Of a stretch of DNA of 64,000 nt, positions 1-64,000 are shown piece by piece. The position numbers were made by a program, and so were the translations under genes. The notes beneath the pieces are model-generated. The model saw nothing but the letters and a program-made list of their open reading frames with translations, was not told the origin of the DNA and did no database searches. Source of the stretch: Bacteroidaceae bacterium (GTDB lineage Bacteria > Bacillota > Clostridia > Peptostreptococcales > Anaerovoracaceae); the NCBI GenBank assembly GCA_963603335.1, contig CAVCML010000052.1, positions 5,665-69,664 of the forward strand. Reading direction: 5' to 3'. Numbering within the stretch: position 1 is the first letter of the stretch; every line of letters begins with the position of its first letter.

Positions 1-786
1 CATGTATTGGGAATTTATGTTGATGTTCATATGACGGAGTTCAAATTGGAATACATCGTTGCAGATGCTTTTGGCAGCGAGAGAAAGCACGAGGAACTTT
101 ATCAGGATACTATGACATATGAATTTATAGAATCCATCATAGAGAAGGTCTTAAAAGAGGATTCTAAAATCAAGAGAATTTCATTTGGGATTCCGGGTGT
201 TACGGACCAAGATGTCGTAGAGGAATGCGATGTAAAGTTTTTAATCGGGATAAATATACGAAAAAGCATCAAGGAGAAATTCGGATTGGAAGCAGATGTA
301 AGAAATGACATGGACTTTATATCATATGGAATTTATAATAATGAGTCCATACATTCGGGAAATCTGGCAACCCTGTTTTTCCCGGAGGAAGACAGCAACT
401 ACGTAGGGGCGGGTTTTGTAATCGACGGAAAGGTGCTTCATGGGTTCTCTCATTATTCCGGAGAGCTTTCATGTGTGGCTGAAGGATTTGGTTTAAGCAG
501 AAAAAGACAAAACGAAATGCTGCATGACCGTGAAGAATTCTGCGAACTCGTTTCTAAAATGGTAATGATTGTTATAGGTACAATCGATCCTGAGAAAATT
601 GTAGTTATGGGAAATGATATTAAACAAAAAGAGATTATGCAGGTGTGGGAACTTTGTAATGAGGTTGTGTCTGAAAAACACATTCCCGACTTATCGGTAG
701 ACAATAATATCGGACAGAATTATTTGAATGGCTTGGTCAAAAACGCCTTGGATAAAGTTCAGTTCCCGATTTCACTGCGAATATAA
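1..786 (+). CDS. ROK-family sugar kinase/regulator-like protein, 5'-truncated by window edge
   Basis: The reading frame is open from nt 1, and the TTG at 7 is probably internal. The glycine-rich segment VGAGFVIDGKVLHGFSHYSGE resembles the ROK signature region. The N-terminal part is not visible. Confidence 0.5.
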   Translation, partial: HVLGIYVDVHMTEFKLEYIVADAFGSERKHEELYQDTMTYEFIESIIEKVLKEDSKIKRISFGIPGVTDQDVVEECDVKFLIGINIRKSIKEKFGLEADVRNDMDFISYGIYNNESIHSGNLATLFFPEEDSNYVGAGFVIDGKVLHGFSHYSGELSCVAEGFGLSRKRQNEMLHDREEFCELVSKMVMIVIGTIDPEKIVVMGNDIKQKEIMQVWELCNEVVSEKHIPDLSVDNNIGQNYLNGLVKNALDKVQFPISLRI

Positions 787-800
787 AGAAATGGGGATTT

Positions 801-3116
801 ATGGATAACGCAAATGATTTTATTATAATCCGCGGGGCACGGGAGAATAATTTAAAAAATATTGATATCAATATACCGAAGGGAAAGATCGTTGTATTTG
901 CAGGGGCTTCCGGTTCAGGGAAATCATCACTGGTTTTCAATACCGTGGCATCGGAGGCAATGCGTGAGCTGTATGACACTTTTCCTCTTTATGTGCGAAA
1001 TAGAATGCCGTATTATCCTGCGGCCGATGTTGAAGAAATCGAAAACTTAACAACGCCGATTATTGTTCGGCAAAGACCTGTGACGGGAGATTTTCGCTCT
1101 ACGGTGGGAACCCTCACGGGAGTCAGCCCAATGCTGCGGCTGCTTTTTTCGCGCTGCGCATCGCCGCATTTGAATTTGTCGAGTGCGTATTCTTTTAACG
1201 ACCCTGCGGGCATGTGTCCTTCGTGCAAGGGAACAGGCAGAATAACGAAGTTTGATTTAAACAAAATTTTTGATAAAAATAAATCTCTGATGCAGGGTGC
1301 GATTCAGCTTCCCGGATTTCAGGTGGGGAGTTATCAGTGGCAGGTATATGCCAATTCAGGCTTTTTTGATTGTGAAAAGCCTCTTAATCAGTACAGCGAA
1401 AACGAGTGGGATCTTTTACTTCACGGTTCCGGAAAAATCGTGAGCGTTAATAACACCACGGGATCGATATGGGCAAAATCGTATAATACAAAGTATGAGG
1501 GACTGCTCGATAAGATTGAGCGTTTATATTTAAAAAAATCTCAATCTGCGGTGAAGGGAACTGCACGAAAAATTCTCAGAGATTTTACCGTTACGGAAGC
1601 CTGTGAGAGCTGCCATGGAAAACGACTGAACGATACAGTGCTTAACAGCCGGTTAAACGGATTCAATATCTGGGAGTTGGGCGAGCTGGAAATATCGGAT
1701 TTGATGGATTTTCTGAACAAACGGCCTGAGGATCTGGGTAAAGAGACGATTTCTAAGATTTCGAAGGTCCTCGAAAATATATGCAGTATAGGACTTGGCT
1801 ATTTGACATTGAACAGAGAAACTCGTTCGCTTTCGGGAGGAGAAGCTCAGCGGCTTAAAATTATCAGTCATTTGACCGGTTCTTTGACCGGACTGATTTA
1901 TATTTTTGATGAACCGAGCAGGGGCCTTCATCCAAAAGATATCGACAGATTGAATAATCTGCTGCTTCAGCTGAAAAAGAAAGGAAACAGCATTCTCGTT
2001 GTGGAACATGATAGAAGCGTGATGGGAATTGCGGATGAAATCGTAGAATTGGGCCCGGGAGCAGGTTCTGAAGGCGGAAACATTGTTTTTCAGGGAACAT
2101 TGCAGGAGTTGAGCAAGGCGAATACTTTAACCGGGAAATGGCTCAGAAAACCGTTGTTATGGAATGTGCGGAAAGAGAAGAACGATGGTGCGGATGCGGT
2201 ACCGAATGAGAATCGGGTGTACCGGATAGAGCATTGCAGTGAGAATAATCTGCAGGATGTTTCGGTTGTGATTCCTAAGAATCAGCTGACGGTTATCAGC
2301 GGTGTTGCAGGTGCCGGAAAAACTACATTGGCATGTGTGGAGCTGCCGAAACGGATTCCGGAGGCAATTCGTATTACACAAGACCCTGTAGGCGCAACGG
2401 AGCGTTCCACACCGGGAACGTATTTGGGCGTTATGGATGATATTCGAAAAACCTTTGCGAAGGCGAATAATGTTGTGCCGGGAATGTTCAGCTTTAATGC
2501 AAAAGGAGCGTGCCCGGACTGTAAGGGAAAAGGAGTTATAGAAACTGAAATGGCATTTTTGGATCCGGTAATTTCCGTTTGCGAGACGTGCGGGGGCAGC
2601 CGATTCAGCTCAAAAGCACTTTCATATACCCTGCATGAAAAAAATATACACGATATTTTAAAGATGACGATTGCAGAAGCAGCAGAGTTTTTTAAGGAAT
2701 ACAAATTTGCTGAAAAGCTTCACAGACTGATTGACGTCGGACTTGAATACATCACATTGGGACAGCCTACATCGACGATGTCCGGTGGAGAGCTGCAGCG
2801 GTTAAAACTGGCCTCCAGATTGAAGTCAAAAGGTGCGGTTTACGTAATGGATGAACCGTCCACCGGACTGCATGGTGAAGATGTATCGGTTCTGATGCGT
2901 TTGATCAGGCAGCTCGTAAACAATGGAAATACAGTTGTTGCGGTGGATAATGATTTTGATGTGATTGCTGAAGCCGACCATATCATTGACCTGGGACCGG
3001 AAGGCGGAAAAGATGGCGGAACTGTTATATTCGAAGGAAGCATAGAGGAACTTTTAGAAACGAAAAACAGGTCGTATACGGCGGAGTATTTTCACAGAGA
3101 ATTAACCGCAAGATAG
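801..3116 (+). CDS. UvrA-like ABC ATPase (short class II / UvrA2-type paralog)
   Basis: 771 aa. N-terminus IIIRGARENNLKNIDINIPKGKIVVFAGASGSGKSSL. Two ABC modules (LSGGEAQRLK..IFDEPS and MSGGELQRLK..VMDEPS). Zn-finger CxxC pairs CPSCKGTG, CESCHGKR, CPDCKGKG, CETCGGSR. It is clearly shorter than canonical UvrA. Confidence 0.85.
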   Translation: MDNANDFIIIRGARENNLKNIDINIPKGKIVVFAGASGSGKSSLVFNTVASEAMRELYDTFPLYVRNRMPYYPAADVEEIENLTTPIIVRQRPVTGDFRSTVGTLTGVSPMLRLLFSRCASPHLNLSSAYSFNDPAGMCPSCKGTGRITKFDLNKIFDKNKSLMQGAIQLPGFQVGSYQWQVYANSGFFDCEKPLNQYSENEWDLLLHGSGKIVSVNNTTGSIWAKSYNTKYEGLLDKIERLYLKKSQSAVKGTARKILRDFTVTEACESCHGKRLNDTVLNSRLNGFNIWELGELEISDLMDFLNKRPEDLGKETISKISKVLENICSIGLGYLTLNRETRSLSGGEAQRLKIISHLTGSLTGLIYIFDEPSRGLHPKDIDRLNNLLLQLKKKGNSILVVEHDRSVMGIADEIVELGPGAGSEGGNIVFQGTLQELSKANTLTGKWLRKPLLWNVRKEKNDGADAVPNENRVYRIEHCSENNLQDVSVVIPKNQLTVISGVAGAGKTTLACVELPKRIPEAIRITQDPVGATERSTPGTYLGVMDDIRKTFAKANNVVPGMFSFNAKGACPDCKGKGVIETEMAFLDPVISVCETCGGSRFSSKALSYTLHEKNIHDILKMTIAEAAEFFKEYKFAEKLHRLIDVGLEYITLGQPTSTMSGGELQRLKLASRLKSKGAVYVMDEPSTGLHGEDVSVLMRLIRQLVNNGNTVVAVDNDFDVIAEADHIIDLGPEGGKDGGTVIFEGSIEELLETKNRSYTAEYFHRELTAR

Positions 3117-3140
3117 TTAATCGCAAAGAAGCAAATTGAA

Positions 3141-3173
3141 AAGGGCAGAACAAAATGTTCTGCCCTTTTTTTG
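3141..3173 (+). terminator. Rho-independent terminator after the uvrA-like gene
   Basis: 11-bp perfect stem AAGGGCAGAAC / GTTCTGCCCTT with a 5-nt loop, followed by a T-run. Confidence 0.8.
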
Positions 3174-3227
3174 TGTGTAAATCAGGTGGAATGATAAATG
3201 TATTATTAAAACTATCGAAAAAAAGTG

Positions 3228-3257
3228 TTGACAAAGCGTATCTTTCGGAAGTAAAAT
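3228..3257 (+). promoter_or_regulatory. Putative sigmaA promoter of the aminotransferase/B12 operon
   Basis: TTGACA (3228-3233), an 18-nt spacer, then TAAAAT (3252-3257), about 90 nt upstream of the ATG at 3346. Confidence 0.5.
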
Positions 3258-3345
3258 GTAGTCACGAAATATTTAAAGTATTTTAAAAATACATTAAATA
3301 TATATCGCGGATTGAATAAGTGTTTTTTAAAGGAGTGAAGTAAAT

Positions 3346-4662
3346 ATGGATATGGCAAATTTGTACAAAGAGGCATGTGAATATATGCCGGGAGGAGCTT
3401 CAGCGGGACAAAGATATAACGGCATCCTTGGACATCCGCTTTACCTGGATTCTGCAGATGGGTGCAGGGTTCGTGATATTGAGGGAAATGAATATATCGA
3501 TTATCATGGCGGTTCAGGTGCTGCATTATTCGGTCATAACCATCCGGTGATAAAAGAAGCACTGGTTAAAGCATTGGAACGCGGCTTTTTTATGAATTAC
3601 GACACCACAGATACATTGGAGCTGGCAAAATTGACAAGAGAAATCTTCCCGAGCTGCGAGAAGATCAGACTTGCCAATACGGGATCCGAAGCAACACAGG
3701 GAGCGATTCGCCTGGCACGAGGATACACGGGAAGAGACAAGGTTATTAAATTTGAAGGGCATTTTCATGGAATGCATGAAAGCATATGGTTTAATCACAG
3801 TGCAGTACGTGAAATGGATTCTTTCGGAGAAGTAACTACCGTACCTGATTCGGCGGGATTTGCAAGTGAAGCAAAAGAAAGTGTCATTAATGTGGTATTT
3901 AATGATATCGAGGCTTTAGAGCATGCGGTGAAGAAGTATGAGGGACAGATTGCCTGCATCATTCTGGAACCGATCAGCTTTAACTGCGGTTGTCTTGAAG
4001 CGGAAAAAGAATATTTAAAAAAAGTAAGAGAAATGGCGACCAGAGAAAATATTTTGCTGATCTTTGATGAAGTAATCTGCGGACTTCGCATGAGACCGGG
4101 ATCGGCGCAGCGGTATTATGACGTTTATCCGGATATTACAACCGCTGCAAAGGCAATCGGCGGAGGCCTTCCGATAGCTTTGATCGGCGGAAAGTCGGAA
4201 ATTATGGATCATTTTTCGCCGTTCGGTGAAGTGGTTATGAGTGGTACTTATACGGGATCTCTCATGCCGGTTATGGCTGCTGTGGAATGTATGAAAATGG
4301 CTTTAGCACCGGGATTTTATGATTATTTTGATGCAATCGGAGAGAAATTGTTCCATGGAATAGATGATCTCTTTAAACAGTACGGAATCCCGGGACATGT
4401 GAGAGGCGTGGGCGCCAGATGGGCTATTTATTTTGGCGTGGAAAATCCGGATGATGACTTTGACTTCCGCAGAATCGCCAAAGAATTCAATCGTGATATG
4501 GATAGAAAATTTGTGAGCGAGGCGGTAAAAAACGGGCTTTGGTTCCATGACACATCAAGTGATATTACTCCGGCGCACAGAGCCTTGATGACGACACATA
4601 CGATGGCGGACATTGATGAAACGCTGAATAAAATAAACGATATCTTTAAAACTATCCGTTAG
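3346..4662 (+). CDS. Class-III PLP-dependent aminotransferase (glutamate-1-semialdehyde aminomutase-like)
   Basis: 438 aa. Motifs MPGGASAG, RLANTGSEATQGAIRLARGYTGRDKVIKFEGHFHG and IFDEVICGLR. PLP-lysine context DITTAAKAIGGGLP. Confidence 0.85.
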   Translation: MDMANLYKEACEYMPGGASAGQRYNGILGHPLYLDSADGCRVRDIEGNEYIDYHGGSGAALFGHNHPVIKEALVKALERGFFMNYDTTDTLELAKLTREIFPSCEKIRLANTGSEATQGAIRLARGYTGRDKVIKFEGHFHGMHESIWFNHSAVREMDSFGEVTTVPDSAGFASEAKESVINVVFNDIEALEHAVKKYEGQIACIILEPISFNCGCLEAEKEYLKKVREMATRENILLIFDEVICGLRMRPGSAQRYYDVYPDITTAAKAIGGGLPIALIGGKSEIMDHFSPFGEVVMSGTYTGSLMPVMAAVECMKMALAPGFYDYFDAIGEKLFHGIDDLFKQYGIPGHVRGVGARWAIYFGVENPDDDFDFRRIAKEFNRDMDRKFVSEAVKNGLWFHDTSSDITPAHRALMTTHTMADIDETLNKINDIFKTIR

Positions 4663-4712
4663 AAATTTGAGATAAGGTTAAAGTCCGGAACATTTTTATA
4701 TGGAGTAAAAAG

Positions 4713-6689
4713 ATGAGCAGAATAATCGGAATAGATACAGGAGGAACCTATACGGATCTTGTTGTGATAGATGCGGAGCATAGAGACGTTCTGGCTAAGA
4801 ATAAGACTTTGACGACAAAAACGGATTTGAAGGAATGTATTCGGAAAAGTTTTGACAGCGTTCCGACGGATTTGCTGGATGATATTTCCATGGTATGCCT
4901 TTCAACCACACTCGCCACAAACGCTATCGTAGAGGGGCATGGCTGCAAAGTGGGACTGATTTTAATCGGAGGACGCCCTCGCGGTAAAATGATTTCCAGA
5001 AAGGTTTCTGTCATCAAAGGCAAATACGATATTAAAGGCCGGGTAAAAGAAAATCTTGATACAGAAGAGGTTCAGCAGGTTGTGGAAAGTTATCGCGGAA
5101 GAGTGGATGCAATTGCGGTGTCGGGATACGCAAGTGTTCGTAATCCCAATCACGAGCTTTATGTAAAACAGGTGGTGGAACAGACATTGGGAATTCCGGT
5201 GGCCTGCGCACATGAGCTTACATCCTCGCTGGGATTTTATGATCGAACGGTAACGGTGAATCTCAATGCAAAGCTGATTCCAATGGTATGTGAATTGATG
5301 GATGCCGTACGCAACGTCATGAACAGCTATAATATCAAAGCTCCGTTGATGATTGTCAAAGGAGACGGCAGCCTTATGACGGACATATGTGCACAGAGCA
5401 AACCAATCGAAACAATTCTGTCCGGACCGGCGGCCAGCGTGATTGGCGGCATGTATCTTTCCGGAGAAAACGAAGGTTTTGTTATTGACATCGGAGGAAC
5501 GACAACCGATATCGCTAATGTGACCGATGGTAAGGTGACGATATGTAATGAAGGTGCGCACGTCGGTGGATGGTTTACTCATGTGAGAGCGGCAGAAGTC
5601 TATACTGTCGGTCTAGGAGGCGACAGCAGGATAACGATTGACTCTTCCGGTACAATTCGGATAGGACCGGAAAAATCGATTCCGCTTTCAATGGCTGTTC
5701 AGCAATATCCTGATTTAAGAACGGAATTTAAGGAGCTGAGAAATCACAGCACAGAGAGTTCGTTCAGATTCCGCGATCATGAAGCGTATATATTGATAAA
5801 AAAATATGAGAAGCTTTCTTATAGCGATGAGGAACGCATTATCATAGAAATTCTCAGATATATGCCGCATACGCTGGATTATTTAAAGAGGAATATTAAT
5901 CTTGACAGGCTGAACACGGTTCTGGACAGCCTCGTAAAGGAAGGTGTCATAATGCGAATTTCATTGACACCTACCGATTTGCTGCATCTTACGGGTGAGG
6001 CTGAACTGTGGGACGCGGAAGCTGCAAAGATGACTGTGGAAGCGGCGTGCGGTTTATATAAAAAGAGTGAGGAAGAATTTTTAGACGATGTAAAAAATGT
6101 TATGCTCCGGAATCTGGATGCTTCATTTATTAAGGCAGCACTTTATTTTGACAACAGAGATATGAATCTTGAGGGAAATGACTTTTACGACTATTTTTTA
6201 AACGATTTGTTTTTTAAGCATAAATCAAAAGTTCTTGAGGTTGATTACAGGATTCCCAAAAAACTGATTGGAATAGGAGCTCCTGCCAAGGCCTGGCTGA
6301 CAAAAGCAGGGAAAAATCTCAGCACAAAGGTTTATGTCCCTGAAAATGCGGAAGTTGCAAATGCGATTGGAGCAGCGGTTGGAAAGGCCGTTGAGACAAT
6401 AGAAATCCTAATCCGGCCGGATTCACTTACCGGAAGATATCTGATATATTCTCCGATAGACAGAGCTGACCGAGAGACATTGGAAGAAGCGACAGAATAT
6501 GCTTTAAAGATAGGAGGTGAATGTATTAAGAGACTGGCAGAGAATCGTGAATACAGCATAAAACACGAGAAAGAGGACATGTACTTTGAAGATATCATAA
6601 ATGAAACATCCATTTTTATGGAACGCAAAGTACTGTTATCTGCACAATTCCGACATAGGAAAGGAGGTCAGAAATGGACCAAGGATTAA
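4713..6689 (+). CDS. Hydantoinase/oxoprolinase-family (ASKHA) ATPase; candidate B12-enzyme reactivase/chaperone
   Basis: 658 aa. It has two actin-like phosphate loops, IIGIDTGGTYTDLVVID and VIDIGGTTTDIA. Its 3' end overlaps the next gene by 16 nt. The reactivase role is inferred from context only. Confidence 0.75.
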   Translation: MSRIIGIDTGGTYTDLVVIDAEHRDVLAKNKTLTTKTDLKECIRKSFDSVPTDLLDDISMVCLSTTLATNAIVEGHGCKVGLILIGGRPRGKMISRKVSVIKGKYDIKGRVKENLDTEEVQQVVESYRGRVDAIAVSGYASVRNPNHELYVKQVVEQTLGIPVACAHELTSSLGFYDRTVTVNLNAKLIPMVCELMDAVRNVMNSYNIKAPLMIVKGDGSLMTDICAQSKPIETILSGPAASVIGGMYLSGENEGFVIDIGGTTTDIANVTDGKVTICNEGAHVGGWFTHVRAAEVYTVGLGGDSRITIDSSGTIRIGPEKSIPLSMAVQQYPDLRTEFKELRNHSTESSFRFRDHEAYILIKKYEKLSYSDEERIIIEILRYMPHTLDYLKRNINLDRLNTVLDSLVKEGVIMRISLTPTDLLHLTGEAELWDAEAAKMTVEAACGLYKKSEEEFLDDVKNVMLRNLDASFIKAALYFDNRDMNLEGNDFYDYFLNDLFFKHKSKVLEVDYRIPKKLIGIGAPAKAWLTKAGKNLSTKVYVPENAEVANAIGAAVGKAVETIEILIRPDSLTGRYLIYSPIDRADRETLEEATEYALKIGGECIKRLAENREYSIKHEKEDMYFEDIINETSIFMERKVLLSAQFRHRKGGQKWTKD

Positions 6690-8431
6690 AGGAATATATC
6701 CAAAGCCTCATCCCGGAAGGATTTCCGGATGGGAAAGAATTGGTCGAAGAGGGGCGTAAGATGGCTCCGGACATTAAGTGGAACAAGTCCAGATTTTTAA
6801 AAGAAACCGGGTATAAAAGCCATCTTGATTACAGAAAAGAAAATTTAAAGAACGGTAAACAAACATATCAGCTTCTTGTAGGACTCTCAACTTTGGAAGA
6901 GGAACTGGATGCGATTAAGAAAATCGATGAATTTCATAAGCGTACAGGTTTTGAAGTCCGGTCGATGCAGTCAATTCCAAGTCAGCTGGTAGGTCTTGCG
7001 CCGGAATATTGGGACGGAGCGCCGAAACCGACGAGTTATCTGATGGAAAAAGAGGAGGATTGGCTGGCCCATACGGATGCAGCTCCGGTGGATTGCTGTT
7101 GGCAGGATTGGCATCTGGCGAGCCCCAATAATCTGAAGGAAACCCATTATGCACTTAAAGCGGGAACCTCGCGGATGGGATGCTTTTCCACTTTCGTTTG
7201 GGAATATCCGGGATACAATGAGGAAAAGAAACGCTTTTCCGATATGTTTCGAACCATGGGCATTTTATCGGCGAAAAAGGAAGAGGGACTGGATTGTGTC
7301 ACATATCCGGAGGATGGACTTCCGGGGTATTTTATGGATGTAGTTTCTTATGTGGGATATGAGATGATAGAGCACTATATCATTGAGGATTTGTGCGGTG
7401 CTCGAATGGCATTGTCTTACGGGGGTCTGTTATCGGAGATTGTACCGCGTATGGCTTTTGTTCTGGCAATGGAAAAGCTGTACGGAACTGAAGAACATCC
7501 ATTTACGACGTACTATAACGGTTCCACAACCGAACAGTGGGATCACGATATAGAAACAAACTATGGATTGGGTGCATCTGAAATGCTGATTGAATCAATC
7601 GTTAACTTAAAGTATAATCTGCCGATTGTAATCAGTCCGGTTTCTATTACAGAGGCTCTGCGTGTTCCGACACTGGATGAACTGTTTAATATTGTAAAGT
7701 GCGGAATCGGCGTGGAGCGAAAAGCAAAAGAATGGCTTAAAATTATTGATTTTACTAAGTTTGAAGAAACACGCGATCTGCTGATTGAAAAGGGAACAGA
7801 ATTCTATAATAATGTTATGACGGCATTTCGGGAAGCAGGAGTCAATGTAGACGATCCTCTGGAAATGGTTATGGTTCTCAGACGATTTGATCCGGTGAGA
7901 TTTGAACAGGAATTTCATCCGAGCCAGCAGGAATTCGGCGGATATAAGCCGTATGTACCGACTGTACTCGGAAAAGAAACGATGGAGAAAAAGGATAAGA
8001 TCGTTTTGGATTTGAAGAGAAAGGGATATGACGGAGCTTTAAAGGGGAAAAAAATCATATGCGGATCGGCTGACGGACACAGCTATGGGCTGATGCTTAT
8101 TGACAATGTGTGGTCAGAAATGAGTGCGGATGTTATCAATAGCGGTACGTACATGGAGCCTTCTTTTATTCTGGATCTGGCGGATGAGGAAGATGCCGAT
8201 GTGGTTTGTGTCAGTGTCCATTGCGGACAGGTTCTGGATTATGCGAAACAATTAAAAGAACAGGAAAAAAAGCGCGGCAAGAAATACAATGTGGTTCTTG
8301 GAGGAATGCTGAACGCAATGCTCACGGGAAATACTGAACCTGTAGATGTTTCGGAAATGATTGAAGATATGGGAATCTGCGCAAGCAATGATTTTGAAAA
8401 ACAGATTAATTTTATGAATCATCATAAATGA
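6674..8431 (+). CDS. Cobalamin-binding-domain protein: about 460-aa unassigned N-terminal domain plus C-terminal B12-binding Rossmann domain
   Basis: 585 aa. DGHSYG (DxHxxG, nt 8072-8089), then 41 residues to SVH (the SxL position), then 26 residues to GG (nt 8300-8305). This matches the canonical base-off/His-on spacing DxHxxG-41-SxL-26/28-GG. RBS AAGGAGG lies 6 nt before the ATG. Confidence 0.75.
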   Translation: MDQGLKEYIQSLIPEGFPDGKELVEEGRKMAPDIKWNKSRFLKETGYKSHLDYRKENLKNGKQTYQLLVGLSTLEEELDAIKKIDEFHKRTGFEVRSMQSIPSQLVGLAPEYWDGAPKPTSYLMEKEEDWLAHTDAAPVDCCWQDWHLASPNNLKETHYALKAGTSRMGCFSTFVWEYPGYNEEKKRFSDMFRTMGILSAKKEEGLDCVTYPEDGLPGYFMDVVSYVGYEMIEHYIIEDLCGARMALSYGGLLSEIVPRMAFVLAMEKLYGTEEHPFTTYYNGSTTEQWDHDIETNYGLGASEMLIESIVNLKYNLPIVISPVSITEALRVPTLDELFNIVKCGIGVERKAKEWLKIIDFTKFEETRDLLIEKGTEFYNNVMTAFREAGVNVDDPLEMVMVLRRFDPVRFEQEFHPSQQEFGGYKPYVPTVLGKETMEKKDKIVLDLKRKGYDGALKGKKIICGSADGHSYGLMLIDNVWSEMSADVINSGTYMEPSFILDLADEEDADVVCVSVHCGQVLDYAKQLKEQEKKRGKKYNVVLGGMLNAMLTGNTEPVDVSEMIEDMGICASNDFEKQINFMNHHK

Positions 8432-8444
8432 AAGGAGTAGTGTT

Positions 8445-9527
8445 ATGCAAAACAAAAGCGCATTGAATTTAAATGCAGAGCAGGCGTATATCAATAAGAA
8501 AGTTGGAGTGGCAAAAGTCGGTATGGTGCTTTCCTGGGTATCATCGATTACAGCTATCCTGTTCGGAATTTTTAATACTGCGGCATCATCGCTGATTGAA
8601 GCGGATACAGGTTCGGATCTCAGCGGTCCGCTGAATCAGGCGATTGTCTGCATTACAATTCTTGGAATAGGAGAAATTTTTGCAGGAATTATGACTCTGG
8701 TTTATAATGCGGCCAAGGGCAAGGGAATCAAGGAATTCAAGAGAATGACCGGATTTAAAATTTCCTGGATGATGCTGTTGTCAGCTTTGGCTGCAGGTCC
8801 TCTTGCTACAGGACTGCAGGTAACTGCATACAGCATGGCGGGAATAACTTATGTGACGGCTATTCTGGCTCTGTCGCCTGTATTGACAGCGATTTTGGGA
8901 AGAATTATATTCAAAGAAAATCTCAGTAAACGTGCAGTTTTCGGAATCCTGCTCGTAGTAGCGGGTGCTCTGGTAACAACGTTTATCGGAACTCCGGATA
9001 CGGCAGGAAGCAACTTCATGGTAGGAATTATCCTGGCCTGCATTTGCCCGATTGGATTTGCATTGGAAGGAATGTTCTCAACTTATGCGGGAGATTTAAT
9101 CGATCCTATTGAAGGATGCGGCTTCTACAGAACTATTTGTTCCGGAATCATGGGACTTGCTGCAATGCTTATTATTGCGGGATGTTCCGGAAATATCGGA
9201 GTATGGACCGCAACGGTCAAAGCGGTATTTACAAATCCTTTAACGCTCGTATTTGTAATACTTTTCGCAGCATTTGTAGCACTTTCCTACAACACGACTT
9301 ATGTGGGATTCAATAAGTGCGGTCCGAGCCGCTGCCTGGCAATCGTATACACTGCACCGATATGGTCGATTCCAATCGGTTTGATTTTCGCACAGCTGAT
9401 GCCGAAATTCTATTCTTATGACGTAACCGGAGCAGCTATTATCGGTGCCGTAGTTGTAACGATCGGTGTAATTCTGGTTGTAATGAAGCCGTCGGAGCTG
9501 TTCAAGCTGCGTGATGTAGAAGAATAG
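8445..9527 (+). CDS. DMT-superfamily (EamA/GRP-like) membrane permease
   Basis: 360 aa, about 10 hydrophobic helices with an internal two-fold repeat. It lies 13 nt downstream of the B12-domain gene. Confidence 0.6.
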   Translation: MQNKSALNLNAEQAYINKKVGVAKVGMVLSWVSSITAILFGIFNTAASSLIEADTGSDLSGPLNQAIVCITILGIGEIFAGIMTLVYNAAKGKGIKEFKRMTGFKISWMMLLSALAAGPLATGLQVTAYSMAGITYVTAILALSPVLTAILGRIIFKENLSKRAVFGILLVVAGALVTTFIGTPDTAGSNFMVGIILACICPIGFALEGMFSTYAGDLIDPIEGCGFYRTICSGIMGLAAMLIIAGCSGNIGVWTATVKAVFTNPLTLVFVILFAAFVALSYNTTYVGFNKCGPSRCLAIVYTAPIWSIPIGLIFAQLMPKFYSYDVTGAAIIGAVVVTIGVILVVMKPSELFKLRDVEE

Positions 9528-9580
9528 GAAGATGTTTAGCAAAAATAGATTGCATTATCGGATGAAGAAAGGAGCATGAC

Positions 9581-9874
9581 ATGCAGTTACCTATGAAAAC
9601 GAGAATATTTCAGTACGCATTAGAAAAGCAGGGTCCGTTCACAAAGTATGATGTGGAAAGAGATCTGAAAAAAGAGTATCCGGATGAACGGCTGTTTTCG
9701 CTTGCGACAATAGATGATTATCTCAATCAGCTGATGGTAGTGGGTTTTATCGGAAAGGAACAGATTGAATTCGATGCAGACGGAGAACTTCTGATTACCT
9801 TTAAGGCCACTGCCTATGGCCAGACGAGATATAAATATGTCAAGGGGAAAGGTCTGTATGGAGCTGCACAGTAA
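9581..9874 (+). CDS. Small hypothetical protein (97 aa)
   Basis: An ORF with RBS GAAAGGAG upstream. It is soluble and charged, and I recognise no motif. Confidence 0.4.
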   Translation: MQLPMKTRIFQYALEKQGPFTKYDVERDLKKEYPDERLFSLATIDDYLNQLMVVGFIGKEQIEFDADGELLITFKATAYGQTRYKYVKGKGLYGAAQ

Positions 9875-9892
9875 AAAAGTTTATAAAACCAC

Positions 9893-9921
9893 TTGACATT
9901 TTCATAACAGTATATTATTAT
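9893..9921 (+). promoter_or_regulatory. Putative sigmaA promoter of the aldehyde dehydrogenase gene
   Basis: TTGACA (9893-9898), a 17-nt spacer, then TATTAT (9916-9921). Confidence 0.55.
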
Positions 9922-9990
9922 GACTATTGTAAAAAATATTTATAAAATTATAAAATAAAAAAAGAAAAAACAAACGGGAGGGCAAAGGAT

Positions 9991-11502
9991 ATGAAGATGA
10001 TGGATGTTATTGATGAATCCACCGGAAAAGTTGTAGGAAGCGTACCTAATTATGACGGCGCTGAAATTGCAGCAATGGTTGATACAGCATTTGAAGCACA
10101 GCCGAAATGGGAAAAAGTTCCGCTTTTTGAAAGAGGTCAGATTTTATATAAGTTCTGTGATTTAGTGGATGAACACAGAGAAGAAATTGCACTGGCCATG
10201 TCAAATGATATGGGTAAACCGATTTTACAGTCCAGAGCTGAAACCACATATGCAGCAGAAATCGGAAGAGCCAATATTGAAGTAGGAAAACACATGTATG
10301 GTGAAGTGCTGCAGGACAGCAGCGAAGGCTATGAAAATCACGTGGTATTGGTAAGACACGAAGCACTTGGCGTTGTTGCCGGAGTAATTCCGTTCAATTA
10401 CCCGGTTGAATTGACAATTCAGAAAATGGTACCTGCACTGCTGATGGGTAACACGATGGTAATCAAAGCGGCAACAACTGCTCCGTGCAGCGTTAAAAAG
10501 CTGATTGATTTGGCTCACGAAGCCGGCGTGCCGAAAGAATGTCTGCACTTCATCACTGCAAGCAGAGAAGACTGCACCGAATATCTGCTGAAGAATCCTA
10601 AGATTGCATGTATTGCAATGACAGGAAGCACCGCAGGCGGTACAGAGATGATGCATGACGCAGCTCCTACAGTTAAAAAAGTCGTTCTGGAGTTGGGCGG
10701 AAACGATCCTCTGATTATTACGGAAGAAGTAGCGGATGATCCGGACCAGATGATTAAGGCAATCGAATGTCTTGGCTGGGGAAGAATCATTGAAAATAAC
10801 GGACAGGTATGTGCTTCGCCTAAGAGAACCATCGTTCACGAAAAGGCAAAGGATGCATTCGTACAGTGTCTGCTGAAATTCCTTGAAGGACTGAAGAGAG
10901 GACATGCGACCGACCCTAGCGCAGAACTGACAAGACTGGTTTCAACAAAAGCAGCAGAGAGAGTTGAAGCACAGATCCAGCATACGGTTGATCAGGGTGC
11001 CAAAATTATCTACGGCGGAAAGAGAAACGGATGCATTATGGATGTTACAGTCCTGGATAATGTTACAAAGGATATGGATGTTGCCAAGGATATGGAAATC
11101 TTCGGACCTGTAGTTCCAATCATTACATTCAAGACGGATGAGGAAGCGGTAGCAATCGCAAACCAGAGCAAATACGGACTCAGCGCATCTGTTATAACGC
11201 AGGATCTGAAGAAGGCATGGTATTACACAGAGAATATCGAATCCTCAGCTGTATGGGTAAACGGTTCCAGTGCTCTGAGACATAACGATCAGCCGTTTGG
11301 CGGATGCAAGGGAACAGGAATCGGTAATGAAGGCGCCGGCTATTCATGTGCAGAATTTACAAGATTAAAGACTTATGGATTCTGTGATGTATCTCCGAAG
11401 GAAAATTTATATAAGCATGAGGACGGAATGGGAGATTTCCTTGCGTTCGACAGATACACCTCAGAGGTTAGAAAGCTTGCGGAAAGTATCATAAAAAAGT
11501 AA
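9991..11502 (+). CDS. NAD(P)-dependent aldehyde dehydrogenase
   Basis: 503 aa. ALDH motifs LELGGNDP (catalytic Glu), NNGQVCASPKR (catalytic Cys) and PFGGCKGTGIGNEG. Confidence 0.9.
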   Translation: MKMMDVIDESTGKVVGSVPNYDGAEIAAMVDTAFEAQPKWEKVPLFERGQILYKFCDLVDEHREEIALAMSNDMGKPILQSRAETTYAAEIGRANIEVGKHMYGEVLQDSSEGYENHVVLVRHEALGVVAGVIPFNYPVELTIQKMVPALLMGNTMVIKAATTAPCSVKKLIDLAHEAGVPKECLHFITASREDCTEYLLKNPKIACIAMTGSTAGGTEMMHDAAPTVKKVVLELGGNDPLIITEEVADDPDQMIKAIECLGWGRIIENNGQVCASPKRTIVHEKAKDAFVQCLLKFLEGLKRGHATDPSAELTRLVSTKAAERVEAQIQHTVDQGAKIIYGGKRNGCIMDVTVLDNVTKDMDVAKDMEIFGPVVPIITFKTDEEAVAIANQSKYGLSASVITQDLKKAWYYTENIESSAVWVNGSSALRHNDQPFGGCKGTGIGNEGAGYSCAEFTRLKTYGFCDVSPKENLYKHEDGMGDFLAFDRYTSEVRKLAESIIKK

Positions 11503-11643
11503 TAAAAAGTAACGAATAAGTAAGTAATAAGTAATAAGTGTTGGGAAGTGAACTGCAGAATGAATCCTCCTAATACAAAGATCATTGATAATGCCGAATA
11601 GTAAAATAAATGTAAACTAATAACAATGCAGTTCATGAAGAAA

Positions 11644-11666
11644 AGCCCGGTTTAAGCCGGGCTTTT
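11644..11666 (+). terminator. Rho-independent terminator after the ALDH gene
   Basis: Stem AGCCCGG / CCGGGCT with a 6-nt loop, flanked by AAA and TTT. Confidence 0.65.
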
Positions 11667-11688
11667 CGCAACAAAGGAGATGAAACAT

Positions 11689-12240
11689 ATGAGTAAAAAA
11701 ATTCTTGTATTAAAAGGAAGCCCTCGTAAGAACGGAAACAGCGATATGATGGCGGATGCATGGATTAAAGGCGCGGAAACAAACGGACATCAGGTCAAGG
11801 TAATTCGAACTGCGGATTGTAATCTGAGCGGATGCAGAGCATGCAACGGCTGCTGGAATTCCGGAGGAAACTGCGTGATAAAGGATGATATGACCGAGAT
11901 AGAGAAGGCTTTGGAAGAAGCAAATGTGCTGGTAGTGGCATCGCCGTTATACTGGTCGATGGTTCCTTCCGAGCTGAAAGCCGTTTTTGACCGCATATAT
12001 CAGTATGATCCTCAGAACGGCGGAAAACATCTTGCGATTGAAGATGCAGTGTTATTATCCTGCGGAGAAACAGAATCCGAAGAAGATTTTGACATGATAA
12101 AAAAGTTTTTCGCCGGAGCTGTGGAATTCAACGGCATGAAGGTTAAACAGGTACTGATCGCTCCGAATATAAATCACAAAGGCGATATAACAGGGAGTGC
12201 TTATTTGAAAAAAGCGGAAGAACTGGGGCTTGAAATTTAA
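11689..12240 (+). CDS. Flavodoxin-fold NAD(P)H-dependent FMN reductase-like protein
   Basis: KILVLKGSPRKNGNS and ASPLYW motifs. I chose the start at 11689 (9 nt after AGGAG) rather than the ATG at 11680. Confidence 0.65.
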   Translation: MSKKILVLKGSPRKNGNSDMMADAWIKGAETNGHQVKVIRTADCNLSGCRACNGCWNSGGNCVIKDDMTEIEKALEEANVLVVASPLYWSMVPSELKAVFDRIYQYDPQNGGKHLAIEDAVLLSCGETESEEDFDMIKKFFAGAVEFNGMKVKQVLIAPNINHKGDITGSAYLKKAEELGLEI

Positions 12241-12285
12241 AGAAGTTTTAAATGAATGAGTGTGATGAGACAAGGAGAGTGCATC

Positions 12286-13320
12286 ATGAAATACATTACA
12301 TTAAATGAAAATAAGCCTTTTGATATCATTTTCTTAGGCAGAGTAACCATTGATTTCAATCCGGCTTACAGCGAGTCCGTCAAAGAAGAATTCAAACCGT
12401 TAAAAGATGTCCACTATTTCGAGAAATTTGTGGGCGGATCACCGGCGAACACTGCGGTAGGAGTCACAAAACACGGATTAAAGGCCGGTTTTTTAGGAAA
12501 GGTTTCGGATGATGCCTTTGGAGATTACGTTGCAGAGTATCTTGAAGGCAGGGGAATAGATACCTCTCATGTCAGCCGGTGTACTCATGGCGAGAAGCTT
12601 GGCCTTACATTTACCGAAATGCTTTCATCCAAAGAGAGCCATATTCTGATGTACAGAAACATGGCGGCGGATTTGCAGCTTAGCGTGGATGATATCGATG
12701 AAGATTATATTAAATCGACAAAAGCGATTTTGGTATCAGGTACCGCTCTGGCAGAGAGCCCATCGAGGGAAGCTGTTTTGAAGGCGGTAATGCTGGCGAA
12801 AAAGAACGATACGGCGATTATTTTTGATATCGACTATCGTGAATACAACTGGAAGAACAAGGACGAGATTTCGATTTATTATTCCATGGTCGCAAAAGAA
12901 GCGGATATCATCATGGGATCGCGTGAGGAGTTCGACTTGACGGAGCGGCTGATTCAGGAAGGCATGACCGATAAGGAGAGTGCTGCGTACTGGCACGGCT
13001 GCCGCGCTAAAATTGTAGTGATAAAGCATGGGATGAAAGGATCTGCGGCATATACCGCGGACGGAGAAGTCTATCGGATCAAGCCGTTCCCGGTGGAAGC
13101 CAGAAAAGGCTTCGGCGGAGGCGACGGATACAGCTCGGGATTTTTATATGGAATCTATCAGGGATGGGATTTGATAGATTGTCTTGAATTCGGAAGTGCG
13201 GAAGCATCTATGATGGTGAGGAGCAATAATTGCTCGGATGCTTTGCCGGATACAGAAGAAGTGAAAGCATTTATTCAGAAAGAAAAAGAAATGTATGGAG
13301 AGATGGTTGCAAAAGTCTGA
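12286..13320 (+). CDS. iolC: PfkB-family sugar-acid kinase, 5-dehydro-2-deoxygluconokinase (IolC)-like
   Basis: 344 aa from the ATG at 12286 (RBS AAGGAG). By recollection it closely resembles B. subtilis IolC, including VGGSPAN, LVSGTALAESPSREAVLKAV and GGGDGYSSGFLYG. Confidence 0.75.
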   Translation: MKYITLNENKPFDIIFLGRVTIDFNPAYSESVKEEFKPLKDVHYFEKFVGGSPANTAVGVTKHGLKAGFLGKVSDDAFGDYVAEYLEGRGIDTSHVSRCTHGEKLGLTFTEMLSSKESHILMYRNMAADLQLSVDDIDEDYIKSTKAILVSGTALAESPSREAVLKAVMLAKKNDTAIIFDIDYREYNWKNKDEISIYYSMVAKEADIIMGSREEFDLTERLIQEGMTDKESAAYWHGCRAKIVVIKHGMKGSAAYTADGEVYRIKPFPVEARKGFGGGDGYSSGFLYGIYQGWDLIDCLEFGSAEASMMVRSNNCSDALPDTEEVKAFIQKEKEMYGEMVAKV

Positions 13321-13346
13321 GAGATTTTAAGGAGGGAGACGGTAAA

Positions 13347-14186
13347 GTGTCACTTGTGAAAATGGGAGAATTGCTGAAACGTGCTGAAACGGGTCAATAT
13401 GGCTGCGGAGCATTCAACGTAGGCAATATGGAAATGGTAAGAGGTGTAATACGGGCGGCAGAAGAATTGAATACTCCTGTTATTATGCAGATTGCAGAGA
13501 TCAGACTGCCGTATGCTCCGCTGGAGTTGATGGGACCGATGATGGTGGAAGCTGCAGAGAGAGCGTCTGTGGATGTTGCGGTTCATCTGGATCACGGGAA
13601 ATCACTTGAAGTAATACGCGAGGCGTTGGAGTATGGATTTACATCTGTAATGTTCGATGGCTCAAGCCTGTCTTTGGAAGAAAACATTGAGAAGACCGGA
13701 GAGATCAGAGAATTGGCAGCATTATACGGCGCAGATACCGAAGGAGAACTGGGAGTCGTCGGAGGAAGTGAAGGCGGCGGAAAAGGTGCGGAAATCAAAT
13801 ATACGAATCCTGCGGATGCGGTGACATTCTGCCGGGAAACCGGAATTGATGCCCTGGCTGTGGCGATAGGCAATGCACATGGAATTTACAGGGAAGATCC
13901 CAAACTGAATTTTGATGTCCTAGGTGAAATTAATCGCCGGACGGATACACCGCTGGTTCTCCACGGAGGGTCGGGAATCAGTGATTCGGATTATATTCGG
14001 GCGATTTCATTCGGGATACGAAAAATCAATGTTGCGACGGCTAATTTCAATGCCGTGGCAGATGGTGTTAAAGAGTATGCGGACGGCGAAGAAAAACTCG
14101 ATTTCTTCCGCCTCAATGAACGAATTACGAATTGTGTAGCTGAAAATGTAAAGAGATATATTAATGTGTTCCGTGGTGAGCTCTAA
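13347..14186 (+). CDS. Class II (metal-dependent) ketose-bisphosphate aldolase, IolJ/FbaA/tagatose-bisphosphate aldolase family
   Basis: Motifs YGCGAFNV, VHLDHG, LVLHGGSG and KINVATA. A GTG start at 13347 follows AGGAGG; an ATG at 13362 is an alternative. Confidence 0.8.
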   Translation: MSLVKMGELLKRAETGQYGCGAFNVGNMEMVRGVIRAAEELNTPVIMQIAEIRLPYAPLELMGPMMVEAAERASVDVAVHLDHGKSLEVIREALEYGFTSVMFDGSSLSLEENIEKTGEIRELAALYGADTEGELGVVGGSEGGGKGAEIKYTNPADAVTFCRETGIDALAVAIGNAHGIYREDPKLNFDVLGEINRRTDTPLVLHGGSGISDSDYIRAISFGIRKINVATANFNAVADGVKEYADGEEKLDFFRLNERITNCVAENVKRYINVFRGEL

Positions 14187-14229
14187 ATATATGTATGTAC
14201 GAAATGGTGTATATGCGAGAGCAGAAATA

Positions 14230-14256
14230 AAAGGCGAATGCATTGCGCATTCGCCT
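14230..14256. terminator. Bidirectional hairpin terminator
   Basis: Perfect 12-bp stem AAAGGCGAATGC / GCATTCGCCTTT with a 3-nt loop, between convergent transcription units. Confidence 0.75.
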
Positions 14257-14315
14257 TTAACGTCATTTGAAAAATCAGGAGCGATTTTCATTTCACTTTG
14301 CTGTCGCCAAAATCA

Positions 14316-14456
14316 TTACTTGTTGAAAATCATTTCAAAAAACTCTTTGAATGTGATTGGCTCCTGAAATGCATTCTGCATGACATAAGCCGCAAGTCCG
14401 GCTGTCGATAAAATCAGCAGAAATATGAATAATATCGTTCCGAAAAATTTTCTCAT
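14316..14456 (-). CDS. Possible 46-aa single-pass membrane peptide (below the ORF-track cutoff)
   Basis: I translated it manually as MRKFFGTILFIFLLILSTAGLAAYVMQNAFQEPITFKEFFEMIFNK. RBS AAGAGGA lies upstream. It sits 24 nt downstream of the permease gene on the same strand. Confidence 0.35.
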   Translation of the reverse strand: MRKFFGTILFIFLLILSTAGLAAYVMQNAFQEPITFKEFFEMIFNK

Positions 14457-14480
14457 GATGAATCCTCTTAATCTGTTGTA

Positions 14481-16040
14481 TTAAACAATCCAAGCGATTA
14501 CGAACAGCAGAATACCTACGGCAGCAGCGCAGTAAGCACCGATTCTCCAAGCTTTGTACTGTTTGTCAAGTTTAACCTTTTCTTCAGCAGTAGGCTCAGC
14601 AGTAGCAAGTGCAAGTGCTTCTACATCGATAGCTTCCTGCGGAATAGGTCTCTTGCGAACGAAGATTACATAGTACAGGATTGCCAGTATATCCCAAACA
14701 ATGTTGTACCAAACAGCAACCGGATCGTATGCCAGAATCAGCAGAATAGCAAACATGATGATACTGAACCATGCACCGAATGTACCGGCAGGGCACTTCC
14801 AAGGTCTCTTGAGATCAGGTTCTTTTTTACGCAGACCCAGGAAGGAAAGGAATCCGATGATATATGCCTGAATCTGGTTGTAGGAACACATCATTGCAAC
14901 GATTTTAATCGATCCGGACAGGATGAAGAAAATACCCAGGATTCCGCAAAGTACAACTGCGCGGTGAGGGCTCTTGTATTTCGGGTGTACTTTTCCAAAG
15001 TATTTCGGGAAGTTTCCGTCTTCTGCCATGATGTACATATAACGAGCAGGTCCTGCGATACAAGGGTTCATAGTGGAGAAATCTCCTCCCAATGTGATAC
15101 CCAAACACAGAATAATCAGCGGCAGACCTACAATTCCCGCGTATTGCATAGCCTCTGCATACGGAGCTGCGGAAGTGTACAGGTCAGGAACGTGCTGAGC
15201 CGGAGTCAGTGCGCACAGGAACCACTGGAAAAGCAGGTTAACTGCCAGTACGCAGAACGGTGAAATCAGCAGAGCTCTAGGAATAGTCAGCTGAGGGAAC
15301 TTTACTTCAGAACCCATGCCGACGATTGTTTCGTATCCGAAGAAGCACCACAGTACAAGCAGTACAGCCTGAGCAAATGCGTTAACACCGGCAGGGATAC
15401 CTACGCCGGCAACCATTTCAGTAACTCCGGAGAAGTCCGCCTTTGCGATAACTGTTGCGAACCATACCAGAGAACAAGCCCAGAAGAAGAACATGAAGAA
15501 GTTCTGTGTTTTACCATTAACTTCTATTCCTCTGTAAGAAATTACTGTGAACAGAACGAATAAAGCGATAGCAGGGAGAACCTTCCACAGAAATACATCT
15601 GTAGGGACAGCACCCTGGAAATAGTCAATCAGAGAATAGTCGTTGCTGTCAACAGGAACGTTGAACCCCAGAGCGTTAAGCAGTCTTACGAAGTAGTTGG
15701 AGAATGCCATTGCTTCGGAAGCGCCGATACCAACCTGAGCCAGAGTGTAGTTCCAGCTTTCAAATACAGCTATAGGATAGTTGAGTCCTCGTTTTGCGAA
15801 GGAGTAAGTACCTCCTGCAAGCGGCAGTGCAGCGCCCATTTCGCCGTACATAGCGCACGGGAAGAGAATCAGAACGAATGAAATCAGGGACGCAAGGATT
15901 ACCGTGCCGCCCATAAGGCCGACAATCTGCGAACCAACTGTGAACAGACCTACGCCGATAACAGCCCCGGCTGTCGTAGTGACGCATTCTGCAAGCCCCA
16001 ACGACCTGTTCAGCGTTTGGGCTTTTGCATTGTTTTCCAT
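14481..16040 (-). CDS. APC-superfamily amino acid/polyamine permease
   Basis: 519 aa, about 12-14 TM helices, with a typical N-terminal LGLAECVTTTAGAVIGVGLF segment. Confidence 0.8.
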   Translation of the reverse strand: MENNAKAQTLNRSLGLAECVTTTAGAVIGVGLFTVGSQIVGLMGGTVILASLISFVLILFPCAMYGEMGAALPLAGGTYSFAKRGLNYPIAVFESWNYTLAQVGIGASEAMAFSNYFVRLLNALGFNVPVDSNDYSLIDYFQGAVPTDVFLWKVLPAIALFVLFTVISYRGIEVNGKTQNFFMFFFWACSLVWFATVIAKADFSGVTEMVAGVGIPAGVNAFAQAVLLVLWCFFGYETIVGMGSEVKFPQLTIPRALLISPFCVLAVNLLFQWFLCALTPAQHVPDLYTSAAPYAEAMQYAGIVGLPLIILCLGITLGGDFSTMNPCIAGPARYMYIMAEDGNFPKYFGKVHPKYKSPHRAVVLCGILGIFFILSGSIKIVAMMCSYNQIQAYIIGFLSFLGLRKKEPDLKRPWKCPAGTFGAWFSIIMFAILLILAYDPVAVWYNIVWDILAILYYVIFVRKRPIPQEAIDVEALALATAEPTAEEKVKLDKQYKAWRIGAYCAAAVGILLFVIAWIV

Positions 16041-16104
16041 AAAAAAACCTCCTTTGGAATAGTAAAGTAATAATGAATATAATAAATAAACTAATTATAT
16101 TGCC

Positions 16105-16476
16105 TTAATCATGCTGCTCGGAATCTGTTTTCTCCTCGGAGGCCGTTTCGTGCAGAGCTTCTTCCGCGGCACGTTTCATACGGCGCTGTTTATAATAAGG
16201 AAACAAAAAAACGAGCGTAGCGATATTGAAGGTCAGCCACATCCTGAGACAAAAGGCTGCGAGTCCTTCGTACTGTCCGGCATCCGATACGATTAAAGGG
16301 CGGAATGCCAGTATTGTTGATGCGATAAAGCAGATTGCAGGAAGTACGAGCCCTGCCCAGGGATTCTGCTTTTCACACAACGATTTTTGGAGACTTATAA
16401 TAAAGTACATTGCAATCAGTGCTGTAGGAAGCACGATGACCATTTTATCGGGATCCATGGATTGTAATATCTGCAT
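16105..16476 (-). CDS. Hypothetical membrane protein (123 aa)
   Basis: Three hydrophobic helices and an acidic C-terminal tail. It is on the same strand as, and upstream of, the permease gene. Confidence 0.45.
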   Translation of the reverse strand: MQILQSMDPDKMVIVLPTALIAMYFIISLQKSLCEKQNPWAGLVLPAICFIASTILAFRPLIVSDAGQYEGLAAFCLRMWLTFNIATLVFLFPYYKQRRMKRAAEEALHETASEEKTDSEQHD

Positions 16477-16626
16477 AAAAAGTAATCCTCCTACATTTCT
16501 AAATTATTGTATTCTTTTTGATACGTAAAAAATAGGAAAAAACAGAAGTTGACAGAACTAGTTACAAGATATATTATAAATGTGACAAAACTAATAGTTC
16601 TGATTTTTACCAAAGAGGAAGTTGAG

Positions 16627-17511
16627 ATGTCATTTGTCATAAGCAGAAAGCAGTATTTGGCGCCGAATGAGCCGAGAGCGCAATATGAACCATTGATTTT
16701 CGAGGAAGAAGATTTTGAGGTTAAAAAAATAGATGTAACATTCGGGCATCCGTTGTATACGACGGTAGCGGATATTTTTTATATTCGTTCCGATGCGGAT
16801 ACGACCCGAGTGCTTCCGATAGTACCGGACGGATGTATGGCGCTGGTTTTCTGCGGAAATCGAGAGAAAGAAAATATACGTGCATATATCTGCGGTGTTA
16901 CGGATGAAATAAAAAAAATGAAGATTGAACCGGATGAATATTATATATTCATTCGTTTTCTGCCGGGCATCGGACATGCCCTTTTAGATCAGCCGGCGAA
17001 CAGACTGACCAATAAAGCGATACCGTTAAAGGGTCATCTGGCCGGAGGAGATCAGATTATTTCCATCCTGGAGCGTGAAACCCATTTGGTGGAGCGAATT
17101 CGACTGATTTCCAAGGTGATTCGCGTCAATCTTCACAGCGAATCCAATAAATACCTTATAAAATACTGTACGGAGCGCATTCTGCAGACACAGGGAAACA
17201 TCAAGGTGGAAGAACTGGCAGAGGAAAGCGGATTTACAGCAAGACATATCGGCAAGATGTTTGAACGCTGCGTAGGCATATCGCCGAAGCTGTATTCACA
17301 GATTATACGGCTGCAGCTTTCAATGACGAAAATTCTGGAGGATCGAAACATGCTTCTGGTGGACATCGCCATCGACAGCGGGTTCTTCGATCATGCGCAC
17401 ATGAATCGGATGTATAAAAAGCTGATTCATTGTTCTTCAGGTGAGTTCAGAAAGAATCTTTTCAACAGACTGGACTACAGTACAATAGATGATTACATTT
17501 CCGTTAGTTAA
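16627..17511 (+). CDS. AraC/XylS-family transcriptional regulator
   Basis: C-terminal double HTH: IKVEELAEESGFTARHIGKMFERCVGISPKLYSQIIRLQ followed by DIAIDSGFFDHAHMNRMYKK. The ATG at 16627 follows AGAGGAAG. Confidence 0.85.
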   Translation: MSFVISRKQYLAPNEPRAQYEPLIFEEEDFEVKKIDVTFGHPLYTTVADIFYIRSDADTTRVLPIVPDGCMALVFCGNREKENIRAYICGVTDEIKKMKIEPDEYYIFIRFLPGIGHALLDQPANRLTNKAIPLKGHLAGGDQIISILERETHLVERIRLISKVIRVNLHSESNKYLIKYCTERILQTQGNIKVEELAEESGFTARHIGKMFERCVGISPKLYSQIIRLQLSMTKILEDRNMLLVDIAIDSGFFDHAHMNRMYKKLIHCSSGEFRKNLFNRLDYSTIDDYISVS

Positions 17512-17531
17512 AAATAAAAAAAGAAAGGGAA

Positions 17532-19034
17532 ATGATTATGAAAAAGAAATATTATATTGGACTCGATCAAGGAACAACGGGAACAACGACATTGGTTCTG
17601 GATGAAAACTGGAATGTGGTTGCAAGAGGCTACAAGGAACACACACAGTATTATCCGAAGCCGGGATGGGTGGAACACGATCCGCAGGAGCTGTGGCAGA
17701 AGGTTATGGAATCAATGTCCATGGCGCTGGCTGAAAGCGGTGTTTCGGCTGAAGATGTGGCATGCATCGGTATCGACAATCAGGGTGAAACGGTTATGCT
17801 CTGGGATAAAGTAACGGGTGCTCCTGTCTACAATGCCATAGTATGGCAGGACAGAAGAATGGCTCGTTATGCCGATGAACTGACGACTGAGCATGGCGAG
17901 ATAATTCGCGAAAAGACGGGACTGATGGCGGACTCCTACTTCAGCGGCCTTAAAATCAAATGGATTATTGACAATGTGGAAGGCGTAAAGGAAAAAATCA
18001 GAGAAGGCAGGATTTTGGCGGGTACGTTGGATTCCTGGCTCATCTGGAAGATGACGCACGGACGGGTACACGTTACGGATTGTTCCACGGCGTCCAGAAC
18101 GATGATGTTTAATGTGCATACGGGAAAATGGGATGATGAAATCCTGGATATTCTGGGAATCAGCAAATCTATCCTGCCGGAAATCTGCGACAGTTCCATG
18201 GTATACGGATATACTGATCCGCTGGATTTCTTTGGTGCAAAGATTCCGATTTCCGGTTCGGTGGTAGACCAGCAGGCTGCTCTTTTCGGACAGGCATGCT
18301 TCAGCCCGGGAACAATTAAATGTACATACGGAACCGGCTGCTTCATGTTGATGAATACGGGAGATAAACCGGTCTATTCTGCAAACGGACTGCTGACGAC
18401 CGTTGCATGGAGACTTAATAAAAAGACTACATTTGCGCTGGATGGCGGTATTTATATCACGGGTGCCGCAACTCAGTGGCTGAGAGATGGTCTTAGAATA
18501 ATAGATAATGCTGCACAGACGGAGCAGATGGCTTACGATGCGAAATCAAACGGAGGCGTATATTTTGTACCGGCCTTTGCAGGACTTGCGGCACCGCATT
18601 GGGATTCTTACGCCAGAGGAACCATGGTTGGAATTACCGGCGGTACGACGAGAGAGCACATAGTGAGAGCTACATTGGAATCCACGGCATACCAGGTTAA
18701 GGACAATCTGGATGTTATGAATATGGATGCCAGCATGCCGATTTCGATTCTGAGAACGGACGGCGGAGCTGTTGCAAACAATTTCCTCATGCAGTTCCAG
18801 GCTGATATTCTTGGAATTCCGGTAGATGTTCCGGTAATCAAGGATACAACGCCTCTGGGTGCTGCACAGCTGGCTGCGCTTGGAATCGGAGAGTTTGATT
18901 CCATGGAGGATTTGGCAAAGCACTGGAAACTGGCGAAACGATATGAACCGAAGATGAGCGTGGATGAAAGAGAATCTCTGCTGTACAACTGGCACAGAGC
19001 AGTGGAGCGGGCTAAAAACTGGTCCGAAGAATAA
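17532..19034 (+). CDS. glpK: Glycerol kinase
   Basis: YYIGLDQGTTGTT, YPKPGWVEHDPQELW and FGQACF are hallmark GlpK/FGGY segments. The start may be at 17538 instead. Confidence 0.9.
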   Translation: MIMKKKYYIGLDQGTTGTTTLVLDENWNVVARGYKEHTQYYPKPGWVEHDPQELWQKVMESMSMALAESGVSAEDVACIGIDNQGETVMLWDKVTGAPVYNAIVWQDRRMARYADELTTEHGEIIREKTGLMADSYFSGLKIKWIIDNVEGVKEKIREGRILAGTLDSWLIWKMTHGRVHVTDCSTASRTMMFNVHTGKWDDEILDILGISKSILPEICDSSMVYGYTDPLDFFGAKIPISGSVVDQQAALFGQACFSPGTIKCTYGTGCFMLMNTGDKPVYSANGLLTTVAWRLNKKTTFALDGGIYITGAATQWLRDGLRIIDNAAQTEQMAYDAKSNGGVYFVPAFAGLAAPHWDSYARGTMVGITGGTTREHIVRATLESTAYQVKDNLDVMNMDASMPISILRTDGGAVANNFLMQFQADILGIPVDVPVIKDTTPLGAAQLAALGIGEFDSMEDLAKHWKLAKRYEPKMSVDERESLLYNWHRAVERAKNWSEE

Positions 19035-19162
19035 ACAGGATACATGCGAAGCAGGATTTGCAGAAAAAATGTGAGATACGGCAGCTGCCGTTTCAATAAG
19101 TAAAGTAAGTAAATAATATGTTGAAAGCACAAAGCATCTAATGTTTGAAAGGAAGTGTAGAG

Positions 19163-20251
19163 ATGAGTGCACCAAAATTATTCAGTCCGGGACCTATTAT
19201 GGTAAAGGAAAATGTCAGACAGGCATTGACTCACTACGATATCTGCCACAGAAGCGCAGAATTTGAAGAACTGTTTGCATCCGCTACAGCTAAGATCAAC
19301 AAGCTGTTCAAGGCAGATGATACATACAGATCAATGATTATTTCCGGTTCCGGTACATCCTCCAATGAAACTGTTCTTTCTTCTATTTTCAACGAGGGAG
19401 AAAAAGTTCTTCTGATCAGAAACGGTGTATTTGGAGAAAGACTGCTTGAGATAATCGAAAAGCATAACATCCCGCTCGCAGACTGTGAATTCCCGTGGGC
19501 TGAAGAGCCGGATCTCGCCAAGGTAGAAGAAATGATTAAGGCTAATCCGGATGTTAAGGTTATCGCAATGGTATTCCACGAAACATCCACCGGCATGATT
19601 AACCCGGTTAAGGCAGTGGGCGAACTGGCTAAGAAATATGACAAATGGTTCTTCGTAGACTGTGTATCCGCAGCTGCAGGCGAAGAAATAAATATCGTTG
19701 ACATGAACATCACATTTGCTACTTCCGTTGGCGGCAAGTGCCTGGGAGCTTATCCGGGATCGGCTTATGTCTGCGGTAAAATAGATGCTCTGGAGACACT
19801 GACTCCGGAAATGGGCAAGACAACTTATCTGAACCTGGCAAAGCACTACATCTCTGCAAAAACCAAGAACCAGACTCCTAACACACCGAATGTAAATCTG
19901 TTCTGGGCTTTGGACGTTGCTCTTGATAATGCTCTGGCTGACGGAGGCATAGAAGCAAGAGTAGCCAGATATAAAGAATGCGCCGGAATCCTGAGAAAGG
20001 GAATGAAGGACATGGGTCTGAAGTTCCTGCTGGATGACGAAAGCAAGATGTCAAATACCGTAACATCCGTATTCCTGCCGGAGGGTAAAGACCTGAAAGC
20101 GTTCCTGAAGGAAATGGAAGATAAGGGATATGTTGTTTACAGCGGTAAAGGCAAGTATGAAGAAATGGGAATGTTCCAGGTTGCAAACATGGGTGAAATT
20201 TATCCGGATGACTGCAAAGAATTCCTGAACGTTCTGAAGAGCTGTCTGTAA
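19163..20251 (+). CDS. Class-V PLP aminotransferase (alanine-glyoxylate / serine-pyruvate / PhnW-like)
   Basis: 362 aa from the ATG at 19163 (RBS GAAAGGAAG). It has the N-terminal LFSPGPIMV motif and a GSGTSSNE segment. Substrate specificity cannot be determined. Confidence 0.75.
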   Translation: MSAPKLFSPGPIMVKENVRQALTHYDICHRSAEFEELFASATAKINKLFKADDTYRSMIISGSGTSSNETVLSSIFNEGEKVLLIRNGVFGERLLEIIEKHNIPLADCEFPWAEEPDLAKVEEMIKANPDVKVIAMVFHETSTGMINPVKAVGELAKKYDKWFFVDCVSAAAGEEINIVDMNITFATSVGGKCLGAYPGSAYVCGKIDALETLTPEMGKTTYLNLAKHYISAKTKNQTPNTPNVNLFWALDVALDNALADGGIEARVARYKECAGILRKGMKDMGLKFLLDDESKMSNTVTSVFLPEGKDLKAFLKEMEDKGYVVYSGKGKYEEMGMFQVANMGEIYPDDCKEFLNVLKSCL

Positions 20252-20359
20252 GACGGCGCAGCCGCTTTGCGGCACAAAGGATTTAACTCCTTCCAACTCC
20301 GGGCTGAAGAGCCTGTAAGTAAGAAATTAAGTAAAAAATAAGTATAAGTAAAAACCAAT

Positions 20360-20420
20360 AAAAAACACTTTCGCGGATGCTCCTCACTTTCCCTCTCGCA
20401 GGAGACCGAAAGTGTTTTTT
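20360..20420. terminator. Large bidirectional terminator hairpin
   Basis: AAAAAACACTTTCG (20360-20373) pairs perfectly with CGAAAGTGTTTTTT (20407-20420). It lies between convergent genes. Confidence 0.75.
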
Positions 20421-20470
20421 ATTGGCTTGATATAATATGCGTATGCAGATTTGATACCGGAATCGCTTTG

Positions 20471-21316
20471 TTACGGCAGTCTGCAGAATTCCGGTTTTCT
20501 TTGACGGAATTTGCAGTAATACTTAAATCCGATGGAACGGGCGAATTCCACGGCATCGTTAAAGTGGTACTGATAGTAGTATGGATCGTGGGCATCCGAT
20601 CCAAAGGTCAGAATCTCACCGCCGAGATCCAGATACCGGCTCAGAATCGAACGGCGCGGCAGCCATGTGCCGGTGCCGTATTTAAAGCTGGATGTATTGA
20701 TTTCGAGGCCTTTTCCGTTATGAATCAGGAGCTTTAAAATCTCATCAATCTGATCTTCTACGGAACCGTAATCATAGAGAGTACCAATGTAGCGATCCAG
20801 AATGCTGAAATGTCCGGCGATATCAAAATCCTGATATTCCTGCAGGCATTCATACATATAGGTGTAGAAATCTTCCAGCTCGGCGGGACCGTCGGCATGA
20901 GCAAAGTCATATCGATACATATCATCGTTTCTGGTGCAGTGAAAAGAACCTATAATCACATCGAACGGGTAACTGTTCACAGCCCGCCGCGCCTCTTCGA
21001 AATATCCTTTTAAAATGCCGATTTCCATGCCGGATAAAATTTCAATCTCATCCTTGTATTGTTCCTGAGCAGCCTTAAGTGCGGGAAGATAGTGGTCAAA
21101 ATCCAGTTGGAACGGGAATTCCGGATCGGGATAACCGGGGTCATAGTGATCGGTGACGGCAAGAGTTTTGATGCCGCGGGCGATGGCACCCGCAAGCATT
21201 TCTTCCATGGAAATATCGCAGTCATCGGAAAAACCTGTGTGGGTGTGAAAATCACAGGGCAGTACGCATGCTTCCCCGGCTTGCTTGTTGTTTGTTGTAT
21301 CGTTCATATTTATCAT
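20471..21316 (-). CDS. PHP-domain phosphoesterase, HisJ-family histidinol-phosphatase-like
   Basis: N-terminal CDFHTHTGFSDDC metal-binding motif, with a later SDAHD motif. Confidence 0.7.
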   Translation of the reverse strand: MINMNDTTNNKQAGEACVLPCDFHTHTGFSDDCDISMEEMLAGAIARGIKTLAVTDHYDPGYPDPEFPFQLDFDHYLPALKAAQEQYKDEIEILSGMEIGILKGYFEEARRAVNSYPFDVIIGSFHCTRNDDMYRYDFAHADGPAELEDFYTYMYECLQEYQDFDIAGHFSILDRYIGTLYDYGSVEDQIDEILKLLIHNGKGLEINTSSFKYGTGTWLPRRSILSRYLDLGGEILTFGSDAHDPYYYQYHFNDAVEFARSIGFKYYCKFRQRKPEFCRLP

Positions 21317-21342
21317 CTCGTTTTCTGTTGCTTTTTCTAATT

Positions 21343-22797
21343 TTAATTGGCTGGCAGCTGCTGGTTTTCTTTTTCTGTCTTGACGTAATTCAGTTCGAAC
21401 CAGAAGGTCGTTCCGACTCCCAGCGTGCTTTCCACGCCGAAGTTTACCTTGTGAAGGCTCAGAATCTCTTTTACGATGGAAAGCCCAAGCCCGGTGCCCT
21501 CTGCGGCACGTACCATGTTGGAGCTGGCCTTATAATAGCGATCCCATACGTGATCAAGTTCTTCGGCAGCAATGCCGACACCGTGATCCTCCACGCGGCA
21601 GACGATGAATTTACCCTTCTTCTTGAGTGTGATGATGACGGTTTTATCTTCACCGCAGAACTTGATGGCATTTGTGAACAGGTTGGAAATGACCTGTTTG
21701 ATTTTATCTTCGTCACCGTTGACGATGAAGTTTGCCGGCGCATTGAGCTGGAAGTGATAGCCCTCTTCATCTTCCATGATTCGGTAAGTGTTGAGAATCA
21801 TCTGTGCAGCTTCCGTAATGTTGAAATTCTGGCGCTGCAGCGTCATTTTACCGGACTGCATGCGTGAGATGGTCAGAAGATCGCTTACCAGAGCGTTGAG
21901 CCGGTCCGCCTCATCTATGATGACCTGAAGGTGTTCATCGCGCTTCTGCGGATTGTTGCCGGAAATATCCTTAATCATTTCGGCATAGGATTTAATCATG
22001 GTCAGCGGTGTACGCAGGTCATGAGATACGTTGGCAATCAGATCCTTCTGCAGCATATCGGATTTTTCAAGATCGATGGAAGCACGGGTTAATGTATCCG
22101 CCAGGTTGTTGATTTCGGTATAGTGCCCTCCTTTGAATACGATGCCGTATTCACCGTCCGCCAAACGTTCTGCAGAGTGAGCAATCTTTCTAATCGGACG
22201 GGTAATTCTCCCCGATAGATAGAAGGATACGCAGCACGCCAAAAGCAGGGATATAAACGTAACGTAAACCAGCTGGTTGGTCAGAATCTGAATCGTCGAA
22301 GTCACAGGCCACAGAGGTGAGAATATATAGACAATCAGAGGCGTTTTGTTTTTTGCAATCAGCACATTGCCGTATGCCAGAATTCGTTTGGAATCATCGA
22401 TTCCGTCAATGGTGAAGGAGACCGAATCCTCCTGTGATTCCAGAAGCCGTTCGTTTACGGTGGCGATTTGATTGGCGTAGTAACGTGAACTGGTATTATC
22501 TCCGGAAGGCTTGAAATACATGGTGCTCCCGTCAAAGGAAGCAATGTATATGTAAATGTCATGAGTGTCGGAAATCTCTTCGATGTTGTCGAGAAATTTC
22601 TCGCTGTTCTTGACTTTATAGGCTTTGGTGATGTTCTTTACCACGGCATCGGTCTGTTCTTTTTTCATGACCTCATAAAAGTTGTTGAGGAACAGTACCT
22701 GCAGGAACCACAGGATAATCATGAGGAAAGCGGTGAACAGGATGAAATAAAGCCAGGTTTTAAATGTGATGCTGCGGTAATCCAGTTTATGCTTCAA
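21343..22797 (-). CDS. Sensor histidine kinase (two TM segments, HAMP, HisKA, HATPase)
   Basis: H-box SHDLRTPLT, N-box NAIKF, and G-boxes DHGVGI and GTGLGLSIV. It overlaps the upstream response-regulator gene by 11 nt. Confidence 0.9.
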   Translation of the reverse strand: MKHKLDYRSITFKTWLYFILFTAFLMIILWFLQVLFLNNFYEVMKKEQTDAVVKNITKAYKVKNSEKFLDNIEEISDTHDIYIYIASFDGSTMYFKPSGDNTSSRYYANQIATVNERLLESQEDSVSFTIDGIDDSKRILAYGNVLIAKNKTPLIVYIFSPLWPVTSTIQILTNQLVYVTFISLLLACCVSFYLSGRITRPIRKIAHSAERLADGEYGIVFKGGHYTEINNLADTLTRASIDLEKSDMLQKDLIANVSHDLRTPLTMIKSYAEMIKDISGNNPQKRDEHLQVIIDEADRLNALVSDLLTISRMQSGKMTLQRQNFNITEAAQMILNTYRIMEDEEGYHFQLNAPANFIVNGDEDKIKQVISNLFTNAIKFCGEDKTVIITLKKKGKFIVCRVEDHGVGIAAEELDHVWDRYYKASSNMVRAAEGTGLGLSIVKEILSLHKVNFGVESTLGVGTTFWFELNYVKTEKENQQLPAN

Positions 22798-23458
22798 ATT
22801 TGTAGCCCACTCCTCTCAGGGTAACGATGAAATCCCTGTACTTGCCAAGATTGTTCCTGAGGTTTTTGATATGGGTGTCGATGGTTCTGTCATCGCCGAA
22901 GAAGTCATAGCCCCAGATGTCGGACAGCAGCTTATCTCTGGAAAGAGCGATATTTTTGTTTTCCACCAAATAGAAAAGAAGATCGTATTCTTTTGGTGTG
23001 AGTTCGACTTTCTCTCCGTCCACGGTTACTGTGCGAGCGGGAATGTTGATTTCAAGGCCATCGAATTTCATTACCTTATCGACCGGCTTTTCAACGCTGC
23101 TGTTTCTGGAGAGAACAGCGTTGACGCGCGCCATCAGTTCCTTAGGACTGAAAGGTTTTACCACATAGTCGTCGATACCCAGTTCAAAACCGAAGAGCTT
23201 GTCGTACTCTTCGCTTCTTGCGGAAAGCATGATGATGGGGATGTCCTTGATTTTTTTGATTTCCTTGCAGGCGGAAAATCCATCCAGCTTCGGCATCATT
23301 ATATCCATTATAATCAAATCGTAATCATTGAGTTTACAAAGTCCCACAGCAGTCATGCCGTCGGCGGCTTCCGTAACCTCGTGACCATTAAATTCTGAGT
23401 ATTCACGAATGACTTCTCTGATTTTCTGTTCGTCATCCGCAACAAGTATTTTAGCCAT
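22787..23458 (-). CDS. OmpR-family response regulator
   Basis: Starts MAKILVADDE at 23458, after AAAGGAGG. Receiver segment DLIIMDIMMPKLDG. Winged-helix segment LTPKEYDLLFYLVEN...RGVGYKF. Confidence 0.9.
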   Translation of the reverse strand: MAKILVADDEQKIREVIREYSEFNGHEVTEAADGMTAVGLCKLNDYDLIIMDIMMPKLDGFSACKEIKKIKDIPIIMLSARSEEYDKLFGFELGIDDYVVKPFSPKELMARVNAVLSRNSSVEKPVDKVMKFDGLEINIPARTVTVDGEKVELTPKEYDLLFYLVENKNIALSRDKLLSDIWGYDFFGDDRTIDTHIKNLRNNLGKYRDFIVTLRGVGYKFEA

Positions 23459-23613
23459 TTCACAGCCTCCTTTTGTTTCTGTATTTAAAGAATAAAAGTC
23501 TAATGTGTTTCCTTTGTGAAGCTTATGTAGTGATTGTACCACAATTCCTTTGCCAGGTACAGAAATTGTGGTATACTTAAAGGGCATCTATGCAGGAAGG
23601 AGGTGAATATAAA

Positions 23614-24738
23614 GTGCTGAGAAAACTCGTGAGAGCTGTATTTACGCTTGCGGGTGCAATGCTTGGTTACGGCGTATTTGCATTGACGAAGTTTTTAGCT
23701 CGTTTCTTTGGTCACAGTGACTGGGTCGACTTTTCAAACATGCAGGAATTTTATATTTCTGTTTCATTTGCACTTATTTTTGGATTATTATTCTTCCAAT
23801 TGACCCCGACGATTAAAAAACAGGGAAACAGAATGGCTGATGATATTGAATCGGATCTTAAAAAGATGTCCACCAACGATATCGTGCTGGGCACGGTAGG
23901 TCTGATTGCAGGTCTGATTATAGCATTTCTGATCGGTCAAATATACGCGGGAATCAATATTCCGTACCTGGATGTTATACTGAATATTATTACATACATC
24001 GTGCTCGGGTACCTGGGCATAACCATTGCAACAAAAAAAAGCGCAGATATCAAAGCTCTGTGGATGTCTTCGAAAAAAAACTCCTCGGCGGGAGGCAAGG
24101 GCGGCAGACAGAAAACGGATGCTGCACCGAAAATTTTCGATACCAGCGTTATTATCGACGGACGTATTTCCGATATAATGAAGACCGGTTTTATCGAAGG
24201 CCCTATCGTCATTCCGGAATTTGTGCTTGTGGAACTGCGCCATATTGCGGATTCCTCTGATGCGCTTAAAAGAAATCGAGGCAGACGCGGACTGGATATT
24301 CTCAACAAAATCCAGGATGATTACGGTATCGAAATTTACAATACAACGGCGGAGAAAGCTCTGGATGAGATACCGGAAGTGGATGTCAAACTTTTAAAGC
24401 TGGCGCAGATTATGAACGGCAAGGTGGTGACCAACGATTTCAACCTCAACAAGGTTGCGGCCATCAAGGGTGTAGAGGTTCTTAATATCAATGAGCTTGC
24501 CAATACGCTTAAGCCGGTGGTGCTGCCCGGAGAAATTATGACATTGTCACTGGTAAAAGAAGGCAAGGAAAACAATCAGGCGGTTGCCTACCTGGACGAC
24601 GGAACTATGATTGTCGTGGAAGAAGGCAAGAGATTTATCGGAAAGAAAATCAAGGTACTGGTTACCAGCGTGCTTCAGACTGCAGCGGGACGGATGATTT
24701 TCGGAAAACCTGCGGGAGGAAAGCAGGATAGGGGATAG
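23614..24738 (+). CDS. yacL: PIN/TRAM-domain membrane protein (YacL-type)
   Basis: N-terminal TM helices, a PIN core [12 protein letters not shown] and a C-terminal TRAM-like domain. GTG start lies 8 nt after GGAAGGAGGTG. It sits directly upstream of ispDF, as yacL does upstream of ispD/ispF in Bacillus. Confidence 0.65.
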
Positions 24739-24740
24739 TT

Positions 24741-25886
24741 ATGTATGAGAATAAGAAAATTGCCGTGATAATTGCGGCAGCGGGGAAAGGCACCCGGGTC
24801 GGAGGTCCGGTGCCCAAGCAGTACCTGAAAATCGGCGGAGAACCGGTGATTCTCAAAACGCTGAAGGCTTTTGAGGCACTGGATGAAGTTGATCATATTT
24901 TTATCGTAACAAATGAAGAATACATGAATCGCTGTCAAAAAATCGTGGACGACAACGGGCTGGATAAGGTGAGAGGAATTGTTAAGGGCGGAGCGGAGCG
25001 GCAGGAGTCGGTCTACAACGCTTTGCAGGAGGTGAATCGCATTTGTCCGGGCGTATCCTATGTTTTGATTCATGATGCAGCGAGACCGTTCGTCAGCGAA
25101 CAGGTCGTGAAAAACGTTATAAAAGCTACGGCAGAAAAGGGAGCTGCCGTAGCTTGTGTTGCTATGAAGAACAGCCTTCGCCGAATGGACGGCGATGAAA
25201 GCCACGGTGTGGATCGGTCGGAGTACTGCTCGGTGCAGACCCCGCAGGGATTTCGTAAAGCAGATCTGATGGAGGCTCATGACAAAGCGCTTCGTGAGGG
25301 TCTGCAGGCAACGGATGACGCCATGCTGGCGGAGCTGGCGGGATTCCATGTGGAGGTGGTCGATGGTGATTATCAGAACATCAAGATTACGACCAGAGAG
25401 GATTTGCCGGTGGAAAACCGCACGGGAATCGGATTTGACGTACATGCCCTGACAGAGGGAAGAAAGCTGATATTAGGCGGTGTGGATATCCCGTTTGAAC
25501 GGGGGCTGGACGGACATTCCGATGCGGATGTACTGGTTCATGCGCTGATGGATGCTCTGCTTGGTGCGGCGGCGCTCGGCGATATCGGTCAGCATTTTCC
25601 GGACACGGATGATGCATACAAGGGAATCTCAAGTCTGCGTCTTCTGGAAAAGGTTCGAGACCTTTTAGCGGAAAACTTTTTTTCCATAGCCAATGTGGAT
25701 ATGACAATCATGGCACAGCGACCCAGAATCGGTCCCCATATCGAAGCGATGAGAAGCAATATCGCGGAGGTGCTGGGAATCGGCAGAAGCCGGGTCAATA
25801 TTAAAGCGACAACAACCGAACGGTTGGGTTTCGTAGGACGTGAAGAAGGTATCGCGGCGGAAGCCATCTGTTCGATATACCGATAA
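24741..25886 (+). CDS. ispDF: Bifunctional MEP cytidylyltransferase / MEcPP synthase
   Basis: IspD N-terminus [14 protein letters not shown]. IspF C-terminus GIGFDVHAL...[19 protein letters not shown]. Confidence 0.9.
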
Positions 25887-25919
25887 TAAAGACAGAAAAA
25901 CAGAAGGAGAAGAACGAGA

Positions 25920-27650
25920 ATGAAATTATCAAAGATGCATTTAAAAACGCTTCGTGAAGTACCGAATGAAGCGGAAATTCCAAGTCATGTGCTGCTGCTG
26001 CGGGCGGGTATGATTCGCAAGCTGGTTTCCGGTGTATATGGATTTATGCCGCTTGGATGGAGATCCGTTCGTAAGATTGAGGATATCATCCGTCAGGAAA
26101 TGGACGCTGCGGGAGGTCAGGAAATTCATATGTCGGCGGTGCAGCCGGCAGAGCTGTGGCAGGAATCCGGCAGATGGGGTGCATACGGTCCGGAACTCTG
26201 GAGATTAAAGGACAGAAACGGCAGAGAATTCTGCCTTGGACCGACACACGAAGAAATCTTTACGGATATCGTCCGCAGCGACATATCTTCGTACCGGCAG
26301 CTTCCGACGAATCTCTACCAGATTCAGACGAAATACAGAGACGAGGCAAGACCGCGTTTCGGACTTATGAGAAGCCGTGAATTCATCATGAAAGATGCAT
26401 ATTCATTTGACCGGGATTACGAGGGACTGGATAAAAGCTATCGTGAAATGTATGATGCTTACGATAAAATTTTTACAAGATGCGGGTTGACGTTCCGGCC
26501 TGTAGAAGCGGATACAGGTGCTATCGGCGGCAGCAATTCCCATGAATTCACAGCCATCTCCGAGGTTGGAGAGAGCGAAATCGCATACTGCACATCCTGC
26601 GATATGGCGGCGACGGTAGAGCGCGCAGAATGCAGGGACGCAGCACCGCAGACGGACGTAGAGATGCTTCCGCTTGAAGAAGTGGAAACTCCGGGAACAA
26701 AGACCATCGAAGATGTAGCGGCGTTCCTGAAGCTCGACAAGAAGCAGACGATGAAAGCCCTGTTGTTTGTAACCTACGATTTGGAAGGAAATGAAAACGG
26801 ATACGTGGCTGCATTCGTTCGCGGCGACAGAGAGATGAACATGACCAAGCTGGTGAATGCCCTGAATATTCCGGAACATTCAATTGAATTTGCAGATGAA
26901 GAAAAAATGTCGGCAGCGACAGGATGCGTAGGCGGATTCACAGGACCTGTGGGACTCCATGACTGCACCATTGTTGTGGACAGCGAACTTCCGGGCTTGA
27001 AAAACCTGTGTGCCGGAGCATGCAGGGAGGACCACCATCTGCTCAATGTCAACTACGGCAGAGATTATGAAGGTGATATCGTAACGGATATTAAGAACCT
27101 GGCGGAGGGCGATCCGTGTCCGGTATGCGGTGCGCCTGTAAAACATGCACGCGGAATCGAAGTGGGACAGGTATTCAAGCTTGGAACCAAGTACAGTGAC
27201 GCTATGGGAGCCGTTTATAAAGATGAAAAAATGCAGTCTCATCCGATTGTGATGGGATGCTACGGAATCGGCGTAACGAGAACGCTGGCAGCTGTTGTGG
27301 AACAGCATCATGACGACAACGGTATTATCTGGCCTATGTCGGTAGCGCCGTATCACGTAATAATTACGGTAATGAAGCCGGATGATGAAGTGCAGGCAAA
27401 GGTGGCAGAATCGCTTTACGAGGATCTTTGCAGTGCCGGAGCGGAGGTGCTTCTGGACGACAGGAAAGAGCGCCCGGGTGTAAAATTCAAGGATGCGGAT
27501 CTCCTGGGTATTCCAATTCGCATTACCGTGGGACGCGGAGCGGCTGACGGCATTGTGGAATATAAGCTGCGCCGTGATGCGGATAAAACCGAAATGACGA
27601 TTGAAGAAAGCAAGGCGCAGGCTTTGAAGACGATTCAGGAAGAAAAATAA
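25920..27650 (+). CDS. proS: Prolyl-tRNA synthetase (bacterial type with editing insertion)
   Basis: 576 aa. Class II motif region YRDEARPRFGLMRSREFIMKDAYSF, and a C-terminal anticodon-binding domain. Confidence 0.92.
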   Translation: MKLSKMHLKTLREVPNEAEIPSHVLLLRAGMIRKLVSGVYGFMPLGWRSVRKIEDIIRQEMDAAGGQEIHMSAVQPAELWQESGRWGAYGPELWRLKDRNGREFCLGPTHEEIFTDIVRSDISSYRQLPTNLYQIQTKYRDEARPRFGLMRSREFIMKDAYSFDRDYEGLDKSYREMYDAYDKIFTRCGLTFRPVEADTGAIGGSNSHEFTAISEVGESEIAYCTSCDMAATVERAECRDAAPQTDVEMLPLEEVETPGTKTIEDVAAFLKLDKKQTMKALLFVTYDLEGNENGYVAAFVRGDREMNMTKLVNALNIPEHSIEFADEEKMSAATGCVGGFTGPVGLHDCTIVVDSELPGLKNLCAGACREDHHLLNVNYGRDYEGDIVTDIKNLAEGDPCPVCGAPVKHARGIEVGQVFKLGTKYSDAMGAVYKDEKMQSHPIVMGCYGIGVTRTLAAVVEQHHDDNGIIWPMSVAPYHVIITVMKPDDEVQAKVAESLYEDLCSAGAEVLLDDRKERPGVKFKDADLLGIPIRITVGRGAADGIVEYKLRRDADKTEMTIEESKAQALKTIQEEK

Positions 27651-28235
27651 ATGTCGGGAAAGGACAAAAAAACATATAACAGAAATCTCTTTTGGGAGTT
27701 TTTTAAGATCGGTATTTTTACCATTGGAGGCGGAATGGCTATGATTCCGCAGATTCAGCAGGTAGTTGTGCAGGATAAGAGATGGATGACGGACGAAGAA
27801 ATGGTTGACTGTATCGCTGTAAGTCAGTCGATGCCGGGAGTTATAGCCATTAACAGTGCAACCTATATCGGATGGAAAATCAATGGCATTCCGGGTGCGG
27901 TATCCGCTACAATCGGGGTGATTGCACCATCGTTTTTAATCATTGTTCTGGTAGCCTCATTCCTGGGAATTGCGGGTGAGAATCGTTATATTAAGGGCGC
28001 TTTTACCGGCATCAAGGCAGCGGTATGCGGTCTGATACTGCTTTCCGCAATCAAGCTCGGAAAGCAGATTTTAAAGGGCCCGTTTCAATGGATAATGGCG
28101 ATTGCAGCGCTGGTCGCAATCAGCGCTTTTGGAGTTACGGCAGTCTGGGCTGTGCTGGCAGGTGCGGTAATCGGTATTTTGTACAATACTGTCAGATTGA
28201 AGCATCAAAACGGGGAAGAGAGGAATGAGAAATGA
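27651..28235 (+). CDS. Chromate-transporter (ChrA) family half-size protein
   Basis: FFKIGIFTIGGGMAMIP and SQSMPGVIAIN motifs. The ATG abuts the proS stop codon. Confidence 0.75.
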   Translation: MSGKDKKTYNRNLFWEFFKIGIFTIGGGMAMIPQIQQVVVQDKRWMTDEEMVDCIAVSQSMPGVIAINSATYIGWKINGIPGAVSATIGVIAPSFLIIVLVASFLGIAGENRYIKGAFTGIKAAVCGLILLSAIKLGKQILKGPFQWIMAIAALVAISAFGVTAVWAVLAGAVIGILYNTVRLKHQNGEERNEK

Positions 28236-28801
28236 TTTATTTATCTCTTTTCGTCATGTTTTTCAGAATCGGATTGTTCAGCTTTGGCGGCGGTCTGGCC
28301 ATGCTTCCTCTGATATTTCAAAGCGTGCAGGATTTCGGCATGATGACCGCTTCGGAGTTTTCTGATCTGGTGGCGCTTTCGCAGGTAACTCCGGGACCGA
28401 TTGCAGTTAATGCAGCTACATATGTAGGCTTTAACAGTGCAGGTATTCCGGGAGCGCTTGCTGCGACACTGGGTGTGAGTCTGCCGTCATTCGTACTGAT
28501 TCTGATTGTGGTGAAATTTCTTGAAAAGTTTCATGAGAGCAAGGGAATCCAAGGTGCCTTTTTGGGAATACGTCCGGTGACGGTCGGACTGATTGCGGCG
28601 GCAGTTATTTTCGTAGGAGAGACGGTGCTGGTCAATGGCCCGATTATCTCAACTAAACTCTTTACAGAGGGAATAAGTTATTTTAACTTGATACCGATTA
28701 TGCTGTGTGCGGTGACACTGCTGCTGTCGGGTGTCTTTAAGATTAAGCCCATCACGCTGATGATTGTCATGGGTGCTGCGGGAGCGTTGTTATGTGGATA
28801 G
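28232..28801 (+). CDS. Chromate-transporter (ChrA) family half-size protein, second half of the pair
   Basis: FFRIGLFSFGGGLAMLP and SQVTPGPIAVN motifs. It has a 4-nt overlap with the previous gene. Confidence 0.75.
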   Translation: MIYLSLFVMFFRIGLFSFGGGLAMLPLIFQSVQDFGMMTASEFSDLVALSQVTPGPIAVNAATYVGFNSAGIPGALAATLGVSLPSFVLILIVVKFLEKFHESKGIQGAFLGIRPVTVGLIAAAVIFVGETVLVNGPIISTKLFTEGISYFNLIPIMLCAVTLLLSGVFKIKPITLMIVMGAAGALLCG

Positions 28802-29250
28802 GCGGAGTAAGAGTCATCGTCATGGATGATGAGAATCGCATGCTGATGGTGTGTCAGCATCATGAAGACCGGGATATCTGGATGGTACCGGGAGGCGGCG
28901 TCGAAGAGGGAGAAAGTTCTCTTGAGGCGGCTGTCCGGGAAGTTGAGGAAGAGACGGGCCTTGATGTTAAGATACAAAAACTGCTGTGGCATGTAGAAGA
29001 AGTTTCGGAGCGCGGGCAGCGGTTTGTGAATTTCTTTTTGGGAGAAATGACGGGAGGAAATCTGGAACTGGGTGAGGATCCTGAATTTGATGCAGAGCAT
29101 CAGGTGCTCCGCGAGGTGAAATTCCTGTCAAAAGCGGAGATTCAGGCTCTGGAACATGTGTACCCTGACTATCTGCGGGATGAAGTATGGCACGTATTGA
29201 CCGGAGAAGATCTGGGATACGATGTATTTAAAGAACGTGAAAAACGTTAG
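28792..29250 (+). CDS. NUDIX hydrolase
   Basis: Nudix box GGGVEEGESSLEAAVREVEEETGL. Confidence 0.85.
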   Translation: MWIGGVRVIVMDDENRMLMVCQHHEDRDIWMVPGGGVEEGESSLEAAVREVEEETGLDVKIQKLLWHVEEVSERGQRFVNFFLGEMTGGNLELGEDPEFDAEHQVLREVKFLSKAEIQALEHVYPDYLRDEVWHVLTGEDLGYDVFKEREKR

Positions 29251-29278
29251 AAACAAAGCATATAAGGAGGAACTGAAA

Positions 29279-29761
29279 ATGCAGTATGTAATAATCGAAA
29301 TGGAAAACGGAGATATCATGAAGGGTGAACTGTATCCTGAAACAGCTCCGAAAACAGTGGAAAATTTCGTAAAGCTTGTAAACGAGGGCTTTTATGATGG
29401 CTTGATTTTCCACAGAGTTATTCCGGGATTCATGATTCAGGGCGGATGTCCGGACGGAAACGGAATGGGCGGCCCGGGATACTCCATCGAAGGAGAATTT
29501 GCAATGAACGGATTCAGAAATGATTTGAAGCACGAAAGAGGTGTTCTCTCCATGGCAAGATCCATGAATCCGAACTCCGCGGGATCGCAGTTCTTTATCA
29601 TGGTGGAAGCTGCTCCGCATCTTGACGGACAGTACGCTGCATTCGGTAAGATTATTGAAGGCATGGAAGCTGCGGATAAAATCGTGGCACAGCCTAGAAA
29701 TGCGATGGACAAACCTAATGAACCGCAGGTTATGAAGAAGGTAACCATTGTAGAGGAATAG
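29279..29761 (+). CDS. Cyclophilin-type peptidyl-prolyl cis-trans isomerase
   Basis: FHRVIPGFMIQGG and NSAGSQFFI motifs. The ATG at 29279 follows TAAGGAGG. Confidence 0.9.
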   Translation: MQYVIIEMENGDIMKGELYPETAPKTVENFVKLVNEGFYDGLIFHRVIPGFMIQGGCPDGNGMGGPGYSIEGEFAMNGFRNDLKHERGVLSMARSMNPNSAGSQFFIMVEAAPHLDGQYAAFGKIIEGMEAADKIVAQPRNAMDKPNEPQVMKKVTIVEE

Positions 29762-29773
29762 AAAACTTAGGTA

Positions 29774-29802
29774 TTGACAACTGAAAATACCGGTGGTAAG
29801 AT
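29774..29802 (+). promoter_or_regulatory. SigmaA promoter of the T-box leader
   Basis: TTGACA (29774-29779), a 17-nt spacer, then TAAGAT (29797-29802). Confidence 0.6.
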
Positions 29803-29824
29803 TGTTCTTGTATTTAATAGCAAA

Positions 29825-30079
29825 CCGAAGACGAGGAAGTAAAACTGAAGAACGGTTTTTCAGAGAGTCCGGGGCGGTGGAATCCGGATAAATGCAGTTT
29901 CAGTAAATGGGCCTCTGAGGGCGAGGTGAAAGAAGCGATAAGCTTTCAGTAGCTGAGACGTATGCCGGCGTAACAGGCAAGGAGTGTGATGGCACTCTGC
30001 AGAGTGAATGCATAATGCATTAAACAAGGTGGTACCGCAGGCTGACGCTTGTCCTTGAGTGAGGACAAGCGTTTTTTTT
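29825..30079 (+). promoter_or_regulatory. T-box riboswitch leader, putative Trp (UGG) specifier
   Basis: Stem I has an AGAGAG bulge (29862-29867) and a GGTGGAA distal loop. The specifier-loop 3' side is AAA-TGG-G directly above the lower stem GAGG/CCTC, with TGG at 29908-29910. The conserved T-box sequence AAACAAGGTGGTACCGCAG is at 30022-30040. The terminator stem is ACGCTTGTCCT/AGGACAAGCGT plus T8 (30045-30079). Confidence 0.8.
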
Positions 30080-30086
30080 ATGAGCT

Positions 30087-30241
30087 GCCTGTATCTTTGA
30101 TACAGCGCGCAGCTCAAACGCTGGAATTGCGCGGCTTTAGCCGCAGTGCAATTCTTCTGCGATTTTCGAGGGTGCAATTCTTCTGCGATTCGCCTGTATC
30201 TTTGATACAGCGCGCAGCTCAAACGCCGGAATTGCGCGGCT
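30087..30241 (+). repeat. Tandem direct repeats in the 5' UTR between the T-box terminator and the ABC operon
   Basis: A 50-nt unit GCCTGTATCTTTGATACAGCGCGCAGCTCAAACGC[T/C]GGAATTGCGCGGCT occurs at 30087-30136 and 30192-30241 with one mismatch. A nested 19-nt unit GTGCAATTCTTCTGCGATT occurs at 30146-30164 and 30172-30190. Confidence 0.9.
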
Positions 30242-30296
30242 GCCTTTTGCAGAGACTCCGGAAGTGTAGTCCATAGAGGAGAAAGAGAGGAAGAAA

Positions 30297-31307
30297 ATGA
30301 AAAGAAAGAGTATAGCGGTAATCGCTGCATTGTTAATGGTGATGGCAGCCGTGATGACAGGATTCACCGGATGCGGAGACAAATCCGCTTCGAGCGACGG
30401 AGACAAGGTGATTAAAATCGGACTGGTGCAGCTTGTAGAACACACATCACTGGACCAGATCAGAGAATCAATTATCGAAGAACTTGAAGACGAGGGTTAT
30501 GTCGATGGTGAAAACATCGAAATCGATTACCAGAATGCGCAGAATGAACAATCCAATCTGAAGACCATCTGTCAGGGATTCGTGGCGGATGACGTGGATC
30601 TGATTATTTCAATTACAACACCGGCGACACAGGTGGCTATGAGCGAGACAAGCGATATTCCTATCGTATTCTCTGCCGTAACCGATCCGGTAGCATCAGA
30701 GGTTGTAGCGGATCTTGACAATCCGGGCGGAAACGTAACGGGTACATCGGATGCCGTTTCCATTGATCAGATTATGGAACTGGCAGATGAGGTTACGCCG
30801 GGTTACAAGACCATCGGTGCGCTTTACAACTCCAGTGAAACCAACTCTGTAGCAACAGTGGATGAGCTCAAGGCATATGCCGAAGAGAACGGATACAAGG
30901 TAGAGGAAGCAGCAATCACGAGTGCGAACGAGATTCAGCCGGCAGCACAGAGTCTGGCTAAGAAGTGCGACATCGTATTTTCGCCGACGGACAACACGGT
31001 AGCATCCTCAATCGCAACGGCAAACGACGTGTTCATCAAGAATAAGATCCCGTTTTATGTAGCTGCGGACTCCATGGTAAAGGATGGTGCGCTGGCAACA
31101 TGCGGCATCAACTATGAGGATTTGGGTGAGGAAACCGCCAAGATGGCTGTAGAAATCATTAAAGGCGCGGATCCTGCCGAAATGGCTGTAAAGACTATGG
31201 AAGATTGTGACATATACATCAACAGCGATACAGCAAGCAGCCTCGGAATCACTATTCCGGACGATGTGCTGAAAAAGGCTGTGGACTTAGCAAAGGAAGA
31301 TTTATAG
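30297..31307 (+). CDS. ABC transporter substrate-binding lipoprotein (ABC_sub_bind / TrpX-like family)
   Basis: Lipoprotein signal with lipobox MTGFTGC, and an IGLVQLVEHTSLD segment. The gene is controlled by the upstream Trp-type T-box. Confidence 0.75.
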   Translation: MKRKSIAVIAALLMVMAAVMTGFTGCGDKSASSDGDKVIKIGLVQLVEHTSLDQIRESIIEELEDEGYVDGENIEIDYQNAQNEQSNLKTICQGFVADDVDLIISITTPATQVAMSETSDIPIVFSAVTDPVASEVVADLDNPGGNVTGTSDAVSIDQIMELADEVTPGYKTIGALYNSSETNSVATVDELKAYAEENGYKVEEAAITSANEIQPAAQSLAKKCDIVFSPTDNTVASSIATANDVFIKNKIPFYVAADSMVKDGALATCGINYEDLGEETAKMAVEIIKGADPAEMAVKTMEDCDIYINSDTASSLGITIPDDVLKKAVDLAKEDL

Positions 31308-31308
31308 A

Positions 31309-32244
31309 ATGTTAGTTGTAACGTTATTAGAAGCATTGGAACTGGGGCTGATATATTCAATATTGGCCCTGGGTGTATTTTTATCGTTCCGGACGCTTAA
31401 TACGCCGGATTTGACCGTAGACGGCAGTATCGTGACAGGTGCTGCCATTTCTGCCGTTGTGTGCACGGCGGCGGGTGAACTGGATCCGTCGGTGCAGGGC
31501 ATCGTCTGCATTCTGGGGCTGGTTCTTTCATTCATTTTCGGGATGGGAGCGGGTGCGATTACCGCACTGCTCAATACGAAACTAAAGATTCAGCCTATAT
31601 TGGCAGGTATATTGGTAATGCTGGGAATCTACTCCATAAACCTGCGGATTCAGGGCAAAGCCAATATAAATCTTTCCGCTCGTAAAACCATTTATTCGAT
31701 GATGGATGACGCTATGGGCGGATTCCGGTGGAGTTCCATCGTGCTGGGAGTTATAATCGCAGCGATTGTAATCATACTTATGTACGGCTTCCTGAAGACA
31801 AGATTGGGCTTCGCTCTGCGGGCGACCGGCGACAATGAGGAAATGGTGCGGGCGGCAGGAATCAGCAGCGACAGGATGAAGCTCCTGGGGCTTTCCGTTT
31901 CCAACGGCCTTGTAGGCCTGGCCGGCGGTATGCTGGCGCAGTATCAGGGATATTCCGATGTAGGCATGGGAACCGGTATGGTAGTTATCGGCCTTGCGTC
32001 GGTTATCATAGGTGAAGTCATCTTTGGGACGAGCAGCCTTATGCGGCGTCTCATCGCTGTGGCATTGGGTGCGGTCGTATATCGTATGGTCATCGGTGTG
32101 GCTCTCTATCTGGGCATGCCGCCGACGGATCTCAAGCTGGTTTCGGCTGTGATTGTAACCATCGCACTGGCAATGGGCATGATGGGAGAAAACTTCTCCT
32201 TATGGAAAAAGAAATCCAGAGGAGGTGACAGAAAGAATGCTTAG
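31309..32244 (+). CDS. ABC transporter permease (TrpY-like)
   Basis: 311 aa polytopic membrane protein. It starts 1 nt after the substrate-binding-protein stop codon. Confidence 0.75.
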   Translation: MLVVTLLEALELGLIYSILALGVFLSFRTLNTPDLTVDGSIVTGAAISAVVCTAAGELDPSVQGIVCILGLVLSFIFGMGAGAITALLNTKLKIQPILAGILVMLGIYSINLRIQGKANINLSARKTIYSMMDDAMGGFRWSSIVLGVIIAAIVIILMYGFLKTRLGFALRATGDNEEMVRAAGISSDRMKLLGLSVSNGLVGLAGGMLAQYQGYSDVGMGTGMVVIGLASVIIGEVIFGTSSLMRRLIAVALGAVVYRMVIGVALYLGMPPTDLKLVSAVIVTIALAMGMMGENFSLWKKKSRGGDRKNA

Positions 32245-33010
32245 GATTGAACATCTTACAAAAGTTTTCGGCAAAGGCACAATCAATGAAATGACCGCGT
32301 TGGATGATGTGAATTTTCACGGAAATGCCGGCGATTTTATTACGATTATAGGCAGCAACGGCGCAGGAAAATCCACATTGATGAACTGCATTGCAGGGGT
32401 GTTTCCTGCGGAAAACGGCAAAATAACGCTGGACGGCATCGATATTACGAAGCTCCCCGAATACAAGCGTGCGAAATACATCGGAAGAGTTTTTCAGGAT
32501 CCGATGAAGGGAACCGCATTTGATATGACCATCGAAGAAAACCTTTCCATCGCCTACAATAAAATCCGCAAGAGAGGTCTTCAGGTGGGTTTAAACAAGG
32601 CGGACCGGGAGCTGTTCAGGGAAAAACTGAGCCTTCTGGGCATGGGCCTTGAGGATCGCATGAAGGAAAAGGTGCGTCTGCTGTCCGGCGGGCAGCGTCA
32701 GGCGCTGACGCTCTTTATGGCTGTTATTGCAAAGCCGAAGCTGCTGCTTCTGGATGAGCATACAGCGGCGCTGGATCCTTCGGCAGCAAGAAAGGTTCTG
32801 GAACAGACCGATTATTTTGCAAAGGACGAAAAGCTCTGCACCATGATGATTACGCATAATATGAAGGCGGCGCTGGAGCACGGCAACAGAACCATCCTCA
32901 TGAAGGACGGCCAAATAAAAATGGATATCAGCGGCAGGGAACGGGATGAAATGACCGTAGAAAAGCTGGTTGAAAAATTCGAGATTGATAATGACAGGAT
33001 GCTGCTGTAA
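32237..33010 (+). CDS. ABC transporter ATP-binding protein (TrpZ-like)
   Basis: Walker A GSNGAGKST, signature LSGGQRQAL, Walker B LLLLDEHTAALD. I preferred the ATG at 32237, 9 nt after GGAGGTG. Confidence 0.9.
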   Translation: MLRIEHLTKVFGKGTINEMTALDDVNFHGNAGDFITIIGSNGAGKSTLMNCIAGVFPAENGKITLDGIDITKLPEYKRAKYIGRVFQDPMKGTAFDMTIEENLSIAYNKIRKRGLQVGLNKADRELFREKLSLLGMGLEDRMKEKVRLLSGGQRQALTLFMAVIAKPKLLLLDEHTAALDPSAARKVLEQTDYFAKDEKLCTMMITHNMKAALEHGNRTILMKDGQIKMDISGRERDEMTVEKLVEKFEIDNDRMLL

Positions 33011-33185
33011 TCATATGCATGGCATAAGCGGACGGGGTGAAGGATATGACGTATGCTCCGTTCGCTTTTCTTTTGCTTTTTCCTTACAAATCTCATCCGA
33101 TTACCATGGAAATATGATATACTTTTATGACGGTGTGCGTATAGATGCACGATAATCGGCAGAATACTTGAGGAGGTATTAATTG

Positions 33186-33905
33186 ATGAGACGAAACTGG
33201 GATATGTCCATGATTATAATCGTTTTGATATTGGCGGGAACATCGTTCAGAAGCGGTGCATTCAGTGATCCGATGCAGTGGCTGATGAATAAACTGCTGC
33301 TGCTTCCGGGGATTATAATCGGACTGTCATTTCACGAATATGCCCATGCCAAGGTAGCGTACAAGCTGGGAGATCCGACGCCTAAAATGCAGGGAAGGGT
33401 AACAATCAATCCTATGGCTCATATCGACTGGATCGGATTTGCAGCCCTGATTTTTGCAGGATTCGGCTGGGGGCAGCCGGTGGAAATCAATCCGGCGAAC
33501 TTCAGACACAGAAGAAGAGATGAATTGCTGGTTTCCCTGGCAGGGGTTGTGATGAACCTGATTATAGCCGTGGTGTTTGCATTCATAGCAAAGATTATGA
33601 TTGTGACGCTGGGATACGGCTTTTTATCGGGAACTCTCGGAAAAACGCTCTGGCAGATGGTGACATATGTTATTGTAATCAATCTGGTGCTGATGATTTT
33701 CAACCTCATTCCGTGCCCGCCGCTTGACGGGTTTTCGGTGATTACCGAAATTTTCAACATTAAGCATACGAGGCTGTACTGGACGGTTTATCAGTACGGC
33801 AACTGGATTTTACTGGCATTGATTGTATTTAATATTACGAGCATGATTTTGACGCCGTGTCTCAATTTCCTGTACAATCTTCTGGCGAACTGCATTATCT
33901 ATTAA
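33186..33905 (+). CDS. Site-2 protease-family (M50) membrane metalloprotease
   Basis: HEYAHA (HExxH) lies within a TM helix. There are multiple TM segments and a later PLDG motif. Confidence 0.7.
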   Translation: MRRNWDMSMIIIVLILAGTSFRSGAFSDPMQWLMNKLLLLPGIIIGLSFHEYAHAKVAYKLGDPTPKMQGRVTINPMAHIDWIGFAALIFAGFGWGQPVEINPANFRHRRRDELLVSLAGVVMNLIIAVVFAFIAKIMIVTLGYGFLSGTLGKTLWQMVTYVIVINLVLMIFNLIPCPPLDGFSVITEIFNIKHTRLYWTVYQYGNWILLALIVFNITSMILTPCLNFLYNLLANCIIY

Positions 33906-33932
33906 AAACAAACAGGGAAAAGGGTAAAGAAG

Positions 33933-36155
33933 ATGACTGAAATGATGAAAGTAAATCCGTTGTTAAGCAAATTGAATAAACAGCAGCAGGAAGCGGCAAT
34001 GTGTACGGAAGGACCGCTTCTGATTCTGGCGGGTGCGGGGAGCGGAAAAACCAGCACAATGACCCGCAGAATTGCGTATATGATAGAAGAATTACATATC
34101 AATCCGTATCAGATTCTGGCGGTGACATTCACAAACAAGGCTGCCGGTGAGATGCGGGACCGCGTGGAAGCACTGGTGGGTGAAGGTTTGAACATGTGGA
34201 TTCTCACATTTCACTCCGCATGTCTGCGAATCCTGAGAAAGCATGCGGAAATTCTGGGCTACGGCACCGATTTTGCGGTATACGATCCGACGGATCAGAA
34301 AACCGTGGTAAAAAACATTATCAAGGAACTGGGTCTGGATGCCAAGAAATTCAAACCTCCGTATTTTCTCGGCGCAATCAGCAAATGTAAAGAACAGAAG
34401 ATTTCCCCGGCGGAATATCAGCTGCAGAACGGAGACGATTATAAGGAAAAGTACATCTATGAAGTGTATTTCCGTTATGAGAAAACACTTAAAAAAAACA
34501 ATGCCATGGATTTTGACGATTTGCTGCTCAATGCGGTGCGGCTGTTTGAGAAGGATGAAGCGGTGCTGAGGGAATATCAGAATAGATTTAGATATATCAT
34601 GGTGGATGAATACCAGGATACCAACATGCTTCAGTATCAGTTCGTCAAGATGCTGGCGGAGGCACACGACAACATCTGTGTAGTCGGTGATGATGACCAG
34701 TGCATCTACCAATGGCGGGGAGCCGATATTCGCAATATTTTGGAGTTTGAAAAGGACTTTAAGAATGCCAGGGTAATTAAACTGGAGCAGAATTATCGTT
34801 CAACATCCACTATCCTGGATGCAGCGCATTCCGTCATCGCTCACAACCGGGGCAGAAAGGCGAAAAAGCTGTGGACAGAACATGAAGAAGGGCATAAAAT
34901 CACCTATTACAGAGCGGAAGACGGACGGGATGAAGCTCATTTCATAGCGGCGGAGATAAATCGTATAAAAACGATAGATCGTAAATACAGCGATTTCGCA
35001 ATTTTATATCGAACCAATGCCCAGTCGCGAACTTTTGAAGAGGCGTTGTCAAATCGGGGAATTCCGTACCGCGTGCTCGGTGGTCTGCGATATTACGACC
35101 GCAAGGAAATCAAGGACATGCTGTGCTACATGCGTCTGGTACAGAACCATGCCGACGACCTGGCGCTGACGCGGATTATCAACGAACCTAAACGGGGCAT
35201 CGGCGGCAAGACGCTGCAGAAGCTTACGACGCTGGCATCGGTGCGCGGCGAGAGTCTCTTTGAAACGATTCTTGACGATGAGGTGGTATCTTCTTTTTCT
35301 GCAAAGGCTTCCGCCAACATTCGAAATCTGGCGGAACTGATTGCCATGCTCAGCAGCGAGCAGAGCAATATGCGGATTTCTGATTTATATGATGAGCTGC
35401 TTGTCAAGACGGGTTATCTGAAGGATCTGGAGGATCAGAACACGCTGGAGGCGGAAAGCCGCATTGAAAACCTGATGGAATTCAAATCGGTTATTTACGA
35501 TTATGAAAAGGATGATGCCAATATCACACTGCCGGAATTTATGGAGAGGATTGCCCTGCTGGCTGATGTTGACAACCACGATGCGAATGAAGATGCCGTG
35601 GTGCTCATGACCATGCACAGCGCCAAGGGACTGGAATTTCCGTTCGTCTTCCTTCCCGGAATGGAAGACGGCCTGTTTCCGGGCTGGCGTGCCTTCGATA
35701 GAGAAGACGGTCTGGAGGAAGAACGAAGACTGTGCTACGTGGGAATTACCCGAGCTAAGGAGCGGCTGTGGATGACCAGCGCCGAAATGCGAACCATGTA
35801 CGGTAAGACCGACTACACGAGAGAATCCCAGTTCCTGCGCGAAATGGATAAAAAATTGCTGGAAGGCGATGCGATTTTTGAAAAGAAGCGCAGGGATCCG
35901 GCGGAAGGTGCATTTTCAGACGGAATAACCAGAGAAAAGCCGTTGAGACCGTTTGACCAGCTGAAATACGCACGGCAGCAGACAAAGCAGAAGGTGGAAG
36001 CACTTTCCGGCAGTTTTCTGCCGGGCGAGCGGGTTTTGCATCCGAAGTTCGGCGAGGGAACCGTTCAGGCGGCGGATGCGCAGACGGTTACGGTTGCCTT
36101 TGCGGATGGCACGAAAAAGCTGGCCATCGGCTTTGCACCGATTAAAAAGATATGA
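33933..36155 (+). CDS. pcrA: ATP-dependent DNA helicase PcrA (UvrD/Rep SF1)
   Basis: AGAGSGKT, VDEYQDTN, YRS and MTMHSAKGLEF motifs. 740 aa. It sits upstream of ligA, as is typical in Firmicutes. Confidence 0.92.
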   Translation: MTEMMKVNPLLSKLNKQQQEAAMCTEGPLLILAGAGSGKTSTMTRRIAYMIEELHINPYQILAVTFTNKAAGEMRDRVEALVGEGLNMWILTFHSACLRILRKHAEILGYGTDFAVYDPTDQKTVVKNIIKELGLDAKKFKPPYFLGAISKCKEQKISPAEYQLQNGDDYKEKYIYEVYFRYEKTLKKNNAMDFDDLLLNAVRLFEKDEAVLREYQNRFRYIMVDEYQDTNMLQYQFVKMLAEAHDNICVVGDDDQCIYQWRGADIRNILEFEKDFKNARVIKLEQNYRSTSTILDAAHSVIAHNRGRKAKKLWTEHEEGHKITYYRAEDGRDEAHFIAAEINRIKTIDRKYSDFAILYRTNAQSRTFEEALSNRGIPYRVLGGLRYYDRKEIKDMLCYMRLVQNHADDLALTRIINEPKRGIGGKTLQKLTTLASVRGESLFETILDDEVVSSFSAKASANIRNLAELIAMLSSEQSNMRISDLYDELLVKTGYLKDLEDQNTLEAESRIENLMEFKSVIYDYEKDDANITLPEFMERIALLADVDNHDANEDAVVLMTMHSAKGLEFPFVFLPGMEDGLFPGWRAFDREDGLEEERRLCYVGITRAKERLWMTSAEMRTMYGKTDYTRESQFLREMDKKLLEGDAIFEKKRRDPAEGAFSDGITREKPLRPFDQLKYARQQTKQKVEALSGSFLPGERVLHPKFGEGTVQAADAQTVTVAFADGTKKLAIGFAPIKKI

Positions 36156-36179
36156 TGAGATCAATCGAGGAGTAGAATC

Positions 36180-38135
36180 ATGGAAGAAAAGCGAAAGCTC
36201 ATGGAAGAAAAAGCGGCTTATTTAAACAAGGCTGCCAGAGCCTACTATCAGGAGAGCCGCGAGCTGATTTCAAACCGGGAATACGATAAAATATATGATG
36301 AGCTGCAGGCGCTGGAAGAAGAAACCGGCATCGTGCTGGCAAACAGTCCGACCGTTCATGTGGGCTATGAGGTCATCAGCAGCCTGCCTAAGGAGCGGCA
36401 TCCTTCGCCTATGTTATCGCTTGATAAAACCAAGGACGTGGGGGCATTGAAAGGCTGGCTGGATGATAAGGAGGGACTGCTGTCCTGGAAACTGGACGGA
36501 CTGACCATAGTGCTGACTTATCAGGACGGCAGGCTCGCAAAGGCGGTCACCAGAGGCGATGGTATCACGGGAGAGGTCATCACAAGCAATGCGCGGGTGT
36601 TTGATAATATACCGCTGAGGATTCCCCGGACGGAGGAGCTGGTGGTTCGCGGTGAAGCGGTTATCACTTATGCGGATTTTGAAGAAATCAACAGGACCAT
36701 CGGCGATGCTGACGCAAAGTATAAAAATCCGAGGAATCTTTGCAGCGGTACGGTGCGGCAGCTTAACAATGAAATTACGGCGCAGCGCCACGTCAAGTTC
36801 TATGCATTTTCACTGGCGGCCGGCGGAGAGGAGTGCCGGACACGCGATGAACAGCTGGAGCTTTTGCGGCGGCAGGGATTTGAGACGGTGGAATATGTCA
36901 AGGTTACGCGGGAAACAATCGCGGATGCCGTGGCGGAGTTTGAGCGAAGGATTGCAGACTTTCCGGTGCCATCCGACGGACTGGTGCTGATTTATGACGA
37001 CATCGCCTATGGCAGGTCGCTGGGAAGTACAGCTAAGTTCCCGCGGGATTCCATCGCGTTTAAATGGATGGATGAACAGAGGAAAACTAAGCTGCAGGAT
37101 GTTCTTTGGAATGTGTCGCGGACGGGACTTATAAATCCTATAGCTGTATTTGAACCGGTAGAGCTGGAGGGAACGACGGTGAGCAGGGCTTCGGTGCATA
37201 ATCTGAGTATAGTGAAGGAACTGGCTCTCGGAACCGGCGATACAATCAAGGTATATAAAGCAAATATGATCATCCCGCAGATTGCGGAAAACCTGACCGG
37301 AAGCGGCAGCATCCGGCCGCCGGAACACTGTCCGGTATGCGGAAGCAAGACGGAAATCAAGGATGAAAACGGAGTCGAGACACTTCACTGTCCCAGCCCT
37401 GACTGCCCGGCCAAGCGAATCAAGTCATTTACTCACTTTGTGAGCCGGAACGCACTCAATATCGAGGGACTTTCGGAGGCGACTCTGGAGAAGTTCATAG
37501 ACGCTGCTATGATTCGTGAATTTGCTGATATTTTCAAACTGGAGCGGTTCAGGAAGCAGATTGTAGAAATGGAAGGCTTTGGAGAGAAATCCTTTGAGAA
37601 TCTCATTGCGGCGGCGGAGACGGCAAGTCACACAACACCGGCAAGGCTGCTGTACGGACTGGGAATCCCCAACATCGGAGCGGCCAATGCCAGGATGATT
37701 GCGGAGGCCTGTGAAAACAAGTGGCAGACCATTCAGAATCTGAGTGAAGAAGATCTGACGGCAATCGACGGCATCGGCGACGTGATGGCGAAAGCTTATA
37801 CGGCATTTTTTGCAGAAGAAGAAAACGCCCGGATTACCGCAGATCTTTTAGAAGTGCTGACCCTGGATGAAACCTTTGCAGCGAAAGAGGGCGGCGCACT
37901 GACTGGACTGACCTTCGTTATAACCGGAAAAGTTCATCATTTTGACAACAGAGATAAAGTGAAGGAAGCTATTGCTGCGGCCGGTGGTAAGACGGCGGGT
38001 TCGGTAAGCAGTAAGACCGATTATCTTATCAACAACGACAGTACATCGGCTTCATCAAAGAATAAAAAGGCTAAAGAATTAGGCGTAAAAATTATTACAG
38101 AAGAAGAGTTTATAAAAATGCTGGAAGAGGTGTAG
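36180..38135 (+). CDS. ligA: NAD-dependent DNA ligase
   Basis: Adenylation motif WKLDGLT, Zn-finger CPVCGS...CPSPDCP, HhH repeats and a C-terminal BRCT domain. Confidence 0.95.
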   Translation: MEEKRKLMEEKAAYLNKAARAYYQESRELISNREYDKIYDELQALEEETGIVLANSPTVHVGYEVISSLPKERHPSPMLSLDKTKDVGALKGWLDDKEGLLSWKLDGLTIVLTYQDGRLAKAVTRGDGITGEVITSNARVFDNIPLRIPRTEELVVRGEAVITYADFEEINRTIGDADAKYKNPRNLCSGTVRQLNNEITAQRHVKFYAFSLAAGGEECRTRDEQLELLRRQGFETVEYVKVTRETIADAVAEFERRIADFPVPSDGLVLIYDDIAYGRSLGSTAKFPRDSIAFKWMDEQRKTKLQDVLWNVSRTGLINPIAVFEPVELEGTTVSRASVHNLSIVKELALGTGDTIKVYKANMIIPQIAENLTGSGSIRPPEHCPVCGSKTEIKDENGVETLHCPSPDCPAKRIKSFTHFVSRNALNIEGLSEATLEKFIDAAMIREFADIFKLERFRKQIVEMEGFGEKSFENLIAAAETASHTTPARLLYGLGIPNIGAANARMIAEACENKWQTIQNLSEEDLTAIDGIGDVMAKAYTAFFAEEENARITADLLEVLTLDETFAAKEGGALTGLTFVITGKVHHFDNRDKVKEAIAAAGGKTAGSVSSKTDYLINNDSTSASSKNKKAKELGVKIITEEEFIKMLEEV

Positions 38136-38137
38136 CA

Positions 38138-39172
38138 ATGAAACTGGAAACGGGAAAGCTGGACAGTGAACTGTTAAAGAAGCTGGTGTTTGACAGGATT
38201 ACATACCGCAGTGACGATGTGAGCATACGTCCGGGAATAGGCGAGGACTGTGCGGTCATGGACTTTGGAGATTATGACTGCATCATGTCGACTGACCCGA
38301 TAACATCGGCGATAAGCGATATAGGCCGCCTGGCCATTCATATCACGTGCAATGACATCGCATCCAACGGAGTGCAGCCGCTGGGAATCATGCTGGCGGT
38401 AATGCTGCCGGAGGGTACGACATCGGAGGATGTAGCTTATATCATGGGGCAGGCAGCGGAAACTGCAGCGGATGTAAAGGTGGAAATCATCGGCGGTCAC
38501 ACGGAGATTACGCCAGCGGTGAAGCAGCCGGTCATCGTCTCCACGGCCATAGGCAAGGCGCTCAAGGGCGTTTCGCAGAGCGGCAACGACATGGTGCCGG
38601 GTGATTTTATCATGATGACCAAGGCGGTGGGGCTGGAAGGTTCGGGAATTATCGCATGTGATTACGAGAAGCAGCTTTCCGGTGTTCTTTCTGCAAAGGA
38701 GCTGGCGAGGGCAAAGTCGTTTTTGAATCTGGTGAGCGTTGTGCCGGAGGGTATCGCGGCAGGTACGGTGGGTACTCACGGCATGCACGATATTACGGAG
38801 GGCGGTATTCTGGGAGCTGTATGGGAGATGTGTCAGATTTCCGGACGCGGAGCACAGGTGTGGAAAAAAGAAATTCCGATAGAAACTGAGACGGCGAAAA
38901 TCTGTGATTATTATGATATCAATCCGCTGCGTCTGATTTCAAGCGGATCCATGGTGATTATAGTCCCAAAGGAAAAAAAGGACCGGATGGAAGCAGCTAT
39001 GGCACAGGCAGGCGTTTCCTGCAGCATCATCGGCCGCATCGAAGAAGCTGATTTCGGCATCCGTCTTTCGGAAGGCAGCGCACCGGCAGAGGAAGCGTCC
39101 GTTTCGCCGGAAAGCATGGCAGAGATAGATCCACCGTATATGGACGAGCTGTATAAGGTGGTTGGGAAGTAA
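38138..39172 (+). CDS. AIR-synthase-related (PurM/ThiL/HypE-fold) protein
   Basis: GEDCAV, STDPIT and IGGHTE segments are typical of the PurM-like superfamily. It starts 2 nt after ligA. Confidence 0.6.
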   Translation: MKLETGKLDSELLKKLVFDRITYRSDDVSIRPGIGEDCAVMDFGDYDCIMSTDPITSAISDIGRLAIHITCNDIASNGVQPLGIMLAVMLPEGTTSEDVAYIMGQAAETAADVKVEIIGGHTEITPAVKQPVIVSTAIGKALKGVSQSGNDMVPGDFIMMTKAVGLEGSGIIACDYEKQLSGVLSAKELARAKSFLNLVSVVPEGIAAGTVGTHGMHDITEGGILGAVWEMCQISGRGAQVWKKEIPIETETAKICDYYDINPLRLISSGSMVIIVPKEKKDRMEAAMAQAGVSCSIIGRIEEADFGIRLSEGSAPAEEASVSPESMAEIDPPYMDELYKVVGK

Positions 39173-39298
39173 CTGAAAAAAGTACTGATAGGAAAATGAG
39201 AAAAGAAACTATAGATCTGAATGTAAATAAATGCATTCGGATCTTTTTTTGTTATGTAGAAATGTATACAGCAAAGGCTTAAATAAACAAAATGTTTA

Positions 39299-39374
39299 TA
39301 TTCAAAAATGAATACCAATACGAAAAATGTCAATTTGGAAATGAATCACAGAACTCAGATATTCAAAAATGAAT
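39299..39374. promoter_or_regulatory. Candidate enhancer (UAS) boxes for the sigma54 activator, operon 1
   Basis: Perfect palindromes TATTCA-AAAA-TGAATA (39299-39314) and ATTCA-AAAA-TGAAT (39361-39374), about 198 and 137 nt upstream of the -24 element. The same motif recurs upstream of the second sigma54 promoter. Confidence 0.55.
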
Positions 39375-39497
39375 GAAGCGAGAAATGAGAAACTTTTCAG
39401 AATGTTTCTCGTGTTCAAAAAATAATACATGCGGAAGCGTTGAAATCTCAATGTTTTGCAAAAAATATCGAAAAAACAAAAAAAGAATTTGAGAAGT

Positions 39498-39513
39498 TGG
39501 CACGCGTGTTGCT
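39498..39513 (+). promoter_or_regulatory. Sigma54 (-24/-12) promoter, operon 1
   Basis: TGGCAC-GCGTG-TTGCT is an exact TGGCAC-N5-TTGCW match, 57 nt upstream of the ATG at 39570. Confidence 0.8.
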
Positions 39514-39569
39514 TTATATGAAGGCGTAAAGGAAAACATGGTGAAAACGAAATCGGAGGACTAATCAAG

Positions 39570-40766
39570 ATGACTGATTGCAAAAAACCGCTTGAGGGAT
39601 TAAAAGTATTAGATTTTACAAGAGTATATTCAGGACCGTACTGCACTATGATGCTCGGCGACCTGGGTGCCGATATCATAAAAGTAGAGCGAAAGGGTGT
39701 TGGTGATGAAACGCACTTCTTCGCGCCGATGAAAAATGATGAAAGCGGATATTTCGCTTACTTCAACAGAAATAAAAAAAGTCTGACTCTGGATCTTAAA
39801 GCTCCGGAGGCAGTGGAACTCATAAAGGATCTGGCTGAATGGGCAGATATCGTAGTAGAGAACTTCTCACCGGGAGTTGTGAATCGTCTGGGAATCGGAT
39901 ACGAGGATCTTAAAGAACGGAATCCGAAACTGATTTACGGTTCCATCTCGGGATTCGGTCAGACAGGACCGTATATGAAGAAGCCGGCTTACGATGTTGT
40001 CTGCCAGGCTATGGGCGGATTCATGTCGCTGACAGGCGAAAAGGACGGCAAGCCTTACAAAGTAGGTCCGTCGGTAGTTGACGCTCTTGCCGGAATTCAC
40101 ATGGCATTTGCCATAATGGCGGCCATCCACCACAGAGACAAGACCGGTGAAGGACAGTTCATCGATGTCGCTATGATGGACACGGCATTCTCGGTTCTGG
40201 AAAACTTTGTCGTAACAAAGACGTTGACCGGTGAAGCACCGACGAGAAACGGAAACGCCAATCTGGGATCCGCTCCGTTCAATACATTCAGAACGAAGGA
40301 CGGATATGTAGCTATCGCCTGCGCAAACAACGGCCTCTTTACAAAGCTGACAAAGGCCATCGGCAGAGAAGATCTCCTGGAAGTACCGGAGTACGCCGAA
40401 AATCATCTGAGAAAAGCTCATGAAGATACGCTGAATCCGGAAATCGAGAAATGGACTATGGAGCGTACGGCAGCAGAGGCAGTGGAAATTCTTGATGCCG
40501 CAAAGGTTCCGGTAGGTCCGATACTGGGAATCGACGATCTGGTGGAAGATCCTCAGATTAAGGCAAGAGATATGCTGGTGGATATCGATCATCCGATACT
40601 CGGCAAGGTGACATATCCGGGAAATCCGCTTAAATTCTCCGAAACTTCGGAACTGAGCTTTGAAAGAGCTCCGATGCTTGGAGAGCACAATGATTACATA
40701 CTAAAAGAAATATTGGGATTTGATGATGAAAAGATTGAGCAGTTAAAAGAGAAAGAAATCTTTTAG
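39570..40766 (+). CDS. Type III (CaiB/BaiF/Frc-family) CoA-transferase
   Basis: 398 aa. N-terminal hallmark LEGLKVLDFTRVYSGPYCTMMLGDLGADIIKVE. Confidence 0.9.
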   Translation: MTDCKKPLEGLKVLDFTRVYSGPYCTMMLGDLGADIIKVERKGVGDETHFFAPMKNDESGYFAYFNRNKKSLTLDLKAPEAVELIKDLAEWADIVVENFSPGVVNRLGIGYEDLKERNPKLIYGSISGFGQTGPYMKKPAYDVVCQAMGGFMSLTGEKDGKPYKVGPSVVDALAGIHMAFAIMAAIHHRDKTGEGQFIDVAMMDTAFSVLENFVVTKTLTGEAPTRNGNANLGSAPFNTFRTKDGYVAIACANNGLFTKLTKAIGREDLLEVPEYAENHLRKAHEDTLNPEIEKWTMERTAAEAVEILDAAKVPVGPILGIDDLVEDPQIKARDMLVDIDHPILGKVTYPGNPLKFSETSELSFERAPMLGEHNDYILKEILGFDDEKIEQLKEKEIF

Positions 40767-41167
40767 CATAAAGAACATGCTTTGAGGAGTGCTGCAAAAA
40801 ACTATTACATTTATTCACTGCGGACACTCGAGTAAGTCGTAACAGACAGGACTCCTGCAAAGCTGCGTTCGGAAAACAAATAAATTTGTCTCCATTTATC
40901 CATGTATGTCATTAATACGAAGTGCGCAGCCTGCATTTCGCAGGCTGCAGCTTCAGATGGCATATAAAGATAATTAATATAAATTATAACATTACACATA
41001 AATAACTTAGCAAATTAACTAACTTAAGAGACATTCTTAACTTAATTTAGTACTCCTTTTTTAGGTATCCGATAAATTATTTTGGAGAAGGTTCGTCGGA
41101 TATCTAAAGCAGGAGACAGAAAAGTCGTTCCTGAAATGTAACCGTCAATATAAAAGAGGAGGAGCAT

Positions 41168-41932
41168 ATGGATTTTTCGTTAAAAGAAAAGACTGCGATT
41201 GTAGTCGGAGGAAGCAAAGGTCTGGGCTTCGGTATGGCAACGGGACTTGCGAAAGCGGGAGCCAATGTTGTTCTGGTAAGCCGAAACCAGGGACAGTTAG
41301 ATGATGCAGCTGCAAAGATTTCTCAGGAAACCGGAAACGCCAACGTTGTTGGTTTTGCAACGGATATCACATCAACAGAAAACATCAACGGCCTTATTGC
41401 AAAGGTTTGTGACAAGTTCGGACAGATTGATATTCTGTTCAACGGAGCAGGCGTCAATAAGCGTTTCTCTGCTCTGGAATTCACTGAAGAAGATTGGGAC
41501 ATCGTACAGGATACGCAGCTGAAATACGTATTCTTCATGTGCCAGGCAGTAGCGAGACAGATGGTGGAAAAAGGCATCAAGGGAAAGATTATCAATATCG
41601 CTTCTCTGACAAGCGAGCTGGGACTGCCTAATATGATTTCATACTGCGCAGCTAAAGGTGCAATCGTACAGATTACAAAAGCTATGGCCAATGAATGGGC
41701 TCAGTACGGCATCAATGTAAATGCCATCGGACCGGGATACTATGAGACCGAGATGACTGCACCGCTCTTTGCAGATGAAAAACGCAGAGCAGAACTCTTT
41801 GCAAGAATCCCGCAGAAGAGATTCGGATTACCGTCCGACCTGGCAGGAGCCGCAGTATTCCTGGCTTCAGAAGCATCGGACTATGTAACGGGACAGGTGT
41901 TATATGTAGACGGAGGATTCCTCTGTTGTTAA
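41168..41932 (+). CDS. Short-chain dehydrogenase/reductase (KduD/gluconate-5-dehydrogenase-like)
   Basis: Cofactor motif VVGGSKGLGFG, plus NGAG and the catalytic YCAAK. Confidence 0.85.
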   Translation: MDFSLKEKTAIVVGGSKGLGFGMATGLAKAGANVVLVSRNQGQLDDAAAKISQETGNANVVGFATDITSTENINGLIAKVCDKFGQIDILFNGAGVNKRFSALEFTEEDWDIVQDTQLKYVFFMCQAVARQMVEKGIKGKIINIASLTSELGLPNMISYCAAKGAIVQITKAMANEWAQYGINVNAIGPGYYETEMTAPLFADEKRRAELFARIPQKRFGLPSDLAGAAVFLASEASDYVTGQVLYVDGGFLCC

Positions 41933-41985
41933 TCCATACAAACAATATATTTAATCGCTTTTAGCAAAAAAGGAGAGTAAACAAA

Positions 41986-43422
41986 ATGATGAATGGAAAT
42001 GAGTACAAGGAAAGTTTAAGAAAAATCCACCCGACGATTTATTACATGGGTGAAAAGATTGACTGCGTGGTAGATCATCCGATGATTAAGCCGCACGTAA
42101 ATTCTGCAGCAATGACATATGATCTGGCTTGCGATCCGATGTATGAGAACCTGATGACAGCAACTTCTCATCTGACAGGCAAGAAGGTAAACCGTTTTAC
42201 GCATATTCACCAGAGCATTGAAGATCTGGTAAACAAAGTAAAGATGATGAGAATGATTGCACAGAAGACAGGTACATGCTTCCAGAGATGCGTAGGCTTC
42301 GATGCAATGAACGCAACTTTCATCACTACTTATAACATGGACAAGAAGTACGGCACAAACTACCACGAAAGATTCAAGAAGTGGATGACATACGTACAGG
42401 AAAACGATCTCATGATCGCAGGTGCTATGACTGACGTTAAGGGCAACAGAAGCCTGAAGCCTTCCAAGCAGGCAGATCCTGACCTCTTCACTCACGTTGT
42501 TGAAAAGAGAGAAGACGGTGTTGTAATCTGTGGTGCAAAGGCTCACATGACAGGTATGGCAAACTCCCACGAAATGCTGATTCTGCCGACAACAAATCTG
42601 TTGGAAGATGACACGGATTACGCTATCGCATGTGCGGTTCCTGTAGATGCAGAAGGTATCACTCACATCTTCGGAAGACAGACAAACGATCAGAGAAGAC
42701 TGCAGGGCGACCTGGATACAGGTAACTCCGAATATGCTATCGTAGGCGGCGAAACACTGACGGTTCTGGATCACGTATTCGTTCCTTGGGACAGAGTATT
42801 CATGTGCGGAGAAGTTGATTTCGCTCAGGACTATGTAGCAAGATTTGCAGCATATCACAGACAGAACTACGGCGGATGCAAGGTTGGTAACTCCGATGTT
42901 CTTATCGGCGCTACTTCCATGATCGCTAAGATGAACGGAACCAGAAAGAACAGCCTGATTAAGGATAAGCTTACAGAAATGATTCATCTGGCAGAAACAA
43001 TGTACTGCTGCTCCCTGGCTTGCTCTTATGAAGGTGTTAAAGAAGAAGCCGGAAGCTATTATGTAAATACATTACTGGCTAACGAAGTTAAGCTCAACTG
43101 CACCAGAAACATGTATGAGATTTCCAGACTGGCTCACGATATCGCAGGCGGATTTATCGCAACGCTGCCTCACGAGTGGGATCTGAACAATCCGGAAACA
43201 GGCAAGTGGATTGAGAAGTTCTTCGTAGGAAATGAAGAGTACACGGCAAGAGACAGAATCAAGATCGCAAGACTTCTTGAAAACATGTCCGGCGGTACTG
43301 CTCTGGCAGAGTCCATGCACGGCGCAGGTTCCCCGCAGGCTATGAAGGTAATGATTCTGAGAGAATCCAACGTAGAACAGAAAGAACAGTTCGCAATGGA
43401 TCTGGCACACGTGAAATTATAA
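41986..43422 (+). CDS. abfD: 4-hydroxybutyryl-CoA dehydratase / vinylacetyl-CoA isomerase (AbfD)-type FAD/[4Fe-4S] enzyme
   Basis: 478 aa. It is collinear with C. aminobutyricum AbfD as I recall it. All four cluster ligands are conserved: CFQRC (C98, C102; nt 42277-42291) and YHRQNYGGC (H291, C298; nt 42856-42879). Confidence 0.85.
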   Translation: MMNGNEYKESLRKIHPTIYYMGEKIDCVVDHPMIKPHVNSAAMTYDLACDPMYENLMTATSHLTGKKVNRFTHIHQSIEDLVNKVKMMRMIAQKTGTCFQRCVGFDAMNATFITTYNMDKKYGTNYHERFKKWMTYVQENDLMIAGAMTDVKGNRSLKPSKQADPDLFTHVVEKREDGVVICGAKAHMTGMANSHEMLILPTTNLLEDDTDYAIACAVPVDAEGITHIFGRQTNDQRRLQGDLDTGNSEYAIVGGETLTVLDHVFVPWDRVFMCGEVDFAQDYVARFAAYHRQNYGGCKVGNSDVLIGATSMIAKMNGTRKNSLIKDKLTEMIHLAETMYCCSLACSYEGVKEEAGSYYVNTLLANEVKLNCTRNMYEISRLAHDIAGGFIATLPHEWDLNNPETGKWIEKFFVGNEEYTARDRIKIARLLENMSGGTALAESMHGAGSPQAMKVMILRESNVEQKEQFAMDLAHVKL

Positions 43423-43560
43423 TTTCAATCACAGCATCGCGCCGGATTAACCAACCGGCGTGATGATCTGATATATTTAAAGTTTAGCAAACGCGGGTGT
43501 AAAAAATGATTTTAGAGAAAGTCTGCTAATTGGAACGCAGCACAGAATGGAGGAAGAACA

Positions 43561-44742
43561 ATGAATGAAGTTGTAATAGTAGAGGGGGTCAGAACCGCTA
43601 CCGGCGTGTTCGGAGGCTCATTAAGTAAAATTCCGGCACCGGTACATGGCGCAGAATGTGTAAAAGCGCTGGTTGAAAGAACAGGAATAAAGCCTGAGGA
43701 TATCGATGAACTGATTATCGGAACTCACTTCCAGGCAGGAACAAAAGCTAACCCGGCTCGTCAGTGCGGTATCTATGCAGGTCTGCCGGATACGATCCCG
43801 GCATTCACACCGAACAAGAACTGTGCAACAGCCATGAAGGCAATGCAGTGCGCAGCACAGTCCATTCAGGTTGGTGACAATGAAGTAGTAATCGCAGGCG
43901 GCTGCGAGACTATGAGTGCAATCCCTTACATCCTGCCGAAGGCAAGATTCGGATACAGAATGGGACCGGGAAAAATCGAAGACAGCATGCTTCATGACGG
44001 ACTCGTTGACCCGTTCATGAACTACCACATGGGTATTACAGCAGAAAACGTAGCAGAAAAATGCGGCATCACCAGAGAAATGCAGGACAGATTTGCTGTA
44101 AACAGCCATAACAAAGCGGAAAAAGCATGGGCTGAGGGGAAATATGACAATGATATCGTGCCTATTACAACGAAGGTAAAGGGACAGGAAGTCGTATTTG
44201 ACCACGATGAAACATATAGAAAAGACGCAAAGTATGAGAACTTTGCAAAACTGAAGCCTATCTTCAAAGAAGGCGGAACAGTAACAGCAGGAAATGCTTC
44301 CCCGATCAATGACGGATCGTGCGTGCTGCTGATGATGTCGGCAGAAAAGGCAAAGGCGCTTGGTTACAAGCCGATCGCTAAGTACATTGCAGCAACGTCA
44401 ACAGCTCTCAGTCCATCTATCATGGGATACGCACCGGTAAGCGCTGTTGAAAAACTGGAAAAGAAGACAGGAATCAGCCGTTACGATGTAGGTCTTTATG
44501 AACTGAACGAAGCGTTTGCAGCTCAGGCAGCAGCATGCGTACAGGATCTGAAGCTGGATCCGGAAATCGTAAACGTAAACGGCGGCGCAGTAGCTTTGGG
44601 ACACGCTGTAGGATGTACCGGAGCAAGAATCAGCTTGACTCTGATGCGTGAAATGCAGAGAAGAAAGGTTCAGTACGGAATCGCTTCACTGTGCATCGGC
44701 GGCGGACAGGCTATGGCAATGATGTTTGAACTGTGCGAATAA
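43561..44742 (+). CDS. Acetyl-CoA acetyltransferase (thiolase II)
   Basis: 393 aa. Active-site contexts NKNCATAMKA, GNASPINDG, NGGAVALGHAVGCTG and CIGGGQ. Confidence 0.9.
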   Translation: MNEVVIVEGVRTATGVFGGSLSKIPAPVHGAECVKALVERTGIKPEDIDELIIGTHFQAGTKANPARQCGIYAGLPDTIPAFTPNKNCATAMKAMQCAAQSIQVGDNEVVIAGGCETMSAIPYILPKARFGYRMGPGKIEDSMLHDGLVDPFMNYHMGITAENVAEKCGITREMQDRFAVNSHNKAEKAWAEGKYDNDIVPITTKVKGQEVVFDHDETYRKDAKYENFAKLKPIFKEGGTVTAGNASPINDGSCVLLMMSAEKAKALGYKPIAKYIAATSTALSPSIMGYAPVSAVEKLEKKTGISRYDVGLYELNEAFAAQAAACVQDLKLDPEIVNVNGGAVALGHAVGCTGARISLTLMREMQRRKVQYGIASLCIGGGQAMAMMFELCE

Positions 44743-44760
44743 TAATTTGGAGGAATCAGG

Positions 44761-45615
44761 ATGACTGTTAAAAAATTATATGTCGTAGGTTCCGGAGCAA
44801 TGGGCTCCGGAATCGCACAGACAGCGGCAACTCATGGTATTCAGGTTACTATGAATGACATAAATGAAGAATTTGTTGCAAAAGGTTACAACAAAATCAA
44901 GAAGAGCCTGGAAAAGGCTGTTACAAAGGGCAGAATGACAGAAGAAGCTAAAGAGGAAGCACTTGCAAACTTGACAACTACAGTCTCGCTGGAAGATGCA
45001 AAGGATGCTGATTTTGTTATCGAAGCTGCATCGGAAAACAAGGAAATAAAGCTGGGAATCTTCAAGCAGTTAGATAAAATCTGTAAGCCTGAAGCAATCC
45101 TTGCTTCCAACACATCTTCTCTGCCGATTACAGAAATCGCAGCAGCAACCGAAAGACCGGATCAGGTAATCGGAACTCACTTCTTCAACCCGGTACCGGC
45201 TATGAAGCTGCTGGAGATCGTAATGGGACTTCAGACATCCGAGACAACTTATCAGGCAGCGCTGGCTCTGGGAGAGCAGCTGGAAAAAGTGCCTGTAAAG
45301 GCAATGGACAAAGGCGGTTTCATTGTAAACAGACTGGTTGACCCGTTCATCAATGAAGCGGTATTCATGCTTGAAGAAGGCGTTGGTACTGCAGAAGATA
45401 TCGACAACGGCTGTAAGTTCGGACTCAACCACCCGATGGGTCCTCTTGCATTAGGCGATATGATCGGTTGGGATGTTATGCTGGCGGTTATGGACGTACT
45501 GTATTATGAATACGGTGATCCTAAGTACAGACCGGCACCGCTGATGAGAAGAATGGTAAGAGCTGGACATCTCGGTGTTAAAACCGGTAAAGGTGTTTAT
45601 GATTATTCGAAATAA
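44761..45615 (+). CDS. hbd: 3-hydroxybutyryl-CoA dehydrogenase
   Basis: [13 protein letters not shown] Rossmann motif, NTSSLPITE, and GFIVNRL. Confidence 0.9.
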
Positions 45616-45626
45616 TGAGGTGTGTT

Positions 45627-46406
45627 ATGGAATATAAGAACATTATTTTTGAAAAGAAAGACGGTATCGGCTACGTTACAATGAATCGTCCTAAAGCTCT
45701 GAATGCTTTGAATACAGACGTTTTGACAGAACTGGATGATGTGTTCCGTGCAATTGATAAAGACGATGAAGTTCAGGTTGCAATTGTAACCGGAGAGGGA
45801 AGATCTTTCATCGCAGGTGCTGATATTGCACAGATGAGCGACCTGAACGGCACAGAGGGCCGCGACATGACAATCCAGGGTCAGCTGGTAATGGAACTTA
45901 TCGAAACTATCAACAAGCCTGTTATCGCTGCGGTAAACGGATTCGCTCTTGGCGGCGGAAATGAACTGGCTATGGCATGCGACATCAGAATTGCTTCCGA
46001 AAAAGCTAAATTCGGTCAGCCGGAAGTAAACCTGGGAATTATTCCGGGATACGGCGGAACACAGAGACTGCCGCGCCTTGTCGGAAAAGGTATGGCAAAG
46101 AAGCTGATCTACAGTGCAGAGATGATTGATGCACAGGAAGCTTACCGCATCGGTCTGGTGCAGGAAGTTGTACCGGCAGAAGAGCTTATGGAAGCTGCTG
46201 AAAAGCTGGCAAAGACTATCATGAGCAAGGCTCCGATTGCTATCAAGATGGCAAAGGTTGCTATCAATAACGGACTGAGCACAGATCTGAAGACAGGCGT
46301 ACAGTTCGAAGCGGAAGCTTATACGAGCACATTCGTATCCGAAGACAGAGTAGAAGGTATGAAGGCGTTTGTAGAAAAGCGTCCGGCTGAATTTAAAAAT
46401 AAATAA
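45627..46406 (+). CDS. crt: Enoyl-CoA hydratase (crotonase)
   Basis: YVTMNRPKALNAL, FIAGADI and GGGNELAMACDIRIA motifs. The ATG follows GAGGTG. Confidence 0.85.
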   Translation: MEYKNIIFEKKDGIGYVTMNRPKALNALNTDVLTELDDVFRAIDKDDEVQVAIVTGEGRSFIAGADIAQMSDLNGTEGRDMTIQGQLVMELIETINKPVIAAVNGFALGGGNELAMACDIRIASEKAKFGQPEVNLGIIPGYGGTQRLPRLVGKGMAKKLIYSAEMIDAQEAYRIGLVQEVVPAEELMEAAEKLAKTIMSKAPIAIKMAKVAINNGLSTDLKTGVQFEAEAYTSTFVSEDRVEGMKAFVEKRPAEFKNK

Positions 46407-46473
46407 ACGAGAACGCTACAGCGGAAAGAGATACTCTTTTTCCGAAAAATAATTTTGAACCTTTCCTTAAAGT

Positions 46474-46510
46474 AAAAGATGCCGGTCTGTTAAAGAACTC
46501 GGCATCTTTT
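46474..46510. terminator. Bidirectional terminator between crt and the sigma54 activator gene
   Basis: Stem AAAAGATGCCG / CGGCATCTTTT, flanked by A- and T-runs. Confidence 0.7.
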
Positions 46511-46532
46511 ATTTATAGAAACAAATGCAGTT

Positions 46533-48347
46533 TTACTCTATTCCATCGGGGAACAGCTCTTTATATTTTCGAAAGAATGTCGGTTGGCTCATGTCAAGCA
46601 ATGCAGCAGCTTTATAGGTGGAGCCGCCCTGCCTCATGGCACGTTGAATTAATTCTTTTTCCATGTTTTTCTTGGCTTCGGCATAGGTCGGCAAGGTATC
46701 GGATGCTAAAATATTCGATGTTTTCATTTCTGAATTATGAAATTCCTGCTTCACTGTAAATTCCGGTGCAAACGGGGCATCGAGAATATTGTCATCGGCA
46801 AAAACGAATTGTTTTTCAATGAAATTTTTTAATTCGCGAATGTTTCCCGGCCAGTCATGGTGCTGCAGATGCTGGATGAAATGCGGGGTCATGATTTTGT
46901 GTGCGCCGTATTTCCGGTTCAGATCCTGCAGCGATTTTTCTGCCAGATCGGGTATATCGTCCCTGCGGTCGCGCAGCGGCGGGATGTTGATGGACACCAC
47001 ATTGAGGCGGTAATATAAATCGCTTCGGAAGGTTCCTTCCTCAATCATTTCTTTCAGATTTCGGTTGGTGGCGGCGACGATGCGAACGTCGACTTTTTTG
47101 CTCTTCTGTCCGCCGACCCGGGTAACTTCTCGATCCTGCAGAACCCGCAGGAGGGCCGACTGGAGGTTGATAGGCAGCTCACCGATTTCATCCAGGAAGA
47201 GCGTGCCTGTATCGGCCAGTTCGAACATGCCGGGCTTTCCCTTGGCACTGGCTCCGGTAAAAGCTCCGGGAACGTAACCGAAGAGCTCTGATTCCAGCAG
47301 GTTTTGAGGAATTGCACCGCAGTTGATTTTGATATACGGTTTGCCGTCGCGCATGCTGTGTTTATGAATGTACTGAGCAACGACCTCTTTACCGACGCCG
47401 GTCTCTCCCAAAATCAATACGGTTGAATCCATGCGTGAAATTTTTTCCGCCATTGCAAGTACAGCGGAGAATTCATTGCTGCTGCAGACGATGTTTTCAT
47501 GTGAAGATTCCTGCATAAGCTGGCTTTTATATAAATCCGCACGATCCGTTTCAACCTGAAGTTTTTTGTTCAGGCTGATAATCTCGGTGATATCGCGAAC
47601 GTTGGTGATTACATTGCGGACATTTCCGTTGTTGTCAAATACAGGGCTTCCGGTGATGAATACCTCTTTGTTGTTTGAATTCGTCTGTGTGCGGGTTATT
47701 ACCTCCTTGCGTTTAACGACATCGTGCGTAATGCTTGTAGAGAGTATGCCTCGTGCGATAAGATCGTCCATATACTCACCGACAAGTTTTGTGCGGGGTA
47801 TACCGGAAATTCGTTCGTATGCTTTGTTGACAAGGATTGTTTTGCCGGTGTAATCTGTGATATAGATGCCGTCATAAGAATTGTCAAGGATATCGCCGAG
47901 CAGATGTGCGTTTCTGAGATTTCTGTTGGTGCGCTCATCGTATATGTTTGCGTCGGTCAATTCGCAGAGATGGCTTACGACGGCGAGAATTTCATTATCG
48001 TGAACGAGAGGAATTCGTTCTGAATATACTTTTTTGTTTTTAAGCGTAAATTCCTTCGGAAGCGATGCAAGGTCGCCCGCTTTTGAGAAAGTGAAAGGGC
48101 ACAAAGGGAGCGTATTGTTTAAGTCATGATCAATCATCGATGATTCAGAGACCTCAAAAAGCGCAGCAGCCAGATAGTTTGCCATAACAATTCTGTTGTT
48201 GGAATCGATAGCGATGACAGCCATATTGGAAGCTTCAATGTATGAATCGGTAAAATCATTTATGATTTCAGGAAGCTCGGGACAGCTGCCTTTGTAATTT
48301 GGAAAAAACAGATTTAAGTACTCTGTAATGAATGTTTGTGAAATCAT
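46533..48347 (-). CDS. Sigma54-dependent transcriptional activator (PAS sensor domains, AAA+ domain, Fis-type HTH)
   Basis: Walker A GETGVGKE, the sigma54-contact loop GAFTGA (in YVPGAFTGAS), RVGG, and the C-terminal HTH YKAAALLDMSQPTFFRKYKEL. I chose the ATG at 48347, after GAGGTGG. Confidence 0.9.
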   Translation of the reverse strand: MISQTFITEYLNLFFPNYKGSCPELPEIINDFTDSYIEASNMAVIAIDSNNRIVMANYLAAALFEVSESSMIDHDLNNTLPLCPFTFSKAGDLASLPKEFTLKNKKVYSERIPLVHDNEILAVVSHLCELTDANIYDERTNRNLRNAHLLGDILDNSYDGIYITDYTGKTILVNKAYERISGIPRTKLVGEYMDDLIARGILSTSITHDVVKRKEVITRTQTNSNNKEVFITGSPVFDNNGNVRNVITNVRDITEIISLNKKLQVETDRADLYKSQLMQESSHENIVCSSNEFSAVLAMAEKISRMDSTVLILGETGVGKEVVAQYIHKHSMRDGKPYIKINCGAIPQNLLESELFGYVPGAFTGASAKGKPGMFELADTGTLFLDEIGELPINLQSALLRVLQDREVTRVGGQKSKKVDVRIVAATNRNLKEMIEEGTFRSDLYYRLNVVSINIPPLRDRRDDIPDLAEKSLQDLNRKYGAHKIMTPHFIQHLQHHDWPGNIRELKNFIEKQFVFADDNILDAPFAPEFTVKQEFHNSEMKTSNILASDTLPTYAEAKKNMEKELIQRAMRQGGSTYKAAALLDMSQPTFFRKYKELFPDGIE

Positions 48348-48365
48348 ATAAACCACCTCGTTTCA

Positions 48366-48374
48366 TGGTATAAT
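48366..48374 (+). promoter_or_regulatory. Possible extended -10 promoter for the small CGGC ORF
   Basis: TGGTATAAT (TGnTATAAT), 47 nt upstream of the ATG at 48421. Confidence 0.35.
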
Positions 48375-48420
48375 ATTGTATATGATTTAACAATTATATC
48401 ACAAATAGAGGAATGCGGAC

Positions 48421-48699
48421 ATGAATAATAAATATAGTATCGGAATATTGTTTTGCGGCGGATGCAATTGCTACTATGACAGAGAAAAATTTTACAGGGA
48501 ATTACAGGAAAATATGAAAGACGATTGTGTGTTCTCATATTACAGGGAGGAGTGTGAATACGATCTCGTTCTCATGATCAACGGATGCCAGTCGGAGTGT
48601 CTGATAGGACATGAATACGGTGCGGACAAACTTCTGATCAATAATAAAAATTATGAAAATGCGGAAAAGCTTATACGGGACGCACTTAAATATTCATAG
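48421..48699 (+). CDS. Small Cys-rich protein (92 aa) with a CGGC motif
   Basis: GILFCGGCNCYYD and NGCQSECL cysteine clusters. RBS GAGGAA is present. Function is unknown. Confidence 0.4.
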   Translation: MNNKYSIGILFCGGCNCYYDREKFYRELQENMKDDCVFSYYREECEYDLVLMINGCQSECLIGHEYGADKLLINNKNYENAEKLIRDALKYS

Positions 48700-48854
48700 A
48701 TGAATACAAAACGGATTCAAAAGTGAATCAGGATTCGTTATTGAATTTTGAATAAATGAAAATTTCAGAAAGAATAAATGCCCAAATGAAACCCGTTGAA
48801 ATCAGACGGTTTCAGCGCCTATTCATTTTGAAATAAATAAATTGAATAATGAAT
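48691..48854. promoter_or_regulatory. Candidate enhancer (UAS) boxes for the sigma54 activator, operon 2
   Basis: Perfect palindromes TATTCA-TAGA-TGAATA (48691-48706) and GATTCA-AAAG-TGAATC (48714-48729). Degenerate copies lie at 48740-48753, 48821-48834 and 48841-48854. Confidence 0.55.
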
Positions 48855-48857
48855 AAT

Positions 48858-48873
48858 TGGCACGCAATTTGCG
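48858..48873 (+). promoter_or_regulatory. Sigma54 (-24/-12) promoter, operon 2
   Basis: TGGCAC-GCAAT-TTGCG, 101 nt upstream of the ATG at 48974. Confidence 0.75.
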
Positions 48874-48973
48874 ATATATATTGGCGGCGCCAAAAGAAAG
48901 TTATTATAATTGACATTTTATTTATTTCAGAAGAATCAGAAATCGTTTATTTGGAATTGAGAAAGGAAAAAGT

Positions 48974-50437
48974 ATGAGTACACAGAACAATAATCTGGAA
49001 CGCCAGACTTTTGCCAAAACTCTTGGTAGAGGAGAAATTTGGGCATTCGCCTTCGGATCTGTAGTAGGATGGGGCTGGGTAATGCTCGCAGGAGGCTGGG
49101 TAAGTTCAGCCGGAAGTGTTGGAGCTATTATAGCATTCGTAATTGCAGGACTTGTTTGCGGATTTATCGGAATGGCATTTGCAGAGCTTTGCCCTATGAT
49201 TCCTCAGACAGGAGGCGTATTGGTATTTGCTTACAGAGCAGGTGGATATAAATTCGGCTGGTTCGCAGCGTGGGCGATGGCATTCGCTTATATCGCAGTA
49301 GCATGCTGGGAAGGTCCGGCGTTCGGAAGTGCGGTGGAATATCTGATTCCGCAGCTTACAAACAATGCGGATGTTCTTTATTCTATTGAAGGATATGATG
49401 TAACTCTGCCATGGGTTATCATCGCATTGGCAGGTACTGTATTCACAATCATTTGCAACTGGATCGGCATGAGCTTTGCTAAGATTGTAAACACAATCGC
49501 AGCACTGGCACTGGTAGCCGGTGGTTTAATCTTCTTCTTCGGAGGTGTAACATTAGGTGATGTTTCCAACGCTCTGCCTGCATTCAACAGCGGCTTCAGC
49601 GGCATATTTATCGTACTTATGGCTGCACCGGCTATGTTCGTTGGATTCGACGTTATTCCGCAGTCGGTAGAAGACATGAAGATTCCTATGAAGCAGGTTG
49701 GTAAAATGGTTATTTTGGCAATCGTGCTCGGAGCAATCTGGTACATCCTGATGATTATAGGATCCTCTTTCGGCGCACCGGCATCATTCCGTGACAACGC
49801 AAGCATCCCGGTAGCTGATATCGCTACTTATGTATTTGGATCCAAGATCTTCGGTTCATTCGTTATCATCGCAGGTATCGGCGGCATCCTGACAAGCTGG
49901 AACGCTATGTACATCGGGGCTACAAGAATCCTCTTCGCACTTGCAAGAGCTAAGATGCTTCCGCCTGTATTCAGCAAACTGCACCCTAAATACAATTCAC
50001 CTACAGCAGCTCTGATTCTGGTTGGAGCACTGGGACTGGCATCCGTATTCCTCGGCAAGAACGCACTGGGATGGTTCGTAGACGCAAGTTCCTTCGGTAC
50101 TGTAGTAGCATACTTCTGCGCAGCTTTGGCATTCTACAAGTTAAAGGTAGACGAACCGGATACAGAAAGACCGTTCAAGGCACCGTTAGGAAAGTTCATG
50201 GCTATCCTGGCTATCGTATCCTCCGGATTATTCATCTGCATCTACCTGCCGTTCAGCCCATCCGGTGGCCTGGGACATATGGAATGGATCATGGTTGCTC
50301 TGTGGACAGTAATCGGTATCATCCTCGCTATCAGCGTTCGCTGCAGCAGCTACTCCAAGGTTACAGCTGCTGAACGTGAATACCTGATCTTTGGTGAAGA
50401 ATATGCCAGAAAGTCTATAATAGACGCTGACAAATAG
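48974..50437 (+). CDS. APC-superfamily amino acid permease
   Basis: 487 aa, about 12 TM helices. It is the first gene after the sigma54 promoter. Confidence 0.8.
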   Translation: MSTQNNNLERQTFAKTLGRGEIWAFAFGSVVGWGWVMLAGGWVSSAGSVGAIIAFVIAGLVCGFIGMAFAELCPMIPQTGGVLVFAYRAGGYKFGWFAAWAMAFAYIAVACWEGPAFGSAVEYLIPQLTNNADVLYSIEGYDVTLPWVIIALAGTVFTIICNWIGMSFAKIVNTIAALALVAGGLIFFFGGVTLGDVSNALPAFNSGFSGIFIVLMAAPAMFVGFDVIPQSVEDMKIPMKQVGKMVILAIVLGAIWYILMIIGSSFGAPASFRDNASIPVADIATYVFGSKIFGSFVIIAGIGGILTSWNAMYIGATRILFALARAKMLPPVFSKLHPKYNSPTAALILVGALGLASVFLGKNALGWFVDASSFGTVVAYFCAALAFYKLKVDEPDTERPFKAPLGKFMAILAIVSSGLFICIYLPFSPSGGLGHMEWIMVALWTVIGIILAISVRCSSYSKVTAAEREYLIFGEEYARKSIIDADK

Positions 50438-50654
50438 TAACTTGATTAGATAAAACGTAAATATAAAAATTCATTCTAATGAAGAGAAAGCAGTCATGCA
50501 GTGACGTAAATGTTGCTGCATGGCTGTTTTCCTTTTGCATAAAAAAATATCGGTATGCAAGCGAAAAATCCTTGAAATCTAAACGCGTATGCACTATTAT
50601 GTACAATGTGGCGTGTATAATTATACATGCATGAGTAAACATCAGGAGGTTGTT

Positions 50655-50858
50655 ATGGCGGAAATTAAAGTGGATGTCAGCAGATGCAAAGGCTGTTTTT
50701 TATGTACAAGCGTTTGCCCTAAAGGCGTGCTGATACCATCGGACGAATTAGGTGTAAAGGGATTCCCTATCGTACACCGGGACGAGACTAAGGAATGTAT
50801 CGGATGCGGAGCCTGCTACAAAATGTGCGGCGACTACTGCATCGAGATTATAGATTAA
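50655..50858 (+). CDS. 2-oxoacid:ferredoxin oxidoreductase delta subunit (2x[4Fe-4S] ferredoxin)
   Basis: 67 aa from the ATG after AGGAGG. Motifs CKGCFLCTSVCP and CIGCGACYKMC. Confidence 0.8.
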   Translation: MAEIKVDVSRCKGCFLCTSVCPKGVLIPSDELGVKGFPIVHRDETKECIGCGACYKMCGDYCIEIID

Positions 50859-50872
50859 GAGGAGGCAGAATC

Positions 50873-51949
50873 ATGGCAAAAATATTAATGAAGGGAAATG
50901 AAGCCCTGGCTGAAGCCTGCCTTCGCGCCGGATGCAGATTTTTCAGCGGATATCCCATTACTCCGCAGACTGAAATTTTAGAGTATCTTTGCTGGAGAAT
51001 GGATGAAGTCGGCGGTACATGCGTGCAGACGGAATCCGAGCTTGCCGGCGTTAACATGCTGCTCGGCGCAGCATCGGCAGGTGCGCGTGCATTGACAACA
51101 ACATCAGGTCCGGGATTCTCGCTTAAGCAGGAAGGAATCTCATACCTTTGCGGCAGTGATGTGCCTGCAGTTATCGTAGACGTACAGAGAATAGGGTCTG
51201 CACTTGGCGATATTTTCATGGGACAGGGCGACTACTGGCAGTTGACCAGAGGCGGCGGCCACGGAGATTACAGAACTTTGGTTCTGGCACCGAACAGCGT
51301 GCAGGAGAGCGTTGACTTAGCAGGAGAAGCATTCGACCTGGCTGAGAAATATCGTCATCCGGTAATCATCGCCACAGATGCTACTATCGGCCAGATGATT
51401 GAACCTGTAGAACTCCCGGAGATGCATGAGCATGACATGGATCAATATGACTGGGCTATCAGACCTCGCCGGGAAGGCGAACCGCAGAGAGCTATCTGGA
51501 ACCGTTACTGGGATTGGGACTGGAAGGATACGTCCGTAGGCGGACATATGTATCCGAAGTATCTGCTGGACAAGTACGGCCGGATGGAGGAGACAGAGCA
51601 GCGCTGGGAGGAAGTGGAGACTGAAGATGCTGAGATTATTATGGTAGCTTACGGCACAAGTGCCAGAGTTGCCAAGTCCGCAGTTGCCCGCGCTCGCAAG
51701 GAAGGTATCAAAGCAGGCCTTATCAGACCTATCACGCTTTGGCCGTATCCTAAGAAAGCATTCGACAAACTGGGAAGTCAGGTTAAGGCAATTCTCGATG
51801 TAGAGAGAAACATTCTTGGTCAGATGAAGGATGATATCGTTCTGGCAACGGGCAATAGGCTGCCGGTTGAATTCTATGGTGAATACTGGGACAACATGAA
51901 CGAGATTAAGATGGTCGATATTGCCAGAGACATGCTGACAAGATATTAA
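50873..51949 (+). CDS. 2-oxoacid:ferredoxin oxidoreductase alpha subunit
   Basis: The N-terminus MKGNEALAEACLRAGCRFFSGYPITPQTE is typical of KorA/PorA/VorA. Confidence 0.85.
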   Translation: MAKILMKGNEALAEACLRAGCRFFSGYPITPQTEILEYLCWRMDEVGGTCVQTESELAGVNMLLGAASAGARALTTTSGPGFSLKQEGISYLCGSDVPAVIVDVQRIGSALGDIFMGQGDYWQLTRGGGHGDYRTLVLAPNSVQESVDLAGEAFDLAEKYRHPVIIATDATIGQMIEPVELPEMHEHDMDQYDWAIRPRREGEPQRAIWNRYWDWDWKDTSVGGHMYPKYLLDKYGRMEETEQRWEEVETEDAEIIMVAYGTSARVAKSAVARARKEGIKAGLIRPITLWPYPKKAFDKLGSQVKAILDVERNILGQMKDDIVLATGNRLPVEFYGEYWDNMNEIKMVDIARDMLTRY

Positions 51950-51961
51950 GGAGGTGCCTCA

Positions 51962-52702
51962 ATGAACTTTAAAATAAATAAAGATATCGACATGGACAAG
52001 CAGGCTTCCTGGTGTCCCGGATGCGGTCATGGCATTGTTTGCCGCGTTATCACTGACGCGGTAACAGAACTCGGCGTAAGCGGTAAAATTATCACAGTTG
52101 ACGATGTAGCGTGCGGCCAGTTCGGACAGTTCGCTATGAAATACAATACTGTTATGGGTGCGCACGGCAGAACCATTCCTACCGCTGCCGGTATTAAGAG
52201 AGTCAGACCTGATTCCCTGGTTATTGCACGTCCGGGTGACGGATCGGCGTACAGCATAGGTATTGAGTCAACATTGTACAGCGCAATTCGCAATGAGAAT
52301 ATCTTAGCAATCGTTATTAACAACAGCGTATTCGGCATGACAGGCGGACAGATGTCACCTACATCACTGCCCGGGATGAAGACTGCAACATCGCCTTTTG
52401 GACGTGATGAACGCAAGAACGGCAGCATGGTAGACATCTCCAAGATTCTGGCCGGAACCGATATGGCATATATGGCACGTGTAGCAGTTAATACACCTGC
52501 CAATACCGATAAGGCAAAGAAGGCAATCAAGAAGGCACTGGTAAAGCAGATGAACGGCGAAGGCTTCTGCCTGGTCGAGGTTCTCAGCATGTGCCCGACC
52601 AACTGGAAAATGTCCGAAATTGACGCTTGTGAATTCATAAAGACAACACAGAGTAAGTATCTCCCGTTAGGAGAGTTCATAGACAGAGAGGGGGATAAAT
52701 AA
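51962..52702 (+). CDS. 2-oxoacid:ferredoxin oxidoreductase beta subunit (TPP-binding)
   Basis: WCPGCGHG motif and GDGSAYSIG (a GDG-type TPP motif). Confidence 0.85.
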   Translation: MNFKINKDIDMDKQASWCPGCGHGIVCRVITDAVTELGVSGKIITVDDVACGQFGQFAMKYNTVMGAHGRTIPTAAGIKRVRPDSLVIARPGDGSAYSIGIESTLYSAIRNENILAIVINNSVFGMTGGQMSPTSLPGMKTATSPFGRDERKNGSMVDISKILAGTDMAYMARVAVNTPANTDKAKKAIKKALVKQMNGEGFCLVEVLSMCPTNWKMSEIDACEFIKTTQSKYLPLGEFIDREGDK

Positions 52703-53244
52703 TGAATGAGATAATCTGCTCAGGATTAGGAGGACAGGGTGTTCTCGTTGCCGGCATGATTTTAGCCGATATGGCTATGGAGGATGGCAAGAACGTTTCC
52801 TGGTATCCTTCATACGGATTCGAGATGCGCGGCGGTGCAGCCAACTGTGAGCTCAAAATCGGCGATGAGGATCTGCAAAGCCCGTATTGCCTGGAACCTG
52901 ATGTATTATATACACTCAGCGAATCGGCTATTGATTCGTTCGAAGACAGACTTAAGCCGGGCGGCGTACTGCTGGTGAATTCAAGCCTTACCAGCGATGA
53001 ACGCAAGTATCGTGATGATATTACGGTTATCAAGGTGCCGGCTACCGAGATTGCAAATGAACTTAAAAACGGACGCGGCACTAATCTGGTAATGCTGGGC
53101 GCCATGGCAGCTGCATCGGATTTATACGATGTAGAACAGATGCAGGCAGGCATTCGGAATTACTTCGGCAAGAAGGGCAAGAACAATCCTAAGAACGACC
53201 GGTGCTTTGAGCGCGGTGTTGAAGCGGCAAGGGGGCAGTTATAA
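52702..53244 (+). CDS. 2-oxoacid:ferredoxin oxidoreductase gamma subunit
   Basis: GLGGQGVLVAG motif. 180 aa. Its ATG overlaps the beta-subunit stop codon. Confidence 0.8.
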   Translation: MNEIICSGLGGQGVLVAGMILADMAMEDGKNVSWYPSYGFEMRGGAANCELKIGDEDLQSPYCLEPDVLYTLSESAIDSFEDRLKPGGVLLVNSSLTSDERKYRDDITVIKVPATEIANELKNGRGTNLVMLGAMAAASDLYDVEQMQAGIRNYFGKKGKNNPKNDRCFERGVEAARGQL

Positions 53245-53245
53245 T

Positions 53246-54472
53246 ATGACAGATATGAAGATGCCTCTGGAAGGCGTTAAAGTTGTTGAGATGGCAACGG
53301 TTGTTGCCGCACCGACCACGGCACGCGTACTGAGCACATACGGTGCTGATGTCATCAAAGTTGAAACACTGGGCGGAGATGTAATGCGTCTTGCCGGCAC
53401 TCATGAATTAACGCCGTATACTGATGAATGCAACCCGTTGTTTACAATTCACAACAGCGGCAAGAAATTCATCGCAATAAATTTCAAGACGCCGGAAGGC
53501 AAGAAAATTTTAATAGACCTTATCAAAGATGCGGATGTTTTCATCACTAATGTCCGCGAGAAGTCAATGATAAAAAACGGTCTTGACTATGAAACGTTAA
53601 AAGAGATTAACCCGGGACTCATATACGCTCAGTTCACCGGCTACGGCAGCAAGGGACCTGCAGCTAACGACCCCGGATTTGATATTACAGCGTTCTGGCT
53701 CCGCGGCGGAGCTATGGCTGACTGGGAGACTGAAGGCGCATTCCCTATGGTTCCTACATATGCATTCGGCGATATGGTTACAAGCAATGCATTCCTTGCA
53801 GGAATTATGATGGCTCTGTTCGCCAGGACCAAGACCGGCAAAGGCACTAAGATTGATACTTCGCTCTTAGCAAGCGGCATTTGGTGCAATGCTATCGGTG
53901 TGGTGCAGACGCAGTTTGATCGCAAGCACCTTAACCCGGATCCGCTGACGCCGCCGGATCCGTTCAGCCAGACATACCTTTGCGCTGATAATAGATGGAT
54001 CGGCGTATACTGCAATGAATATGAAGCTGATAAAGCCAAGTTTGCAAAGCTGCTGGACTGCGAGGATATATTAGATGATTCAAGATACGAGAATGTTGAG
54101 ACAATGCACAGCTCCGGAGCGATTAGAGAGATAACTGCACGTCTTAATGAAGTTTTTAAGACCAAGACTTCCGAGGAGTGGCGCCGGTTTTTCAGTGAGA
54201 ACAACGTAGCTGCAGAGATTATGCAGCAGTCATGTGAGGTATCAAGTGACCCGCAGGCTATAGAGAATGAATACATGGTACCGGTGGAATATAACGATGA
54301 GGATCATACCACTGTTATGATGCCTAATCCGCCTATCATGTTCAGCGATTATGAGAGACGCGAGAATGTCCCTACCGGATCAATCGGAGAAGATACCGAT
54401 GCAATCCTCGAGAGCATGGGATATTCAGAAGAAGAGATTCAGAAATTAAGAGATGAGGGCGCTATAGGTTAG
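53246..54472 (+). CDS. Type III (CaiB/BaiF/Frc-family) CoA-transferase, second copy
   Basis: N-terminus PLEGVKVVEMATVVAAPTTARVLSTYGADVIKVE. The ATG lies 1 nt after the gamma-subunit stop codon. Confidence 0.85.
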   Translation: MTDMKMPLEGVKVVEMATVVAAPTTARVLSTYGADVIKVETLGGDVMRLAGTHELTPYTDECNPLFTIHNSGKKFIAINFKTPEGKKILIDLIKDADVFITNVREKSMIKNGLDYETLKEINPGLIYAQFTGYGSKGPAANDPGFDITAFWLRGGAMADWETEGAFPMVPTYAFGDMVTSNAFLAGIMMALFARTKTGKGTKIDTSLLASGIWCNAIGVVQTQFDRKHLNPDPLTPPDPFSQTYLCADNRWIGVYCNEYEADKAKFAKLLDCEDILDDSRYENVETMHSSGAIREITARLNEVFKTKTSEEWRRFFSENNVAAEIMQQSCEVSSDPQAIENEYMVPVEYNDEDHTTVMMPNPPIMFSDYERRENVPTGSIGEDTDAILESMGYSEEEIQKLRDEGAIG

Positions 54473-54495
54473 CAGCGATTATGAGACTTTAATCG

Positions 54496-56031
54496 ATGGA
54501 GAAAAATATGGAGAATTTAAAGAGTAATAACAAGATTAAGGCTGTTGTGGATAAGCCGATATCCATTACCTGTATAGCACTGATTGTGGCTTTCGTGGTA
54601 CTGGTTATAGCCAAACCGGACGCAACGCTGAATGTGGTAAGCGTAATTTTTGACTATGCAACATCAATATTCGGTGTACCGATTTTATGGTTCGTATTCA
54701 TCGGACTTATTATCTGTCTATACTTAGCATTCAGCAAATACGGCAGCATTAAGCTGGGTGAAGGTGAGCCGGAATACTCACTGTTTAGTTACATTGCAAT
54801 GATGATGTGTGCAGCGCTGGCGGCAACTGCCGTTTACTACTCGTTCGTAGAGTGGTCGTTCTATTTAACGGACCCGGCTTTCAATATTGAGGCATACTCG
54901 CAGGAAGCTGCAGAGTATTCACTGGCATATGCTTTCTTTCACTGGGGATTCTCAGTGCAGGTAGTGTTCGTACTGATCAGTGTGTGCATGGCATATGGAT
55001 TCTATGTTAAGAAGGTGCCGCATCTTAGAGTCAGCGCTATCTGCGGTGCAATGATGGGAGACTTTAAATACAAAGGCGCATTGTGCAAAATCATCGATGC
55101 ACTTACAATTCTGAGTGTTATCGGTGGTGTTGGTGTGGTATCAATGGGCGTAGGAGTTCCGATCATCAGTGCCGCCATTTCTAAAGTGCTTGGTATTGAA
55201 GCTGACTTTACAGTTAACTTAATCGTACTGCTTATTGTAGCGGCAGTATTCTCATTCACTTCATTTGTTGGCGTTAAGAAGGGCATGAAGAGACTCAGTG
55301 ATATGACAGTATGGCTTATGATTCTCATTATGGGCTTCATCCTCGTCTTCGGACCAACGAAGTTTATTGTGAAGAACTTTACGTACAGCTGCGCCAAGAT
55401 GCTGTCAAACTATGTAGATATGAGTTTATATACAGATCCTATTGGCAACAGCGGTTTCCCGGAAGCCAATACAATTTTTCTGTTCACACTGGCATTCAAC
55501 TATGCAGCACTTATGGGCATCTTCATTACGAAGATTTCCAGGGGCAGGACTATTAGATCATTGATTCTAAGCTGTCTGGGAGGCATCAGCATCGGAACAT
55601 GGATTATGTTTGGAATCAATGGCAGTTTCGGGCTTAATGCTGAACTTACAGGTGAGTTTGAACTGTCAAAGGCAAGTGACCTTCAGGCAGGCCTTATGGA
55701 TTTGCTCGGAACACTTCCGCTGGGCACGGTCGTATTGCCGATAGCTTTTGCACTGGTAACCATAGGATTCCTGGCAACATCACTGGACTCGGCATCCTTT
55801 GCAATATCAGCGGCAGGATCTAAGAGGCTGGATCAGAATGGCAATCCTAGTACAGCATTCAGAATGTTGATGTGCTTAGTGCTTGTGCTTATTCCTATGG
55901 CACTGCTGTTTACGGGTGCACCGTTTTCAGCAATCAAGACTATTTGTATTGTTTTATCGATTCCATTCCTGTTTATAATCATAGGAATGCTGATAGGCCT
56001 ATTCAAATGGCTCAAACGAGATATTGTATAA
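54496..56031 (+). CDS. Divergent BCCT-family transporter
   Basis: 511 aa, polytopic. It retains the BCCT TM8-end signature FITKISRGRTIRS (canonical FIARISRGRTIRE) and the N-terminal KYGSIKLG...PEYS segment. It lacks the tryptophan-rich part of the motif. Confidence 0.65.
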   Translation: MEKNMENLKSNNKIKAVVDKPISITCIALIVAFVVLVIAKPDATLNVVSVIFDYATSIFGVPILWFVFIGLIICLYLAFSKYGSIKLGEGEPEYSLFSYIAMMMCAALAATAVYYSFVEWSFYLTDPAFNIEAYSQEAAEYSLAYAFFHWGFSVQVVFVLISVCMAYGFYVKKVPHLRVSAICGAMMGDFKYKGALCKIIDALTILSVIGGVGVVSMGVGVPIISAAISKVLGIEADFTVNLIVLLIVAAVFSFTSFVGVKKGMKRLSDMTVWLMILIMGFILVFGPTKFIVKNFTYSCAKMLSNYVDMSLYTDPIGNSGFPEANTIFLFTLAFNYAALMGIFITKISRGRTIRSLILSCLGGISIGTWIMFGINGSFGLNAELTGEFELSKASDLQAGLMDLLGTLPLGTVVLPIAFALVTIGFLATSLDSASFAISAAGSKRLDQNGNPSTAFRMLMCLVLVLIPMALLFTGAPFSAIKTICIVLSIPFLFIIIGMLIGLFKWLKRDIV

Positions 56032-56105
56032 CTTTGTATTTTTAGGGCGCGGTAATGCGCCGTCTGATATAATTGTTGAGTAAATTTTAATAAGAGGAGG
56101 CTAAT

Positions 56106-57284
56106 ATGCCAGTTTTAAGTGAAAGAGTCGGTACATTTACTGACTCGGTTATCCGCAGAATGACAAGAATAAGCGACGAACACGACGCAATCAATTTATC
56201 GCAGGGTTTCCCTGATTTTGATCCGCCTAAGGCAATCATGGACAGACTTGCTGAGGTAGCATACGAGGGACCTCATCAGTATTCGGTAACTTACGGCGAT
56301 CCTAACATTTTAGAGGCGATTGCTCGTAAGCAGAGCAGAACGTCCGGACATCCGGTAAATCCGGAAACAGAGATCTGCGTTACCTGCGGCGGTACGGAAG
56401 CTATGATGGCAGCAATGATGACAATCTGTAATCCGGGGGACAAAGTAATGGTATTCTCACCATTTTATGAGAATTATGGTGCAGATGCGATTTTATCAGG
56501 TGCAGAGCCGATTTACATTCCGCTGGTACCGCCTGAATATAACTTCGATATTAATCTGATTGAAGATGGCTTTAAGCAGGGTGCAAAGGCAATCGTTATT
56601 TGCAACCCTTCCAACCCGTGCGGAAAAGTGTTCACTCGTGAAGAACTTACAGCAATTGCCGAACTTTGCATTAAGTACGATGCATTTGCGGTAACGGATG
56701 AAGTATATGAACACCTGGTGTATGCACCGGCTGAGCACGTATACATGGCATCACTTCCGGGAATGTGGGATCATACGATTACCTGCAACTCGCTCAGTAA
56801 GACTTACTCCATCACCGGATGGCGCCTGGGATATGCTATCGCCAATGAGGAAGTTACAGAGAATATCAGGAAGGTGCATGACTTCTTAACGGTAGGTGCA
56901 CCGGCTCCGCTGCAGGAAGCGGCATGTGCAGGTCTTAACATGCCGGAGTCTTACTATGATGAGCTTACCAAGATGTATACGGAAAAACGTGATTATTTCT
57001 GCAAAGGCTTAGACAGCATCGGTCTTAAGCACAATATTCCGGAGGGTACATACTTCGTACTGGTAGATATCAGCGAATTTTTGGCACTGCCTCAGTTCGA
57101 AGGTATGGACGATCTGGAATTCTGTGAGTGGCTGATTATTAACACCGGAGTTGCTGCGGTACCGGGATCAAGCTTCTTCAAAGAAGAGGTTAATAACTTG
57201 ATTAGATTCCATTTTGCCAGAGAAATGTCAACTATCGATGAAGTTATCAGGAGATTGAGCAAGCTTCAGGACTTACTCAAATAG
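56106..57284 (+). CDS. Class I/II PLP aminotransferase, YbdL / kynurenine-glutamine transaminase (KAT)-like
   Basis: INLSQGFPDFDPP hallmark, ICNPSNPCGKVF, and PLP-lysine context NSLSKTYSITGWRLGY. Confidence 0.85.
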   Translation: MPVLSERVGTFTDSVIRRMTRISDEHDAINLSQGFPDFDPPKAIMDRLAEVAYEGPHQYSVTYGDPNILEAIARKQSRTSGHPVNPETEICVTCGGTEAMMAAMMTICNPGDKVMVFSPFYENYGADAILSGAEPIYIPLVPPEYNFDINLIEDGFKQGAKAIVICNPSNPCGKVFTREELTAIAELCIKYDAFAVTDEVYEHLVYAPAEHVYMASLPGMWDHTITCNSLSKTYSITGWRLGYAIANEEVTENIRKVHDFLTVGAPAPLQEAACAGLNMPESYYDELTKMYTEKRDYFCKGLDSIGLKHNIPEGTYFVLVDISEFLALPQFEGMDDLEFCEWLIINTGVAAVPGSSFFKEEVNNLIRFHFAREMSTIDEVIRRLSKLQDLLK

Positions 57285-57328
57285 ATCGGATTAAGCTTTG
57301 TATTAAAAACAGAACAGAATAAAATCTC

Positions 57329-57353
57329 AAAAGCCAGTCGTTGACTGGCTTTT
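57329..57353 (+). terminator. Rho-independent terminator ending sigma54 operon 2
   Basis: Stem AAAAGCCAGTC / GACTGGCTTTT with a 3-nt loop. Confidence 0.8.
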
Positions 57354-57418
57354 ATAATGGAGAAAAACGGATGCGATTGTTAGTTGAATAATAAACTAAA
57401 TAAATTATATATTTGTGG

Positions 57419-57446
57419 TTGAATTTGGTTTAAGTTGTGGTATAAT
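57419..57446 (+). promoter_or_regulatory. SigmaA promoter (extended -10) of the polyferredoxin-PFOR operon
   Basis: TTGAAT (57419-57424), a 16-nt spacer ending in TGG, then TATAAT (57441-57446). Confidence 0.6.
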
Positions 57447-57552
57447 ACCTTTTGTTGCACTTGTATACAACATACATAATACGGTATAAATTCGAATAAT
57501 CATAAGATCACTATAAATGTTACAGTTATGTCATTTGCAAGGAGGGACATAA

Positions 57553-58845
57553 ATGAGTAAGAGTAAAGAAGCATTGGTGAATTACATCTTTTCTCTGCTG
57601 CCTCAAGTTGACTGCGGCGGATGCGCTGAGAAGACTTGCCGGGCATGTGCAGAGGCGATGGCCGATTCACAGGCTCCGGACCTTTGCACGGCTGCATGTC
57701 AGGACATGGCAGACAAAATCGCAAAGGAACTGGAAGTGAAAGCTCCTGTAATTGAAAAGCAGGTTGCTTTCCTGGGCTGTGCCGGCAGTGCAGCCGGTAA
57801 TAACCGTTTTACCGAGATGGGATGCACATCATGTTTTGATGCTGTAGATTTGGGTTTTGAGAGAGAGGAATGTAAGGATGGTTGTATTGGACTTGGTTCG
57901 TGCATTACAGCCTGCAAATTTGATGCTATGAGCATTGAGGACGGTAAACTGGTAATCGACAGAGAGAAGTGTACCGGATGCGGAGTTTGTGCAGAGGAAA
58001 TCCACTGCCCGCAGAACATCATCAGAATGATCCCTGCTGAAGCTACTAACTTTATTCCATGTTCATCAACGATTGAGGAAGAAGACAGAGTAAGAAAAAT
58101 CTGCAATTACGGCTGTATCGGCTGCGGCGAATGCGAGATTGCCTGCCCTCAGGATGCCTGCCACATAGTCGATAACTACGCTGTTATCGATTACAGCAAG
58201 TGTGCGGGATGCGATGCCTGCACTATCAGATGCCGCAAGAAAATTGTCGTTGATACATACCATGATTTAACCAAGTTAAAAGAAAAGGTTGCTTTCGTTC
58301 ACTGCAGTGAAGGTAAGAAGGCTGCTGAAATTTACGAATCAAAGGGTATCACTACGTGTGAGCAGGCAGCTAAGCAGAATCAGATTGAACTCGGCCTGTG
58401 TACTACGGGCTGCTGCGGCCTTGGCAGCTGCACTAAGGTCTGCAGGTACGGAGCGATTACCATGGTGGATGGTAGCGCACAGGTTGACCCCGAGAAATGC
58501 GTAGGCTGCAGAGACTGTTATCTGACATGCCCGAGACATATCATCTCGATGGTTCCGTACAGTGGTCAGAAGATGGTAGCATGCTCATCAATTTACGATT
58601 ACGAAGATAAGGCTGCCGTATGTGACGGTGCATGCGTAGGCTGCGGCGACTGCCAGGCTAACTGCCCCAACGGAGCAATCTATATGAAGGATGCACACGC
58701 AGTTATCGATCCTGATATCTGTGAAGACTGTCACATGTGTCAGTATGTATGCTCAAGAAACGTAATCAAAGAATTGAAAGTTCCTGAATTTATCTTTACT
58801 CAGAGAGAAGTTATGGGCGTTGGGAAAGGAGAGCTGTTCAGATGA
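57553..58845 (+). CDS. RnfB-like Fe-S protein / polyferredoxin
   Basis: The N-terminal segment LPQVDCGGCAEKTCRACAEAM is of the RnfB 'FeS' type. At least six CxxCxxCxxxC(P) motifs follow, for example CIGCGECEIACP, CVGCRDCYLTCP and CVGCGDCQANCP. Confidence 0.75.
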   Translation: MSKSKEALVNYIFSLLPQVDCGGCAEKTCRACAEAMADSQAPDLCTAACQDMADKIAKELEVKAPVIEKQVAFLGCAGSAAGNNRFTEMGCTSCFDAVDLGFEREECKDGCIGLGSCITACKFDAMSIEDGKLVIDREKCTGCGVCAEEIHCPQNIIRMIPAEATNFIPCSSTIEEEDRVRKICNYGCIGCGECEIACPQDACHIVDNYAVIDYSKCAGCDACTIRCRKKIVVDTYHDLTKLKEKVAFVHCSEGKKAAEIYESKGITTCEQAAKQNQIELGLCTTGCCGLGSCTKVCRYGAITMVDGSAQVDPEKCVGCRDCYLTCPRHIISMVPYSGQKMVACSSIYDYEDKAAVCDGACVGCGDCQANCPNGAIYMKDAHAVIDPDICEDCHMCQYVCSRNVIKELKVPEFIFTQREVMGVGKGELFR

Positions 58846-61800
58846 GAAAACTTAAAACTATGGACGGAAACACAGCAGCGGCACATGTAGCATATGCCTT
58901 CTCGGAAGTTTCCGCTATTTATCCGATTACACCATCATCTCCAATGGCAGAGAGCATGGATGAGTGGGTATCTGACGGAAGAAAGAATATATTCGGTGAG
59001 CCGGTTAAAATCGTAGAGATGGAATCCGAAGCAGGAGCTGCAGGTGCGGTACACGGTTCAATTACTGCCGGTTCATATACATCTACATTTACTGCATCAC
59101 AGGGTCTGCTTCTCATGATTCCAAACATGTATAAGCTGGCCGGTGAGCAGACACCTACTGTATTCCACGTTGCAGCCAGAGCACTGGCTACACATGCCCT
59201 GTCAATCTTCGGAGACCACTCTGACGTAATGGGCGTTCGTCAGACAGGTTTTGTTATGCTTTGCTCCAACAGTGTACAGCAGACTATGGACCTTGCTGCG
59301 GTGGCACATCTGGCAACTATCGCAGGCAAGCTGCCGATGCTTCACTTTTTTGATGGCTTTCGTACATCGCACGAATATCAGAAAATTGAAGTCTGGGATT
59401 ATGATGATTTAGCAGATATGGTGGATTGGGATGCAGTCAAGAGATTCCGCAAGTCGGTAATCAATCCGAATAATCCGCACAGCAGAGGTTCCGCTGAGCA
59501 GCCGGAAACATTTTTCCAGCACAGAGAAGCATGCAATACCGCTTACGCAGAAGCGCCGGATCTCGTTGCAGAGTACATGGATAAGGTTAATGCCAAGATC
59601 GGTACTGATTATAAGCCGTTTAATTATTACGGTGCGCCGGATGCCGAAGAAATCATCATCGCTATGGGTTCTGTATGTGACGCTGCAGAGGAAGTTATCG
59701 ATTACCTTAACGAGAAGAAGGGTAAGAAGGTCGGTATCGTTGAAGTTCATCTGTACAGACCGTTTTCGCCTAAGTATATGCTTAAGGTTATTCCTAAAAC
59801 AGTTAAGAAGATTGCTGTTCTTGACAGAACAAAGGAACCGGGCTCAGTCGGTGAGCCGCTGTACCTTGACGTTCTGTCAGCCATCAAGGGAACTGAGTTT
59901 GAGAATTGCCTGGTAGCGGGCGGTCGTTACGGCCTTGGTTCTAAGGATACTCAACCGGGGGATATTCAGGCGGTATATGAGAATCTGTGGAGCGACAGTC
60001 CTAAGAAGGAATTCACTATTTCAATCACAGATGATGTAACGCACTTGTCGCTTCCTGTTACAGAGAATCCGGATGTTGCACCTGCTGACACTAAAGCATG
60101 CAAATTCTGGGGACTTGGTGCGGACGGCACCGTCGGTGCAAATAAGAACAGTGTTAAGATTATCGGCGATCACACGGACAAGAAAGTACAGGCATATTTC
60201 CAGTATGATTCCAAGAAGTCCGGCGGTGTTACAATCTCTCATTTGAGATTCGGCGATTCTCCAATCAAGTCAACTTACTATGTTAAGCAGGCGGACTTCG
60301 TAGCTTGCCACAACAGTGCTTATCTTACTAAGTACGAAATGGTTGAAGACGTTAAACCGGGCGGCTTCTTCCTGCTTAACTGCGTGTGGAATGATGAAGA
60401 ACTGGAGGAACACATACCGGGTAAAGTTAAGAGATACATTGCCAACAACAATATCCAGTTCTACACTTGCGATGCTGTTAAAATCGCCAAAGAAGTAGGT
60501 CTGGGTGCAAGAAGAACCAATTCGGTGCTTCAGGCCGCATTTTTCAAATTATCACAGATTCTGCCAATCGACGATGCAGAGAAATTCATGAAGGATGCTA
60601 TAGTTAAGACATACAAAAAGAAGGGTCAGAATATCGTTGATATGAACAGTGCCGCTGTTGAACAGGGCATCAAAAACGTTCATATGGTCAGCATACCGGA
60701 GTCATGGAAAAATGCTCCGGACGATCCGGCTCCGGCTAAGTTAATTGGCAGAGACAAGCTTCACACCGACTACCTCAATGAGGTCTTCCTTCCTACAAAT
60801 ACATTAACCGGTGATGCCGTTCCGGTATCAAAATTCCTGGCCACCGCCAACGGTATGGTGCCGGCAGGTACAGCTGCTTATGAGAAGAGAGGCATCGCTG
60901 CAGACGTTCCTGTATGGGACAGCACTAAGTGCATGCAGTGCAACTTATGTTCAGCGGTTTGCCCTCACGGCGTAATCAGGCCGTTTGTTTTAACCGAGGA
61001 GGAGGCTGAAGGAGTTGAAGGCGTTCTGGATATGAAGGGCTATAAGGATATGAAATATACCGTAGCCGTTTCAACTCTTGACTGCACGGGCTGCGGATCA
61101 TGTGCACAGGTTTGCCCGGCCAGACACAAGGCACTGGAGATGATTCCTGCAGAGACGGAATACGTAGAGAAGGCACAAGCTAAGTTCACTGATCTGTTCG
61201 AAAATCTGTCGGAGAAGAAGGATATTCCATTCAAAGATGACACCATCAAGGGTTCGCAGTTTAAGCAGCCGCTTATGGAGTTTTCAGGAGCTTGCCCGGG
61301 ATGCGGCGAATCGCCGTATGCTAAGTTAATCACTCAGTTATTCGGTGAGAGAATGTTCATTGCCAACGCTACAGGATGTTCATCAATCTGGGGATGTTCA
61401 GCACCATCAACTCCATACACGGTTAACAGAGAAGGCAAAGGGCCTGCATGGGCTAACTCACTGTTTGAAGATAATGCTGAGTTTGGTCTTGGCATGACAG
61501 TATCGATAACTTCAAGAAGGAATGAACTTAAGACTAAGGCTGCAGCACTTGCTGAAGGAGCGGATGAAGATATTGCAAAGGCTGCTGCTGAGTGGCTGGA
61601 AGTTATGAACAACGGCAAAAAGTCGGAAGCTGCCGGCAAAAAACTTCTTGCTCTTTGCAAAGAGGCTGCAGATGCGGCAGACGACAAGGATATTAAGTAT
61701 GTACTAGAGAACAGTGAACTGCTGACTAAACCATCAATGTGGATCTTCGGCGGTGACGGCTGGGCATACGATATCGGCTACGGCGGTCTGGATCATGTTA

Positions 61801-62402
61801 TCGCATCAGGCGAAAATGTAAATATAATGGTATTCGATACCGAAGTTTATTCCAACACAGGCGGTCAGGCTTCAAAGTCAACTCCTATCGGTGCTGTTGC
61901 TAAATTCGCAAGTTCCGGTAAGCCGGTTAAGAAGAAGGATCTGGCTCAGATTGCTATGGCTTACGGATATGTATATGTTGCACAGATTGCGATGGGGGCC
62001 AACCCGGCTCAGACGCTTAAGGCACTTAAAGAAGCAGAGGCTTATGATGGTCCGTCACTGATTATCGCTTATGCTCCTTGCATCAACCACGGTGTTAAGG
62101 CCGGTATGAATAAGTCAATGGAAGAAATGAAGAAGGCTGTCAGATCCGGTTACTGGAACCTTCTCAGATACAACCCTGAAAAGGCTGCCGGAGGCGAGAA
62201 TCCGCTTTCGATAGACAGCGGCAAAGCAACGGAAAACTTTGAAAACTTCATTATGGGCGAGGTAAGATATAACTCTCTGAAGCTGAGATTCCCGGAGAGA
62301 GCTGACGAACTGTTCGGGGCTGCAGAACAAGCTGCGGTGGATAGATACAATACTCTGAAGAACCGTCAGAAGAGTTTCAATAGAATAGGAGGTAAGAAAT
62401 AA
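58842..62402 (+). CDS. nifJ: Pyruvate:ferredoxin (flavodoxin) oxidoreductase, single-chain
   Basis: 1186 aa. N-terminus MDGNTAAAHVAYAFSEVSAIYPITPSSPMAE, internal ferredoxin domain CMQCNLCSAVCPHG / CTGCGSCAQVCP, and TPP motif GGDGWAYDIGYGGLDH. It has an ATGA overlap with the upstream gene. Confidence 0.93.
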   Translation: MRKLKTMDGNTAAAHVAYAFSEVSAIYPITPSSPMAESMDEWVSDGRKNIFGEPVKIVEMESEAGAAGAVHGSITAGSYTSTFTASQGLLLMIPNMYKLAGEQTPTVFHVAARALATHALSIFGDHSDVMGVRQTGFVMLCSNSVQQTMDLAAVAHLATIAGKLPMLHFFDGFRTSHEYQKIEVWDYDDLADMVDWDAVKRFRKSVINPNNPHSRGSAEQPETFFQHREACNTAYAEAPDLVAEYMDKVNAKIGTDYKPFNYYGAPDAEEIIIAMGSVCDAAEEVIDYLNEKKGKKVGIVEVHLYRPFSPKYMLKVIPKTVKKIAVLDRTKEPGSVGEPLYLDVLSAIKGTEFENCLVAGGRYGLGSKDTQPGDIQAVYENLWSDSPKKEFTISITDDVTHLSLPVTENPDVAPADTKACKFWGLGADGTVGANKNSVKIIGDHTDKKVQAYFQYDSKKSGGVTISHLRFGDSPIKSTYYVKQADFVACHNSAYLTKYEMVEDVKPGGFFLLNCVWNDEELEEHIPGKVKRYIANNNIQFYTCDAVKIAKEVGLGARRTNSVLQAAFFKLSQILPIDDAEKFMKDAIVKTYKKKGQNIVDMNSAAVEQGIKNVHMVSIPESWKNAPDDPAPAKLIGRDKLHTDYLNEVFLPTNTLTGDAVPVSKFLATANGMVPAGTAAYEKRGIAADVPVWDSTKCMQCNLCSAVCPHGVIRPFVLTEEEAEGVEGVLDMKGYKDMKYTVAVSTLDCTGCGSCAQVCPARHKALEMIPAETEYVEKAQAKFTDLFENLSEKKDIPFKDDTIKGSQFKQPLMEFSGACPGCGESPYAKLITQLFGERMFIANATGCSSIWGCSAPSTPYTVNREGKGPAWANSLFEDNAEFGLGMTVSITSRRNELKTKAAALAEGADEDIAKAAAEWLEVMNNGKKSEAAGKKLLALCKEAADAADDKDIKYVLENSELLTKPSMWIFGGDGWAYDIGYGGLDHVIASGENVNIMVFDTEVYSNTGGQASKSTPIGAVAKFASSGKPVKKKDLAQIAMAYGYVYVAQIAMGANPAQTLKALKEAEAYDGPSLIIAYAPCINHGVKAGMNKSMEEMKKAVRSGYWNLLRYNPEKAAGGENPLSIDSGKATENFENFIMGEVRYNSLKLRFPERADELFGAAEQAAVDRYNTLKNRQKSFNRIGGKK

Positions 62403-62403
62403 T

Positions 62404-63807
62404 ATGATTAATATTACGACTAAGCAGAATGTAATGCCTGAGCAGCCTATCGAAACTCGTATCACTAACTATGATGAAATCAAGTTGGGCTACACACCGG
62501 AACAGGCAATCAGTGAGGCAATGAGATGCCTTAACTGCAGGAAAAAGCCATGTATGAACAACGGCTGTCCGCTGCACAATCATATTCCTGAGTTCATAGC
62601 AAAGATTGCACAGGGGGACTTTGCAGGAGCTCATGATATTCTTATCGAAACCACGAGACTCGGTGCCATCTGCAGCCGTGTCTGCCCTCACGAAAATCAG
62701 TGCGAAGGTCACTGTGTGAGAGGAGTTAAAGGTGAGCCGGTTAAGATTGGCGCGCTTGAGAGATTTGTAACCGACTGGTACAGAGAAAATATTGGATTCA
62801 GTACTGAGCATGGTGCTTACAATGGTCACAAGGTAGCTATCATCGGTGCGGGTCCTGCAGGTATGGCTTGCGCATGCGACCTTAATATGATGGGGTATGG
62901 CGTAACGGTATTTGACGAAAACAATGTTATCGGCGGGACAATGAACTTCGGTATTCCCGAGTATCGTCTGCCAAAGGCTGTAATTCAGGGCGAGGTTGAT
63001 GCTTTCGAGAAGAGAGGCATTGAGTTTAAACTGAATACCAGGATTGGCGTAGGCGGCAAGACAACACTTAAAAATTTGCTGAAGGAAGGCTTTGATGCAA
63101 TTTTCATAAGTGACGGTGCGGTTAAGCCAACTAAGATTAACATCGAGAGTAATGAAGAACAGCACGTATTCGATGCCAGTGATTTCCTGTACAGAATCAA
63201 TGTTCTTCATGCATACAGAGGCGGTACAGAGAGAAAACTTCCTCACGGCAAGAAGGTAGTTGTTATCGGCGGCGGCAACGTAGCAATGGATGCATCAAGA
63301 TGCGCACTGCGTTCAGGAGCGGAGAAGGTAACTATCGTATACAGACGAATTGAGTCTGAGATGCCTGCTCTGACAGCAGAGATTAACGATGCCAAGGAAG
63401 AGGGCGTTGAGATTATGGATTTATCCAACCCCGTTGCCATTATCAAGGACAGCAGCGGTAAGGTTAAGGGACTGGAATGCCTCAAGCAGTCGCTTGGTGC
63501 ACCTGATGAACAGGGCAGACATAAGCCGGTTCCGGTTGAAGGTTCTAATTTCATCGTTGACGCTGACATGGTTATCATAGCAACAGGTTCGACCTTCAAA
63601 AAGGGAATCACTGATGAAGACCTTCCTGAGCTTGAAAAGTCAAGCAAGGGGGCGGTAATCACAGATAATGTTACCGCAACTAACATCGAGGGTATCTATG
63701 CCGGCGGAGATACGGTAACCGGACCTGCTACGGTTGTAAAGGCAATGAGTGCAGGCAAGAGAGCCGCGGTATCCATCGATAAATACATTTATGGATTCAA
63801 GAAATAG
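62404..63807 (+). CDS. GltD/NfnB/SudA-like NAD(P)H-dependent Fe-S flavoprotein (glutamate synthase small-subunit family)
   Basis: N-terminal Fe-S region CLNCRKKPC...CPLHNHIPEF...CSRVCP..CEGHC. Two dinucleotide folds, VAIIGAGPAGMACA and VVVIGGGNVAMD. It starts 1 nt after the PFOR stop codon. Confidence 0.8.
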   Translation: MINITTKQNVMPEQPIETRITNYDEIKLGYTPEQAISEAMRCLNCRKKPCMNNGCPLHNHIPEFIAKIAQGDFAGAHDILIETTRLGAICSRVCPHENQCEGHCVRGVKGEPVKIGALERFVTDWYRENIGFSTEHGAYNGHKVAIIGAGPAGMACACDLNMMGYGVTVFDENNVIGGTMNFGIPEYRLPKAVIQGEVDAFEKRGIEFKLNTRIGVGGKTTLKNLLKEGFDAIFISDGAVKPTKINIESNEEQHVFDASDFLYRINVLHAYRGGTERKLPHGKKVVVIGGGNVAMDASRCALRSGAEKVTIVYRRIESEMPALTAEINDAKEEGVEIMDLSNPVAIIKDSSGKVKGLECLKQSLGAPDEQGRHKPVPVEGSNFIVDADMVIIATGSTFKKGITDEDLPELEKSSKGAVITDNVTATNIEGIYAGGDTVTGPATVVKAMSAGKRAAVSIDKYIYGFKK

Positions 63808-63847
63808 GTGTTAACTCATATTGTTTATTAAAAAAAGTCCATTATGA

Positions 63848-63890
63848 AAAATACCCTCCTTATCGGATGTACCGGCAGGGAGGGTATTTT
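63848..63890. terminator. Bidirectional terminator hairpin
   Basis: AAAATACCCTCC (63848-63859) pairs perfectly with GGAGGGTATTTT (63879-63890). It lies between convergent genes. Confidence 0.75.
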
Positions 63891-63899
63891 GCGAATATT

Positions 63900-64000
63900 T
63901 TAAATCAAATTCATATCCTTGTATTTGTTGTATTTTCGTGAGAATGTCGGCTGGCTGATTCCAAGCAGTTTGGCCGCTTCCTTGGTAGTTGAGCATTTTT
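63900..64000 (-). CDS. 3' end of a second Fis-type-HTH (probably sigma54-dependent) regulator, truncated by window edge
   Basis: My manual translation of the minus strand gives ...KCSTTKEAAKLLGISQPTFSRKYNKYKDMNLI*. This parallels the C-terminus of the 46533-48347 activator (STYKAAALLDMSQPTFFRKYKEL). Only 32 codons are visible. Confidence 0.5.
   Translation of the reverse strand, partial: KCSTTKEAAKLLGISQPTFSRKYNKYKDMNLI

Follow-up and report, generated by a model that had tools for sequence, protein, structure and literature searches.

Does the interval 48974-57284 form one sigma-54-dependent operon whose 2-oxoacid:ferredoxin oxidoreductase (OFOR) supplies the nearby AbfD operon, as a first-pass annotation had suggested, or does it join genes of different affiliation? 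We considered the question within a window of 64,000 nucleotides, the whole stretch of DNA analysed, and by comparison with related loci in other genomes. The interval probably comprises two units, namely a sigma-54-controlled permease of the AbfD pathway and a separately acquired oxoacid-oxidation cassette, of a kind widespread in Clostridia of gut and rumen, that would turn an amino acid into a shorter acid.

Gene content of the interval

All eight genes are genuine and lie in the families named by the first-pass annotation, with content and order supported by Pfam and NCBIfam (Table 1). Start codons were corrected for the delta, alpha, CoA-transferase and BCCT genes by reading the sequence and by gene calls on identical contigs, that of delta being placed by its ribosome-binding site and the gene calls. 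The LSQGFPDF motif mentioned for the aminotransferase lies at residues 31-38. The tight spacing described earlier holds inside the cassette, where delta and alpha are 14 nt apart, alpha and beta 12 nt apart, beta and gamma overlap by 1 nt, and gaps of 1 nt, 35 nt and 74 nt separate gamma, CoA-transferase, BCCT-like carrier and aminotransferase in turn; it fails between permease and delta, which are 218 nt apart.

Table 1. Coordinates of the features discussed (window positions)
Feature	Position	Strand	Description
Sigma-54-dependent AbfD operon	39498-46406	+	type III CoA-transferase, SDR, AbfD, thiolase, Hbd, Crt
Sigma-54 activator	46533-48356	-	PAS, AAA+, HTH; PrdR-like (Pfam, NCBIfam)
AF_0334-family protein	48421-48699	+	small, Cys-rich, 92 aa; PF27236 in gene calls
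Putative activator sites (UAS)	48692-48705, 48715-48728	.	two palindromic ATTCA-N4-TGAAT motif matches
Predicted sigma-54 (-24/-12) promoter	48858-48872	+	TGGCACGCAATTTGC; ~100 nt before permease start; zero mismatches
APC permease	48974-50437	+	487 aa, CAT/BcaP-like; Pfam AA_permease_2
Intrinsic-terminator-like hairpin	50486-50541	+	perfect 20-bp stem, 6-nt loop, U-rich tail; UUUUCCUUUU follows the stem-loop
Sigma-70-like candidate promoter	50572-50600	+	TTGAAA-17-TATTAT; 10/12 consensus positions; 56 nt before delta
OFOR delta subunit	50656-50858	+	67 aa, two 4Fe-4S motifs; Pfam Fer4 families
OFOR alpha subunit	50873-51949	+	358 aa; POR_N + PFOR_II; YPITP motif
OFOR beta subunit	51962-52702	+	246 aa, TPP-binding; TPP_enzyme_C; PorB_KorB-type matches in NCBIfam
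OFOR gamma subunit	52702-53244	+	180 aa; Pfam POR, 149 bits
Type III CoA-transferase	53246-54472	+	CaiB/BaiF/Frc family, 408 aa; PF02515
BCCT-family transporter	54508-56031	+	507 aa; PF02028, 386 bits
Class I aminotransferase	56106-57284	+	KAT/YbdL group, 392 aa; PF00155
Terminator hairpin at cassette end	57328-57354	.	12-bp stem, U tract

The AbfD operon and its probable regulon

The AbfD of the neighbouring operon scores 559 bits against the Clostridium aminobutyricum enzyme (1U8V), with C99, C103, H292, C299 and Y296 all conserved, and both the score and the retention of every cluster ligand argue for ordinary 4-hydroxybutyryl-CoA as the substrate rather than other 4-X-butyryl-CoAs. Since the operon has thiolase, Hbd and Crt and no Bcd/Etf, it reads as oxidative towards acetyl-CoA, and would form a route from 4-aminobutyrate or 4-hydroxybutyrate by way of crotonyl-CoA. 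Its gene order and sigma-54 promoter are conserved in loci L092, L093, L174 and L175, that of L092 (Anaerovoracaceae) being extended with Bcd-EtfBA, a reductive branch to butyryl-CoA. A sigma-54-dependent abfD operon was previously predicted in Clostridium, as the XanR regulon (PMC6615313).

The likeness to the C. aminobutyricum pathway (AbfD, AbfT, AbfH) covers AbfD itself with its Fe-S ligands, the crotonase, Hbd and thiolase that follow it and, in three relatives, a class III aminotransferase that is part of the operon or adjoins it. Here, however, the places of the Fe-ADH AbfH and of the type I AbfT are taken by an SDR and a CoA-transferase of type III, and regulation depends on sigma-54 together with a PAS activator and its AF_0334 partner. 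The class III aminotransferase accompanies the operon in L093, L174 and L178 and is found nearby in L176; those of L093 and L174 are orthologous and 73% identical to each other. The operon in the window has none, the cassette aminotransferase being the only one close by, and the window holds no orthologue of 4-aminobutyrate aminotransferase, as the class III enzyme encoded at 3346 shares only 29% identity.

Only two zero-mismatch sigma-54 promoters occur in the 64 kb, one before the permease (48858-48872) and the other before the AbfD operon (39498-39512). The palindrome ATTCA-N4-TGAAT has four matches in the window compared to 0.17 expected, and all four lie upstream of these two promoters, one pair at a distance of 130-166 bp from the permease's -24 element and the other at 39300 and 39361 for the AbfD operon. 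The same motif is found upstream of sigma-54 promoters in L093, L094, L034, L038 and L039. Co-regulation with the AbfD operon, which the first-pass annotation had hinted at for the entire interval, is supported by this shared motif for the permease promoter. The activator gene between the AbfD operon and the permease encodes an orthologue of the activators of AbfD operons. It shares 51% identity with its counterpart next to the AbfD operon in Bacilliculturomica massiliensis (574 aligned residues, covering sensor, AAA+ and HTH), but only 41% with an activator of an OFOR module. The AF_0334 protein also adjoins the activator in L093 (38% identical to the window copy), L174, L175 and L176, and is present in L094.

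The best solved relative of the permease is GkApcT, a homologue of cationic amino-acid transporters, and the protein is CAT/BcaP-like, not GabP-like. Orthologues with 90% (L176/L177) and 62% (L178) identity are found beside AbfD operons without the OFOR cassette. In L176/L177 the order is SDR-AbfD-Thl-Hbd-Crt, activator, AF_0334 and permease with its own terminator, the permease of L176 being preceded by a comparable promoter element, TGGCATGGAAATTGC; in L178 it is AT3-CoAT-SDR-AbfD-Thl-Hbd-permease. Judged by gene neighbourhood, the conserved partner of the AbfD operon is the permease and not the cassette. The first unit would then be a monocistronic permease gene made up of activator sites, sigma-54 promoter, APC permease and terminator, which, like the AbfD operon, would be controlled by the PAS-type sigma-54 activator encoded next to it as part of one regulon, and the permease, though not GabP-like, most likely imports the substrate of the AbfD pathway.

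The boundary between permease and cassette

That the interval is a single sigma-54 operon is not borne out at the end of the permease. The promoter and activator sites do precede the permease, but the 218-nt gap behind it contains a terminator-like hairpin of -34 kcal/mol (z = -8.3), which none of 200 shuffled sequences matched in folding. The permease orthologue of L176 likewise ends in a strong terminator, though of different sequence. Termination at this hairpin is predicted from the fold, and some read-through may occur. No -24/-12 element was found between 50438 and 50655 in the window scan for sigma-54 promoters, and the sigma-70-like element in the gap is a candidate promoter of the cassette by its match to the consensus. 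Some strains of the same species carry a clean 7,497-bp deletion (42936-50432), which removes the 3' part of abfD, thl, hbd, crt, the activator, AF_0334 and the permease, and leaves intact the cassette together with the sigma-70-like promoter region. In L034, L038 and L039, homologous cassettes are sigma-54-dependent and have the same ATTCA-N4-TGAAT motif, so that a transcript containing the cassette could, in principle, come under the resident activator.

Distribution of the cassette

When compared by blastn to L176, the end of the permease (50437) and the next conserved gene (~63899) are only 160 nt apart in that locus, which places the cassette in a lineage-specific block. In the window the block is 13.4 kb long; the sister species lacks it. 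In other genomes, the OFOR subunits adjoin this type III CoA-transferase, their conserved partner, in approximately 65 of 79 loci, and loci of the cassette type are found in Lachnospiraceae, Family XIII, Oscillospiraceae and Acidaminococcus intestini. The modules are usually accompanied by various transporters and by either an aminotransferase or a 2-hydroxyacid dehydrogenase. Orthologues of the aminotransferase, at 81-87% identity, are found in L021, L022, L048, L090 and L091.

The first-pass annotation had suggested checking whether the two gene sets co-occur across genomes, and had named a lack of co-occurrence in relatives as counting against its proposal; at the level of gene neighbourhood, within 10 kb flanks, they do not co-occur. 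No gene for AbfD, thiolase, Hbd or Crt lies within 10 kb of the cassette CoA-transferase in any of the 79 other loci, and none of the AbfD-type loci examined (L092, L093, L094 and L174-L178) has the cassette within the same distance; the sister species is without it. The central idea of an OFOR front end that is under the AbfD activator and feeds AbfD is therefore not sustained, given the strong terminator after the permease and the absence of the cassette beside AbfD operons. Against it also speak the class III type of the aminotransferase that goes with the operon in relatives, and the AbfD sequence, which favours ordinary 4-hydroxybutyryl-CoA.

The two sets could still be paired by redox without any flow of carbon, the cassette yielding reduced ferredoxin and ATP and being co-induced with the 4-hydroxybutyrate/crotonyl-CoA route as an electron sink, similar to paired Stickland fermentations. 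The cassette does adjoin the AbfD operon, the motif family is common to both, and the operon of L092 carries Bcd-EtfBA. We nevertheless hold this to be very improbable, as the terminator and the synteny count against it too, and the AbfD operon in the window, without Bcd/Etf, reads as oxidative.

Predicted functions of the cassette proteins

The second of the two proposed units would be a self-contained cassette, consisting of a delta-alpha-beta-gamma OFOR, a type III CoA-transferase, a BCCT-like transporter, a KAT/YbdL-type aminotransferase and a terminator, and it most likely serves as an oxidative branch of the Stickland type. In it, the aminotransferase would convert an imported amino acid to its 2-oxoacid, which the OFOR would oxidise to an acyl-CoA shortened by one carbon, with release of CO2 and reduction of ferredoxin. 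The CoA-transferase would hand the CoA to another acid, for instance acetate, and so keep the thioester energy, and the free acid would be exported, possibly via the BCCT-like carrier. We infer the cassette's own promoter, and also between which partners and in which direction the CoA is transferred. As a prediction, the generic chemistry of the first-pass annotation (transamination, oxidative decarboxylation to a shortened acyl-CoA and CoA transfer) holds.

An OFOR followed by a step that consumes the acyl-CoA is an established oxidative branch (PMC13285125), and as in the Stickland oxidative branch the 2-oxoacid comes from an aminotransferase and the acyl-CoA goes to an energy-conserving step (PMC13290082, PMC13285125). 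The acyl-CoA partners given in PMC13285125 are a phosphate acyltransferase with a kinase, or an ADP-forming ligase, with no mention of CoA-transferases; here, in contrast, a type III CoA-transferase handles the acyl-CoA and the unit includes a BCCT-like carrier whose aromatic box is degenerate.

The OFOR has four separate subunits, its alpha containing GYPITPQTE. Four subunits with an alpha of the VorB subfamily are also the rule in the known oxidative branches that pair an aminotransferase with a VOR-like OFOR, such as those with the C. sporogenes VOR (CLOSPO_00146-00149) and with C. scatologenes HpdDEFG and HpdJ/HpdK. Alpha passes the NCBIfam model of this subfamily (NF005507) with 434.9 bits, compared to a cut-off of 399. 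Characterised VOR-like enzymes of gut Clostridia act on branched-chain, methionine-derived and aromatic 2-oxoacids, though sequence is no reliable predictor of specificity in this clade (PMC13290082).

An enzyme for 2-oxoglutarate, acting on glutamate or glutamine, would provide succinyl-CoA for CoA-transferases; in the AbfD operon it might donate the CoA for the activation of 4-hydroxybutyrate. The best NCBIfam matches of delta are OorD and OGOR_delta, both under the cut-off, and the best solved relatives of alpha are KOR-type. Additionally, both CoA-transferases, in the cassette and in the AbfD operon, resemble users of succinyl-CoA (SUGCT and succinyl-CoA:mesaconate transferase), the KAT family includes glutamine transaminases, and the module is present in the glutamate fermenter A. 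intestini. However, alpha reaches 435 bits against the model of the VorB subfamily compared to 231 against that of the OorA type, and the ranking among solved structures is biased towards KOR because no solved VOR exists. No succinyl-CoA reductase is encoded nearby, and the lack of co-occurrence of cassette and AbfD counts here as well, so we consider a 2-oxoglutarate enzyme very improbable.

The cassette CoA-transferase matches PF02515 over its full length (273.6 bits, profile positions 1-365 of 366) but lies below every NCBIfam cut-off for the characterised equivalogs Frc, YfdE, CaiB, succinate-glutarate and mesaconate transferases, scoring for instance 151 against a cut-off of 750 and 119 against 413. 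Among solved structures it comes closest to succinate-hydroxymethylglutarate CoA-transferase (144 bits). The aminotransferase is closest among solved proteins to KAT3, KAT1 and YbdL, and reaches no NCBIfam equivalog cut-off.

The carrier has the same full-length BCCT fold as the DMSP importer DddT (its best solved relative, 336 bits) and CaiT (210 bits). When its residues are mapped onto DddT using PMC13270143, the aromatic box is not intact, with W320 (essential in DddT) replaced by L and W321 by A. The entry residues W313 and Y317 are replaced by N and L, whereas W140 and Y324 of the box are retained, as are S204 and A99, which contact the carboxylate. These replacements make a trimethylammonium or dimethylsulfonium substrate unlikely.

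Basic amino acids as a possible substrate

The retained carboxylate contacts and remodelled head-group pocket of the carrier would also suit a further scheme, the form in which the first-pass proposal is best defended. In it, the cassette acts on a basic 2-amino-5-X-pentanoate, yielding 4-aminobutyryl-CoA from ornithine or 4-guanidinobutyryl-CoA from arginine, the acid freed by the CoA-transferase enters AbfD via succinate semialdehyde and 4-hydroxybutyrate, and permease and cassette are co-transcribed by read-through from the sigma-54 promoter. Upstream sites and a single activator common to both gene sets, the relation of the permease to cationic amino-acid transporters, and the lack of an aminotransferase in the AbfD operon of the window would all be in keeping with it, as would the polar amino-acid ABC transporters that flank the cassette in L090 and L091. 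A guanidino substrate is further suggested by L034, L036, L037 and L038, whose sigma-54 operons also encode agmatinase-family ureohydrolases (two in L038), the OFOR alpha and beta being 81-86% identical to the copies in L034, L036 and L038.

We judge this scheme unlikely, since a strong terminator separates permease and cassette, the sister species keeps the whole AbfD regulon without the cassette, and no co-occurrence of the two neighbourhoods is seen in approximately 85 loci. The window encodes neither a ureohydrolase nor an orthologue of 4-aminobutyrate aminotransferase, ureohydrolases are found with the cassette in just one narrow lineage, and 4-aminobutyryl-CoA is expected to lactamise. 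The separate, Stickland-type cassette stays our preferred reading. The stronger claim, that the cassette encodes a hitherto unknown anaerobic transaminase-OFOR route for arginine or ornithine, with the CoA-transferase conserving the thioester, the BCCT-like carrier moving an omega-substituted butyrate and the product being channelled into AbfD, seems quite unlikely; if true, gut bacteria would have a new pathway that leads from arginine or ornithine to butyrate or acetate.

The ureohydrolase-containing loci offer only a lead. Pseudomonas has an arginine transaminase pathway formed by AruH, AruI, KauB and GbuA, and the cassette and ureohydrolases of L034-L038 would fit a comparable sequence from arginine through 2-oxoarginine and a 4-guanidinobutyryl derivative to 4-aminobutyrate and urea. 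The window has no ureohydrolase, and in contrast to Pseudomonas, OFOR and CoA-transferase would replace the decarboxylase and the aldehyde dehydrogenase.

Gene content and promoters of the permease–cassette region

The first-pass annotation had read eight genes, from an APC permease to an aminotransferase, as one sigma-54-dependent operon that may supply acyl-CoA to the neighbouring AbfD operon through a 2-oxoacid:ferredoxin oxidoreductase (OFOR). ORF listing and Pfam/NCBIfam scans confirm the eight genes and their order (see table), with four starts corrected by sequence reading and gene calls on identical contigs. The KAT/YbdL-type aminotransferase assignment also stands, with the LSQGFPDF motif present and KAT3, KAT1 and YbdL as the best solved relatives. 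The tight spacing described holds from delta through the CoA-transferase (14 nt, 12 nt, a 1-nt overlap and a 1-nt gap, in the order delta, alpha, beta, gamma, CoA-transferase), but permease and delta are 218 nt apart. We refer to the genes after the permease as the cassette.

Positions of genes and elements in the window and of AF_0334 copies at other loci
Feature	Position	Strand	Basis or remark
Sigma-54 activator, PAS + AAA+ + HTH, PrdR-like	46533-48356	minus	Pfam/NCBIfam; gene between both promoters
AF_0334 protein, window	48421-48699		
AF_0334 protein, L093	5591-5869		
AF_0334 protein, L174	7412-7702		
AF_0334 protein, L175	19825-20127		
AF_0334 protein, L176	9221-9502		
APC permease	48974-50437		Pfam/NCBIfam
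OFOR delta subunit, 2x[4Fe-4S]	corrected start 50656		Pfam/NCBIfam; sequence reading and gene calls
OFOR alpha subunit, POR_N/PFOR_II	corrected start 50873		Pfam/NCBIfam; sequence reading and gene calls
OFOR beta subunit, TPP	between alpha and gamma		Pfam/NCBIfam
OFOR gamma subunit, POR	between beta and CoA-transferase		Pfam/NCBIfam
Type III CoA-transferase	corrected start 53246		Pfam/NCBIfam; sequence reading and gene calls
BCCT-family transporter	corrected start 54508		Pfam/NCBIfam; sequence reading and gene calls
Class I aminotransferase	56106-57284		Pfam/NCBIfam
Second terminator	57328-57354		closes the cassette

A pattern search for TGGCAC-N5-TTGC gives exactly two zero-mismatch matches in the 64 kb, at 39498 before the AbfD operon and at 48858 before the permease. 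Four copies of the palindrome ATTCA-N4-TGAAT are present where 0.17 would be expected; one pair lies 124-198 bp upstream of the AbfD operon promoter, the other 130-166 bp upstream of that of the permease. Given these shared -24/-12 elements and palindromes, one DNA-binding activator, whose gene lies between the two promoters, very probably controls both. Directly 3' of the permease stop there is a 20-bp perfect hairpin followed by UUUUCCUUUU (-34 kcal/mol, z = -8.3), and after it a sigma-70-like TTGAAA-17-TATTAT, 56 nt before delta; no -24/-12 element was found in the 218-nt gap. The proposed co-regulation with AbfD would thus apply to the permease promoter but not to the cassette, which sits behind the hairpin with its own candidate promoter.

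An Rfam scan of the whole window gave nothing at the gathering threshold, so no riboswitch or leader accounts for this gap or for a 402-nt non-coding gap between CoA-transferase and SDR in the AbfD operon (40767-41167). In L092 and L175 the AbfD operon has comparable gaps, of about 460 nt and about 300 nt respectively. The region between permease and delta shows no conservation outside the species.

Homologous cassettes in the loci L034, L038 and L039 are sigma-54-dependent, with the same palindrome and an activator of their own, 41% identical to that of the window. With a leaky hairpin, the cassette here might also come under the resident activator; that it does so and that carbon flows into AbfD as well we hold to be quite improbable. 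The palindrome lies upstream of sigma-54 promoters in L034 (2030), L038 (2650), L039 (6551), L093 (9817 and 9842) and L094 (3468-3542), which are served by two activator lineages 41% identical; in these Clostridia it seems to be recognised across the family of PrdR-like activators.

Probably separate histories of permease and cassette

Permease homologues were traced back to their contigs. In the sister species (L176/L177) the permease, 90% identical, stands in the order SDR-AbfD-Thl-Hbd-Crt, activator, AF_0334, permease, with a sigma-54-like element TGGCATGGAAATTGC upstream, its own strong terminator downstream and a second activator following on the opposite strand; no OFOR cassette lies beside it. 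A similar picture emerges in L178, where the permease (62% identity) is the last gene after class III aminotransferase-CoAT-SDR-AbfD-Thl-Hbd. Its company thus places the permease among the conserved genes of the AbfD regulon. An identity as GabP-type 4-aminobutyrate permease was rejected, the protein being CAT/BcaP-like.

By blastn, just 160 nt of L176 separate the counterparts of the permease end (50437) and of the gene at about 63899, so 50.45-63.9 kb is a 13.4-kb block missing from the sister species. It holds the cassette and a polyferredoxin/PFOR-like/GltD-like cluster, and no direct or inverted repeats of at least 10 nt were found flanking its ends. Three proteins are encoded by the cluster (57553-63807), which is preceded by sigma-70-like promoters: a 430-aa RnfB-like polyferredoxin, a 1186-aa fused PFOR-like protein and a 467-aa GltD/NfnB-like NADPH oxidoreductase. 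Together they may form a pyridine-nucleotide-linked 2-oxoacid oxidoreductase. A second sigma-54 activator begins at the window end (about 63899 onward, minus strand).

Two independent assemblies of the same species (L002, L004) carry a clean 7,497-bp deletion of 42936-50432, by which abfD loses its 3' third, while thl, hbd and crt, the genes of the activator and AF_0334, and the permease gene as far as its stop are gone. At the junction (L002 7188/7189), with 1-2 nt of microhomology, a truncated abfD (322 aa) is joined to the region just past the permease stop; the permease terminator, the sigma-70-like region and every cassette gene are kept intact.

A genome scan with the cassette CoA-transferase found 80 loci, one from the same species (a MAG labelled Anaerotignum sp.) and 79 others. 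In about 65 of these 79 the CoA-transferase comes immediately after OFOR alpha, beta and gamma (50-86% identity), and in none of the 79 is AbfD, thiolase, Hbd or crotonase found within 10 kb; conversely, L176/L177 have the AbfD regulon without the cassette. The supposed single operon is therefore a composite, with the permease in the 4-hydroxybutyrate regulon and the cassette distributed independently. Comparative genomics thus lends no support to an OFOR front end feeding AbfD, and a pathway of this kind with a single activator most probably reflects no more than the chance proximity of the genes.

The partners of the cassette vary. A class I/II aminotransferase is present at 24 loci, of the KAT/YbdL type in L021, L022, L048, L090 and L091 (81-87% identity), and transporters include SSF (30 loci), MFS (18 loci), BCCT-like, NSS and polar-amino-acid ABC types; an arylformamidase-like "cyclase" also occurs. 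Oscillospiraceae add an IclR regulator, a D-2-hydroxyacid dehydrogenase and a LarA-like racemase. Their variant (L088/L089 3677-12538 and about 15 more loci) comprises IclR, OFOR, SSF, D-2-hydroxyacid dehydrogenase, CoA-transferase and MFS, often joined by the LarA-like nickel racemase, and seems to draw its 2-oxoacid from a 2-hydroxyacid rather than an amino acid. The predicted common denominator of the loci is a 2-oxoacid, obtained by transamination or hydroxyacid oxidation, that is oxidatively decarboxylated before the CoA is moved.

Substrate predictions

The OFOR alpha subunit passes the NCBIfam VorB-subfamily cut-off (435 against 399). Characterised VOR-like enzymes from gut Clostridia accept a broad range of substrates (branched-chain, ketomethylthiobutyrate and arylpyruvate), and their specificity is poorly predicted by sequence (PMC13290082). 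In the known oxidative branch, such OFORs work with phosphate acyltransferase/kinase or ADP-forming ligases (PMC13285125), whereas the cassette pairs its OFOR with a type III CoA-transferase, a partner unmentioned there; for this protein no characterised equivalog was reached in NCBIfam or among solved relatives.

The BCCT-like protein has the DMSP importer DddT as its best solved relative (336 bits; CaiT 210). When published DddT binding residues (PMC13270143) are mapped onto the alignment, two carboxylate contacts (S204, A99) and two box residues (W140, Y324) are shared, but W320, which is essential in DddT, is Leu, W321 Ala, W313 Asn and Y317 Leu. Because of these replacements a betaine or sulfonium substrate is unlikely, and a carboxylate with a different head group more plausible. 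The BCCT and CaiB-like pairing had prompted ideas of trimethyllysine to delta-valerobetaine, carnitine/gamma-butyrobetaine and S-methylmethionine/DMSP, all dropped for the degenerate aromatic box and for want of a literature link.

The sequence leads to the amino acid substrate diverge. The VorB subfamily, the KAT/YbdL aminotransferase and an NSS transporter in L011 point to neutral or sulfur amino acids. The nearby CAT-like permease, polar-amino-acid ABC transporters in L090/L091 and agmatinase-family ureohydrolases point to basic or polar ones, the only class that could connect to AbfD, via 4-aminobutyrate. The OorD-like delta, KOR-type best solved relatives and SUGCT-like CoA-transferases point to 2-oxoglutarate; a literature search found no residues for reading that specificity in OFORs. 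The ureohydrolases lie in sigma-54 operons of L034 and L036-L038 (two in L038), and OFOR alpha/beta of L034, L036 and L038 are 81-86% identical to those of the window; no ureohydrolase is found in the window, and no OFOR-based arginine route in the literature.

In rumen Bacillota MAGs (L038 2717-12400; also L034, L036, L037) the operon around the homologous cassette runs agmatinase-like, cyclase, agmatinase-like, GPH-type transporter, cyclase, OFOR delta-alpha-beta-gamma, type III CoA-transferase and aminotransferase, which suggests a putative guanidino-compound catabolic route.

Taken by its genes, the cassette would be of the oxidative amino-acid fermentation type, independently distributed; the CoA-transferase is an uncommon partner in it, and its BCCT carrier is atypical. 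OFOR and type III CoA-transferase form a recurring, so far uncharacterised unit in gut and rumen Clostridia, in which the CoA-transferase would be a third way to cash in the acyl-CoA of amino-acid oxidation, besides Pta/Ack-type pairs and ADP-forming ligases, and the acid so produced might be a metabolite that matters to the host.

The AbfD operon and its regulon

Against the Clostridium aminobutyricum dehydratase (1U8V) the AbfD-like protein reaches 559 bits; it keeps C99, C103, H292, C299 and Y296 of that enzyme, and is flanked by type III CoA-transferase, SDR, thiolase, Hbd and crotonase. We read the operon as a 4-aminobutyrate/4-hydroxybutyrate route through crotonyl-CoA to acetyl-CoA, in which the enzyme families are observed and the substrates we infer. 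SDR and type III CoA-transferase stand where C. aminobutyricum has AbfH and AbfT, as non-orthologous replacements. For Clostridium, sigma-54 control of an abfD operon had been predicted earlier (PMC6615313).

Gene order and sigma-54 promoter recur in L092 (an Anaerovoracaceae MAG), L093 (Bacilliculturomica massiliensis), L174 (a 3-Mb genome) and L175, and L094 has a similar gene set. Apart from L094, all that a metagenome scan with the AbfD-operon CoA-transferase gave were generic CoA-transferases of distant kinship (about 40%). L093, L174 and L178 have a class III aminotransferase with the operon (73% identity between L093 and L174). The window has no orthologue of it; the class III aminotransferase at 3346-4662 was rejected as the missing front end, being 29% identical to the conserved one. 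That gene opens a cluster (3346-11502) with a hydantoinase/oxoprolinase-like protein (4713-6689), an unassigned ORF next to it (6674-8431), an EamA transporter and a succinate-semialdehyde dehydrogenase of the GabD-like type that scores 270 bits against solved SSADHs; the cluster looks like a lactam or omega-amino-acid to dicarboxylate route.

The AbfD operon and upstream PcrA-LigA-AIRS synteny are closest to Anaerovoracaceae MAGs (L092, P0127/P0129; 84-95% protein identity). The sole named genome with the window sequence, L007, is a MAG labelled Anaerotignum sp., and this taxonomic label of the bin may be unreliable.

The window activator is 51% identical to that of B. massiliensis over 574 aligned residues spanning sensor, AAA+ and HTH. 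It is paired with AF_0334, as are those of L093, L174, L175 and L176, and L094 also has AF_0334. Activator, AF_0334, permease and AbfD operon thus make up a recurring, so far uncharacterised sigma-54 regulon for the 4-hydroxybutyrate route in gut and rumen Clostridia, one with a bearing on how butyrate and acetate production from amino compounds is predicted. AF_0334 itself (PF27236), a small Cys-rich protein of 92-100 aa, is encoded next to the PAS-type activator of the AbfD operon in at least five genomes, and may be an accessory sensor or partner of that activator.
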